Below the pieces are notes generated by a model. That model saw only the letters and a list, made by a program, of their open reading frames with translations. It made no database searches and was not told the DNA's origin. From the IMG/VR virus record IMGVR_UViG_3300020045_002718, positions 1-47,792 of that record: a DNA stretch of 47,792 nucleotides. One strand, given 5' to 3'. Position 1 is the stretch's first letter. Each line of letters starts with the position of its first letter. Source of the DNA: a virus. Its lineage: Duplodnaviria > Caudoviricetes. A program made the position numbers and the translations under genes. Of this stretch, positions 1 to 47,792 are shown one piece after another.

Positions 1-35
1 AGATGTTAGCTAGTCTCAAGAAGTAGCAGGTAGGA

Positions 36-85
36 TACGGGGTAGGCTTGTATAGCTACCTCGTATTCGTGTTTTCATTCCTTTT
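36..85 (+). terminator. Hairpin followed by T-rich tract (putative intrinsic terminator)
   Basis: ATACGGGGTAG/CTACCTCGTAT 11-bp stem (one G-U) followed by TCGTGTTTTCATTCCTTTTT. Confidence 0.4.
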
Positions 86-122
86 TATCTCATACTAGAA
101 TATAGCATAGGAGTATACTGCC

Positions 123-326
123 ATGATGACTAAGCATAATTTTAAAGAGTTTGCGAAAGCAATCAAGGCAATCCCAAATGTGTACTGGCGTGTAGGTACT
201 GCCAAGCTAGTTGCAGACGTTTGCCAAGCAGATAATGATAAGTTTGATAGAGCTAGATTCCTGAGAGCGTGCAACGCTACAGAGATTACAGAGAGGAGAG
301 GGAATTACAATGACTGCAACGGATAA
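123..326 (+). CDS. Hypothetical early protein
   Basis: ORF with AGGAG RBS, first gene of a tightly packed + strand array. Confidence 0.65.
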   Translation: MMTKHNFKEFAKAIKAIPNVYWRVGTAKLVADVCQADNDKFDRARFLRACNATEITERRGNYNDCNG

Positions 327-561
327 AGCTAATATGCTTATAGAGGAGTTTAGTAAGGATACGGATATTGTGGAGTTTGTGAAGAGGACAGAGGGAAGGA
401 TTGCTACGACGAAAGGGCACTATGGAGAGTATATGCACTTTCTATCCCCGTATACAGGTAAGGATCCTATCTATCTGTATATACTGAGTCAGGCTCTTAT
501 CAAGGCGGGGGCAGATAGTTACGGCGTGGCGTGGGCAGTTAGGATACTGAAAGGGGAGTAG
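310..561 (+). CDS. Hypothetical early protein
   Basis: ORF with GAGGG RBS overlapping the previous stop. Confidence 0.65.
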   Translation: MTATDKANMLIEEFSKDTDIVEFVKRTEGRIATTKGHYGEYMHFLSPYTGKDPIYLYILSQALIKAGADSYGVAWAVRILKGE

Positions 562-563
562 CT

Positions 564-731
564 ATGGGAAAGACTAAGAATATACGCAATATGTCAAGTG
601 ATGAGTTAATAAAGCTACATGGTAAGCTAACTCTTGCTATAGACAAGATACTAGGTAAGAGATATAGATTGCTGACTGGAATACTTGATGTAGAGCGTGA
701 GCTTACTCTTAGGGAGACTCAAAATGGGTAG
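564..731 (+). CDS. Small hypothetical protein (55 aa, not in ORF track)
   Basis: ATG at 564 after GGAG; reads MGKTKNIRNMSSDELIKLHGKL...TLRETQNG* and fills the gap between neighbours. Confidence 0.55.
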   Translation: MGKTKNIRNMSSDELIKLHGKLTLAIDKILGKRYRLLTGILDVERELTLRETQNG

Positions 732-1080
732 GTATGTTACGGGAGATTTTGAGTATAAGTTCTGGTTTGGGGTACAGTCGTCTAGTGATATTACAGAGTT
801 TGGTGGTAGCGATTGTGATAGTGGACAGATTAACTGGCAGTGGACTAAGGAAGAGTTACCAGAGATAGTTGCTAAGGTTAAGACACTCAAGACGGAGTTT
901 AAGGAGAGTTATCATACTAGCTTTGCAGAGTACATGAAGGGGATAGAGGAAACACACGTCATACCGATTGAGGACACGGCTAAGGGGAGACTAGCTAGTA
1001 AGATAGACTTAGGAGAGCATATTATTAAGGCACTAAGAGACTCTGAGAATGACTATATCTGCGTTGAGGCAGAGGTCTAG
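724..1080 (+). CDS. Hypothetical phage protein (MGRYVTGDFEYKFWFGVQSS...)
   Basis: Probable start ATG 724 with GGAG RBS, within track ORF 697..1080. Confidence 0.65.
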   Translation: MGRYVTGDFEYKFWFGVQSSSDITEFGGSDCDSGQINWQWTKEELPEIVAKVKTLKTEFKESYHTSFAEYMKGIEETHVIPIEDTAKGRLASKIDLGEHIIKALRDSENDYICVEAEV

Positions 1081-1106
1081 TATAGGACAAAACAAGGAGA
1101 GCTAAC

Positions 1107-1352
1107 ATGAGCAAAGAGTCAAGAGAGCGAGTTGAGCAGGCTAAGTCGTCGAAGCAGGGGACTATCACTATTACGATACTAACCCCTATGACCCCATTCT
1201 ACCATGAAGCGGTAGAGAAGGAAATAGTAGATACACTGAATGAGTTAGGTATAGCTAGTACAGTGTATTCTGCTATCACTAATAACCTGCATACAACTAA
1301 GGAGATAACAGCTAATGAAGAAAATGATTATAGACTGCCATATAGAGTTTGA
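1107..1352 (+). CDS. Hypothetical protein
   Basis: AAGGAG RBS, packed array. Confidence 0.6.
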   Translation: MSKESRERVEQAKSSKQGTITITILTPMTPFYHEAVEKEIVDTLNELGIASTVYSAITNNLHTTKEITANEENDYRLPYRV

Positions 1353-1539
1353 GGTAGAGGCAGATACAAAAGAGGACGCAATAGGGATATTTAAGCGGGA
1401 AGTGATAGAGCATATCACAGAAGGGGGAGATTTAGGAGATATTGCTAATATCTCTGCTGAAGTAGTTACAGAGGTTTCTGCAACGGAAGCACAGACAACG
1501 GTAGCAGAAGGCTCTGACAAACATGACACAGCAATCTGA
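1315..1539 (+). CDS. Acidic hypothetical protein
   Basis: AGGAG upstream; FEVEADTKEDAI-type small phage protein. Confidence 0.6.
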   Translation: MKKMIIDCHIEFEVEADTKEDAIGIFKREVIEHITEGGDLGDIANISAEVVTEVSATEAQTTVAEGSDKHDTAI

Positions 1540-1747
1540 GGCGGTTACGGTATACCCATCATGGGTAAGACAGATTACTGGGTTAGTAGGTGATAGACCT
1601 CATCAGGTTATTAGGGTTACTGAACTCACACAGCAAGAGGCACACTGTATTGCAAGGGCTATCAAGTACAGTATGGCTAAGTATGGGACAGTTAAGATTA
1701 GCCATGAGTGTCTTAAGGATCACCTAAGGACTATGGTGGGTAGGTAG
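1523..1747 (+). CDS. Hypothetical protein
   Basis: Overlaps the previous stop, same strand. Confidence 0.5.
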   Translation: MTQQSEAVTVYPSWVRQITGLVGDRPHQVIRVTELTQQEAHCIARAIKYSMAKYGTVKISHECLKDHLRTMVGR

Positions 1748-1770
1748 TAAGTAGTAAGTGCTGTAGTCAA

Positions 1771-1913
1771 ACGTACTCTGGGAAGCTGTAATATTGCTGT
1801 CCGTACCAAGTTGTTATGAACTCGCTGTATGGGAATTGTAGTATACAATCTACCTATGCTGAGTTGGACTCACAAGCGTACATTCACAGTAGTATTCCCC
1901 TCTCAGAGTACGT
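1771..1913 (+). ncRNA. Candidate structured intergenic RNA (multi-stem junction)
   Basis: 13-bp closing stem 1771-1783/1901-1913, 11-bp inner stem 1790-1800/1886-1896, three internal hairpins; G-U pairs work on the + strand. Confidence 0.5.
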
Positions 1914-2101
1914 CGGTATCATACACATATAACTAGATAGGTGGGCGGCGAGAGTACTGGAGTGGGCAGGTACACTGATAGAGTGGATATTTATACTAGG
2001 TACGTATATGGTCGTAATGTTCAGTAATGCTGTAATACTATTTGTTGTTTTAGGGTTGGTGGATTGGTTGTGTAGGGGTAGAATACAAGGAGAGAAAAGA
2101 C

Positions 2102-2347
2102 ATGGACAAGGTGGTCGTAGGTCGATTTACAAGGAATCAGAATGAGAGTATTGTTGTGTCAAGGGGGTCGTATAAGGATAAGGTGTATGTAGATATGAGG
2201 GTGTACTTTAAGAGTGAGGTAGAGGGAGAGTTCACACCTACAAAGAAGGGGCTAACTATTCAGATAGAGTTAGTGCCACAGTTAGTAGGGTTACTCAACA
2301 AGGTAATGATACAGCAAGTAATGGAGATGGGACACAATGGACGCTAA
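2102..2347 (+). CDS. PC4/YdbC-family ssDNA-binding protein
   Basis: Signature YKDKVYVDMRVYF...FTPTKKGLTI. Confidence 0.85.
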   Translation: MDKVVVGRFTRNQNESIVVSRGSYKDKVYVDMRVYFKSEVEGEFTPTKKGLTIQIELVPQLVGLLNKVMIQQVMEMGHNGR

Positions 2348-2570
2348 GGAGTATTTCAAAGATGAGTTTGGTGAGGATAGTTTTCCTGCAGGGAAGTCTC
2401 CACACTTAAGTGAGAGGTATCTGTGTAGCTGTGGCGGGCATACTAAGTTACTTGCTGCCATAGATGACCCTAAGAAAGAGGATGTGTTTACTGCCACAGC
2501 TAGTTGTGAGGAGTGTCATCAGTTATATCTGGTGTTAGTGAATAAGAGAGACTTAGGAAGGATACCATGA
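2337..2570 (+). CDS. Small Zn-ribbon protein
   Basis: CSCGG...CEEC. Confidence 0.6.
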   Translation: MDAKEYFKDEFGEDSFPAGKSPHLSERYLCSCGGHTKLLAAIDDPKKEDVFTATASCEECHQLYLVLVNKRDLGRIP

Positions 2571-3097
2571 GTCAGACTGTGAGTACTTCGACTACAGGGA
2601 GAGTAGATAGGATAAAAGAGTGTGATATTGTCAAGATGTTGGTAGGTGGGTATATGGTTGCAGAGGGGACTATTGGGATTGTTAGAGAGCATAGGACGGA
2701 TGGAGTGTATGTATCATGGTATGTTAATGGACAGGCTTCACATATAACTGTACCTAACTTTACATTGAGAAGGGTAAAGTTACTCAAGGTTGAGAGATGG
2801 TGGAATCTATTTAGGGGTAATGAGGTGTTGATTGCGAAGATACTAAATAGGTGGGGTATATCCAGTATAAGAGTGGATACTGATACACGGGATGATGAAG
2901 TGGGTAAGTTAAAGTATACCGTTGAGCAAGAGACAGGAACTACACACACTAGATTTGTTAAGAGTTACTCTGAAGCACTGCACTTTGCTATGGAATTAGG
3001 GTTTCTGCTTAGGGTGGACTTGGAACCTATAAAGACTGAGAAGATATTTCTGCAGTCAGAGTTGGGTAGGATGAAGGAAGAGGTTAGGGCACTCTAG
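2567..3097 (+). CDS. Hypothetical protein with a possible SH3-like (DUF4314-like) N-terminal domain
   Basis: ATGA overlap; EGTIGIV...DGVYVSW pattern; domain call is tentative. Confidence 0.55.
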   Translation: MSQTVSTSTTGRVDRIKECDIVKMLVGGYMVAEGTIGIVREHRTDGVYVSWYVNGQASHITVPNFTLRRVKLLKVERWWNLFRGNEVLIAKILNRWGISSIRVDTDTRDDEVGKLKYTVEQETGTTHTRFVKSYSEALHFAMELGFLLRVDLEPIKTEKIFLQSELGRMKEEVRAL

Positions 3098-3174
3098 GAT
3101 CCTAAGTTATTCTAAGTCAGTAAGTCGTACAGAGCATTGAAATTAACTATCAACTTTGAGGGGGGTGATTACAA

Positions 3175-3405
3175 GTGGAGAATTCTACTACAAATAACAT
3201 TACTGTGCGTGTGCTTCCACCGAACAGTAGGGCATTAGAGGTTACTGTGCCGGAAGGTAGTACAGTAGCTGATGTGCTTAGAGCAGGTGCGGTTAGCTTG
3301 CAGAAGGCACAGGCAATTAGGGTAGGTGGTGAGTCGGTTGGTCTTGACAGTCCTGTCATGCACAATCAGACACTCACTATTGCGCCTGAAGTGGTTGGTG
3401 GTTAA
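3175..3405 (+). CDS. Ubiquitin-like (beta-grasp) protein with C-terminal Gly-Gly
   Basis: 76 aa; ITVRV...EVTVPEGSTVADVL...IRVGG...LTIAPEVVGG-stop; GAGGGGG RBS before GTG. Confidence 0.9.
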   Translation: MENSTTNNITVRVLPPNSRALEVTVPEGSTVADVLRAGAVSLQKAQAIRVGGESVGLDSPVMHNQTLTIAPEVVGG

Positions 3406-3449
3406 TTCATGCTGAAGGAAGTGCAATACTAGCGTGGTAGCTACCAGTG

Positions 3450-3479
3450 GGGGGTAGGTGGGGATTCCTGCCTATCCCC
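3450..3479 (+). promoter_or_regulatory. Intergenic hairpin between the Ubl and E2 genes
   Basis: GGGGGTAGGTGGG-GATT-CCTGCCTATCCCC, 13-bp stem with G-U pairs, no poly-U tail. Confidence 0.5.
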
Positions 3480-3516
3480 TACACTTTACAGAGAGAGTAT
3501 ACACAGAGAGGATAAG

Positions 3517-4545
3517 ATGAGTAGTGTACCTAAGGTAGTTGAGTGGGATAGGGATATGGGTGTGGAAGGGTTGCAGACTATTGTTAAGAGAATTAAGGTA
3601 GGGATTAAACGGAGTCATTATAATTGGGTTAATAACAAGACAAAAGAGTTAAGGAATGTGTGTGTCTCTCAGAGTAATGCACAGCAGGTTATATATAACT
3701 TAGATAGGTTTAAGAAGGAGATTACAGCTAAGAGAGAGGAGTTTGGTGATTTGGTATTGTTAGATGATACAGATGTGCTAAAGCAGGCGGCGAGTAAGTT
3801 TGCTAGGATCACCATACAGGGAGCTGAGGCTAGGGCGGACTTAGGGGAGTTGAATATAACATATAGGGGAACTACGTACAGGATAGGGCAGTTTCAGTTG
3901 GTTGTGAGTACTGGGAATGGTAGGATTAGGGCATTTAATCTTAACTCACCAGTAGAGGCTAGTGGACTAGCTCATCCACATGTGCAAGGTAGTGGGAATA
4001 TATGCTTTGGAACTTGGAGAGATTATATTACTAGGTTACTGCAGAAGAAGTATAACTGGTTAAGAGTGATGGTAATGACTGCAGAGTTTCTGAGAGGGTA
4101 TACACCTGAAGGGGGGCCGTATATTAGGTTGGCTAAGGGATGGAGGAATAGGGTGGTGAATGGGGAACAGTTGTGTACAGAGTGTGAAAAGGGGGGTGCG
4201 GAATGTGGCTGTAATAGGTGTAGGAATTGTAGGCAGTTTGCTAATCAGTGTACTTGTCAGGTGTGCCCTAAGACAGGGGATAGTTTGGAACATAAGCCGG
4301 ATACGGACTATTGTGTTGGGTGTAGGCACTATTGGGAGAATGTGGATAGTGAGAATGAGACTTGCGTGTATCCTATAAGTGCGGTGGAGTTTGGTAGGAG
4401 TAGAATGACTGAGGCGACTCGTATAGAGGCTGAACAAAGAAGGCGTCAGCAAGCACTCAGAGAGCAAGAATTGGAAGTATTTAGAGAAGAGGCAGAGGCA
4501 ATAAGGGCACGGCAAAGTCAAGCAGAGAGGAGAGAAAATGTATGA
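3517..4545 (+). CDS. E2 (ubiquitin-conjugating-like) enzyme with Cys-rich C-terminal domain
   Basis: AHPHVQGSGNICFG matches the E2 HPN(I)...ICL active-site motif (Cys codon 4003-4005); 12 Cys in the C-terminal region; lies between Ubl and JAB genes. Confidence 0.8.
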   Translation: MSSVPKVVEWDRDMGVEGLQTIVKRIKVGIKRSHYNWVNNKTKELRNVCVSQSNAQQVIYNLDRFKKEITAKREEFGDLVLLDDTDVLKQAASKFARITIQGAEARADLGELNITYRGTTYRIGQFQLVVSTGNGRIRAFNLNSPVEASGLAHPHVQGSGNICFGTWRDYITRLLQKKYNWLRVMVMTAEFLRGYTPEGGPYIRLAKGWRNRVVNGEQLCTECEKGGAECGCNRCRNCRQFANQCTCQVCPKTGDSLEHKPDTDYCVGCRHYWENVDSENETCVYPISAVEFGRSRMTEATRIEAEQRRRQQALREQELEVFREEAEAIRARQSQAERRENV

Positions 4546-5549
4546 GATGGAAAATGACGGATTCAGAGAAGGTGGAGGTCAAGGTGGATGATATTGGGTT
4601 GAAGGTGGAGATGACGGAGAGGATTTATGCTAGGTTACAGGGGTATGTGGATGAGGCTGGTGGTGAGATTAGTGGGATGGGGGAGATTGTTAGGGATGGG
4701 GATACGTTTAGGGTTACAGAGGTGTATTTGTTAGAGCAGGAGTGTAGCGGGGCAGATACTCACTTAGAGGCTATGTCGATTGCGAAGTTGAGAGAGGAGT
4801 TAGATAAACAAGGGAAGGCACAGGATGGGTTTAAGTTGTGGTGGCACTCTCATGCAAATATGGGTGTGTTTTGGAGTGGGACGGATAATGCTACGGCAGA
4901 GATGTTGGTAAGTGATTCAGATTGGATGGTGTCTATAGTGATGAATAAGGAGGGTGAGATACTGGCTAGGTTGGATATTACGACACCGTTTAAGCTTACT
5001 GTAAATAAGTTACCTGTGTATGTGGTTACTGAAGGAGTGGTGGACTCTGAAGATATTAAGAAAGAGGTAGCAGATAAAGTTAAGGGGAGAGGGGTGGGGT
5101 TTGGGTATACGCCGCCGTCTATGCCGAGTACGTATCCTAGTGTGTTTGATTCAGAGCCTACACTAGAGGGATATCCTAGTGAGTTTCTGCCGACGAAGTA
5201 CTCAAATGTAAATGAGTTAGGGGATGGGATTAAGAGGGTGGATGCAAGTACACCTGCTGCGAGAGGGGAAGCGTACTGGCAAGGGTTGACAAAGAAGGAG
5301 AAGAAGAGAGTTAGGAAGTATCTCAAGGTGTCTGACCCTTTCTGTTTGTTTAATATGTGTGCTAGTTGTCAAGCACAAGGGTATACATTTTGGAATAATG
5401 CTGAGCATGAGATGATTTGTTTGGCGTGTATTGAGGAGATACTGGAGATGTCTAAGGATGGGCATAGTCATCTGAATGATGATGTACCGCCTAGTGGGTA
5501 TCGACCAGAGAGAATGAGAGGGGATGTAGACAATGGCACTAGCAAATAG
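4542..5549 (+). CDS. JAB/MPN+ (JAMM) metallo-isopeptidase with C-terminal Zn finger
   Basis: GGEISG (catalytic Glu) and WWHSHANMGVFWSGTD (HxH-x7-S-x2-D); CASC...CLAC. Confidence 0.9.
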   Translation: MRWKMTDSEKVEVKVDDIGLKVEMTERIYARLQGYVDEAGGEISGMGEIVRDGDTFRVTEVYLLEQECSGADTHLEAMSIAKLREELDKQGKAQDGFKLWWHSHANMGVFWSGTDNATAEMLVSDSDWMVSIVMNKEGEILARLDITTPFKLTVNKLPVYVVTEGVVDSEDIKKEVADKVKGRGVGFGYTPPSMPSTYPSVFDSEPTLEGYPSEFLPTKYSNVNELGDGIKRVDASTPAARGEAYWQGLTKKEKKRVRKYLKVSDPFCLFNMCASCQAQGYTFWNNAEHEMICLACIEEILEMSKDGHSHLNDDVPPSGYRPERMRGDVDNGTSK

Positions 5550-6198
5550 TGATATGTACCTAAGGCAGAGGGCGATATTCGATTCTAGCCTATCTACAAC
5601 GCCAATAGCAGTGGTTGGGGCGGGGAGTCTAGGGAGTTGGGTTGTGCTGGGGTTGGCTAAGTTGGGGTTCTCGAATATTACTGTGTATGATGATGACAAG
5701 GTGGAGTTACATAATGTACCGAATCAGGTATTTGGAGTAGATGACCAAGATAGTTATAAGGTTAATGCACTGGCTATGAGGGTAGTGAATCTTACCGGAG
5801 TACCTATTACACCTATAGTTCACAGGTTTGAGAGACAGGCTGTTACGCCGATAATGATAGTAACACCGGATAATATGGCTACTAGGTTACAGGTGGCTAA
5901 GAGGGTTCAAGACAACACGATAGTTAATGCATTTATAGATGGTAGAATGGGTGGACAGGACTTCAGGGTGTACTGCATAGATCCTAAGGATAGGTTACAG
6001 TATGATAAGTATATAAGGAGTTGGTACTTTGATGAGGCAGGCAGTACAGAGGAGTGTACTGCTAGAGGGGTTGGATATAATGCAGTCATGTGTAGTATGT
6101 GGATTGTTAATATGGTTAAGAGTGTGGTGATGGGAGAGCCAAGACCGTTTGAGATTATTCAGAATAGTAAGGGGTATTGGAATCAGGTGAGTTGGTAG
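5533..6198 (+). CDS. ThiF/E1-like Ubl-activating adenylyltransferase
   Basis: YLRQ, VVGAGSLGS, DDDKVELHNVPNQ, TPDN, DGR; candidate catalytic Cys in STEECTARG. Confidence 0.92.
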   Translation: MALANSDMYLRQRAIFDSSLSTTPIAVVGAGSLGSWVVLGLAKLGFSNITVYDDDKVELHNVPNQVFGVDDQDSYKVNALAMRVVNLTGVPITPIVHRFERQAVTPIMIVTPDNMATRLQVAKRVQDNTIVNAFIDGRMGGQDFRVYCIDPKDRLQYDKYIRSWYFDEAGSTEECTARGVGYNAVMCSMWIVNMVKSVVMGEPRPFEIIQNSKGYWNQVSW

Positions 6199-6420
6199 GC
6201 AGCCTACCTAGCTTCTAAAGAGAGGGGAACATGAAAAAACATGAACACGAATTTACGATAACAGATTTTTTTCTAGGAACCCAAAATAATATCGCCGTCG
6301 CTCGAACAGAGTGTAACTGTGGAAAAAAGTCTTGGGAAGAAATGATACGGCTTGAGATGGATTAAATAACCCCTTTTGAAAGTGGAGTGAACGTAATTAA
6401 CAACAACTAAGGAGAAAACG

Positions 6421-6774
6421 ATGAGAGTGTTTAGCAAGTCAGATACAACTAAGTTAGTAAATTCGTTTGGGAAAAGTAAGTACATGGAGTTAGTCAGGGA
6501 TGCCGCGATTTTGAAACAAGGGCAATCTTTAGGAATAGAACTTGGGAAAGACAAACTTTCAAATGGTGAGATCGTTACTTGTGTTGCGCTTGATAGCGTG
6601 AAACGATTGATTAAAGATTTAAACCTTCCGTTGAGAGTTTTCACAAGAGTATCCTTTAGGCACAAAGGAATTACGAAAAGCAGAAATGTGATAATGATAA
6701 TTGAGAAAAGGTTATCATTAAATTCAAAGTCAGCTTATCCAACACATAATAGATTTGAATTGATTAAGAATTAA
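6421..6774 (+). CDS. Hypothetical basic protein
   Basis: AAGGAG RBS; flanked by a 14-bp direct repeat. Confidence 0.6.
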   Translation: MRVFSKSDTTKLVNSFGKSKYMELVRDAAILKQGQSLGIELGKDKLSNGEIVTCVALDSVKRLIKDLNLPLRVFTRVSFRHKGITKSRNVIMIIEKRLSLNSKSAYPTHNRFELIKN

Positions 6775-7201
6775 CCCGTTCTTTTGAAAGTGGATGGCTC
6801 GTGATGAAAATATCCACCCGTACATTCGGGTTTGTAGGTATACGATGAAGTTTGGGTACCTGCCGAGCCGTCTACAATAACTTATTGGGTGGTAACAGAG
6901 CGTAAAGGCGTAAACCCTACGTGGCTAATTACTCGGAGTGGAGGCATCCACATAAGAGTAAGAAAGCTTGAAGAGGGCTTATTCATATCGGCAGAAATGG
7001 GTGATACTAGTATATTCCCTACCTGTTGCCATCCACCAATAACTTAGGAGAATAAAATGAAACGAAAACCATTTAAGATTACTGTCAAAAAGAAAGATTG
7101 GGTTTTGACAGACGGCTCTACTTGCTGGCACATAGCGAATTGCTATATACAGAAAAAGCATGATTACAGCCAATGTGAGAAGTTTAAAACCCCTATATTG
7201 A

Positions 7202-7543
7202 TTGAATGGGAGAAATAAAATGCCACTCGACCCGAAAGAGATATCTGAGAATATATTAAAATGGTTGAACTCTGTGGATGGCGACACTGTTTCAATCGAC
7301 ACTTCTTATCCGCTTGATTTGCATGGGAATCCAAAGGCAGTTTCTTATGTTGAAACAACGCTAGTATCTAAGATTGAAAAAGCCCTCCTCGAAGCAGAGA
7401 AGCAAGGCTATAACAGGGGGGTGGAAGATGCGGCGAAGGTGGCTGAAGGATTAGCACAACCGTATAAGGGAACTCCTTGGCGAGAACGGCATAAAGAATG
7501 GAATGAAATTGCTTCTGAAATCCGCTCCTTGAGGAAATCGTGA
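7202..7543 (+). CDS. Hypothetical phage protein
   Basis: C-terminal GYNRGVEDAAKVAE...IASEIRSL pattern common in small phage ORFs; start probably ATG 7220. Confidence 0.6.
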   Translation: MNGRNKMPLDPKEISENILKWLNSVDGDTVSIDTSYPLDLHGNPKAVSYVETTLVSKIEKALLEAEKQGYNRGVEDAAKVAEGLAQPYKGTPWRERHKEWNEIASEIRSLRKS

Positions 7544-7970
7544 TGATTAAACCAGTTAGTGATTGTTGTCAAGCAGATATTAAAATAAATGACGGTCAAT
7601 CTGTCACTCGATACTACATTTGCACAAAGTGTGATAAACCCTGTGACCAACTTGATGAAGGAAAACATCCAGCCATGACACCCACACCAGATGAATTGAA
7701 GGAGTCGAAATGAGCAGATGTCCACATTTGAAAGATTGTCAAGATTGTTCTGATCGCATCGAAAAGGAAACGGCGGGGTTGAAATCAGAGTTTGATGCAT
7801 TGGGAAAAGAGAACGATTGTTTAAGACTTTCTACCCATTGTTCCTTCTGTGACTTTGCGACTCCAATTGATGTTGATTCTGAGATTATCGCTAAGAAGTA
7901 AACAGGATTGGGAAGCCGCAATGAGAAAAGCTGAACAAGCCCTTGAATCCAACCCAAAGGAGAGTGGGAA

Positions 7971-8177
7971 ATGAGTAAGATAAACGAATTAGAAGAATTG
8001 ATAGAAAATAAAAATGAGGCACTTAAATCTGCAATCAAGGTAATTCAAATTCTTTCAGAAGAATGCACAGAGAAAACGTGTGATGTGACTTCTGAGCCAC
8101 CATATCATTGGAGAGGGTGCTCAAAACAAATTACGCCCCTCTTAGAAAATCTTAATTTTGTGATGGAATCCAAATGA
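7971..8177 (+). CDS. Hypothetical protein
   Basis: AAGGAG RBS. Confidence 0.55.
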   Translation: MSKINELEELIENKNEALKSAIKVIQILSEECTEKTCDVTSEPPYHWRGCSKQITPLLENLNFVMESK

Positions 8178-8330
8178 CCAACCGTGAGATAGCGAGTGCG
8201 GTGATAGCAAAATTCTGCAGGGAAAGTAAATCATTAAGGAATGGCGTTGAACTTCTTACTGACTTATTCACCGAAGCCCTCGACAAAAAAGACGCTGAAT
8301 CCAACCCAGTTGAATCGAAGCAGGTGGATG

Positions 8331-8543
8331 ATGAATAAATTAACTTGGCAACAAACAGCCGTCCTTGAGTATCTAAAGAATAAAGATTGGACTTCTCCGA
8401 CCGAGATAGGTGGAATGGTTTGGGGCGGTCATCACCATTCATCAACAGCAAGCCCAGTATGCAAAAGATTGGTCGAGAAAGGTTTGCTTGAACGAAATAA
8501 AAGAGGTCACTATATGCTCAAAGCCAGAGTCACAGAGGGGTGA
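8331..8543 (+). CDS. Winged helix-turn-helix protein
   Basis: LTWQQTAVLEYL...SPTEIG...VCKRLVEKGLLER...GHY; probable start within track ORF 8241..8543. Confidence 0.7.
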   Translation: MNKLTWQQTAVLEYLKNKDWTSPTEIGGMVWGGHHHSSTASPVCKRLVEKGLLERNKRGHYMLKARVTEG

Positions 8544-8886
8544 GTGATGAATAAATGCAAATGGTTCGGACATAGATTTTCCAAGTGGGTGCGTCGAGAA
8601 CAAAAGCAAATTGACACCAAGACAAAAGTTAAAACTGCCGCACCTATTCAAGAACGTAAATGTGAACGCTGTGATTTTGTAGAGAGGGATTACTTGTGAA
8701 ACAAAAGAAGCTGATGAAGGTTAGTGATACTAAAAAATACGTTCAACTTAAAATAGAGGCACACAGAAAAGTGGTAGATGCCATTAAAGATTTTTCCATG
8801 GTTGAAAGATTGAATATTTTAAATTCAGCCATTAAACTTTTAATACAATATCCCCGCCCAAAAACTGAGGTTAAGTGACATACGTA

Positions 8887-8975
8887 TGGGGGCAGGACAG
8901 CTGTACTCATGCAGCTGACTCCTTTCAGGTAGGGCGGAGTGCACACCGTTACATACCTGTTGTTTCCTGCCCCCA
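8887..8975 (+). ncRNA. Candidate three-way-junction RNA
   Basis: TGGGGGCAGGA/TCCTGCCCCCA 11-bp stem enclosing CAGCTGTA/TGCAGCTG and CAGGTA..GGCGG/CCGTT..TACCTG arms. Confidence 0.5.
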
Positions 8976-9005
8976 ATTTACTTCCGTCTTGAGGCAAGAA
9001 TATTG

Positions 9006-9034
9006 TTGACAGTGCGGGGTGTAAGTAGTAATAT
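9006..9034 (+). promoter_or_regulatory. Sigma70-type promoter for the recombination/replication operon
   Basis: TTGACA-17 nt-TAATAT. Confidence 0.7.
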
Positions 9035-9403
9035 ATGAGGTACGAGAGAAACCAATGCAGTTCAGTCCAATTCAATACTCAAACTATACTTATCAAGGAG
9101 ATTGGTGTGTCTGTTCCTATGCCAAGATACCGTAAAATATCGACCCTGCTTATGAAGGGATTTCTTGCGGATTGCAGGTATCTCAAAGGGGTTGACGGAA
9201 GTAGGGAAAAAATTGCAAAGCGCATGGGCAAAAAGTCATGCAATTTTTTTGCGGCTTGGGCTTCTGGAAGGAAGACTCCCTCACTCAAGACTTATTTGTT
9301 GATAAGACAGGCAGCGCAGGATCTGAGAGAGCACATTGTAACACAGACACTGAGGTCGGAGTCTATGAAGTACACTAGAGGGTCTAACAAGGGGGATACG
9401 TGA
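9035..9403 (+). CDS. HTH (XRE/Cro-like) DNA-binding protein
   Basis: SREKIAKRMG...FFAAWASGRKTPS; true start probably ATG 9119 (AAGGAG upstream). Confidence 0.6.
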   Translation: MRYERNQCSSVQFNTQTILIKEIGVSVPMPRYRKISTLLMKGFLADCRYLKGVDGSREKIAKRMGKKSCNFFAAWASGRKTPSLKTYLLIRQAAQDLREHIVTQTLRSESMKYTRGSNKGDT

Positions 9404-10366
9404 ATGAGCGAAATAATCTACAGTCTAAAAAATGGCGAGCAAAAAGAACTGCAATTTTCTTTGCTAAACACAAGCGAAGTCAAGTCAATCAACGACATCA
9501 AGGCGAGAATAAAACTGCAAGACGGAAGAGTAGCGATGAGTTATTCCATGACGAACACGTTTCAGACTTGCCCAATGAAGTTTCTTGAGGAGTATATCAA
9601 TGGGATTAAATTAAAGACAACTAAAACTAGCTTGGCTTTCGGAGCTGCAATACACAGAGGACTTGAGGATTGGTATAGAGGACTTGGTGTAGAGAGGGCT
9701 ATCGCACAGTTTGAGCAAAACTATGAGGATCGGGAAAGTGAAGAACTTAAAACGAAGGCGAACGGACGCAAAATTATTGAGCAATACGCAGTACGATATC
9801 CAAGTGAGGCATGGGAGGTGCTTGACATCGAAGTACCAATTACCTTCGAATTTACTGCAGGAATACATTACGTCGTTATACCGGATATGGTGGTTAAACA
9901 AGGAGGCAGGATATACGGGGTTGAACATAAGCATACGAAATCAATCAGTAAAAATTACTTTCGACAATTCAAGCCGAATCAACAAATAGATGGAGAGGTC
10001 GCGGGGATTGTGGCTAAGTTTGGGAGTTGTGACGGGATTATTATTAACCCAATCGAGATACAGAAGGGTGGGACTAGGGGGAGGCCGAGTCCGGCGATTA
10101 GTTTTGGTCCGAGAGATGTTAGTACTAGGACAGAGGAGGATCTAGAGTGGTGGAGAAGGGATATGATAAGGGTACACAAGGAGATTGATGATACGATTAA
10201 GGGGGGGTATTTCAGGGCGAATAAGGGGGCGTGTCATGGGTTTGAGGGATGTCAATACAGGGAGTTACATACACAGTTAGGGGATAGTTACATACAGAGT
10301 GAGTACTATGAGGCTAGTGATAGGAATAACACAGCACCAATACAGGGGGGAGCAGGAGATGAATGA
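9404..10366 (+). CDS. PD-(D/E)xK nuclease (RecB/Cas4-like phage exonuclease)
   Basis: SYS..TFQTCP, FGAAIH, PD..VEHK, C-terminal ACHGFEGCQY. Confidence 0.85.
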   Translation: MSEIIYSLKNGEQKELQFSLLNTSEVKSINDIKARIKLQDGRVAMSYSMTNTFQTCPMKFLEEYINGIKLKTTKTSLAFGAAIHRGLEDWYRGLGVERAIAQFEQNYEDRESEELKTKANGRKIIEQYAVRYPSEAWEVLDIEVPITFEFTAGIHYVVIPDMVVKQGGRIYGVEHKHTKSISKNYFRQFKPNQQIDGEVAGIVAKFGSCDGIIINPIEIQKGGTRGRPSPAISFGPRDVSTRTEEDLEWWRRDMIRVHKEIDDTIKGGYFRANKGACHGFEGCQYRELHTQLGDSYIQSEYYEASDRNNTAPIQGGAGDE

Positions 10367-10649
10367 TGGGGAGATGACTGCAGAAGTGTTAGAGCAGAAG
10401 AGGAAGTTTGTAGAGACGTCGAGTGCCGCTTATGCAGGACTTACGTTGGCACTTATGAAGAAGCCGGGATTGATGTCGGATATTGTACTGATTGTGGCTG
10501 CTACGATGGTAAAAGTACAGGATGTGAAGCCAAGTGAGGGGGTAGAGAATGTAGATAAGGCTATCAATCTGTGTGCTCATGGGATGAGGCAGATTATGGA
10601 GTTATTTCTAGATAAGGGTGAAGTTAAACAAGATGGGGGTACTAAGTGA
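10362..10649 (+). CDS. Hypothetical protein
   Basis: Probable start MNDGE after AGGAG, within track ORF 10299..10649. Confidence 0.55.
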   Translation, partial: NDGEMTAEVLEQKRKFVETSSAAYAGLTLALMKKPGLMSDIVLIVAATMVKVQDVKPSEGVENVDKAINLCAHGMRQIMELFLDKGEVKQDGGTK

Positions 10650-11422
10650 AGTTACAGGACTGGAAGGCTACGAAGTCGAAGATACTGCTAATTGGGGAGA
10701 GTGGCACAGGGAAGAGTAGTCAGGCTGCTACGATTGCTAGGGTGGCTAAGAAGGTGTGGGTGGCGAGTTTTGATGCGGGGGTAGCGAGTATGAAGAGTAC
10801 GCTGCTTAGGACGGGGTTGAAGGATGTGGATATTGAGGTGGATACGTTTATTGAGATAGATAGAAAGGTGCCTAGTGCGTATAAGAATTTTCTGAAGGTG
10901 TTTGGGGAGAGGAAGACTCAGGGGTTTGACGCATATGTGTTTGATAATATCAGCTTCTTCTCACAGGCTATATTTGATGACATTGTGGCTGTGAATAATC
11001 TAGTGGATAAGCCGTATGGAGATTCTACATTCCATATGTATAGGCTACTGGCAGATAAGATGAAGGATGTGATTACCAATGCGATCATGTTGAGTAATTA
11101 TGTGGTGTGTACAGCATTACCGCTGTGGGAGAAGGATGATAACTCAGGAGAGATGCACGTGTTTCCTCTAGTAGAGGGGAAGTTCAGGCAGTCGTTACCT
11201 GCGTGGTTTGATGAATTATATTATACAGTTACTAGTACGGATACTAAGACTGGTAAGCCGGTGTATCAGATGTTGACGGCTCCACAAGGGAAGTATGTAG
11301 CTAAGAGTAGGTGGGGTGGGGCAGTACTGAAGCCGGTAGAAGATAGAGACTTGGGAGAGATTGTGCAGGTTATTACGGCTGCACATGAACCTCAGGTAGC
11401 TAAGGAAGTGGTTAAGCAGTAA
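10646..11422 (+). CDS. Sak4/AAA_24-like P-loop ATPase (recombination)
   Basis: GESGTGKS, YVFDNIS, FDELYY, AKSRW; lies between nuclease and SSB-like gene. Confidence 0.85.
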   Translation: MKLQDWKATKSKILLIGESGTGKSSQAATIARVAKKVWVASFDAGVASMKSTLLRTGLKDVDIEVDTFIEIDRKVPSAYKNFLKVFGERKTQGFDAYVFDNISFFSQAIFDDIVAVNNLVDKPYGDSTFHMYRLLADKMKDVITNAIMLSNYVVCTALPLWEKDDNSGEMHVFPLVEGKFRQSLPAWFDELYYTVTSTDTKTGKPVYQMLTAPQGKYVAKSRWGGAVLKPVEDRDLGEIVQVITAAHEPQVAKEVVKQ

Positions 11423-11519
11423 TAGTATAGGTTTAATAACAACAACACTGTTAGCTTGTGGCTCAGTAACTGAGGCGAACAGCCCCCTAACAGGGCAGTA
11501 TAACTAGGAGGTAGTAGGT

Positions 11520-12011
11520 ATGAAGCTAGACGTAGGTAGTATGGATAATGTACAGACTGGATTTGACACGTTACCGGCTCTGAAGAATGTGGTGTTTGAG
11601 ATTGAAGCGCCAGATGATAAGAGTAAGGAAACTGTGGAATTTCTGGAAGGGAAGATTAAGGCAATTAACTTTAGGCTTAAGGTGGTTGAGCCAACTCCGT
11701 ATGTTACTGAGGTTAATGGTCAGAATGTACAGAAGGATGCTCAAGGGCGGGTGCTATTCATGAAGTGTAATTTCTATGTGGATAGAGATACTTACCTGTC
11801 TTGGAAGGGATGCACACCACAAGGTTACGATAGCAAGGACTTTCTTAGAGGGTTAAAATCGCTAGGAAATGCTATTGGCGTAGACTTTGGTACACAGGAT
11901 GTTGAAGATGCTTATGGGCGGAAGTTCAGAGCGAACATCATTCAACGCTTTGACAAAGAGGATGAGTCAAAGGTATATAACGATGTTAACTCACCTAAGA
12001 AGTTAGCGTAA
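11520..12011 (+). CDS. Putative ssDNA-binding protein (DUF669-like)
   Basis: GFDTLP N-terminus, YNDV C-terminus, typical position after a Sak4-like ATPase; strong AGGAGG RBS. Confidence 0.65.
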   Translation: MKLDVGSMDNVQTGFDTLPALKNVVFEIEAPDDKSKETVEFLEGKIKAINFRLKVVEPTPYVTEVNGQNVQKDAQGRVLFMKCNFYVDRDTYLSWKGCTPQGYDSKDFLRGLKSLGNAIGVDFGTQDVEDAYGRKFRANIIQRFDKEDESKVYNDVNSPKKLA

Positions 12012-12044
12012 GTGGTAGTGTTAACTTTAGGTAGGTAGCTATAG

Positions 12045-12093
12045 GGTAACTACTAGTGGGTTAGGTAGGGTTACTAACCTGCTAGTAGTTACT
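12045..12093 (+). promoter_or_regulatory. Long hairpin (19-20 bp stem) after the SSB gene
   Basis: GTAACTACTAGTGGGTTAG/CTAACCTGCTAGTAGTTAC. Confidence 0.55.
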
Positions 12094-12207
12094 GTCTTGG
12101 GGTTCGTACGTCCTCCATGTGAGCCGGGTCCGGCTTTAAAAGCGTGGGGTGTGACTGTACACATTTCTGGATAGTGCGCATGGTTATAACAGCATAGGGG
12201 GGATTAA

Positions 12208-12387
12208 GTGATTAAAGTATTCTGTGATCTTTGTAATGGGGAGATTAAGGGTAGGGGGGAAAGGTATGTACTGAACATAGCTAACCATGAAGGTAAGCCG
12301 GCACTTCCTGAGATAGAGATGTGTCCTGTCTGTAAGGAGGATGTTAAGGCGTTTCTACAGACATACAATGCAAAGGGAGTAAAATGA
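12208..12387 (+). CDS. Small Zn-finger protein (59 aa, not in track)
   Basis: GTG start, CDLC...CPVC, ATGA overlap with the next ORF. Confidence 0.6.
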   Translation: MIKVFCDLCNGEIKGRGERYVLNIANHEGKPALPEIEMCPVCKEDVKAFLQTYNAKGVK

Positions 12388-12572
12388 AGTTTCCTAAGTA
12401 TCAACAGGGAGTACGTAGATTCTGGATAGCAGTTACATATGCTGATGGGTCTATGTCATTCAATGGGGTGCACGTACATGCGGGACAGCTGACTGCAGAT
12501 AGGATATGGTATGAGTTTTGTGTGCAGGACCGCAGAAACAATAATCAATTAAGTCAACTAGTGGGGGTATGA
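12384..12572 (+). CDS. Hypothetical protein
   Basis: ATGA-coupled on both sides. Confidence 0.55.
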   Translation: MKFPKYQQGVRRFWIAVTYADGSMSFNGVHVHAGQLTADRIWYEFCVQDRRNNNQLSQLVGV

Positions 12573-12865
12573 CTATGAAAGAGGTTAGTACGATTGAGGC
12601 ATTGAATAAGTTTACGATAGCGGATAAGACAGAAGAGTTAGTTATGCTAAGGCGTAAGGGGAAGTTCAATGAGATACTAGTTGCTCTGAAGAATCTGGCT
12701 AATGACAAGACAATTAAGTTGTCACTTAGGGATGTACAGGAGATGTATGGGACAAAGAATATCAAGGCTATGTCAATGGGAATGAGGCAGGCGGGAAAGA
12801 AACACAACCTAGAGGTATCGGTTGTAGAGAAGGATGGCTATGTCTATATTTTCAACAGAGGGTAG
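12569..12865 (+). CDS. Basic hypothetical protein
   Basis: Translationally coupled ORF. Confidence 0.6.
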   Translation: MTMKEVSTIEALNKFTIADKTEELVMLRRKGKFNEILVALKNLANDKTIKLSLRDVQEMYGTKNIKAMSMGMRQAGKKHNLEVSVVEKDGYVYIFNRG

Positions 12866-13286
12866 GTGGGGTAAGTGTATAGGTAGAGTTAGTAAGTATA
12901 GTACTAGTATAGTGTTAGTACTAGTATTCTGTATAGCGTACATGTATGCAACGTACCTATTCAGAAAGCCGTACAAGAAATACAGTAACTCACCAACTGA
13001 GTTAACTACCTTAGGTGAGAAGGTAGGTATACCAACAAGTCAGGTAGATACAGCAATCAAGCAGCCGGACATTCAGCAGATCCATCTATGTGATAACAAG
13101 TATACCATCAACAGAACAATGCTAGAATCGCTCACAAGCGAAGAACTTACTGCATTGGTCTCTGCTATCACACTAATGCTAGAAGTATCGTCTAATGCGA
13201 AGGCAGGGCTATCTGCTGACGTGTGTGACACGCTTGTCAAGACGGCTATACCTCGATGGTATCTAGAATGGAGTAAGCGAGGGTGA
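12834..13286 (+). CDS. Putative membrane protein
   Basis: Hydrophobic IVLVLVFCIAYMYATYLF segment. Confidence 0.5.
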   Translation: MAMSIFSTEGRWGKCIGRVSKYSTSIVLVLVFCIAYMYATYLFRKPYKKYSNSPTELTTLGEKVGIPTSQVDTAIKQPDIQQIHLCDNKYTINRTMLESLTSEELTALVSAITLMLEVSSNAKAGLSADVCDTLVKTAIPRWYLEWSKRG

Positions 13287-13289
13287 TCT

Positions 13290-13406
13290 ATGATTATGTT
13301 CTGTAATGAGTGTGGTCATGGTACGTTTAGAGAGAGTGGGGATGAAGTAGCAGTATGCCCTAAGTGCGGTTCAAGTAATGTGATTGTAGAAGAAGAGTGT
13401 AATTAG
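13290..13406 (+). CDS. Zn-ribbon peptide (38 aa, not in track)
   Basis: CNECG...CPKCGS; GAGGG RBS. Confidence 0.55.
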   Translation: MIMFCNECGHGTFRESGDEVAVCPKCGSSNVIVEEECN

Positions 13407-13412
13407 AGTTAC

Positions 13413-13496
13413 GGCAGCTGAGACCATGTGTCTTACAGGAACGTGGGAGTTAGTACTACCCCTACTGTAGTAGTGTTCTAGACACTACCGGTTGCC
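13413..13496 (+). ncRNA. tRNA-like structured element (non-canonical)
   Basis: GGCAGCTG/CGGTTGCC closing stem stacked on GTAGTG-TTCTAGA-CACTAC T-like arm; CCATGT/ACGTGG arm; poor anticodon arm; no CCA. Confidence 0.35.
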
Positions 13497-13536
13497 TTAT
13501 TTGTATAGGCTAGTCGTAACATTGTGGGGTGTGACT

Positions 13537-13654
13537 TGCTAGCCGTTCTCTATGCACTGTTGAAGGTTATGTCAAAGACAGCCCTTCTCAGACTGTAGCC
13601 CTGTAGATATACTTACAGTACTGTCTACTGTAGTAGAGATAATAACGGCTAGCA
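13537..13654 (+). ncRNA. Candidate structured RNA
   Basis: TGCTAGCCGTT/AACGGCTAGCA 11-bp stem plus CTCTA/TAGAG, GAAGG/CCTTC, TGTC/GACA and TACAGTA/TACTGTA arms. Confidence 0.4.
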
Positions 13655-13684
13655 GTACACTTAGTATAACATACAGGAGAGAGT

Positions 13685-14025
13685 ATGAGTAGCACTAATC
13701 GGAGTAATGCTAGAGATAGCCATGTAGCTGACTATTATGTGACACCGGTATCAGCAATCATGGAGTTTCTTACAGCATACTTTAATGATACTGGTGATGA
13801 GTGGAGAGGTAAGTCTATTCTTGATCCATGTGCAGGAGGCTCAGCTAACACACCTATGAGTTATCCAACAGCATTACATAGGTATAGAGTTATAGGATTA
13901 TTTAACTCGGCCCCCTAATCATCACACATAGGCATGCTTTTGAGTTCACCACATACAGATATAGTTACACTAACGAGTTACCGTGCCCACTAACGGATAT
14001 CATACTAACTAACCTCATCTTTTAA
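13685..14025 (+). pseudogene. Truncated/decayed amino-DNA methyltransferase
   Basis: DYYVTP and ILDPCAGG (SAM-binding motif I), stop at 13918; another frame downstream reads DIILTNLIF* where D-I-I-x-T-NPPF is expected. Confidence 0.6.
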
Positions 14026-14150
14026 GGGGGTCTGGGGCACAGCCCCAGGCAGTACCCTAGTTAGCTACATGGCTAGTTGTAAGTGTTCGAACACTAGTAC
14101 ATAAATGACCGCATATATGGTGGGTAATTCAACATGGGAATGGTGATAAT

Positions 14151-16550
14151 ATGACTGAAAGTGGTGTAGTTCGCGGTGTAGGTAGTGTAAGTAGTAAGAT
14201 ATGGTGTATTGCAGAGAGTCCTGGAGAGACAGAGATACGTGAAGGAGTCCCTCTATGTGGTCCATCTGGTAATGTATTCAATCAACTACTAGTAGATACT
14301 GGTATACGTAGAGATAGTATCTACATAGATAATGTCATGCAGATACGTCCTCCTGCTAATGACTTCTCTGTATTCTACACTGATAAGCAGCGTAAGATAC
14401 CTAGTGATGAGTTACTTGCTAGACAGAATGAGTTACGTAATCTGGTACTAACACATAAGCCATATGTAGTAATCTGTCTAGGTGCAGAAGCTCTACGTGC
14501 ACTAACAGGTAAGGTAGGTATAGACAAGTGGAGAGGGAGTGTACTACACCTACTAGATACTAATATACTAGCTACATACCATCCTGCATACATACTAAGA
14601 CAATGGTCATTCTATCCTGTAGCCAAGATGGATATAGCTAAAGCTAAGTCCTTACTAAGCTATGCAGGTACACTAGCTACACCACCAGTTACCTTAATTA
14701 CAGAGCCTACATTTGGTCAAGCTATACAGTACTTAGAGTCTGCTAAGCAGTCTAAGTTACTAGCATATGACATAGAGACCTCAGAGGGTCTAATAGACTG
14801 TATAGGCTTCTGTAACTCAGAGTCTTCTAGTATCTGTATACCCTTCTGTAAGGATGGTGGTGATGGTAACTACTGGTCTGAGGATCAAGATACTCTGATA
14901 TGGCAGAAGGTTAAGGAACTACTAGAGTCCCCTGTACCTAAAGTAGCACAGAATGTTATGTACGATAACTTTATACTAGCTAGTACTTACAGTATATATA
15001 CTAGTAATGTAGTACTAGATACTATGATAGCATTTGGATTACTGTATCCTTCTAAGGATGGTGTAGGTATGCAGAAGTCCCTAGACTTTCTAGCATCTGT
15101 ATACACTAACTACCCTTACTGGGGTGAAGCTCCTAAGACTCTTGGTATAGACAGATGGAGATATAACTGTATGGATACTCTTATAACTCTTACAGTAGCT
15201 AGTCATATACTTAGAGACTTAGAGACTGCTAAACTTAAAGACTTCTACTACCAACTACCTCATAGACTAATTGATCCCTTACTAACTATGTCTCTACGTG
15301 GTGTACGTTTTGATAGAGACTTACGTAACTCACTCCGTAGTACTTACCGTAGCCGTATGAATAGATTACATAAAGGTATCAACAGGTTAGTAACACCTAC
15401 AGAGATAGAGTTAGCCCAATCTACAATCAAGTCGCTTAAGAAGACTGAGAGGGGTATATTCAATCCAGATAGTGATACTCAGTTACGTAATCTAATTCAT
15501 ACAGTGTGGAAACAACCTAAGATACTGTCTAGAGATACCGCTAGTAGCAAGGTAGATGAAGCAGCTATACGTAAGATAGCCAAGAAGGATCCTACACATT
15601 CTAGATTCTACGGTGCACTCTTACAGTATAACAGTATAGCTAAACAGTATAGTACATACCTAAGTATAGAAGTATCTAACTCTGATAAGCGTGTACGTTG
15701 CAGCTATAACATAGCGGGTACTGTAACTGGCAGGTTATCTAGTTCTACTGCTCCTGATGGTAGTGGTACTAACCTACAGAATATCCCTCCCGGTATTGTA
15801 AAGCAGTTATTCCTACCAGATGGAGGTTACACAATGTATGAGTGTGATCTTAGTCAAGCAGAGAATCGTATAGTAGCCTACATGTCTGAGGACTTAGCCA
15901 TGATAGATGCCTTTGAACATAACCAGGATATACATACACTAATAGCTAGTATGTTACTACGTAAGTCTACTAGTACAGTAAGTAAGAAAGAGAGACAACT
16001 TGGTAAGAAGGTAGGTCATGCTACTAACTACGGTATGGGTCCTAAGAGACTCTGTGAAGTATGTCATGAAGAGTTAGGTCTTACACTATCTATGTCTGAA
16101 GCTAAACGTCTTCAGCAACAGTACCTAGATGCTTTCCCTAAGATACGTATATGGCACCTAGAAGTACAGGAGCAGCTTCGTAACTCTCGTACACTAATTA
16201 ACCCTCTTGGTAGACGTAGATACTTCTTTGAGAGGTGGGGTGACGAGTTATTTAAACAAGCCTATGCACACTTACCACAATCTACTATTGTAGACTTACT
16301 AAATACAGGTCTTATTAAATTACACACAATGGGTATTCAGAACCTACTTCAAGTACATGACAGCATTGTGTATCAACTACCCGGAGATATTCGTTCTAAT
16401 GCAAACGTAGCGCCAATGACACACATTGTAGAAGCACTCAAGACACCCATTATTATTAAAGGCCGTAAAATAACTGTACCAGTGGAAATAAAGTCAGGTT
16501 CCAACTGGAATGATCTCAAACCAATTAAACTAGAGGCTAATCATGTCTGA
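14151..16550 (+). CDS. polA: Family A DNA polymerase with N-terminal uracil-DNA-glycosylase-like domain and 3'-5' exonuclease
   Basis: UDG: AESPG..E..G.P..GPSG, YHPAYILR; exonuclease: DIET, NVMYD, YNCMD; polymerase: TGRLSS, NLQNIP, DLSQAE, KKVGHATNYG, VHDS. Confidence 0.95.
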   Translation: MTESGVVRGVGSVSSKIWCIAESPGETEIREGVPLCGPSGNVFNQLLVDTGIRRDSIYIDNVMQIRPPANDFSVFYTDKQRKIPSDELLARQNELRNLVLTHKPYVVICLGAEALRALTGKVGIDKWRGSVLHLLDTNILATYHPAYILRQWSFYPVAKMDIAKAKSLLSYAGTLATPPVTLITEPTFGQAIQYLESAKQSKLLAYDIETSEGLIDCIGFCNSESSSICIPFCKDGGDGNYWSEDQDTLIWQKVKELLESPVPKVAQNVMYDNFILASTYSIYTSNVVLDTMIAFGLLYPSKDGVGMQKSLDFLASVYTNYPYWGEAPKTLGIDRWRYNCMDTLITLTVASHILRDLETAKLKDFYYQLPHRLIDPLLTMSLRGVRFDRDLRNSLRSTYRSRMNRLHKGINRLVTPTEIELAQSTIKSLKKTERGIFNPDSDTQLRNLIHTVWKQPKILSRDTASSKVDEAAIRKIAKKDPTHSRFYGALLQYNSIAKQYSTYLSIEVSNSDKRVRCSYNIAGTVTGRLSSSTAPDGSGTNLQNIPPGIVKQLFLPDGGYTMYECDLSQAENRIVAYMSEDLAMIDAFEHNQDIHTLIASMLLRKSTSTVSKKERQLGKKVGHATNYGMGPKRLCEVCHEELGLTLSMSEAKRLQQQYLDAFPKIRIWHLEVQEQLRNSRTLINPLGRRRYFFERWGDELFKQAYAHLPQSTIVDLLNTGLIKLHTMGIQNLLQVHDSIVYQLPGDIRSNANVAPMTHIVEALKTPIIIKGRKITVPVEIKSGSNWNDLKPIKLEANHV

Positions 16551-16830
16551 TGAATCTGTACCTGTATCACCACAACCTGCTAAAGCTATCCTTGATGAAG
16601 ATATCGTGTTAGTACTAGACGCAATACGCCGTATTACATTCAGCTTAGTCCTAATTGACGTAGCCTTCAAACGTAAACACACTCACCTATCCAATAACGT
16701 ACAACGCCTTCTTAAAGTAGTACGTGTACTAGAAACTAAAGTACTTAGTAAGACCCAAGGTTATGGTGTACAGAAGTCTCCCCATGTAAAGTCACTTAGG
16801 CGAAAGGTATCTGACAATGGACAGTTATAA
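16543..16830 (+). CDS. Hypothetical protein
   Basis: GAGG RBS, overlaps the pol stop. Confidence 0.55.
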   Translation: MSDESVPVSPQPAKAILDEDIVLVLDAIRRITFSLVLIDVAFKRKHTHLSNNVQRLLKVVRVLETKVLSKTQGYGVQKSPHVKSLRRKVSDNGQL

Positions 16831-17047
16831 AGCTATCTGTATACGTTGTAACAAAGTAACTACCTGTATCAGAGTAACAGAAGGTAGACGTAACTATACT
16901 CTCTGCCTAGATCACTGGTTAAAGTACTCTGAGTTAGGTGAGATAAGAACTCTTGCAGAACACATAGATGATGGAGGTTACTATGACCAAGGAACTGACT
17001 CCCAAGAAGATAGTGGAGAAACTCCTGCAGAAGACGGGTCTATCTAA
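16817..17047 (+). CDS. Small Zn-finger protein
   Basis: CIRC...CLDH. Confidence 0.5.
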   Translation: MDSYKAICIRCNKVTTCIRVTEGRRNYTLCLDHWLKYSELGEIRTLAEHIDDGGYYDQGTDSQEDSGETPAEDGSI

Positions 17048-17231
17048 GAAACGTACAGACTATCGTGCTCAGTATCCCTCACTTAAAAGGGTAGACAGTA
17101 AACTATACAAAGTAGATAAGCGCCGTAAGTCTATCCGTAAACGACTAGGCTTAGAGCCGTACCAACGGCGTGTACGTCTTGAAGCCATAGCGAAAGGAAT
17201 CAAAGGTGGAAGACCTAGAAAACAGGTGTAA
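16983..17231 (+). CDS. Highly basic small protein
   Basis: GGAGG RBS before MTKELTP; Lys/Arg-rich. Confidence 0.55.
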   Translation: MTKELTPKKIVEKLLQKTGLSKKRTDYRAQYPSLKRVDSKLYKVDKRRKSIRKRLGLEPYQRRVRLEAIAKGIKGGRPRKQV

Positions 17232-17604
17232 GTGTTACGATGATCCTAGTACTCTAAAACCCGGTACGGCTATTCCTTGTACTAAGGATACAGCTACCGG
17301 TAAACCTATCTGTGCTATCTGTAACAAGTATATAGACTTAGCATACTTAGGTAAGTTACACAATACAGCAACAGTCTTTGCAGATACTCTAGACGATGTA
17401 AACCACCTTAAAGTAATACTAGCTCTATTCAAGTTACTAGATCCTAGTATTGCCTGTCTTAAGGTATTTAATGACATACTCTGGAATGTAATTCAAACTA
17501 AGCAGGCTAGAGAGGACAATAAGAGGGAGTCTAAGGAAGATTATACAGTAGATGTAGATGAGTTCATCAAGAAAGTATACAGAGACAAACAAGACAGTAA
17601 GTAA
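17206..17604 (+). CDS. Hypothetical Cys-containing protein
   Basis: CKC...CAIC; start uncertain. Confidence 0.5.
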   Translation: MEDLENRCKCYDDPSTLKPGTAIPCTKDTATGKPICAICNKYIDLAYLGKLHNTATVFADTLDDVNHLKVILALFKLLDPSIACLKVFNDILWNVIQTKQAREDNKRESKEDYTVDVDEFIKKVYRDKQDSK

Positions 17605-17686
17605 TAGCCATACTAACACTAGCTAGTACTAGTTAGTATATACACTAGCTAGTCTATACTAGTACATACACAGGAGGGTAAGTAGA

Positions 17687-17899
17687 ATGGAAGCATATCT
17701 TAGAAGGCTTATGAATCGTAAGGATAATAAAGATGTAGTTATAGTACTACTTGGTGGTACTGAGGACAGCGGTTATATCCTCGGTAAGATTCTTAGTGTG
17801 GCTCCAGACTTAGTGATGGTTGAGGGATGTTACGACGATCACCCCGACCTATATAAGTACGCAATCCATCCAGAAAAGATACTATTTGTGTGTGAGTAA
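17687..17899 (+). CDS. Small beta-rich (Sm-like?) protein
   Basis: AGGAGG RBS; GKILSV..DLVMVE...YAIHPEKILFV pattern. Confidence 0.55.
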   Translation: MEAYLRRLMNRKDNKDVVIVLLGGTEDSGYILGKILSVAPDLVMVEGCYDDHPDLYKYAIHPEKILFVCE

Positions 17900-17909
17900 G
17901 AAAGGGGTG

Positions 17910-18035
17910 TCTGTTATATATAGTGTTATTTTTAATATTATTATATATATATACTACCATGACATGTGACACCCCGTGACATAAGGGGTTATTTGGGGTG
18001 CCATAAAGACCGAAGGGTGCCATGTCACCCCTTTG
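17910..18035. other. Candidate replication origin / protein-binding array at the convergence of the two arms
   Basis: ~45-nt AT-rich tract followed by repeated TGACA and GGGTGCCAT motifs, next to the helicase 3' end. Confidence 0.35.
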
Positions 18036-18046
18036 CATCTTGTAAG

Positions 18047-19066
18047 CTATTCATTACCGCCTGTAACCAATTTCCAGTGATTTTCTACCCCACCGTTTTT
18101 ATCTATAACTAATTGTCTCGATTTTATGAGTTCTCGTCTAATTCTATGCACCGTTGTGTCAGATAAACCAGTCTTTTCAACAACTTCATTAAAGGTTGTA
18201 AATCCTCCAGTTTCAGAACGCTCTTCCAAAAGTTTAAGAACAGCCTCGATAGCTTGAGCAGGTCGCCCTCTCTCAGCTACACGATTTGTTCTAGTCTCTG
18301 CGTCATAGGGAAGCCTAATGAACTTCTTTACATTACTACCCCGCATCTTCTTGTTATGTAACTCTACTCCAGAGGCTGTATTAGTATTAAACTTCTTTAG
18401 GATATAGGATGTATCTACATAGGCCTTAAGCCACTGACTGCCATAGTAAGGGTCGTCCTTAGTAATCTCATTACCCTCTCTATCTGTACTAGACTTACAA
18501 GTATGGTGAATTAACATCAATGCACAGTCAAACTCCTTACGCAGCATTTCACAGAATCTCAGTAATTTTGTGCATACATCACCTTCTTTAAGATCACCTG
18601 ATACAGCCATATAGATAGGATCTATTATTATAAGGTCAGGGTTCAGCTGTGTATCGTGTATACGTTTAATCATAGCACTAGTACTAGTGTCACTAGCACA
18701 GTTCAACATGGGGGGTATGTCCCAACATAAGTTACTATAGTCCATTTCAATGTTCTCATTCATAATCCGCATACGTTCAATGGTCTCGTAGTATGAGCCT
18801 TCCAATTGCATGTAGTATACCTTTTTAGGCACAGGCACATTTAGACAGCCAAAGACAGGTGCCCCCGTAGTAAGGGTCATTGCAACTTGTTGGGCAATAG
18901 CTGACTTGCCTATACCGGGATCGGCTGATATTAGTGTAATACTTTTCTCGTAGATAAATTCTTCAATTAGGGGGGTACGTACTATTACTAAATTCTCAAC
19001 ATCATCCTTTAAACTCTCACCAGTCTTAGGTACAAAATCAAACATACCAACCTCCATTACAGACAC
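18047..19066 (-). CDS. AAA_25 / RepA-like (SF4-related) helicase with C-terminal wHTH
   Basis: ADPGIGKS, YMQLE, IIIDP, LIHH; C-terminal TFNEVVEKTGLSDTTVHR. Confidence 0.85.
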   Translation of the reverse strand: MSVMEVGMFDFVPKTGESLKDDVENLVIVRTPLIEEFIYEKSITLISADPGIGKSAIAQQVAMTLTTGAPVFGCLNVPVPKKVYYMQLEGSYYETIERMRIMNENIEMDYSNLCWDIPPMLNCASDTSTSAMIKRIHDTQLNPDLIIIDPIYMAVSGDLKEGDVCTKLLRFCEMLRKEFDCALMLIHHTCKSSTDREGNEITKDDPYYGSQWLKAYVDTSYILKKFNTNTASGVELHNKKMRGSNVKKFIRLPYDAETRTNRVAERGRPAQAIEAVLKLLEERSETGGFTTFNEVVEKTGLSDTTVHRIRRELIKSRQLVIDKNGGVENHWKLVTGGNE

Positions 19067-19159
19067 TACGCCCGTAGTGAGAGAAAACCATTGACAAGGG
19101 AACGAGACAAGGACGTCTCTGGAAGTAACCCTTAGAGGTCTACGGGCGCGTGTCTATTT

Positions 19160-19189
19160 AGTGTACATAACTGAGTGTGTGTCCGTCAA
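19160..19189 (-). promoter_or_regulatory. Sigma70-type promoter for the helicase
   Basis: TTGACG-18 nt-TACACT on the - strand. Confidence 0.5.
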
Positions 19190-19235
19190 TAGTTTTCTTC
19201 TCTGATACAGATTTACGGCATGAATGAACAGAACT

Positions 19236-19502
19236 TTAGAGATTTTGTCCGTTAGGAATTACAATTCTTTTACTCTCTTCGATAACTGCTTTCTGAGTAA
19301 CGGCTTGGAGACAGGTTTTAAGTACCTGTGCTGCTTGTGCATGGGTCATTCCAGGGTAGACAATGTTGAAGGCTACCTTACCCCCCAGTTTATCTAAGTC
19401 CTTCTTACAAACTAACATACAGGGTGTAATGTCTGATTTGACGCATTGTTTAATAAACTTAGACCAATACTTAAACAGATCACGATGTCTGTCAAGTAAC
19501 AC
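19236..19502 (-). CDS. Hypothetical protein
   Basis: GAGG RBS directly after the large ORF. Confidence 0.55.
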   Translation of the reverse strand: MLLDRHRDLFKYWSKFIKQCVKSDITPCMLVCKKDLDKLGGKVAFNIVYPGMTHAQAAQVLKTCLQAVTQKAVIEESKRIVIPNGQNL

Positions 19503-19504
19503 TG

Positions 19505-22500
19505 TTACCTCCTCTGAGATTCTGAAATGATGTTCTTACCAAATTCCTGTCTTACTTCATCATCGGACTGTTTGACAAGTGCCTTAAGTAACCGTCTCTT
19601 AACGTCATCTGGGAGGACTCGATAAGCGGGTTTTAGGACTAAGTCATTGATGACAATGACCATACGTTTGTTGGATACAGAGTCTATAATGGATCGTTCA
19701 GATTGAGTTAACTGAACTGGGATACCTTGCTTACTACCAGCAACCTTAACAGTCATAGGTTCATCCTGCTCAGGGACAGTAACACCAAGACGTACCATTT
19801 CTCTGAGTGCTGGGATGTCTTTGTACTTGGTGATACGTTGAGGAAGCCACCGAGGCCCTTCAGTCACTTGCACTTGATTACCAGCCGCATCAATTCTAGG
19901 AGCCACTGTTTGTGACATAAGAGGTGTGCGTGCCTTGAAGGTTTCCATGAAGCCTTCTGGCTTACGAATGATGTTATCGAAGAATAGGCGGTTAACGTAC
20001 TGTACAGGCGGAGGAGTTACTATTCGTGTAGCCATCATATTGGGGAAGAAGTCTTTATTCTTACCGCTGGAGAAATCAATCAATTCTTTAAACTGCCTGA
20101 AGAATGTAGAAGATAGCCCAAACTGAAGTGAGTTGGTTAAAATGGTCTGGTAGTCTTCCCATGAAGCCTTTACACCCGGTGCAGTTAATTGAGTATATGT
20201 TTCCACGATAGTTGCTGGAAGGGCAACATTCATTGAGAGAGGTTCCAGTCCCATCATACTAACACTATAGTCTCCCAGGCGTACTGCATTAGGTTGCCAA
20301 CCCAGAGCTTGCATTAACTTATTGTAACTGGGCTTAGTGGAACCTGCCCCTGTAATGATACCCCGGTAGGCTAACACACCTGCAGTGAGTGACACTAACG
20401 AACCCATTATGACTTTACCGATGGCTTCTGACTGAGACCGTTCGATGTCACCAGGGAGTAGTCCCGCAGCTCGCTCAAATGCCGGAGCTTTACTCATAAT
20501 TCTCTCAAATGACTTACTGCCCGGTGTGAGTGCTAACGGAGATCTTTGACCACTGTATTTAAGTAAGTTAACGGGACCTCTGAAGAAGGGTAACTCCCAA
20601 CGTACAAGCGGGCCGAAGCCTTTGACAAATCGTGCTCGATTGAGTAACTTACCTAATTCACCTAATGATGACTGAAATGTGTGCTCTAGAGTCTTAGCAG
20701 TAGCCTCTTCAACCATTGCTTTAGTTGGCTCTTGTGTTAGGGCATATACACGATCCACAAAGCCCTGTCCTTCAAGACCCTCTCGTATTGCCATACGGTA
20801 AGCCTGACCACTAACTGACATCCTGAAGTGAAGAACTTTAAACAGTGCGTCAGTAGCCTGCAATGGGGATGTCATAAGGTTAGTCCAAAAGTCGGGGGAT
20901 TGAAGCCTACTACCCGGTTTAAACACACCCTTAACATCTGCAAGTGGGGTTACATACCTCTTCAAGTTACTGATACCATACATATCAGATATCTGACCTA
21001 ACTCTACAATCTCCCCTTTGTAAGCCTTTTGTAGGATTGTAACAAAAGTGGAGAAAGCTTCGGGGATAGCATCAAGGAGAGCAAAGTTCTCAGCAGCAAG
21101 TTCACGAAAGTAGACTGTTCTGGGAGTATTAGTAATAGTTGCCCTAATCCAGTCAGCAGTTACAACAGCAGGCCCCTCTCCCATACGCCACGCAAGTGCT
21201 AGTGAGTTACCTGTGGTATTACGTATCCATGTGTGTCCTGATAGAAGTAGGGTAGCAGCAGAGAAATCTACGGCCTTCTCCCACCAAGGTTTATGTGTTA
21301 GTTCTCCGGCTATTTTAAGTGCGCCATCAATGTTGTTAGCTTCAACCGCAGCCTTGAATTCGTGCATGGTCTTTATGAAGTTCTCTGTATTGATACTATC
21401 CAGAAGTGCCTGTGCTTGAGGCAGTGTCCGGGTACGCATGGCATTAGCCATCTGCATAGTGCGAAGTGCGCGGCCTGCTTCAGCACTTACAGCACGTGTA
21501 CTAGTAGCCATATCTACAAAGGTAGTTAATGCAGTAACCATATTAGCCTTAGCAATATCACTAGTAGGATTAGTAATAGCTATATTGATATAGTCCATTA
21601 CAGTATCTATACCCTCTTCCATGAGATTAACAGCCTCACGAATCTTCTCAGCGGGGAAGGCTGTACCCACCTTGAGAGTAGCTAATTGACTCTGAGTTAA
21701 TGTACCCTTCTTAGCCAGTGCCTCAATCTCCTTTAGACTCATCCGTCCACGAGTCTTACCGGATAAGTCGAATGTTACATTAGCCTCTGTAATAGCCCTA
21801 CGTCTATCTTCCCTGAACATCTGTTCGTTGAGGTCACCTTTGTTGGGGAACTGACGGGGACGAACACCTTCAGGGGATGTGATTGGTGCTGTAGATAACC
21901 CTCCTTCAAGGCCACCACCAATACGTACAGCACCAGACTCACCTGTACGCCTAGCCTCAATGCGAGCGATAGCTTTAATACGTAACTGCATCTGACGTTG
22001 CAGCTCTTTTAACTGGGATTGCAATTCAGGTAGTCTTGGATCTGCTGGATTGAGTGACTTGATTTCTTGAATCTGGAATACGAGACTCATAGCGGGTTTG
22101 GCGCCTATTTCATGAGCTTCATCCCGTAGTTGCTTAATCTGGGTTAACTCTTCCTTAGTTAGTTCACGGGGAGGACGGATAGTGCGAGGACCGGATTCGG
22201 GTGGGGCTGTAGGTGTAGCCGGAGTCTCTGTAGGTACAGTCCGTCTAGGATCATTGATCCCACGTACGTCTTTAGAATCAAATGTACTAATCTTACCACT
22301 GTCTAGTCCTACAGTTACCTGCTTCTTGCCACCTATATTCTGCTGAGCAGTAACAATACCCTCTTCAGTGTGTCCATCGGGGTGTCGAACCAAAACCCGC
22401 TCATTATTGGAAATTGCGTTTTTTGCCAGCCGAATCGGTGGTGCGACGCGGTCAACACGCCGAATGCCGAACCCGTCCAGTTTATTCGCCGGAACGTACG

Positions 22501-24133
22501 CCTCTTCTACGGCGCCACGTCTCACAAAGCGCAGGTTCAGTTCACCCGGAAAGTATTCGCCCCAGCCTCCTTTGGGCGGCAGTGGCAGGGTGCCTAACTT
22601 GGCATGGACTTCACCATCTATAGTCTTATAACGTACACCCTTACCACGGTCTATAAAGTCACGTATGGATTGTAGAGAGCCTTTACGGGCAGGCATATCT
22701 GGATGAGAGGCTTCAGCTACACGAATGATGATACCAGCACCTTTGTTAGCTAGACGGACGTAGTCATCTGATGTGGTCTGACCTGTCTTGAACTTACCGG
22801 GTTTGGGTGGGGGTGTCTTGATAGGCTGAGGCTTTGCTTTAGCGATTGTACCCTCAAATTCCACAGGGACTTCTTTAAATCCAAGTTCCCTAAATGCTTG
22901 CAAACGATGATTGCCGTCTCTTAGTATAAGATTGTTACCCTCTTTAACGACCTTTAATGGTGGGATAGACTTACCTGCCTTAATCTTAGCTTTCCAGTAA
23001 TCGACTCTAGGCTTGTCGTGCACAAAGTTACGGGGAAAAATAGTACTGGTTTCATTCATAGCAACACCCGGCTTACTAGCAAACTTTGATACCGGTACTT
23101 GTTGAGGCTCCTTTACTCTCGGTAACTGAATACTCGCAGGAGCCACATCAGCCGGAAGACCTGCCTGAGCCGGAGCACCTACTGTCCTAGCAACCGGACC
23201 CTGCTCTGCTCTTGCCATCCATTGAGATAGTTCTGTTGCTAACCGTTTAGCCTCCGCACCAACTTCTGATCTAGCAAGTTGCTTAAGGCGTATCTGGGCA
23301 TATCTACTTAGTGCATTGTACTTAAATAACCTCTTAATAGGATTCTTCTCTGCAGTCATTATTTCTTCAGAAGTTGTGGGAAAGCCTGCCTTAGCATTGT
23401 CTCGTATGAACTTAACCACACTTTTGAGTGCAGCAATTTCTTGTTGACGAAGTAGCTTAAGACCAGCCTTTCCAATTGCTCTTGCGCCCCCCATTACAGC
23501 GGGAAACATAGCAGCATCTTTTATAGCGTTAAGACTCATAGCCTTAACAATATCTTCTAGCTGTCCTTCTGGAATGGTGTCAGAAACGCCGTAAATGGCC
23601 CCAGAAGCAGCTTCTTTCATGTAGGGAGCCATCCGTGCCAGTAATGTGCCTGTGGCTACCTCAGGGGCTGCAGCACTCACTAGTGTTGATATGGCTGCAA
23701 TTCGTCCTAGTTGACCCAGCATAACACCAGCATCTCTATCTAGCTTATCTGATGGATTAGTTACAGGTCCCGATAACTTACGGCCTGTACCAAATGGGAG
23801 CACTCCCTCAACAAATCCTTTACTGAGTTCTGCATATGAGTTAGGTCGTCCAGAAATAGGTCCAGCTACCGGCAATCCCGGCATCTGATTAGATATAGTA
23901 GAAAGCCGGTCAGCAAGTGGCTTAATGTTAATGGCGGGAGATGGTGTAATTGGTTCGGGGACTGCAACTGTAGATGTGCCCCCACCTTGAGAGAATGACG
24001 CTAACAAGTCATCGAATCTAGCAGGTTTCTTAGGCTGTGCTGTAGGTAGAGGTGTAGTACGTCTAGTCTTAGGAGGTTCTTCAGTCACTCCAGGTACTGC
24101 GTATCCTCGAAGCAACTCATCAAATGTTGCCAC
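19505..24133 (-). CDS. Large internal virion/ejection (polyvalent) protein with embedded ParB/Srx-like domain
   Basis: 1542 aa; last of three ejection-type genes; IPPLKV...LILRDGNHRLQAF; helical C-terminal region with TM-like segments. Confidence 0.7.
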   Translation of the reverse strand: MATFDELLRGYAVPGVTEEPPKTRRTTPLPTAQPKKPARFDDLLASFSQGGGTSTVAVPEPITPSPAINIKPLADRLSTISNQMPGLPVAGPISGRPNSYAELSKGFVEGVLPFGTGRKLSGPVTNPSDKLDRDAGVMLGQLGRIAAISTLVSAAAPEVATGTLLARMAPYMKEAASGAIYGVSDTIPEGQLEDIVKAMSLNAIKDAAMFPAVMGGARAIGKAGLKLLRQQEIAALKSVVKFIRDNAKAGFPTTSEEIMTAEKNPIKRLFKYNALSRYAQIRLKQLARSEVGAEAKRLATELSQWMARAEQGPVARTVGAPAQAGLPADVAPASIQLPRVKEPQQVPVSKFASKPGVAMNETSTIFPRNFVHDKPRVDYWKAKIKAGKSIPPLKVVKEGNNLILRDGNHRLQAFRELGFKEVPVEFEGTIAKAKPQPIKTPPPKPGKFKTGQTTSDDYVRLANKGAGIIIRVAEASHPDMPARKGSLQSIRDFIDRGKGVRYKTIDGEVHAKLGTLPLPPKGGWGEYFPGELNLRFVRRGAVEEAYVPANKLDGFGIRRVDRVAPPIRLAKNAISNNERVLVRHPDGHTEEGIVTAQQNIGGKKQVTVGLDSGKISTFDSKDVRGINDPRRTVPTETPATPTAPPESGPRTIRPPRELTKEELTQIKQLRDEAHEIGAKPAMSLVFQIQEIKSLNPADPRLPELQSQLKELQRQMQLRIKAIARIEARRTGESGAVRIGGGLEGGLSTAPITSPEGVRPRQFPNKGDLNEQMFREDRRRAITEANVTFDLSGKTRGRMSLKEIEALAKKGTLTQSQLATLKVGTAFPAEKIREAVNLMEEGIDTVMDYINIAITNPTSDIAKANMVTALTTFVDMATSTRAVSAEAGRALRTMQMANAMRTRTLPQAQALLDSINTENFIKTMHEFKAAVEANNIDGALKIAGELTHKPWWEKAVDFSAATLLLSGHTWIRNTTGNSLALAWRMGEGPAVVTADWIRATITNTPRTVYFRELAAENFALLDAIPEAFSTFVTILQKAYKGEIVELGQISDMYGISNLKRYVTPLADVKGVFKPGSRLQSPDFWTNLMTSPLQATDALFKVLHFRMSVSGQAYRMAIREGLEGQGFVDRVYALTQEPTKAMVEEATAKTLEHTFQSSLGELGKLLNRARFVKGFGPLVRWELPFFRGPVNLLKYSGQRSPLALTPGSKSFERIMSKAPAFERAAGLLPGDIERSQSEAIGKVIMGSLVSLTAGVLAYRGIITGAGSTKPSYNKLMQALGWQPNAVRLGDYSVSMMGLEPLSMNVALPATIVETYTQLTAPGVKASWEDYQTILTNSLQFGLSSTFFRQFKELIDFSSGKNKDFFPNMMATRIVTPPPVQYVNRLFFDNIIRKPEGFMETFKARTPLMSQTVAPRIDAAGNQVQVTEGPRWLPQRITKYKDIPALREMVRLGVTVPEQDEPMTVKVAGSKQGIPVQLTQSERSIIDSVSNKRMVIVINDLVLKPAYRVLPDDVKRRLLKALVKQSDDEVRQEFGKNIISESQRR

Positions 24134-24137
24134 AAAT

Positions 24138-24944
24138 CTAACCTCGTTTTATTGTACGAATGAGTGCCCGGAGTCTAGCCTTAGTACCATTAGGTATATC
24201 TTCAGACTGATCTATAATATTAAACATATCCTCTTGACTAATATTAGGATTACGTTGTAGGAGAGTAGTCAATTTTAGAGCCTTGTCCTTGTAGATGTCC
24301 TCTGTATTCTGGGGAGGTAGCTCTTCAGCAGATTCTGTGTCAAATCCTACGGAAGTGTCCTGCCTGCCTACAATGTTCTGCGCAGACGGTAATGCTGGAG
24401 CTTGGTCTGGTACTACAGCTTCCCCATTACGGGATGCAGCTATCTGAGATGCTAAGTCCTTGATGGATGTACCAAGCAACTCACCGGATGGTGTATGTAA
24501 TCTAGCACCAGAGATCTTACCATTTCTACCTATAGTAATAGATGCCGGATATATCTGATCACCTATCTGTAAGCCTACTTGTCCGTTGGGTCCCTTACGG
24601 ATAGCACTCTGAGGAAAGGCATCTTGCATTTGTTGCGGGGTCCCAGCATTTCTGGGAATGTACGTACCAGTTCTGGGATTCTGCCGTCCCGGCTGTTGCT
24701 GCCCCGTAAACGGGTTAAAGTTAGCATTCTTAAACTCAAATGGATTCTCGCCACCGTAATCCTTCATCATACTCAACTTAGTCTTGACTTGGTCCATCTG
24801 AAGCTTCTGAAGGTCATGCTGAGTCTTACGGAGAATCTCCTGCTTCTTGTAGTCAGTTTCACGCAGCTTAACTGAAGTCTCTATCCCTTGCTGAAACCTA
24901 TCAAAGAAGTCCCTACGTTGGTCTCGCCTAGTTTTAGTAGCCAT
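24138..24944 (-). CDS. Putative ejection protein
   Basis: Gln-rich, low complexity, syntenic position. Confidence 0.55.
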   Translation of the reverse strand: MATKTRRDQRRDFFDRFQQGIETSVKLRETDYKKQEILRKTQHDLQKLQMDQVKTKLSMMKDYGGENPFEFKNANFNPFTGQQQPGRQNPRTGTYIPRNAGTPQQMQDAFPQSAIRKGPNGQVGLQIGDQIYPASITIGRNGKISGARLHTPSGELLGTSIKDLASQIAASRNGEAVVPDQAPALPSAQNIVGRQDTSVGFDTESAEELPPQNTEDIYKDKALKLTTLLQRNPNISQEDMFNIIDQSEDIPNGTKARLRALIRTIKRG

Positions 24945-25834
24945 TATCCACCTCCTCCACCAAAGGCAGCAAATAGCTTAGCTAACGTAACCCATGTATT
25001 AGGATCCTTCAGCATTCCACTAAAGTCAGTACCACCACTACCCGGTAAGAATTGACTCTGTAAACCTTGAGCACTTTGTCTACCACTTACGAAGTCCTCT
25101 AAGTCTGATGGGTTGGCACCTCTTGTTGTGTTCCCACTGAATTGGTCAAATAAAGCACCCAATTGGTCTAGACCAAATCCAGTACCAAAACCTAGTCCCC
25201 CACCACCCCCATCAATGCCTGAAAGACGGGCAGTGTTATTCCTATCTAGATTACTAAATAGATTAGCTCCCATACTAAATCTCTCATTCTGCCTACCTAA
25301 CAGCTGATCTAGAATACTAGCCGATGTCTTCTCAAGACCAAAGGCTTGATCGAGTGCGTTAGTGCGAAGCTGCTCAGCAAGTGTTCCGCCTTGAAATCCC
25401 AAGTTCGCTAAGAAGTCCTGTTCATTTAGATTCTGCCTCTCAGACAATCTACTCTGTGCTTGCGGTAGGTCGGGCGTGAAGAAGGCCCCCATCCTCTGAA
25501 ATAAGTCCTGCTGACTAGTCTGATCCCTGCCAAGTTGCTCTCTACCAAGACGAAACTGTGCGTTGACAAAAGGGTTCAACACATCTGGACGAAAGAATTG
25601 CGGTATCCAATTAGGATCAAGACGTTCCTGTAAAGTGGAGCGGCTAGCCTGCCCCAATGGACTAGTTGGCGAGTCATTAAATCCCATCAGAAACTTTACA
25701 ATGTCTTGTTCCTGACCCCCACTAAGTAAGTCCCGATAGAATTGGTCGAAGAAGCTGGGTCCACCCCCTCCCCCATCATCATCACCCGATCCATTAAATA
25801 AAGATAACCAACCACCATCTGTCCAGTAGGACAT
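24944..25834 (-). CDS. Putative ejection/pilot protein
   Basis: Gly/Gln-rich, syntenic position. Confidence 0.55.
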   Translation of the reverse strand: MSYWTDGGWLSLFNGSGDDDGGGGGPSFFDQFYRDLLSGGQEQDIVKFLMGFNDSPTSPLGQASRSTLQERLDPNWIPQFFRPDVLNPFVNAQFRLGREQLGRDQTSQQDLFQRMGAFFTPDLPQAQSRLSERQNLNEQDFLANLGFQGGTLAEQLRTNALDQAFGLEKTSASILDQLLGRQNERFSMGANLFSNLDRNNTARLSGIDGGGGGLGFGTGFGLDQLGALFDQFSGNTTRGANPSDLEDFVSGRQSAQGLQSQFLPGSGGTDFSGMLKDPNTWVTLAKLFAAFGGGGG

Positions 25835-25842
25835 AACTCCCC

Positions 25843-26019
25843 CTATCCTATATCAGTCTCTAACTTAGCTTTCTCAGCTAGTAGGGCTGCCTTTTTAGTA
25901 TTGAGTGCATCTATCTGTGCCTGAAAGTTACCGATGGATCTGTCAATGCCAGCGATCTCAGAGTCAATGATCTGTGCTCGCTTACTTATGACTGCCTTAG
26001 ACTCGTTTGAGATTGGCAT
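25843..26019 (-). CDS. Small coiled-coil protein (58 aa, not in track)
   Basis: MPISNESKAVISKRAQIIDSEIAGID...AKLETDIG*; fills the gap. Confidence 0.6.
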   Translation of the reverse strand: MPISNESKAVISKRAQIIDSEIAGIDRSIGNFQAQIDALNTKKAALLAEKAKLETDIG

Positions 26020-26022
26020 GGG

Positions 26023-26937
26023 CTATCCCAAACACAAAAATATCAAAGATACCGTGCCTGTTGGACTCCCAACTTTAGTCCATGTCAATGTAAACCCATC
26101 AGCATCCGCTGTTTTTAATATAGCATTTTGGTTTGTGCCTGCTCCTTGAGTGGCGTGAATTAAAAGCGCCGTCTCAACCTGCCAATTTGTGCCATCCTGT
26201 CCTATCGCAGTGCCAGTAGCGTGAGAGGTTTCCCAAAGTCCAAGCGATGCTCTAACTTGATTGTCTTGCGCTACCCATGCCACGATAACTTTTGGGGTAA
26301 ATCCAACTCCTGTATATGCAACATCCCCAGACGCTGCTGTAAAATCACGTGTCGATGTAATCAGTTTTGCTTGAGAAAATGAAAATGCCCACAAAGAATT
26401 CGCGCCAGCTCCAGCAGACTTAGCAAATTGTCCTGCAGTTCCCTCACTAGTCATTACGGGGATATACCCCGGTGTAGTACTAGCATCTGCCTGAAAGTTG
26501 TAAGTAACATCAGCAGTTACATTCTTTACAGCTAATGTAGTCTCAAAGGCATCTGCAGTAGAGCCTTCAAACACAAGTGGGCTAGCTCCTAACAGCACAG
26601 CAGAAGAGGCATCCACAGTAGCACCAGATACAAATGACGTAACACTAGCAGCACCAAAGCTGACAGTACTATTGAATGTAACGGCTCCGCTAAATACCTT
26701 CGCTCCACTCACAGTCTGTGAGTTAGTAAGACCTACAGGTCCCCCACCTGCATTGACTACAGTAGTAATATCCGTCTTCATCTGTTCTAACTGTGCAGCA
26801 GTCAATACTGACCCATCAGAGAATGTATATGACCAAGTTATGGTATCTGCATATACAGTACTAGTACTAGCTAGTACTAGTACTAACAGTGTAAGTATGT
26901 ATATACTAGATAGTACCTTACGTAATAGTGGCATCAT
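26023..26937 (-). CDS. Tail-fibre-like protein with N-terminal signal-peptide-like leader
   Basis: FSDGSVLTAAQL attachment-like motif, QTVSGAKVFS fibre motif, GVGFTPK tip-like motif; leader ends STVYA. Confidence 0.7.
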   Translation of the reverse strand: MMPLLRKVLSSIYILTLLVLVLASTSTVYADTITWSYTFSDGSVLTAAQLEQMKTDITTVVNAGGGPVGLTNSQTVSGAKVFSGAVTFNSTVSFGAASVTSFVSGATVDASSAVLLGASPLVFEGSTADAFETTLAVKNVTADVTYNFQADASTTPGYIPVMTSEGTAGQFAKSAGAGANSLWAFSFSQAKLITSTRDFTAASGDVAYTGVGFTPKVIVAWVAQDNQVRASLGLWETSHATGTAIGQDGTNWQVETALLIHATQGAGTNQNAILKTADADGFTLTWTKVGSPTGTVSLIFLCLG

Positions 26938-27175
26938 GTCTAAACCTCGCTATAGCGGTTGAACTTACCTTTGCAAATAACTCGTTGACCCCCGCAGGAC
27001 CAGTACCTGCACCAATAGCAAACTCACCCTCAAGCATCTGTGTTAGAGTAGGAGCTGTTGTGAATATCTTCGGCGCATAGAAACCTTTGTTTAGCAGGTC
27101 TGACACCTTATCTAGCCAGAGTTGTAACTCTGCGGGCATAGCACTAGGCAATACAGGTGGATCTATTTTCATCAA
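26918..27175 (-). CDS. Small tail protein
   Basis: Between the nozzle and fibre genes. Confidence 0.55.
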   Translation of the reverse strand: MMKIDPPVLPSAMPAELQLWLDKVSDLLNKGFYAPKIFTTAPTLTQMLEGEFAIGAGTGPAGVNELFAKVSSTAIARFRHDATIT

Positions 27176-28704
27176 TAGGCTCCTACAGGTTTACTAAGTA
27201 GTTCGTCTCCAAAGAGTTGCCAAGCAGGGTTAGTACTATTTTCCTGTAGACGTATCTGAATATACTTACCAAGACGGTCTATACCAATGGGTACGATAAC
27301 CGCCTCACTCCCACCAAGTACGCTGGTGCCTAATACAAATGTTGTACCTAACAAGTCACCCGTACCCCTAAGACTAGGTGAGTGTATGGTCTGTAAGCTA
27401 GTACTAAATTCCATACTAGCCAGCATATCTACAGTAAATAACCCCGTAGCCTTCATAGTCAGGTTAATCTGACGCCACTTCTGCATAGCTGCACGTTGCT
27501 GCTTCTCAGAGGGCTTACGGCTTAGTGTGTAGTGTGACGGTATAGTCGCTCCATCATCATCATTACCTGAATCTGCTCGCCAAGCATAACCTGTATAGCC
27601 TGCTTGGAGTAACCTGTTCTCTCCGGTAGATGTACGAGCTACAGTAGCTGCGTTACAAGCTACATTTGTAAATGGGAAGGCTGCTTTTGAGAATAGGTCA
27701 TAGACCATACAGTTCTGGTTAGAGGTAGCAGAGTCTTCTGCATAGTGCAGCATGTACCAATTACGTTCTGGCCAGTATACTGCTTGCACCTCATCAAATA
27801 GAGCCGCACTCATCCTGTCTACTGTGTGTGCAGAGGAGAAGGTTGATCTATGGTCAAACTTAAAGGACACACGGGCAGTTGTAGAGCCATCAAATATGTA
27901 TAGTTGTTTATTTGGTGTAAGGTACATAATGACATTACCTACACCTTGTATGTTAACGGGAATAACTGATCCGGGAGATAGTGTACCGGGACCGGCTACG
28001 AAGCGGGTGCCATAACGGGGATTGCCTCCTAAGTCATCTATGCGGTACCAACCTTGTACACCAAAGCCAAAGAGTCTGCCTCGCAATGACTTGAATCCTA
28101 ATATAGTGTCTGTACTGCTTAGCTGAATCTTATCGTTAGTGGTGTCAAAAGAGAGTGTGTTTGTGGGACTGAAGTATGTCACACCCTCAAATCCAGCTAG
28201 ACCACATACCCAGAGTCTACCGGTAACATCATCCGCATAACCATACTTAAAGGCTGCAGCACCACTAATTGTAGCGGTTGCCCCAGCAGACCCGTCCCAA
28301 GACTGTGGATTGACAGAACCGTCATGCGCGAAGATGACTGCCTTACTTAAGTAACTGACAATCTCACAGCGAGAGTTGGGAAGGCTAAGGGTGTCTGTAA
28401 CTGCATCCCATGTACCATCAAGGCCGTCCATTTTGTAGAACCCATCATCCCATACAGCTACTTGCTTAAGGTTCGTAGTACTAAGAGCTAGCTCACTAAG
28501 CGCATTAGCCTTAGCAGTAGCACCTACAGCAGAGGTATTTAACTTAGCCTTTCCTTTACGTTTCTCTATGGAGGCAAATACATTGGAGTGTACATTGGCG
28601 CAGTCAGGAGTCTCATTCTGTGTGTGATTAAGTGGATTCTCTGCGGCATTAAGCCCACCTGAATAATCTGTCTGAACCTCAGCGGTAACCTGTTTAACTG
28701 GCAT
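27172..28704 (-). CDS. Tail nozzle / DNA-stabilisation protein (P22 gp10 / T7 gp12-like)
   Basis: Probable start MPVKQ at 28704; DYSGGLN...NV...IEKRKG N-terminus, beta-propeller-like body, GKYIQIRL C-terminus. Confidence 0.75.
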   Translation of the reverse strand: MPVKQVTAEVQTDYSGGLNAAENPLNHTQNETPDCANVHSNVFASIEKRKGKAKLNTSAVGATAKANALSELALSTTNLKQVAVWDDGFYKMDGLDGTWDAVTDTLSLPNSRCEIVSYLSKAVIFAHDGSVNPQSWDGSAGATATISGAAAFKYGYADDVTGRLWVCGLAGFEGVTYFSPTNTLSFDTTNDKIQLSSTDTILGFKSLRGRLFGFGVQGWYRIDDLGGNPRYGTRFVAGPGTLSPGSVIPVNIQGVGNVIMYLTPNKQLYIFDGSTTARVSFKFDHRSTFSSAHTVDRMSAALFDEVQAVYWPERNWYMLHYAEDSATSNQNCMVYDLFSKAAFPFTNVACNAATVARTSTGENRLLQAGYTGYAWRADSGNDDDGATIPSHYTLSRKPSEKQQRAAMQKWRQINLTMKATGLFTVDMLASMEFSTSLQTIHSPSLRGTGDLLGTTFVLGTSVLGGSEAVIVPIGIDRLGKYIQIRLQENSTNPAWQLFGDELLSKPVGAY

Positions 28705-28705
28705 A

Positions 28706-29830
28706 TTATCGTCTAACCCCTGTACTTTGATAGACTGTTCGCATACGCTGTTTACCGTAATTAACACGATTCTCTGCACGAGCAAGGCTGCCCAGCACAC
28801 CTTCAGGAATACCAGATAGCTTTAACCATCTACTGTAACCTGCCTCATCATCTTGATGAGAAGCGGCAAGAGCAGCAATTCCATAGATGATAGCGTTCTG
28901 GTAGACTTCAGGAATCTTAGTAAACACCTGACTAGCTGTATAAGCTGCACCAGTTACGGTACTTCCCTTATAGACACTGGCTAAGACAATACCTGTGTCG
29001 CTGCCAACAGAACTGATCTTGAACCAACGGGAGTCGTTGTCTATACGAAAGTAGTCACCCGCCACTACATTGGTAGACCATACAGTACCTGTACCGGTAA
29101 CTGTAGTACTGTTATTAGTAACAGCTACTGTACCAGTTACATACTCTGTAAGTTCTGTAAGTGCTGGTATGTACTCATAGTATATAAGGGTATCTGCATC
29201 AAAGGGGCCATCAAATTGGATTTGATAGTTGTCACTTGCGTCCTTAGACGGACTTAGGCGGAAGAATCTGGGTTGGTTGGAGTTAGTAATCTGAGCTTCA
29301 AGAAATAGCCCATCTTCTTTGAAGTCAATATATTGTACTGTTCCACTATCCCGGTACCATATACGGGGGTTCGTTGTGAATCGGTCAAAGTCACTGGCTA
29401 GACTCATTAAGTCTTGGTAGAGGATATAAGAGTTACCACTAGTAAGGGTGCCTTTGTAAGTACGTTTCAGAGTAAGTTGAGTAGCACTATCCCTAGTAAG
29501 TACTTCATAGATGTTGTCATCCCCAGATATCTTTAGCTTCCAACCTACGCCAGCAGCGGTAGGAAATGTGGTGCTAGCACCCGTAACTGTAGCACTAGCA
29601 TCAGCCACTGTAACAGTACCTGTACTATAGGATGAGTTAACTAGAATAGGTGTACTGACCTCCTTACGAAGGAAGTCAAATTCAAGGACTTGGGGAATAG
29701 CTTGAGTGTATATAATGTTACAGAGGTTCTTGTAGAGCCGTTCTGTGTCAGAATCAACTCGTCTGTCTCCCACAATTAACTTCGCGCGCTCCCACGCTTC
29801 TGTAAAGGGAATGATAATATTATTTGGCAT
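28706..29830 (-). CDS. Head-tail adaptor with two inserted beta-rich repeats
   Basis: FDFLRKE, LASDFDRF, IPEVYQNAIIYG adaptor-like motifs; directly upstream of the nozzle gene. Confidence 0.7.
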   Translation of the reverse strand: MPNNIIIPFTEAWERAKLIVGDRRVDSDTERLYKNLCNIIYTQAIPQVLEFDFLRKEVSTPILVNSSYSTGTVTVADASATVTGASTTFPTAAGVGWKLKISGDDNIYEVLTRDSATQLTLKRTYKGTLTSGNSYILYQDLMSLASDFDRFTTNPRIWYRDSGTVQYIDFKEDGLFLEAQITNSNQPRFFRLSPSKDASDNYQIQFDGPFDADTLIYYEYIPALTELTEYVTGTVAVTNNSTTVTGTGTVWSTNVVAGDYFRIDNDSRWFKISSVGSDTGIVLASVYKGSTVTGAAYTASQVFTKIPEVYQNAIIYGIAALAASHQDDEAGYSRWLKLSGIPEGVLGSLARAENRVNYGKQRMRTVYQSTGVRR

Positions 29831-29832
29831 AG

Positions 29833-30258
29833 TTACCTCAGTAAGTTAGCAAGTAGTTCGTTGGGGTCAAAGCCTCTGTCTTGAAGGTACTTTAACTTTC
29901 CCTTCGCGCCTGTTTGGTCAAACTTAGCAATTGCCTGAGCTACCGTAGGATTCCTAGGAAGACCGTAATTACCGGGTACGTCGGCATACTTTTTGAACTG
30001 CTCCTTAACTGCTAAAGGTACCTGTTTAGGATCCTCTAAGTAGATAAAGTTCTGCCGGTCAGCGGGCTTTACAATACGTCTATTAACCCGGAAGCCATGA
30101 ATAGTATCCCAATTTGCCATAGCATCATTTGTGATACGAAATGGTGTCTGACCCGAAAGGAGACCCTCATGCTGCAAAATAGCACTAACAAAGTCATCGG
30201 CTGAGCCATTGTTTTGATAGAATGACTCATCCACAGCATTTAATTTTTGTGTAGCCAT
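29833..30258 (-). CDS. Possible lysozyme-like protein
   Basis: Probable start MATQKL; AILQHEG and PTVAQAIAKF resemble lysozyme-fold phage proteins; function tentative. Confidence 0.4.
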   Translation of the reverse strand: MATQKLNAVDESFYQNNGSADDFVSAILQHEGLLSGQTPFRITNDAMANWDTIHGFRVNRRIVKPADRQNFIYLEDPKQVPLAVKEQFKKYADVPGNYGLPRNPTVAQAIAKFDQTGAKGKLKYLQDRGFDPNELLANLLR

Positions 30259-30259
30259 A

Positions 30260-30550
30260 TTAGACCAAATACACCAACACGTTAGTAACGTCAGTAAGAG
30301 TAGTAGCCCAGATGCCATCAAACTCTTGACCGTCAAATGGAATGTATACACTTTGCTCACTGTCTGTTAACTGGTTAGTATATCGAAAGTTCTCAACTGC
30401 CCCAGCTACACCATCACGGTTATTGTTAAGTACAACTAAGAAGGTATCTGCACTAGGATTGATAAGGATACCCCGGACCTTAACCTTACGCGTGATGACC
30501 GATCCCGTTGAGTCAATAACGATTGGATTTGCGTTTAAATTATTCGCCAT
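30260..30550 (-). CDS. Small beta-rich putative virion protein
   Basis: AGGAG RBS; IPFDGQEFDGIW jelly-roll-like pattern. Confidence 0.6.
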   Translation of the reverse strand: MANNLNANPIVIDSTGSVITRKVKVRGILINPSADTFLVVLNNNRDGVAGAVENFRYTNQLTDSEQSVYIPFDGQEFDGIWATTLTDVTNVLVYLV

Positions 30551-30565
30551 TTAAGTTCTCCTAAG

Positions 30566-30841
30566 TTACTTACGCTTACGTTCCATTAAGTGAATGATTA
30601 AGTAATAAGTGAAGCTCATTAAGATGATCGTAAATACCCATGCTTGCCACTCATTGTCAACTGCCCACGCAGAGAAGTGCTGACTAATTGTATGCCCTGT
30701 TTGAAGCTTACTGAATAACTCCATCCCCCCAAGAGATATACCAATTAGGGCTAGGAGTCCCGCAAAGTGGTATTGCTCGCATAGAGTAAGCCACACAGTA
30801 CCTACTACAAGTATGATTACTAAAGCTTGCCAATCAAACAT
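30566..30841 (-). CDS. Membrane protein (about 3 TM)
   Basis: Hydrophobic segments and basic C-terminus. Confidence 0.65.
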   Translation of the reverse strand: MFDWQALVIILVVGTVWLTLCEQYHFAGLLALIGISLGGMELFSKLQTGHTISQHFSAWAVDNEWQAWVFTIILMSFTYYLIIHLMERKRK

Positions 30842-30946
30842 TTACTTTCTCCCCGATTCCCAACCTTTTTCGTAGATACAGATACACAGACCAAGTATAA
30901 CTAGTAACCAAAATAATATGCCCCCAAGCTTTAGGAACAGTTCCAT
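30842..30946 (-). CDS. Single-TM peptide (34 aa, not in track)
   Basis: MELFLKLGGILFWLLVILGLCICIYEKGWESGRK*; abuts both neighbours. Confidence 0.55.
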   Translation of the reverse strand: MELFLKLGGILFWLLVILGLCICIYEKGWESGRK

Positions 30947-31068
30947 CTACCACTCCCACTTCCATTTAATTCCGATCTTCATGTCTTCACCAAAGTCTTC
31001 ATCGTAAATACCACCGCCTACTACCTCTAGATGACTCCCAAACTTAACGGTGTTGTAGGTTAAGGAGC

Positions 31069-31416
31069 TTAGCCGTTTTTTAAGGGCTTCAGGGCATTGA
31101 CAAAATCGACGTATGCTGCACGGGCAAGAGTCTCTGCCTTGTCTAAAGGGATACGCCCATTGGAGAGCTTGTTAATCATCATGGCCGCCTCGATAAGTTT
31201 CTCCCGGCCTTTCTGCGTGTCAGGACCGAACTTATCTTCAGCAAACTTAACAGCAATACCAGCATAGTAATCATCACGCTGTGTCCTAGAGTTCTTAACA
31301 AGGTTAGTGATTAGGTCACCAGATTTCTTGCCTAGCCAGCCCAATACAGCCGCAAGACCCGCTATAACGATAGGGGCCACTTGTGTAACAATCATGTCAA
31401 CTATCTGCTGTTTCAT
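31069..31416 (-). CDS. Holin, LL-H-like; probable -1 frameshift extension to 30947
   Basis: N-terminal TM, AVKFAE...KGREKL..A, ARAAY; ends in TTA AAA AAC GGC TAA. Confidence 0.7.
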   Translation of the reverse strand: MKQQIVDMIVTQVAPIVIAGLAAVLGWLGKKSGDLITNLVKNSRTQRDDYYAGIAVKFAEDKFGPDTQKGREKLIEAAMMINKLSNGRIPLDKAETLARAAYVDFVNALKPLKNG

Positions 31417-31425
31417 ACGTCCCCC

Positions 31426-31914
31426 CTATACAATGAATGGTGTGAATATTCTAGAACTAAATAGTACTAACCCTTCTTCAACAGGAGCCTTCTTAAATGG
31501 GTTCCATACACCAAAGGCTATTGCTGTCAGTACACTTACGGCTAGCTGTACAGCATAGATTAGCCAGTTTCCTGAGATAAATACTAGATATAGTGGTGTC
31601 AGGGAGAGTCGCAGTGCCCATACTAGACGACGTACTATCTTCTGCCAGAGGATGTCTGTACCACCGTATCCTAAGTGACTAAGCCCCTTCTCTAGGGGTA
31701 CTGCTGCCACATACAACCACACAAACGTACTAGTCCATATACTATACAGTAATACTAGTATAGTATAACTAATAGGGCCAATGAGACGACGCCACACACG
31801 AGGAGACATACCCCAGTACTTCTTGGATCGCCCTCCACGTGACCAACAAAAGGCGTACCAGACTGTTAGTAATAAACCTACTAGTAACTGATATACTTGA
31901 ATGTCCTCGTTCAT
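31426..31914 (-). CDS. Multi-pass membrane protein
   Basis: Several hydrophobic helices. Confidence 0.65.
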   Translation of the reverse strand: MNEDIQVYQLLVGLLLTVWYAFCWSRGGRSKKYWGMSPRVWRRLIGPISYTILVLLYSIWTSTFVWLYVAAVPLEKGLSHLGYGGTDILWQKIVRRLVWALRLSLTPLYLVFISGNWLIYAVQLAVSVLTAIAFGVWNPFKKAPVEEGLVLFSSRIFTPFIV

Positions 31915-31929
31915 TATTTATACCTACAG

Positions 31930-32154
31930 TTATCCTTTTGCATCCGGAATCATATCCCGTACCTCATCAAGACGCTTCCAGATAGCAGAAATCTGTGTAT
32001 CGCGCTTTTCGAGTTCTCTATCCATACGCATTAAGCCTACGTAAAGATTGTCAAGACGCGCAGCAACTTTAGATGCCCACCATACAGTTGCCCCTGCGTG
32101 TCCTAATATAGCAACTATAACTGCTATGCCTTGAACTGTTAAGTGCAAATCCAT
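31930..32154 (-). CDS. TM plus coiled-coil protein (holin/hemolysin-like)
   Basis: N-terminal TM, VWWASKV, coiled coil. Confidence 0.6.
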   Translation of the reverse strand: MDLHLTVQGIAVIVAILGHAGATVWWASKVAARLDNLYVGLMRMDRELEKRDTQISAIWKRLDEVRDMIPDAKG

Positions 32155-32426
32155 TATTTTTTCCTTTTAACAATCTCAACTAAACTCTCAGAGATTGCGT
32201 TCTGTTGCATATTAAAAGCCTGCTGGCTGACGTTTAGGGCTTTCTGTTCGTAAACGATCTTACTTAAGTCGTCCACCTTTTCTTCCGTCTTTTCGACCTT
32301 CTTGTCAACTATTTCAGTCTTTGACGCCGTGACAGCCCACGCGGAAGCAAGCCCTACGACAGAAAGGGCAACGCCGAAAGCAACGCTGATCGTTTTCCAG
32401 TTCAGTTTACTTTTAGATTTTGCCAT
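32154..32426 (-). CDS. TM plus coiled-coil protein
   Basis: N-terminal TM, heptad pattern. Confidence 0.6.
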   Translation of the reverse strand: MAKSKSKLNWKTISVAFGVALSVVGLASAWAVTASKTEIVDKKVEKTEEKVDDLSKIVYEQKALNVSQQAFNMQQNAISESLVEIVKRKK

Positions 32427-32613
32427 TCTTGCTGTCCATGCCGTTTAATTTCTGCTCGATACCAGATTGACGTTTTGCAAGTTCTTGTAGAACACCACTT
32501 TCTTGAGCATTTTTAAGAACTGTCTGCTGAACTATCTGCCACGCATTGAAACCGGTAACGAAAATAAAAAGGATTAAGGCGATAACAACCAAGAAAGATT
32601 TCAATTTTTTCAT
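32413..32613 (-). CDS. TM plus coiled-coil protein
   Basis: MKKLKSFLVVIALILFIFVTGF. Confidence 0.6.
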   Translation of the reverse strand: MKKLKSFLVVIALILFIFVTGFNAWQIVQQTVLKNAQESGVLQELAKRQSGIEQKLNGMDSKNGKI

Positions 32614-32622
32614 TACATTCTC

Positions 32623-32949
32623 CTACGATTGACAACCGCCGATTGCTATCATGGCGGTTTTTATTCTATTTCGTTTCGTAATGTACAGAGCCGATTGAGC
32701 GTCATAATACGCCTGAGCAGAAATCGTATCCGCTGTTAAGCTACCTTGTCTCAAATCCGCTTTAACCCTTCTCAGAAAATCATTGAAGTCGTTTGACGCG
32801 CTAAACAATTCAGCCCAACTTGCGCTCATGTTAGAAATTGTCGCCTGCTGTTCAGCTACTGTGCAAGTTCCGTTATTTTGAGCGCACGTTGCGAAAGCGT
32901 TGCTCGAAAATGATAAGGTAATGAGTAAAGTCAATAATAGTTTCTTCAT
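32623..32949 (-). CDS. Secreted-type helical protein downstream of the fibre gene
   Basis: AAGGAG RBS then MKKLLLTLLITLSFSSNAFA leader. Confidence 0.65.
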   Translation of the reverse strand: MKKLLLTLLITLSFSSNAFATCAQNNGTCTVAEQQATISNMSASWAELFSASNDFNDFLRRVKADLRQGSLTADTISAQAYYDAQSALYITKRNRIKTAMIAIGGCQS

Positions 32950-32960
32950 GGTTTCTCCTT

Positions 32961-34793
32961 TTAAGATGTGCCTGCACAAAGACAAAGGTCAGCTGTTGCA
33001 TCAGAGCATGAAACTAAATTAGTCACAGCTACTCCCGTTGCGTTTGCAATACCAACGGCACAAGCACTTGTGCATCCGGTAGTGCAAGCCTGATTATCCG
33101 TCTGGTCAACAATCACCCACCCTAAGTCATTTCCAGAGCTTCTGAATGTTCCGGTAGTTGTGAGAGCAGAAGCCGTAATACTAATTTGATTGTCCGTAGC
33201 CCAACCAATAGAGGTGTCGTTTGCACCGTTGTTGAAAGTCAGCGTGTCTGCTGTGAGAACAGCCTCGATAGCCGTTGCTATTTTTAAATTGGTAGTTGTG
33301 GTAGCGTCAATGTCAAGCGTGCTTGCGGCAGAAGAATTTATCTTCTGACCAGAAGCCCTGAATTGAACGCCATTTGTCGTTGTAAAAGTATTAAGAGCAT
33401 TCTTTGCTACTACATTCGTTGCAGAAGGATAAGGGGTTGTCCCGTCATGAAAGGTGGTTGCATAGACAGTTCCCATTCTCTCAGTTGCACTTGCTAAGTT
33501 ATAGCTACCATCACCACCAGAAGGAACCACTACATGGCCGCCCAACACAACGCCTGAGCCGAAGTTGATTTGGTCGAACGACAATATCAGGTCAACTCCA
33601 GGGGATGTTTCCTCTAAGTGCATTTCTGAAGTTGCCGCTTCGTGGTAGAAATCTACCTCTTGACCTGTTCCAAAATACAGATGGATGTCTGATAGTATGT
33701 TCACATAAGCAGAGTGTGAATTGATTCCGCTCCATGTGTTGCTACCGTTCAAGAGTGGAATTGCTGCACCTGAAGTCCCTGTGACAATTTCAGTTGGCCC
33801 AATACAATCAGAGCAAGTCAGGTCAGAGGAATTTGCAGACCGTAAATTCGCAACCTCAGTTGTAGACGCAACTGTAAACGGGGCTGTTCCGGTTGCTACT
33901 GTGGATTGATATGTTCTTCCTGAAACATCACCTTGATAATTAAGCGAGTACACACTTGATTGGTTTAAGAATACTTCATCCACTTTTCCGGTAAACGACA
34001 CCCCAGCGTTATTAGTTCCGTTGTCAAATGGGTCTGCGGTTGTAACCGAATCTGGGTCAGCGTTTAACCTCACTTCGTGCAAAGTTGTAGACCCTGTGTA
34101 GTTTACAAACTCTTTCGTTATCATCGAAGCCGCGTCTACATCGAATACGCGCCATACGTTCGATGCACCGTGAAGTCCAACGGCTCCGGCAGAATGACTG
34201 GCGGTTGTTTCGTAATGCTCGTGGTCAACGGTAGCATAATCTGAATTTATAACTTTCCAATGTAGGTTGTTCGTAAGCCATGCGACTTTATCATCATTCA
34301 TGGTTTGAAGAATCATACTGTAGTTCACCGCAGTAAGGGAGTCGGAAGCTGTCTGGTTAATCCAAGCTGATTCAGGCGTGCTCCCACCGGCCGCGGTCAC
34401 GACATCAGATTGATTGATAAATCCTTTCAGCCACACATCATCAAATTCAAATGTTTGAAGCCCTAAGTCAGTAGTTCCGGCGACAAGGGGAGCAAAATAG
34501 GTAGACGAAATAGCGTAGGTATTTACGCCAGAATTTGTGATACCGATAATACCGGAACCAAATTTATACATTCCTGTTGTTGTGTCTGATGTGAATGACC
34601 ATGAGGGAAGTAACGCCGTGCCGTCTAGGAGTTTTAAAACTCCGGTCATTGGGGAATTTGAGGCGTCGAGTTTGAGGAAGGTTCCGCCGAGAGCTGAAGT
34701 TAATGATGCTGTAGATGGCTGAGGCTTACCCTCAATGCGAGCTGCTATACTAAAAATCCCTATTAGTATAAGTAATATAATTACTTTCCGCAT
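32961..34793 (-). CDS. Long tail-fibre/receptor-binding-like protein with hydrophobic leader and Cys-rich tip
   Basis: DGTALLPSWSFTSDTTTGMY and STVATGTAPFTVASTT fibre motifs; C-terminus ACTTGCTSAC...SCSDATADLCLC. Confidence 0.7.
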   Translation of the reverse strand: MRKVIILLILIGIFSIAARIEGKPQPSTASLTSALGGTFLKLDASNSPMTGVLKLLDGTALLPSWSFTSDTTTGMYKFGSGIIGITNSGVNTYAISSTYFAPLVAGTTDLGLQTFEFDDVWLKGFINQSDVVTAAGGSTPESAWINQTASDSLTAVNYSMILQTMNDDKVAWLTNNLHWKVINSDYATVDHEHYETTASHSAGAVGLHGASNVWRVFDVDAASMITKEFVNYTGSTTLHEVRLNADPDSVTTADPFDNGTNNAGVSFTGKVDEVFLNQSSVYSLNYQGDVSGRTYQSTVATGTAPFTVASTTEVANLRSANSSDLTCSDCIGPTEIVTGTSGAAIPLLNGSNTWSGINSHSAYVNILSDIHLYFGTGQEVDFYHEAATSEMHLEETSPGVDLILSFDQINFGSGVVLGGHVVVPSGGDGSYNLASATERMGTVYATTFHDGTTPYPSATNVVAKNALNTFTTTNGVQFRASGQKINSSAASTLDIDATTTTNLKIATAIEAVLTADTLTFNNGANDTSIGWATDNQISITASALTTTGTFRSSGNDLGWVIVDQTDNQACTTGCTSACAVGIANATGVAVTNLVSCSDATADLCLCAGTS

Positions 34794-35173
34794 ATAAATG
34801 TGACTCCCTCACCATTGACAGAGGAGTCTAAATAGACATCCTGCGCATCATTGAGATCAAGACATATTTCTTCACTGGCCCCTAAGCGATAGCTATTACT
34901 ATCTACAGTAGAGTTACCTACATAGATGATTCCGGTATTGGTGGACTTTGCTTTGATGCAGCAAGAGGATACAGGAGTTGAGGAGGCTACTAACTGAACA
35001 CGCGTACCGGCAGTAGTAACTGTCTTGTTACTAGACGTAACTATTCTAGTAAGGGGAATAAGATTGACGTCTTGAGTAGCCGCAAACGAGTTAGTTAGGC
35101 TTACTGTCATTAGGATAGAGAATACGCTCAAAGCGAATATTCTCTTTAGTGACAGCTTTCTTGACTTCTGCAT
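34781..35173 (-). CDS. Small beta-rich virion-type protein with signal-peptide-like leader
   Basis: AAGGAG 7 nt before ATG 35173; IKAKSTNTGIIYVG motif. Confidence 0.65.
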   Translation of the reverse strand: MQKSRKLSLKRIFALSVFSILMTVSLTNSFAATQDVNLIPLTRIVTSSNKTVTTAGTRVQLVASSTPVSSCCIKAKSTNTGIIYVGNSTVDSNSYRLGASEEICLDLNDAQDVYLDSSVNGEGVTFICGK

Positions 35174-35534
35174 TGAGATGCTCCTTAAATTTGTCATCGA
35201 GTAACTTCATAGCAAAATCGAACCCTTTAGAGAAACCTGCTTCATAACCTGAGCGATGGATACTGTCAGGAAGGCCGGTACGTACCTTAGCTATCTCGGT
35301 ATTTAAGCGATCCTGCTCATAAGATAGATCCTGTCTACGACATTGCAGAGATTCGTGGAGGCCGTCAAGTTCCCTACGAAGGGTCTCATTACGTCTAATA
35401 AGAGGCTCCAACTCTACATTGATAGCAACTTTCTTAGTCTCTGCAGCTAAGATAGCAGCTTGTTCAATCTCATGTTGACGTTTAGCTACTTCGGACTCTA
35501 CACGTTTGGTGACTAGACTTTGGAGCCATCCCAT
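35091..35534 (-). CDS. Coiled-coil hypothetical protein
   Basis: Heptad pattern, GYEAGFSKG. Confidence 0.55.
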   Translation of the reverse strand: MGWLQSLVTKRVESEVAKRQHEIEQAAILAAETKKVAINVELEPLIRRNETLRRELDGLHESLQCRRQDLSYEQDRLNTEIAKVRTGLPDSIHRSGYEAGFSKGFDFAMKLLDDKFKEHLNAEVKKAVTKENIRFERILYPNDSKPN

Positions 35535-35536
35535 AG

Positions 35537-35833
35537 CTATTCCCTCACACCTAAGTAACCAGTAAATGCCTCGTTAGTTGCTACGCTAGTAAGGGCTACA
35601 GTTAAGGTACCTCGTGTAGGAATCTCTACCTCAACATCAAGGGTACCTTCTACAGAGAGATTGCTGTATAAGATGTCTTGGTCAGCATCTTTAATGGTGA
35701 TGTTGTAGGTGTTTGTGGCAGTAGCAGGCTTAACGTAGATATGGTGAATCACTATGCCACTGAACTTAGACGTAGTTATAGTGAGGGTGTTGCTAGCTAC
35801 TGTACCAGATAGACGTTCCTTATGAATAAGCAT
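35537..35833 (-). CDS. Small beta-rich putative virion protein
   Basis: Thr/Val-rich beta pattern. Confidence 0.6.
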   Translation of the reverse strand: MLIHKERLSGTVASNTLTITTSKFSGIVIHHIYVKPATATNTYNITIKDADQDILYSNLSVEGTLDVEVEIPTRGTLTVALTSVATNEAFTGYLGVRE

Positions 35834-35850
35834 GAAGCTGACCTATTCAA

Positions 35851-36132
35851 TTACACTGGCCGTAAGGCTTCAATACCACCCGGCTTGCCGTTGAGGGACT
35901 CATACTCAACAACGAGGCAGCCAACACGAGCTTCCCAATCACGATGCTTTCTAAGGACACCAAGAGAGTTCTGCTTCATCTCACTAACAGAGGGCATACC
36001 TACACGAATAAGATCAACAAGTTCAGCTTTACGTTTCTCAACTGCAACATCCTGTGCTTGTCTGACGTGCTCAGTATCAACCTTAACTGACTTAGGCTTA
36101 CTAACTAACTTAACAGCTTTCTTAGTTGCCAT
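35851..36132 (-). CDS. Paralog 3 of tandem GMP-x3-EM family
   Basis: Start MATKK after AGGAG; GMPSVSEM...RKHRDWE...IEALR. Confidence 0.65.
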   Translation of the reverse strand: MATKKAVKLVSKPKSVKVDTEHVRQAQDVAVEKRKAELVDLIRVGMPSVSEMKQNSLGVLRKHRDWEARVGCLVVEYESLNGKPGGIEALRPV

Positions 36133-36142
36133 TGTTATTCTC

Positions 36143-36529
36143 CTAATACCATTTAGCAAGCTTGTCAGCTTCACCTTGTTTACGTAGGTGCTCAACACGG
36201 CCTGCGTTAGGGTTATCTGGTTCAAGGCGTCGCTTTAAGTTTTTGAGTTCCTCGATACGGGTAGCATTTGCTTTCTCCCAACCGAGATGTTTCTGAATGT
36301 TTTCTTGAGTGGGTTTCCACATCTCTGTGTGTGTGGGCATACCATTAGCAATCTCAGTTTCAAGGTCACGTATGCGGCTTGCCATACGGTCCTTATCCTG
36401 AGGAGCTATAGGCTCAGACTTCCACTTCTCACGTAGACGGTCCATATCTGACTTAGCATCAGAGTCATCACGAAGCATATTACGTTCATCGTAATCAATG
36501 GAGCCACGGGTACGTTTGTCTGTGTTCAT
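36143..36529 (-). CDS. Paralog 2 of tandem GMP-x3-EM family
   Basis: GMPTHTEM...QKHLGWE...VEHLR. Confidence 0.7.
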   Translation of the reverse strand: MNTDKRTRGSIDYDERNMLRDDSDAKSDMDRLREKWKSEPIAPQDKDRMASRIRDLETEIANGMPTHTEMWKPTQENIQKHLGWEKANATRIEELKNLKRRLEPDNPNAGRVEHLRKQGEADKLAKWY

Positions 36530-36789
36530 AATCTGAGTGCCTCCACACTAGGTAGATCTGGAAGGAGCTTACGAATTTCACAGTAGCGTTCAGTATCACG
36601 ACGGGTAGACCGCTCCCAATCAATCTGGCGTTGGATGGCACGAGGCTCACCCTTTTTCATTTCGAGGTGGGTCGGCATACCTGTTGTGATACGTTTCTGA
36701 AGCTCATTTGCTTCTTGGAGAAGTTCTTCTGTAGTTGGTTCAATAACTACAGGTTCACTTACTTCTGAGTTAATCGCTTCCTCACTCAT
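36526..36789 (-). CDS. Paralog 1 of tandem GMP-x3-EM family
   Basis: GMPTHLEM...QRQIDWE...VEALR; AGGAGG RBS. Confidence 0.7.
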   Translation of the reverse strand: MSEEAINSEVSEPVVIEPTTEELLQEANELQKRITTGMPTHLEMKKGEPRAIQRQIDWERSTRRDTERYCEIRKLLPDLPSVEALRL

Positions 36790-36810
36790 TACCCCTCCTT
36801 GAACAACATA

Positions 36811-36836
36811 TCCTCAAGGGCACAAGGCCCCTGAGG
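36811..36836 (-). terminator. Hairpin after the capsid-adjacent gene
   Basis: CCTCAAGGGC-ACAAG-GCCCCTGAGG imperfect stem; weak U tail. Confidence 0.4.
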
Positions 36837-36853
36837 TTGATGTTGTGTGTAAA

Positions 36854-37843
36854 TTACGTTGTCTGTACAGCTGTTCTCGATTTCTCGTACCAAGTCGTAC
36901 CATTTGAAATGAACGAAACAACATACACGTCTGAGGCTAAGTTAGCCATTGTCAGAGTGCCTGTTGAGATCATGTTCGTTCCAAATGTCATAACTTCGTC
37001 ACCAGAACCTGCCGCGTCAGTGGTGAAGATAAAGATCATCTCATCACCGGCTGAGCCTGCACCAGAGGCATTGAAAGTAGCATCCGTGTTATCCGCAGGT
37101 TGGTAGGTAAAGATTTGACGGCCCGCGGAGACAGTTAATGTAGGTGTTGCTCCGGGGGTTAATGCTGATGTTGCCTCACTTGTGTGGACAGTACCAAGAG
37201 CTGAGGTTAACACACCTGTAGATGCTAAGGTTAGCTTTGTTACATAGGTTCCGGGTGTGGTAGAGTCATTTCCAATCAGAAGTGACGCCGCACTGGAATC
37301 ATTGAACAATTGCCAACTATCAGAAGCATCCGCCTGAGCATCACCAACAAGACGAAGATACGCGTCAGAAGCAGAAGTGCCCGCTCCATAGATTGTGAGA
37401 TCGCCGTCAGTGGAGCCTGTAACAGTAGTAACACCCGTATCTGTCATAGAGATAATGGGTGTCGTACCGAGAGCAGTACCGAGGCCGATGATTAGGTCAT
37501 CTGCAGAATCGTCAAGGCCGATATGGAAGTCTTGAGCGTTTCCGTCGAAGTTGACTTGAGCATCTTCCTCACCAGCGTCACCTACAGTTACTGAGGGGGT
37601 AGTACCTGCCACAATGACATCCCCCGTAATTGTCTGAGCACCGGTGGTGGCAACTACGCCGCCTGCCGTTACACTATATACTTCTGTGCCTGAGGTGTTG
37701 TTAATTTTAAACACCTTAGTGGATGACGTTGTCGCTCCATCACTGTTTGAGTCAATCTGCACGCCGCCAAAGTTTGTGTTGGCAGCGTACAGAGGTGACA
37801 CAGACAGGAGGGCAACAAGAATTGCAATACTTAATTTACGCAT
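36854..37843 (-). CDS. Head-fibre/decoration-like protein with Sec-type signal peptide
   Basis: Directly after the major capsid gene; MRKLSIAILVALLSVSPLYA; Thr/Gly/Asp-rich; C-terminal VSFISNGTTWYEKSR fibre-tip-like motif. Confidence 0.7.
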   Translation of the reverse strand: MRKLSIAILVALLSVSPLYAANTNFGGVQIDSNSDGATTSSTKVFKINNTSGTEVYSVTAGGVVATTGAQTITGDVIVAGTTPSVTVGDAGEEDAQVNFDGNAQDFHIGLDDSADDLIIGLGTALGTTPIISMTDTGVTTVTGSTDGDLTIYGAGTSASDAYLRLVGDAQADASDSWQLFNDSSAASLLIGNDSTTPGTYVTKLTLASTGVLTSALGTVHTSEATSALTPGATPTLTVSAGRQIFTYQPADNTDATFNASGAGSAGDEMIFIFTTDAAGSGDEVMTFGTNMISTGTLTMANLASDVYVVSFISNGTTWYEKSRTAVQTT

Positions 37844-37865
37844 CTTATTTCTCCTCCTGTTGTGA

Positions 37866-38759
37866 TTAGCTAACTAGAGATCCATGAACCCAGCGCCAGT
37901 CAGAGTAACCTGCACCAAAGCGCATGTAGGCACTGAATTTGGCTTGATAGGTGTCAAAGTCTTTATCCCGGCCGAACTCAAGTGGAATACGATCAAACCA
38001 CATAAGGAACATGTCCTTAAGGTTGGAGTCAATCATAAACCAGTTGTTCGAGTCGGTTAGGTAATCCCATACGGCAAGTTTGTATTTGCCATAGTGGAAG
38101 TTTGCGTTGTTGTTAGCGGTTTCCACTTTTCCGCGGGATGCGATAATCTCCCAGCCTGTCTGCTCTAAGCCGCGAGGGACAAGGAGCAAGTCAGGAATCA
38201 CAGTGATCTTCTCACCTTCAGAGTCACGGAAATCAGCCATCGCGGTACGGGCTGCCTCAATCGCTGTTGCAGAGAGGGCAGATGTGCCACGGTTAGACTG
38301 AGTTGCGACACCTGGGGTGATAGAGGTGTGAGCTGTAGAACAGAGAGACAATGCGTCACCGGAAATAGAGGTATCCGTAAAGGCATTGTTAAAGATTGTT
38401 GCGCCGCGTTTTTCACGGGTACGCCGGGCTGCCACGGCTAGACCTTGAGGCTTCTTATTCATGATGCTGTACAAGTCATCATCCCAAAGCTTACGTTGGA
38501 CTTTAAAGCCCTTAGCGAACTCCGTGAAGCGGTAGGTAACATCGTATTGCTGATAGACTTCATCATAACCGATGGTACCGGTAAATTCTCCGAAATCAGA
38601 GAATCCGCCGACAGCAGAGTCCTTTTCCTCAGGCTTATCCGAGGTCATCATATTGAACAGATCAGGTAACATCGAAGGGATGATGTTGAACTGGTCTGAG
38701 AAAATCTTTCTAAATCCCGGTGTAAGTAAATCACCGAAGGCTTCTGCAATTGCTGGCAT
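37866..38759 (-). CDS. Major capsid protein (HK97 fold, Mu gpT-like)
   Basis: FAKGFKVQRKLWDDD, DALSLCSTAH, PDLLLVP..LE, RFGAGYSDWR. Confidence 0.9.
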   Translation of the reverse strand: MPAIAEAFGDLLTPGFRKIFSDQFNIIPSMLPDLFNMMTSDKPEEKDSAVGGFSDFGEFTGTIGYDEVYQQYDVTYRFTEFAKGFKVQRKLWDDDLYSIMNKKPQGLAVAARRTREKRGATIFNNAFTDTSISGDALSLCSTAHTSITPGVATQSNRGTSALSATAIEAARTAMADFRDSEGEKITVIPDLLLVPRGLEQTGWEIIASRGKVETANNNANFHYGKYKLAVWDYLTDSNNWFMIDSNLKDMFLMWFDRIPLEFGRDKDFDTYQAKFSAYMRFGAGYSDWRWVHGSLVS

Positions 38760-38839
38760 TGTTGTATCCTCCTAAGATTATGCAGAACTGCAGCCTGCCA
38801 GACATTGTGCCCGGCAGGCAACAGAACTAAACTATATTG

Positions 38840-39628
38840 TTAAGCGTTCTTGTAGATGTGATCAAGCATTGCGATAGCTGCAAAGAACTTCGCTTTGCTG
38901 GTCAAATCTAAGCCGCGATGCGAACGAGCGCGAAGCGGTTGGAACGAAATGCCGTCATCACGCAAGAAGTTCTCGATAATCGTAAGAGCAACTCCTGAGC
39001 CGATGGCTGCGTTGGTACCGAGACCGGTGCCTGCAGCGTTAAGGTCAGATGTCTTATGATTAACAGGGAGAATCTTAATTGCGGTGCCGGATGTTTCATT
39101 ACCACCCGTTAAGGCTGAGTCCATCGTAGCGGAACCAGACGCTGATGCCGTCAACTGACGTAAGTTGTAGGCGTCACCGGTTACAGCGGAAGTGACCATG
39201 AAGATCCACGCCGTATCAATGTCATCTTCAAGGGAAGTAACAGTGAAGGTCGTAGTGGAAGTTGAGGCCACAGCCATTGTGTCGGCTTGGTCGTATTCGG
39301 CTAGGTAGACTGCTCCGGGGTTGACGATAGCTTTGTTGTAGGGCGGATTGGCTACGTCAGGAAGAGTAGCAACACTAACTGTGTCACCACTAATCAACGG
39401 ATCAGGGCCAGTAGTATTGCGCTTCATCAAGCTGATGCCAAGAGCGTCAATAGCTTCAGCACTGGAAGCAGTAGTTGCCGTAACGAAAGCAACTCCGTGG
39501 TCTGCACCACTGTCTGGATCCGTAGTTCCCAACATAATCAACTCACCTTGATCAATCAAGGCTGCATCGTAAATCGGAACGTAGCGTTCAATCGGCTCAG
39601 CGCCGTATAAGTCGTGGAACCATCTCAT
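38840..39628 (-). CDS. Putative capsid decoration/cement protein
   Basis: Immediately upstream of the major capsid gene; IDQGELI...IVNPGAVYLAE pattern. Confidence 0.55.
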   Translation of the reverse strand: MRWFHDLYGAEPIERYVPIYDAALIDQGELIMLGTTDPDSGADHGVAFVTATTASSAEAIDALGISLMKRNTTGPDPLISGDTVSVATLPDVANPPYNKAIVNPGAVYLAEYDQADTMAVASTSTTTFTVTSLEDDIDTAWIFMVTSAVTGDAYNLRQLTASASGSATMDSALTGGNETSGTAIKILPVNHKTSDLNAAGTGLGTNAAIGSGVALTIIENFLRDDGISFQPLRARSHRGLDLTSKAKFFAAIAMLDHIYKNA

Positions 39629-39704
39629 CGTAAGTACTCCTCAGGTTGTTGGGGATTAGCCCCTCTTAACCCTAGTCAGTGAATCTGCTAGAGCCGTTCT
39701 CAAG

Positions 39705-40001
39705 CTACTTCTTGAATTTGTGAATCCCAATGTGCATCGTTGGCTTGAGATTCTTAAACGATGCGTAGGGATTTCCTACTTCACGAGTCTTAATGTCTTG
39801 GTCGCCGTAGTGTCCTACCGGTGTCAGGTCTTCCCTGTAGATCATGTGACATGATTTACACTGGTAACGACGGACATAGGGGCCGACTCGATCAAGAAGT
39901 TTTACCTTTGACCCAAAACAAGTGGGGCAAATGGCTGTACCGGAGAAGGCGGCTGGGTGTAGCTTACGGAATGGATTATAGTTTAGGACTGTTAAGCCCA
40001 T
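39705..40001 (-). CDS. Zn-ribbon protein
   Basis: CPTC...RYQCKSC. Confidence 0.65.
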   Translation of the reverse strand: MGLTVLNYNPFRKLHPAAFSGTAICPTCFGSKVKLLDRVGPYVRRYQCKSCHMIYREDLTPVGHYGDQDIKTREVGNPYASFKNLKPTMHIGIHKFKK

Positions 40002-40004
40002 AGC

Positions 40005-40346
40005 TTATCCTCCCGGACCACGAGCACTTTGGGATGCCCCACATTGGGGGCAACCGAAGCCCACAACTGGGTTGTATACCACAGTGCTGTTTGGCTCCTG
40101 AGTAGTACGGACAGATGTGACACCGTCGTACTCAGAGTCCAAGTTATGTCGTGTAGTGTCAATCGGGAAGCCGCATTGGTAACAACGAATCCACCGGCTT
40201 TCGTTGGACTTACCGCTGCGGACTGCCCAATCAGGAAGGTCAATACCCTTAAGAGTTCCTAAGGGTTGGCGTCCTGTTGGTGACGGATGCACGTCATTAA
40301 ATGGTACGGATTCCATAAATAAGTTACCCTCGTTTAGCTTTCTCAT
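40005..40346 (-). CDS. Zn-finger protein
   Basis: CYQCG...CPQCG; start may be MESVP at 40316. Confidence 0.65.
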   Translation of the reverse strand: MRKLNEGNLFMESVPFNDVHPSPTGRQPLGTLKGIDLPDWAVRSGKSNESRWIRCYQCGFPIDTTRHNLDSEYDGVTSVRTTQEPNSTVVYNPVVGFGCPQCGASQSARGPGG

Positions 40347-41163
40347 ACTTCATGGGTATTTTGAAAGCTTCACGGTCGGTACTTTCACCTTTCCATTTAG
40401 CGTATTCTTGAACCGAACCGCCAAAGTATTTATTGACGACCCGCATTTCTGTCGGAGATACGGCGGGTACTGCGTTGCCGCCTCCCATGGGGGATGAGGG
40501 AGAACCGTTGCCGATAGGGGCACTACCACCGTTGATGGCTGCTTGGCGTGCCGCTTCAGCTGCTGCACCGGCTGCGTAGTCTTTACCCTTTCCGCTGCGG
40601 ATTTCCGCTAATTCCCATGTTTGACGTAAGGATTTCTCCGTTGCGCCAGCTACCGGGTTTTCCTTGATAAGCTTACTGAACTCGATGTAGACGGGGTCAG
40701 TAGTGCGTTTCACGGGGTCCGATAGGTTTGGATTCTTTTGGTAGACATCACTTAGGAAGCGTTGACGGCCTTCCATAAATTCAGTCTTGGTTCGCTCTTC
40801 GCGATAGGTCTTACGGGCACGGTAGTCAGTGGCTGCACCGGGGTCAGATGCGTACCATTCTTCCCAGTTTGTGTAACCGGAAGGAAGGGCTTCATCAGAA
40901 GACGGTGTTGCGGAGCTAGGTGGGGTTGCAGGATCCTGTGAAGGGGTTGAGCCGCTTGTGGCTAGTCCCTTATAGTACTCTGCAGCTGTCTTAGCATCTG
41001 CTGCCTCTTGCTCTAACTGCTTAGCTTTCGTATTGACCTCATCAAAGCGTTCACGAGGAATCCACTTCTCGCGATTCGCTGCATCATCTTGAGTTCCAGC
41101 CGGGGGCGAGCCTGCTGCCGGAGGTGTTGCCGATCCGGGTGTTCCGCCTGTTGGTTCTGGCAT
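40324..41163 (-). CDS. Capsid scaffolding protein
   Basis: Pro-rich N-terminus, IPRERFDEVN, coiled coil, C-terminal SVQEYAKWK helix. Confidence 0.8.
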   Translation of the reverse strand: MPEPTGGTPGSATPPAAGSPPAGTQDDAANREKWIPRERFDEVNTKAKQLEQEAADAKTAAEYYKGLATSGSTPSQDPATPPSSATPSSDEALPSGYTNWEEWYASDPGAATDYRARKTYREERTKTEFMEGRQRFLSDVYQKNPNLSDPVKRTTDPVYIEFSKLIKENPVAGATEKSLRQTWELAEIRSGKGKDYAAGAAAEAARQAAINGGSAPIGNGSPSSPMGGGNAVPAVSPTEMRVVNKYFGGSVQEYAKWKGESTDREAFKIPMKYEKAKRG

Positions 41164-41267
41164 TGTCGCTCCACTATTTTACCGTGGTCGTGTCCACGTT
41201 GCGATTACTTACAGTAATTAGTACTGTAAGGTACTACTGTTACTACACTGCACTATCGGTTGTGGTG

Positions 41268-41675
41268 TTACTTACCTTTAATCACAATGTCTCGTAAGCG
41301 TTCAATTATCTGTCGAATCTCTTCACCTGCACGGAGGCGGCCGCCGTTGAAGCTGGAAAGGCGGCCATTGGTGTCTTTAGGGTCACGAAGGTCGGCCTGT
41401 AACTCTCGATCTACACGCATCTGGTAGACTACAATTTGTTTCATGAGAGCGTCCTTAACATAAGGCCAAGAGTCTGAAGAAAAGAAGTCGCGGAGACGGG
41501 TTTGGATATAGGGGTCTTCGGGAGAGAGAGGCTTCGTGACTTCGGCTTCAGGAGTTTCGGATTTATTTAGGGACTCTACTTTGAGAACGGTCGGTTTAGG
41601 TTGATTGCCTTTGATAAAGTCTACCATCATGCCGAGGGGACCGAACATTAGAAACCTCCTAAAGAGTTTATACAA
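41268..41675 (-). CDS. Hypothetical protein between portal and scaffold
   Basis: SDSWPYVKDAL helix typical of post-portal small genes; start uncertain. Confidence 0.6.
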   Translation of the reverse strand: MYKLFRRFLMFGPLGMMVDFIKGNQPKPTVLKVESLNKSETPEAEVTKPLSPEDPYIQTRLRDFFSSDSWPYVKDALMKQIVVYQMRVDRELQADLRDPKDTNGRLSSFNGGRLRAGEEIRQIIERLRDIVIKGK

Positions 41676-41736
41676 ACTTTATAAATGGGGCGGAGCCGCC
41701 TGTACGGGTGTAGCCATGTTGGATATAGCCATATCA

Positions 41737-43941
41737 TTAGAAACCTCCCGGTGCTGATAGAGATTGATCCGGGGGTGCCATAGGAGCGCCTGATGGGACT
41801 TCTTCAGAGCCAATGAATTGTTCTTGTGGGTTGCCCTGAGGCTGACCTTGAGAACCAGCTTGTTGTTGGGCTTGTTGAGCACGGGCTTGAATAGCCTGAG
41901 TAATCATCTTAACCATACGGGTACGGGCGACAGAGATGGCGTCATCGACAAGGTGGCGTTTGCCCATGTCAAGCTTGTCATACTCGTCTGAGGCTTTGAA
42001 TTGAGAGAGACCGGAGATGATAGCAATGAAGTCGCCTTGAGAGGGAATCTCTGGAGCGAAACCTTGTTTAATGTCTTCAAGCATCATGCTGACTGCTTCT
42101 AGGGGGTCGCCTGTGTCAGGAGGGCGGGTGCCGATAATGCGACGTACGTCACGGTTGAAGGACTTAAGCATGTCAGCTGTGATTTCCCAGAGACGGGCTG
42201 GGCTACGCTGTACTAAGGGGTTCTCTACCATGGCTTGATAGATGGTGACGCTGATTTGACGCTCATAGGATTTGTTGGAGGTTTCTGTGTCACCGGTTAG
42301 GTAGGCATGGTAGCGGCCACGGAGTTCCTGACGGGTGATGCCTTCAGGGAATAGTTTCTTGCCATCGTCACCTAGGACACGTTCCGCTAAGTTAGGGGGA
42401 AGATAGGCTTGGTAGAGGGCGGTTAGGCGGTTCATAATCTTGGAGACACCTCGCTTGACACGCTCTCCAAGTAGATTGAAACGGATGTTACCTTGGCCGA
42501 CTACAAGTTGGGTACCGCGGGCGGTAGCACGGGATTTGAATATTTCGGATTCTCTGCCTAACTGGAAGCTGCCTGCAATAGAGAGCTTCTCAATCTGACC
42601 TTGGGTCATAGCTTCTTCAGAGGCTAGGATTGTTGAGGGGTTAGAGAACTGCGCGAATGAGGCATCCCGTATGTCGTCAAGAGGCAGCCATGAACCGGGC
42701 TGAAGCGTAATTTTGTCTGGCTTGAAGCCGGAAGCTGCCCGATAGAAACCGAAGGGAATGATGCTCACAGAGCCAGCGTCAATACGCTGGTTGTGGATGG
42801 CATCACGCTCTTGGGCGAGAAGACGGATCATTTCGGGTATGCCGATACCGTAGAAGAAGTTCTTACGAGGGATTAGCCAAGTGGCTTCAAAGGGGCGCTT
42901 TCCGTCTGGAGAGGGTTGGTAACGGCCGCTAAGATAGGTCTTTAGGCTGCGGATAATTGTAAAGGTACATTCAGAGCGGAAGCCTTCACGTTCGGCATCA
43001 TAGAGGCCGTGCCACTCTAGGATTTCTAGACGCTTTCGGTTACGTATTTGTGGGAGAGTGAAGCCTGCTGATTGAAGGCGGGTGACTAGTTCACTGTCTG
43101 TGTTCTTCATGAGTTCGTCTACTTGAGCGTCTAGGTCGAAGTTGGGGTCTTGGAATAGTTTACGGGCGATGGATTCCTTGATTTCAGCTACTGTAAGGTA
43201 GTAACGACGGATGTTATGGGACATAAGGTGGATATCACGGCCCTCGGTAATGGGGACTAAGAAGTCCTCAATGTTCATGTTGTATACGCCGCCACGCTCT
43301 AGGAGTTCCACCTTACGTTTGAATTGTTCGGAGCCAGAAGAGTCTAATTCCCAGTCACGGTATACGTTTCGGACACGGTCCCAAAAGATGTAGCTGACTT
43401 GGGTACCTGCCATGATAGCTGAATGGACGTGTTCATCTAACTTCTCCATGAAGTCGAGCATGTCAATACGGAAGGCCCAATTCATGAAGCGGGTGACGTT
43501 ATTCAGGTTACGGATAGAGGGGGAGTTCTCGGCACGGAAGTTAGCGAGAGGGTCAGTCATGACGGCACCAAAAAGACGGGGGTGCATATTTTCTACGGCT
43601 ATGGGTACGTCACCCGCTGTTACATTACTTGCACCCGGAAATGGCTCAGCTTTCGTCCCCCGCTCTTGTTCGTATAGTTTAATGCACTCTCGAATACGTT
43701 CTAGGTAAGGCTTCATGGAGTCTTCATCGGTGGTTGCATCCAGTAAGACCATCTCAACAATAGCTGCCTTACGAATGGGGTCGTAGGAGAATTGGTCTGT
43801 GTAGGCAGGTTGGTCTTTGTATTCTAATGCTGCTTGGGGAGAAGGGACTGTACGGTCATTTGTGTTAGTGGGTGTTTTGTAGCCGGAGGCTTGCTGGTCG
43901 GGAAGATTGGGAATGTTACTTTCTGGCATGTAGGTTGGCAT
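41737..43941 (-). CDS. Portal protein (P22-like, long)
   Basis: FPGASN, FYGIGIPE, IHNQRID, TARGT, Gln-rich C-terminal tail; downstream of TerL. Confidence 0.9.
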   Translation of the reverse strand: MPTYMPESNIPNLPDQQASGYKTPTNTNDRTVPSPQAALEYKDQPAYTDQFSYDPIRKAAIVEMVLLDATTDEDSMKPYLERIRECIKLYEQERGTKAEPFPGASNVTAGDVPIAVENMHPRLFGAVMTDPLANFRAENSPSIRNLNNVTRFMNWAFRIDMLDFMEKLDEHVHSAIMAGTQVSYIFWDRVRNVYRDWELDSSGSEQFKRKVELLERGGVYNMNIEDFLVPITEGRDIHLMSHNIRRYYLTVAEIKESIARKLFQDPNFDLDAQVDELMKNTDSELVTRLQSAGFTLPQIRNRKRLEILEWHGLYDAEREGFRSECTFTIIRSLKTYLSGRYQPSPDGKRPFEATWLIPRKNFFYGIGIPEMIRLLAQERDAIHNQRIDAGSVSIIPFGFYRAASGFKPDKITLQPGSWLPLDDIRDASFAQFSNPSTILASEEAMTQGQIEKLSIAGSFQLGRESEIFKSRATARGTQLVVGQGNIRFNLLGERVKRGVSKIMNRLTALYQAYLPPNLAERVLGDDGKKLFPEGITRQELRGRYHAYLTGDTETSNKSYERQISVTIYQAMVENPLVQRSPARLWEITADMLKSFNRDVRRIIGTRPPDTGDPLEAVSMMLEDIKQGFAPEIPSQGDFIAIISGLSQFKASDEYDKLDMGKRHLVDDAISVARTRMVKMITQAIQARAQQAQQQAGSQGQPQGNPQEQFIGSEEVPSGAPMAPPDQSLSAPGGF

Positions 43942-43942
43942 A

Positions 43943-44131
43943 TTAGTAAGCTGCCTTCTTTATGAACTTACCACGCTTCTTCTTACCTGTCGGCTTGAGG
44001 CCATGGTCGATTGCGTTTAGGAGGCGTTGTTGAGACTTTGCACTCATCATAGAGGTACCCTTACTGTGTACCATGTTGGGAGTTTCTACTCTGTACTTTC
44101 CGGGACCGACCTTATAGACTTTTGCTGGCAT
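43943..44131 (-). CDS. Small basic protein
   Basis: HSKGTS...QQRLLNAIDHG, Lys-rich. Confidence 0.65.
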   Translation of the reverse strand: MPAKVYKVGPGKYRVETPNMVHSKGTSMMSAKSQQRLLNAIDHGLKPTGKKKRGKFIKKAAY

Positions 44132-44140
44132 AGGGATATC

Positions 44141-44356
44141 CTACTTGTAGGTCTGAGAGCGCACTGTTTTGAAGACGTCGGACTGTTTCATGGATTTAGA
44201 GTAGTTACTGAGAGTGTTACCAGACAGGTTATCAGATTGAGGAGGCTTAGATTTGGTAGTGCGTATATCAATCTGGCGTCCCCGGTCTAGCTTACCCGAA
44301 AGGGAAGAGGCCCTCCCAGAGGATGATCTAGAAGGGCCTGTAGGTAACTTAGCCAT
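44141..44356 (-). CDS. Small basic Ser-rich protein
   Basis: Packed between TerL and portal. Confidence 0.55.
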   Translation of the reverse strand: MAKLPTGPSRSSSGRASSLSGKLDRGRQIDIRTTKSKPPQSDNLSGNTLSNYSKSMKQSDVFKTVRSQTYK

Positions 44357-44375
44357 AGGCTATGTTGTATTTCCC

Positions 44376-44576
44376 TTAACTTGCTCGGACTACTGTTTTT
44401 TTGCTGACGCGGTCAATGTAAGAAGTCTTAGGACCCGTCTTAGTGTTATCTGCGGATCCGCCAGTTGCGCTGTTGGATTGACAGGTTTGTATGCCAAACT
44501 TAACGGAATCGTTATTCTTAGTACCCTGTTTACCGTACTCTACTGATCTGAACTCACCCGTGAATTCTGCACCCAT
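44376..44576 (-). CDS. Small hypothetical protein
   Basis: GGAGG RBS. Confidence 0.55.
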   Translation of the reverse strand: MGAEFTGEFRSVEYGKQGTKNNDSVKFGIQTCQSNSATGGSADNTKTGPKTSYIDRVSKKTVVRAS

Positions 44577-44689
44577 TGAGGGCCTCCGTAATGTTAATAA
44601 TTGTGGTAACTACCTGTAGGCACCGTTTCGACATAGTGTACAGGTTACTTTAGTAAGTACTAGGACTATTTAGTTATTTAGTATAACTG

Positions 44690-46201
44690 CTAGTTACAAC
44701 CGTATGGATTCCTCTTCCCCCAAGAGGGCTTACTCATTTGAATGGGGTCATAACGGAAGCCGCTAGCTTCAAGGTATTTCAAGCCATCCATAAGGTCATC
44801 ATCTTTCTTACGGGGTTTGTCTTTGGGATCATGGGAATCAGACTTTCTGACGAATTCATCCCACACGTAGTGTTTGAATTCGTAGCGGAGTTGGTAGAGG
44901 TCATCGAATACAAGGATGTCTGGGAACCACTTAGAGGGGTTCAGGGTGTCTTGCCGGAAACGAAGGCGCTTGGTGACGTTCTGGATACCGGGGTCTACGG
45001 CTTTCTCAGGCTTACGGACAGTACGGGTGACGATACCACAGTTGGAGAATTCCTGTTGGATGTCACGGCCAGTGATAGGGTCATTCTCACGGGCAGAGGT
45101 ATCTATCAAACGGTAGGTCATGGAGCCATGCAGGTCAGCTTCTTTCTGCTTAATGACCTTAGCGTATTCTTCTACGATCATGCCGCCTTTCTCTGGCTTG
45201 AATTCATCGTAGTAGTAGCTGCGGCCGTCTGGGGATATGGCCCGCCAGAGGAGTGCGAAAGGTTTACGGTTGTGGGGGTCGATTACCATGGAGCGGGGCC
45301 AGTGGTAGGGGATGTCGAATCGCTTAATCAGGTTACCGCCATAGGGCTTGTCATCTCGGATTTCATCATGGTACCAGTCACGGTATTCTTTGTAGACGAG
45401 GCCGCTTAGGTGGATGAAGTCTCCGAAGAGGCGAACACGGCGTTCATCTTCTGGGAGGGCTTCGAATCGCTTCACGTAGGACTCTGAGAGGTGGGCTATG
45501 TTGTCTGCTGTACAGCCACGGATGATGTCTAGGTCAGGGGGACGGCGGAGACGTTTCTCGTACTTCTCGTATATTTCGTCATATTCCCAGCTCATCCCTT
45601 CTGTAGGTGTCATCTCAGCTAGGAGACGGCGGACTCCTCCGCCTCGGAGACGGGCGAGGTTCTCTTCGTATTTGTCTTTAGGGCAGTGTTCAGACATACC
45701 GATGAAGGAGAGGTTAGCACCAGCATAGGTGTCAGTGTCTTGATCGTAGGTCTTTAGGTAGATACGGGATTGGGTGGAGTGGAAAACAATCATACGGTCT
45801 TTCTCGTAGTAACGAAAGTGACCTTTGAACCACTTCTCGAATTCGGGGACGATGATACCTTGGATACCATCGTTGAAGGTGGTGCAGCAGAGGCGCATCT
45901 TAATGGGTTGACGAAGAGGGTTGACTTTACCGGATTCGGGATACCAAGTGGGGTAGTCACCTAGGGCGTGCCAGCCCATTTCGTTACAGAGGGCTGCATC
46001 TTTGCCGGTACCGTTGCCTGCAAATACCCATCGTTCGAAGGAATCAGATAGGTGGATTCGCGTTTGGGACTTGTTGGGACGATAAGCTAAGTAAGGTTTC
46101 TCAGAGACTTTGATTGAGATGGCCTCCTTTTGACGCTCTTTCTCGACTGCGATTTCAGCTAGGCGCTTATTGATGTCTGTAGGGGATAGTGTAGGACTCA
46201 T
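44690..46201 (-). CDS. terL: Terminase large subunit
   Basis: AGNGTGKD P-loop, MTPTEG motif C, GLVY, IDP, DDDLMDGLKY nuclease motif. Confidence 0.92.
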   Translation of the reverse strand: MSPTLSPTDINKRLAEIAVEKERQKEAISIKVSEKPYLAYRPNKSQTRIHLSDSFERWVFAGNGTGKDAALCNEMGWHALGDYPTWYPESGKVNPLRQPIKMRLCCTTFNDGIQGIIVPEFEKWFKGHFRYYEKDRMIVFHSTQSRIYLKTYDQDTDTYAGANLSFIGMSEHCPKDKYEENLARLRGGGVRRLLAEMTPTEGMSWEYDEIYEKYEKRLRRPPDLDIIRGCTADNIAHLSESYVKRFEALPEDERRVRLFGDFIHLSGLVYKEYRDWYHDEIRDDKPYGGNLIKRFDIPYHWPRSMVIDPHNRKPFALLWRAISPDGRSYYYDEFKPEKGGMIVEEYAKVIKQKEADLHGSMTYRLIDTSARENDPITGRDIQQEFSNCGIVTRTVRKPEKAVDPGIQNVTKRLRFRQDTLNPSKWFPDILVFDDLYQLRYEFKHYVWDEFVRKSDSHDPKDKPRKKDDDLMDGLKYLEASGFRYDPIQMSKPSWGKRNPYGCN

Positions 46202-46839
46202 TTGGCTGGGGGGGACTTGGGTGTTATATCTATGGCGGCCTTGAGAGCTGCCTCTTCTTCCTCTAGTTTATGGAAGTTGGCAAGGAGAGTGTCTACCGAC
46301 TTGAAGTCAACTTGTTCCCTAGAGCTGTTCATGACGATCTGCATGATGTTGAACTTAGGCGGCTCGTCACCAAATTCGTCTGCGAGACGTTTCTTCAGCC
46401 AGAACATACGTTCAGCTACGTTCTCTTCCTTCTTGGCTGCAGCGAAACTGATCGACTTGAGTTGTTCGTTACGCCTCATTTCGATGGCAGCAAGGTTTGC
46501 TGCGAACTCCATGTCATTCTGGGCTGACTTACGCATCCATGTGCTGTCTGCTCCACAGGCCTTAAGGGCCAATTCTGTCTCTGGCCACATTTCATCGTAG
46601 ACGGTGATGAAGAGTTTCTTGCGGACAGGGTCATCGAACTTACTTGGGTTGCGTTTCAGGAGGACATTACGGGCTTGGTCGGGGGTTAGGGTGTCTATGA
46701 ACTTGCCGAAGGCGGCCATGTAGGTAGCCTTACGTTCGATATCAGGTATCTTTGAGGGGCGTCTACGGTCTGCGAGAATGGCTGGATCTACGATTCTAGC
46801 TACTTTAGCCTTTCTGGCCTTTTTAGTGAGTTGTGGCAT
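46198..46839 (-). CDS. terS: Terminase small subunit
   Basis: ATGA-coupled to terL; helical, DMEFAA...ERMFWLKKR...EFG. Confidence 0.7.
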   Translation of the reverse strand: MPQLTKKARKAKVARIVDPAILADRRRPSKIPDIERKATYMAAFGKFIDTLTPDQARNVLLKRNPSKFDDPVRKKLFITVYDEMWPETELALKACGADSTWMRKSAQNDMEFAANLAAIEMRRNEQLKSISFAAAKKEENVAERMFWLKKRLADEFGDEPPKFNIMQIVMNSSREQVDFKSVDTLLANFHKLEEEEAALKAAIDITPKSPPAK

Positions 46840-46840
46840 G

Positions 46841-47125
46841 TTATTTGCATCCTAGGTGTTCGTCGGACATTTCAGGGTAACAGACTCTATCAAGTGCTTT
46901 ATGAATGATTAGAGTAGCATACTCATCACAGTAAGGGGAAATTAAGCCTCGCCCACCACATTTCCAGCAGGATGGATTAGGGTTGTCGGCATCTTCACAC
47001 TCGTTGCAGCGTTGCATAAGCTCCGGCTCACACCAACAAAGGTCAGACTTATTTGTCAAATGGCTGGTTTTGCCTGTTTTGCGGTCAACCGGATAAATGT
47101 GGATCATGTCTCCTGTATGCAGCAT
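46841..47125 (-). CDS. Cys/His-rich Zn-binding protein
   Basis: H..S..CWCEP...CNEC...CWKCGGRG...IIH. Confidence 0.6.
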   Translation of the reverse strand: MLHTGDMIHIYPVDRKTGKTSHLTNKSDLCWCEPELMQRCNECEDADNPNPSCWKCGGRGLISPYCDEYATLIIHKALDRVCYPEMSDEHLGCK

Positions 47126-47424
47126 AGTTGTTGATTCGGCTACCTTTCGTCTTAGTTGAGTAGGAGACTAACCTTATACGGCTCCAAGGAGCCGTCGGCT
47201 TGGTTACTTCAGGCCCCGCCCTGTCAGATGAAGTACTTTAACTAAAATCATATAACTTATGTAGATGTTGAAAGTGGCTCCTGTGTGGCCACTCCCCCTG
47301 TATATTGAAGTACTTAGGCTATTATCACATAAATTATGCAGAAACAGCAAGTTCAAGATGGACCAATGTTGTTCTAGATAAACGTCTCTACGCCTTTTGC
47401 CACGACGAAAAGGGGGACATGGTA

Positions 47425-47600
47425 TCTCACGCGCGCGATTGATACGCCTGTGTGGGCAAGGGCAGGCAGAGGGGCAGGTAGGCAGGCAGACGCGCGGGCG
47501 CGCAGAACTGCGTGTGCGCGGATGGGCAGGCGAGAGCGACGCTCTTGGGCGGACAGGCGTGTCGCATACGCGCATAATGCGCCCGCATAACGCACACAAG
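47425..47600. repeat. GC-rich low-complexity tract upstream of the terS region (candidate pac/terminus region)
   Basis: GGCAG repeats and CGCG runs, unlike the rest of the genome. Confidence 0.45.
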
Positions 47601-47689
47601 CACAACGACGACTGTGCCAAAATGACACACTTTTAGGATATGACACATGTGCCACTTCACCTTATTTTTATCTGTAAAGTTGTGTGCCA

Positions 47690-47792
47690 AAATGAGTCCT
47701 ACACTATCCCCTACAGACATCAATAAGCGCCTAGCTGAAATCGCAGTCGAGAAAGAGCGTCAAAAGGAGGCCATCTCAATCAAAGTCTCTGA
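47690..47792. repeat. 103-bp exact inverted copy of 46101-46203 (terL 5' end)
   Basis: The window end is the reverse complement of 46101-46203. Confidence 0.95.

Follow-up and report, generated by a model that had tools for sequence, protein, structure and literature searches.

In the textbook view, tailed phages complete their particles in the cytoplasm of the host cell. The locus described here raises the question of whether a member of this group exports part of its virion. In the window (the whole 47,792-nucleotide stretch of a caudoviricete virus record, IMGVR_UViG_3300020045_002718), which stems from an uncultured short-tailed phage, an initial annotation had ascribed Sec-type leaders to five proteins of the morphogenesis region, and we found that the five open reading frames and their leader sequences are indeed present (Table 1).

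Table 1. Positions of the leader-bearing proteins, their segments and the leaderless genes used for comparison
Feature	Position	Strand	Characteristics
329-aa head-fibre-slot protein	36854..37843	-	fibre repeat module about aa 55-151; C-terminal tip aa 205-329; no Cys
20-aa Sec-type leader of 329-aa protein	37784..37843	-	predicted cleavage LYA/A
130-aa protein	34781..35173	-	31-aa leader and small beta-rich domain; 4 Cys
610-aa fibre-like protein	32961..34793	-	17-18-aa leader; Thr/Ser/Gly-rich shaft; 8 Cys (CxxC and six-Cys tip)
Six-Cys C-terminal tip, about aa 559-610	32964..33119	-	predicted small beta domain; putative pair Cys578-Cys596
108-aa protein	32623..32949	-	20-aa leader and 88-aa helical-looking mature part; 3 Cys
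304-aa tail fibre	26023..26937	-	post-nozzle slot; C-terminal tip aa 190-304 common to mostly leaderless proteins
30-aa leader of 304-aa tail fibre	26848..26937	-	cleavage VYA/D; Ala -1 in 11/11 aligned fibres, which were chosen for sharing the N-terminal match
N-terminal segment of mature 304-aa fibre, aa 31-83	26689..26847	-	conserved; predicted virion anchor
Nozzle-type tail protein	27172..28704	-	leaderless
Head-tail adaptor-type protein	28706..29830	-	leaderless; two inserted fibre-like beta domains; PF24175 below cut-off
Holin-like protein	31069..31416	-	phrog_608, E 9e-5; within small-membrane-protein run 30566-32613
Major capsid protein	37866..38759	-	leaderless

The leaders were confirmed as genuine, non-chance N-termini of all five proteins. 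For their detection, we used not SignalP but a crude rule of our own that asks for a basic n-region, a hydrophobic h-region and small residues at positions -3 and -1. All five leaders satisfied this rule and their best 11-residue windows reached hydropathy values of 2.5-3.7. On Met-prefixed internal segments, the rule gave false positives in 5/845 and 3/322 cases (about 1%). It matched 7 of the 74 genes of the window, namely the five fibre-region genes as well as 32413..32613 and 32154..32426, and none of the 34 early genes. The two additional genes, which were absent from the initial annotation, resemble membrane-anchored coiled coils.

True starts downstream of the leaders were not found. 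Homologs begin alike, and a Shine-Dalgarno-like site (GGAGG, GGAG or GAGG) precedes the annotated start in 5/5 leader genes. In none of the five genes was a comparable site detected at an in-frame ATG, GTG or TTG within the leader or the first 25 codons behind the cleavage site, and in the relatives L001 and L013 all nine genes examined lacked a Shine-Dalgarno-backed internal start near this site. Dual starts, which would yield a second isoform, were rejected since none of them was backed in this way, and codons 2-43 of the 610-aa gene contain no ATG, GTG or TTG.

Sec export of the five proteins appears well supported because the leaders of homologs diverge in sequence yet retain the n/h/c character, and position -1 is always Ala. 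According to the positive-inside rule, orientation can be predicted from flanking charge, and the basic n-regions followed by neutral-to-acidic mature starts predict an N-in/C-out arrangement. Neither lipobox nor twin-Arg motifs were found in the five leaders, and no second 19-residue hydrophobic segment was detected in the mature parts (maximum 1.44). The initial annotation had offered display on the infected cell as one possible fate of the proteins, and this suggestion is weakened because the mature proteins carry neither a lipobox nor a membrane anchor to hold them. Glycosylation at sequence motifs as driver of export was rejected because neither the window nor L013 showed an excess of such motifs. 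There were 23 N-x-S/T motifs where 18.7 were expected (p 0.14) and 8 D-S/T-x motifs where 10.3 were expected, and D/E-x-N-x-S/T was likewise not enriched.

A canonical podovirus fibre is leaderless and folded in the cytoplasm, and the 304-aa tail fibre departs from this pattern since its leader is present and conserved. The gene lies 3' of the nozzle gene and ahead of the ejection proteins. Residues 30-61 of the fibre match the N-termini of leaderless fibres. When a profile was built exclusively from 16 leaderless N-termini, which were chosen by eye, it aligned with these residues with a score of 18.4 bits, starting at its second position, and the maximum of 200 shuffles was 4.6 bits. The leader thus appears to stand in place of the initiator Met of leaderless fibres, directly ahead of the anchor segment, and the position of residues 31-83 suggests a docking role. 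Among the best 120 of 354 matches, a leader was present in 10/10 non-self homologs sharing the anchor and in 2/109 homologs sharing the tip only. The protein contains a single Cys. Atlas matches to T4 gp9/10-like clusters (0.84, TM 0.40) serve as leads only. The next gene after this fibre encodes a leaderless 58-aa coiled coil, a possible chaperone.

The cysteine cluster noted before at the C-terminus of the 610-aa protein consists of Cys570, 574, 578, 596, 604 and 606. Homologs of this tip carry a leader in 24/25 cases and their N-terminal halves are unrelated; the 25th, which lacks a leader, resembles a late start call. One tip homolog (P0170) is devoid of exactly two of the six cysteines, as expected for pairwise loss. 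Upstream of the tip, the Cys number was even in 14/16 homologs (binomial p about 0.002, with rows that are not independent), and among leaderless fibres used for comparison it was even in 54/103. These data suggest that the 610-aa family probably folds oxidatively, with disulfides, outside the cytoplasm. AlphaFold gave no usable model of the mature protein without an alignment (pLDDT 33.6), and a tip model based on 24 of the 25 aligned homologs reached a pLDDT of 77. Foldseek searches of PDB and BFVD with the tip model yielded no match at E<=0.001; the best VIA Z was 3.2, and the rows for the MGAT5 luminal domain, resistin and PCSK9 were too weak to use. The exact six-Cys motif had five matches in 185,579 species genomes, and the four inspected (all but L126) contained no tip domain.

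The 329-aa gene directly adjoins the gene of the major capsid protein, which is a head-fibre or decoration position, and the same slot is leader-bearing in L001 (capsid 81% identical). Its repeat module is common to leaderless fibre-like proteins. Since the tips and modules of the 329-aa and 304-aa proteins also occur in leaderless proteins, export is not required for those folds. A profile built from the N-termini of 14 leaderless post-capsid proteins gave no match to the mature start. The motif [TS][NH]F, which we take to be a candidate capsid anchor, occurred within 40 aa past the cleavage site in 8/59 leader-bearing relatives vs. 2.0 expected (p 0.0005). Cys parity was weak in this family (even in 29/49 with leader and 26/67 without). 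A lipobox was found in 4/59 leader-bearing relatives, and anchor-like N-termini were seen in some of the 59. Three lipobox-bearing relatives (P0182, P0201, P0318) have a Met immediately before the conserved motif of the mature part. The oxidative folding that had been proposed for the exported proteins fits the 610-aa family and does not extend to the 329-aa (0 Cys) and 304-aa (1 Cys) proteins, and the proposed export itself agrees with the conserved leaders.

As for the smaller leader genes, the 130-aa protein has a leaderless homolog in L009 (34% over 64 aa), and the gene slot of the 108-aa protein suggests that it may be exported together with the fibres as their chaperone or cap. Small leader-bearing genes also sit among the fibre genes of L001 and L116. 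As previously noted, capsid, portal, adaptor and nozzle are leaderless, and the same applies to the scaffold, cement-slot and ejection-type proteins. Nozzle homologs were leaderless in 26/26 cases among the matches listed, the window's own included. In the morphogenesis module, 3/3 multi-module fibre-like genes are leader-bearing, and no leaderless long fibre was found between the terminase and ejection genes. When the PDB was searched by sequence with alignments of fibre and nozzle, no match had an E value below 0.04.

The leader pattern recurs in L001, L013, L052 and L107/L116. L001 has five leader genes after its capsid gene. In L013, both adaptor and nozzle are leader-bearing, and the nozzle has 14 Cys. 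Residues 38-223 of the L013 adaptor align with positions 9-199 of phrog_399; position 1 of this profile therefore falls at the predicted cleavage site. When contigs were inspected, leader-bearing structural-slot genes were seen in L107/L116 and L121 and none in L113, L114, L115 and L120. On a weakly resolved capsid tree, which is too weak to count gains (label of L004 doubtful; L017, L018 and L021 left out), the trait is patchy, with four changes and no clustering beyond shuffles (74/500).

In our judgement it is probable that fibres and helpers are exported via Sec, fold outside the cytoplasm and, when the cell lyses, dock on particles that still lack fibres. For head, portal, adaptor and nozzle, the usual cytoplasmic assembly would apply. 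The five leader-bearing proteins would pass the host inner membrane, and signal peptidase would remove their leaders after translocation. The fibres would then fold outside the cytoplasm, where disulfides would probably form in the 610-aa family, and would dock on the fibreless particles once holin-triggered lysis breaches the membrane. The initial suggestion that the appendages are added to particles finds indirect backing in the anchor segment behind the leader of the 304-aa protein, its post-nozzle slot and the lack of a leaderless long fibre in the module. For Cys-rich fibres, disulfide folding is the likely driver of export. For Cys-poor fibres, candidate drivers are escape from cytoplasmic defences against tail fibres and the joint assembly of a branched fibre network within a single compartment. 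In the literature, we found no description of exported fibres that are joined to particles at lysis in a tailed phage. Late attachment as such has precedent because the long tail fibres of T4, according to an excerpt of PMC3004832, form a separate assembly branch and attach last to fibreless particles. Unlike the route proposed for the window fibres, those of T4 are made without export and with the cytoplasmic chaperones gp57A and gp38; the separation is one of pathway and not of membrane.

It is unlikely that the exported proteins, instead of being virion parts, serve at the infected cell or in its surroundings, where they could mask receptors or act as decoys, adhesins or matrix-degrading enzymes. 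Cellular export of phage-like fibres does occur: excerpts of PMC10769870 describe signal peptides on all 21 Bdellovibrio MAT adhesins, which resemble the window fibres in that phage-like fibre modules follow the signal peptide. These adhesins are encoded by cellular genes and have a conserved ~130-aa domain behind the signal peptide and an S74 chaperone in 13/21 cases (PMC10769870, same excerpts); the window is set apart from them by its phage morphogenesis module and the lack of an S74 Pfam match. A host-adhesion role was also proposed for a viral NosD-like beta-helix protein with signal peptide (excerpt of PMC13452462), and relatives of the 329-aa protein with a lipobox or with anchor-like N-termini would fit such a role. 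However, the five proteins of the window lack lipobox, second membrane segment and twin-Arg motif, and the 304-aa protein still has the N-terminal segment of fibres and lies in the slot behind the nozzle. Moreover, an infected-cell role would leave the phage without any long fibre and does not fit the leaders on the L013 adaptor and nozzle. The six-Cys tip was found in 0 of 401 genomes of Omnitrophota (phylum of MAG G001) and in none of the inspected exact-motif matches mentioned above.

We regard it as decidedly unlikely for the window phage that tail and fibres are assembled at the external surface of the inner membrane and meet the heads there or across it, with particles maturing or exiting through the envelope instead of picking up fibres after membrane rupture. 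The L013 data argue for such a route, since adaptor and nozzle are needed to close a filled head, and the window showed neither a recognised endolysin family nor a lipoprotein spanin. On the other hand, the window's nozzle, adaptor and ejection proteins are leaderless, as are the nozzle homologs among the matches listed, a holin-like gene is present, and the Pfam scan of 57 proteins revealed neither an extrusion ATPase nor a secretin.

More tentatively than export of the window fibres, we propose that virion assembly is divided by the inner membrane in a wide group of tailed phages, most of which are uncultured. Heads would be filled inside, and fibres, in some lineages also adaptor and nozzle, would be secreted, cleaved, oxidatively folded outside and joined at or across the membrane; the window phage would represent a fibre-only stage.

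That the leaders are uncleaved tethers or poorly used signals, and that functional fibres are cytoplasmic, for instance as internal-start isoforms, seems very unlikely. The Met ahead of the mature motif in P0182, P0201 and P0318 would allow two forms, and the same domains are found in leaderless proteins. However, the start-site analysis of window, L001 and L013 genes, including the start-free stretch of the 610-aa gene, the predicted N-in/C-out orientation, the invariant Ala -1 and a cysteine pairing that tracks the leader all speak against this explanation. It is scarcely credible that the leaders have no role and merely persist from an acquisition of the fibre genes from host adhesins: the patchy distribution would be compatible with this origin, but the leaders occur on five separate genes, are fused to phage-type N-terminal segments, are retained in distant homologs with unrelated leader sequences and are also found on the adaptor and nozzle of L013.

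Virion proteins with cleavable signal peptides are well known from the filamentous phage Ff (pIII, pVIII), where the pIII domains are disulfide-bonded. The Ff proteins are membrane-anchored and are assembled during non-lytic extrusion of ssDNA. Unlike Ff, the window encodes terminase, portal, an HK97-type capsid and a holin-like protein, and the mature fibre-region proteins are anchorless. Sec-exported proteins of tailed phages include the T4 antiholin RI, T4 Spackle and the SAR/Sec endolysins. These are lysis or exclusion proteins, whereas the 304-aa window fibre has a virion-type N-terminus. Phages with T7/SU10 architecture carry their tail fibres on adaptor/nozzle tails, and podoviruses of the T7 gp17/SU10 type share with the window the order portal, scaffold, capsid, adaptor, nozzle, fibre and ejection proteins; the window adaptor matched the SU10 adaptor family PF24175 below the cut-off. 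N-terminal segment, shaft modules and tips are held in common with leaderless fibre-like proteins, and the parts themselves are ordinary podovirus fibres. Unlike T7/SU10 fibres, the window fibres bear Sec leaders and are predicted to fold outside the cytoplasm, and one family has an unmatched six-Cys tip.

If exported fibres are real, a trans-membrane step would be added to tailed-phage morphogenesis, disulfide chemistry would be open to receptor-binding proteins, and host Sec, signal peptidase and Dsb proteins would become assembly factors. Receptor-binding proteins would also be hidden from defences in the cytoplasm, for example the conjugation of ubiquitin-like proteins to tail fibres (described in an excerpt of 10.1101/2023.09.04.556158). 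L013 suggests that a tail may even be sealed outside the cytoplasm, which would be a categorically new arrangement. For annotation there is a hazard, since leader-bearing phage genes are readily labelled host-manipulating or auxiliary and may be virion parts.

As to the host, the capsid search returned a TA06 MAG contig (45%) and a weak Robertmurraya match, and the nozzle search one Omnitrophota MAG contig (26%). In the 401 Omnitrophota genomes, nozzle, capsid and anchor matched 3, 3 and 2 genomes, respectively (binned phage-like contigs). Viral contigs scanned with nozzle, anchor, portal, adaptor and tip pattern yielded no relatives, and sequence searches found no close cultured relative.

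A similar arrangement is seen in a cultured podovirus of Tunturiibacter psychrotolerans, Tunturi 1 (PP887698). Leaders are present on 5/25 examined genes of this phage, all in the structural region, and on 0/23 examined genes of Tunturi 3. Like in the window, adaptor-, nozzle- and capsid-type proteins are leaderless. Unlike the window, Tunturi 1 has Cys-rich tailspikes, and kinship by sequence was not seen, as the phage was absent from the matches of the window proteins. The term 'signal peptide' does not occur in the main text of the Tunturi 1 paper. The leader-bearing proteins are gp12, gp13, gp14 (annotated tail spike), gp16 and gp17, which contain 20, 10, 20, 1 and 32 Cys, respectively, and Tunturi 1 offers a cultured phage in which the idea of exported fibres can be tested directly.

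All five Sec-type leaders proposed in the initial annotation were found at their positions, and each of the corresponding genes has an SD-like site at its start. No comparable SD site was detected at internal starts from the leader to +25 codons, so that the true starts are not displaced downstream, as that annotation had considered. For scoring we employed an n/h/c rule of our own in place of SignalP (false positives 5/845 and 3/322). This rule flagged 7 of the 74 window genes, namely the five leader genes and those at 32413 and 32154, the products of which look like membrane-anchored coiled coils; none of the 34 early genes was flagged. Since the mature parts of the five proteins involve no second membrane segment and their leaders neither a lipobox nor a twin-Arg motif, cleavage would release soluble proteins.

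As the mechanism we favour, and consider reasonably probable, heads and short tails would be assembled in the cytoplasm, the fibres would be exported and, beyond the inner membrane, cleaved and folded, and docking would occur once lysis mixes the compartments. According to PMC3004832, fibre attachment in T4 is separate and late, and the proposed scheme would resemble T4 in this respect. The exported fibres may reside in the periplasm or outside the cell. For the 304-aa and 329-aa proteins, candidate drivers of export are avoidance of cytoplasmic defences directed against fibres (10.1101/2023.09.04.556158) and one-compartment assembly of a branched fibre network. A glycosylation scenario did not hold for this phage. 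That a group of tailed phages splits virion assembly across the inner membrane, which would be categorically new, is a reading to which we give slightly less than an even chance. Open PMC and bioRxiv full texts yielded no description of signal peptides on tailed-phage fibres, but supplement tables or subscription journals could hold one. In a Klebsiella screen, dsbA scored as a weak hit for seven phages, which was interpreted there as a receptor effect. Soluble exported proteins could also have cell-surface or secreted roles, which we consider unlikely.

The gene of the 304-aa tail fibre follows that of the nozzle. Among the best 120 of its 354 homologs, 11 proteins (itself included) have its N-terminal region in common and all 11 carry a leader; 2 of the 109 tip-only homologs were flagged. 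The leaders of this family have no sequence in common but Ala at -1, and 29 of the 30 invariant columns fall within residues 29-83 of an alignment whose rows were selected for the N-terminal match. A profile constructed only from 16 leaderless fibre N-termini (chosen by eye) matched residues 30-61 at 18.4 bits (200 shuffles, ≤4.6 bits). As this match starts with profile position 2 at residue 30, the leader occupies the place of the start Met in ordinary fibres. From its position, the conserved N-terminal segment probably docks on the tail. Assembly at or across the membrane is an alternative that appears slightly less likely still than a surface or secreted role.

At the level of protein sequences, the six-Cys tip closing the 610-aa protein is shared by 25 proteins whose N-terminal halves are unrelated. 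Twenty-four of them carry a leader and the 25th looks like a late start call. One tip homolog is lacking exactly the third and fourth Cys, and this pattern suggests a 578-596 bond. Upstream of the tip, Cys counts are even in 14/16 proteins versus 54/103 leaderless fibres, with non-independence among related rows. In its model (pLDDT 77), the tip forms a small beta domain, for which structure searches gave no significant match; it was not found in 401 genomes of one phylum or among the 4 inspected of 5 exact-motif matches in species genomes. The leaders are confirmed and the exported-appendage interpretation is partly supported. Oxidative folding would account for the Cys-rich family but not for the 304-aa protein and the 329-aa protein, which has no Cys.

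The 329-aa post-capsid protein is composed of a repeat module that is widespread in fibre-like proteins encoded on viral contigs; of the 53 distinct N-termini there, 2 were flagged. Among representatives of its relatives, 59/150 were flagged, and 15 of the 19 proteins with its tip (itself included); two of the remaining four are seemingly mis-started and two leaderless. A capsid-anchor profile did not match the region behind the leader, a [TS][NH]F motif after the cleavage site was enriched in the flagged relatives (8/59 vs 2.0 expected), and a capsid-anchor motif at this place is uncertain. Four relatives (P0182, P0201, P0249, P0318) have a lipobox, and in three of them a Met just ahead of the conserved mature motif may allow anchored and free forms. 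For the window proteins, cytoplasmic forms that are tethered or internally started are improbable. For the 130-aa protein, a homolog without leader is encoded in L009. The helical 108-aa protein, which has no clear family (weak phrog_15143 match), is by its slot a putative co-exported helper.

In the relative L001 (capsid 81% identical) the layout is the same, with 5 leader genes in the 3.7 kb that follow the capsid gene. Among relatives with capsids at 48-58% identity, most have no leader on their post-capsid genes, and L013 (46%) carries leaders on 3 fibre-type genes, plus adaptor and nozzle. Of the matches listed for the window nozzle, 26/26 are leaderless. Leaders on fibres only were seen in L052 and in L107/L116, a phage-like contig from an Omnitrophota MAG. 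On the capsid tree, about 4 leader changes are required, and since clustering was not above that of shuffles, origins of the trait are not countable from it. Leader genes in the long-tail-type contigs L121 and L021 indicate that the trait is not restricted to podoviruses. The LFNxSG-ending leader of L107 is possibly a processing motif of another kind. Of two cultured phages, Tunturi 1, a podovirus (PMC11924767), has leaders on 5/25 genes examined (4 with 10-32 Cys, even numbers), and Tunturi 3 on 0/23. That the leaders are relics is very improbable.

Coordinates of features in the window and in compared contigs
Location	Strand	Feature	Observation
3175-6198	+	phage-encoded ubiquitin-like cassette	SAMP2-like modifier with GG end, 342-aa protein, Prok-JAB protease, ThiF/E1 enzyme
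19505-24133	-	1542-aa ejection-type protein	ParB-like domain at aa 374-424
26023..26937		304-aa tail fibre	leader
27172..28704		nozzle	no leader
28706-29830	-	adaptor	no leader; 2 inserted beta domains matching tail-fibre PHROGs
30566-32613	-	series of small membrane proteins (66, 90, 74, 162, 115, 91 aa)	2 with leader-like anchors and coiled coils; holin-like gene
32623..32949		108-aa protein	leader
32961..34793		610-aa protein	leader
34781..35173		130-aa protein	leader
35851-36789	-	3 small paralog-like genes in tandem (87, 128, about 93 aa)	common GMP(T/S)..EM motif; kept in L001
36854..37843		329-aa protein	leader
37866..38759		capsid	no leader
47690-47792		final 103 bases	perfect inverted copy of 46101-46203, start of terminase gene
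L013 14928-18610		adaptor and nozzle (40-kb viral contig)	both leader-bearing; nozzle with 14 Cys
L107 2643-4847		scaffold-slot and capsid-slot proteins	short leader ending LFNxSG at the start of each
L121 4927-5697		post-capsid or tail-end genes	leader-bearing; long-tail-type gene set
L021 9999-10793		post-capsid or tail-end genes	leader-bearing; long-tail-type gene set

The window is an entire virus record of 47,792 bases and its gene layout is podovirus-type. Early genes on the plus strand encode a DNA polymerase A with UDG domain, a PD-(D/E)XK nuclease, an AAA ATPase and the ubiquitin-like cassette, the 342-aa protein of which had no Pfam match and is by position putatively E2-like. Terminase, portal and major capsid protein are encoded on the minus strand, as are a holin-like protein, adaptor-type and nozzle-type proteins and an internal virion protein; neither a lipoprotein spanin nor a known endolysin family was found in the window. 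The beta domains inserted in the adaptor are possible docking sites for branched fibres. The 103-base inverted copy is likely an assembly fold-back and possibly marks a genome end.
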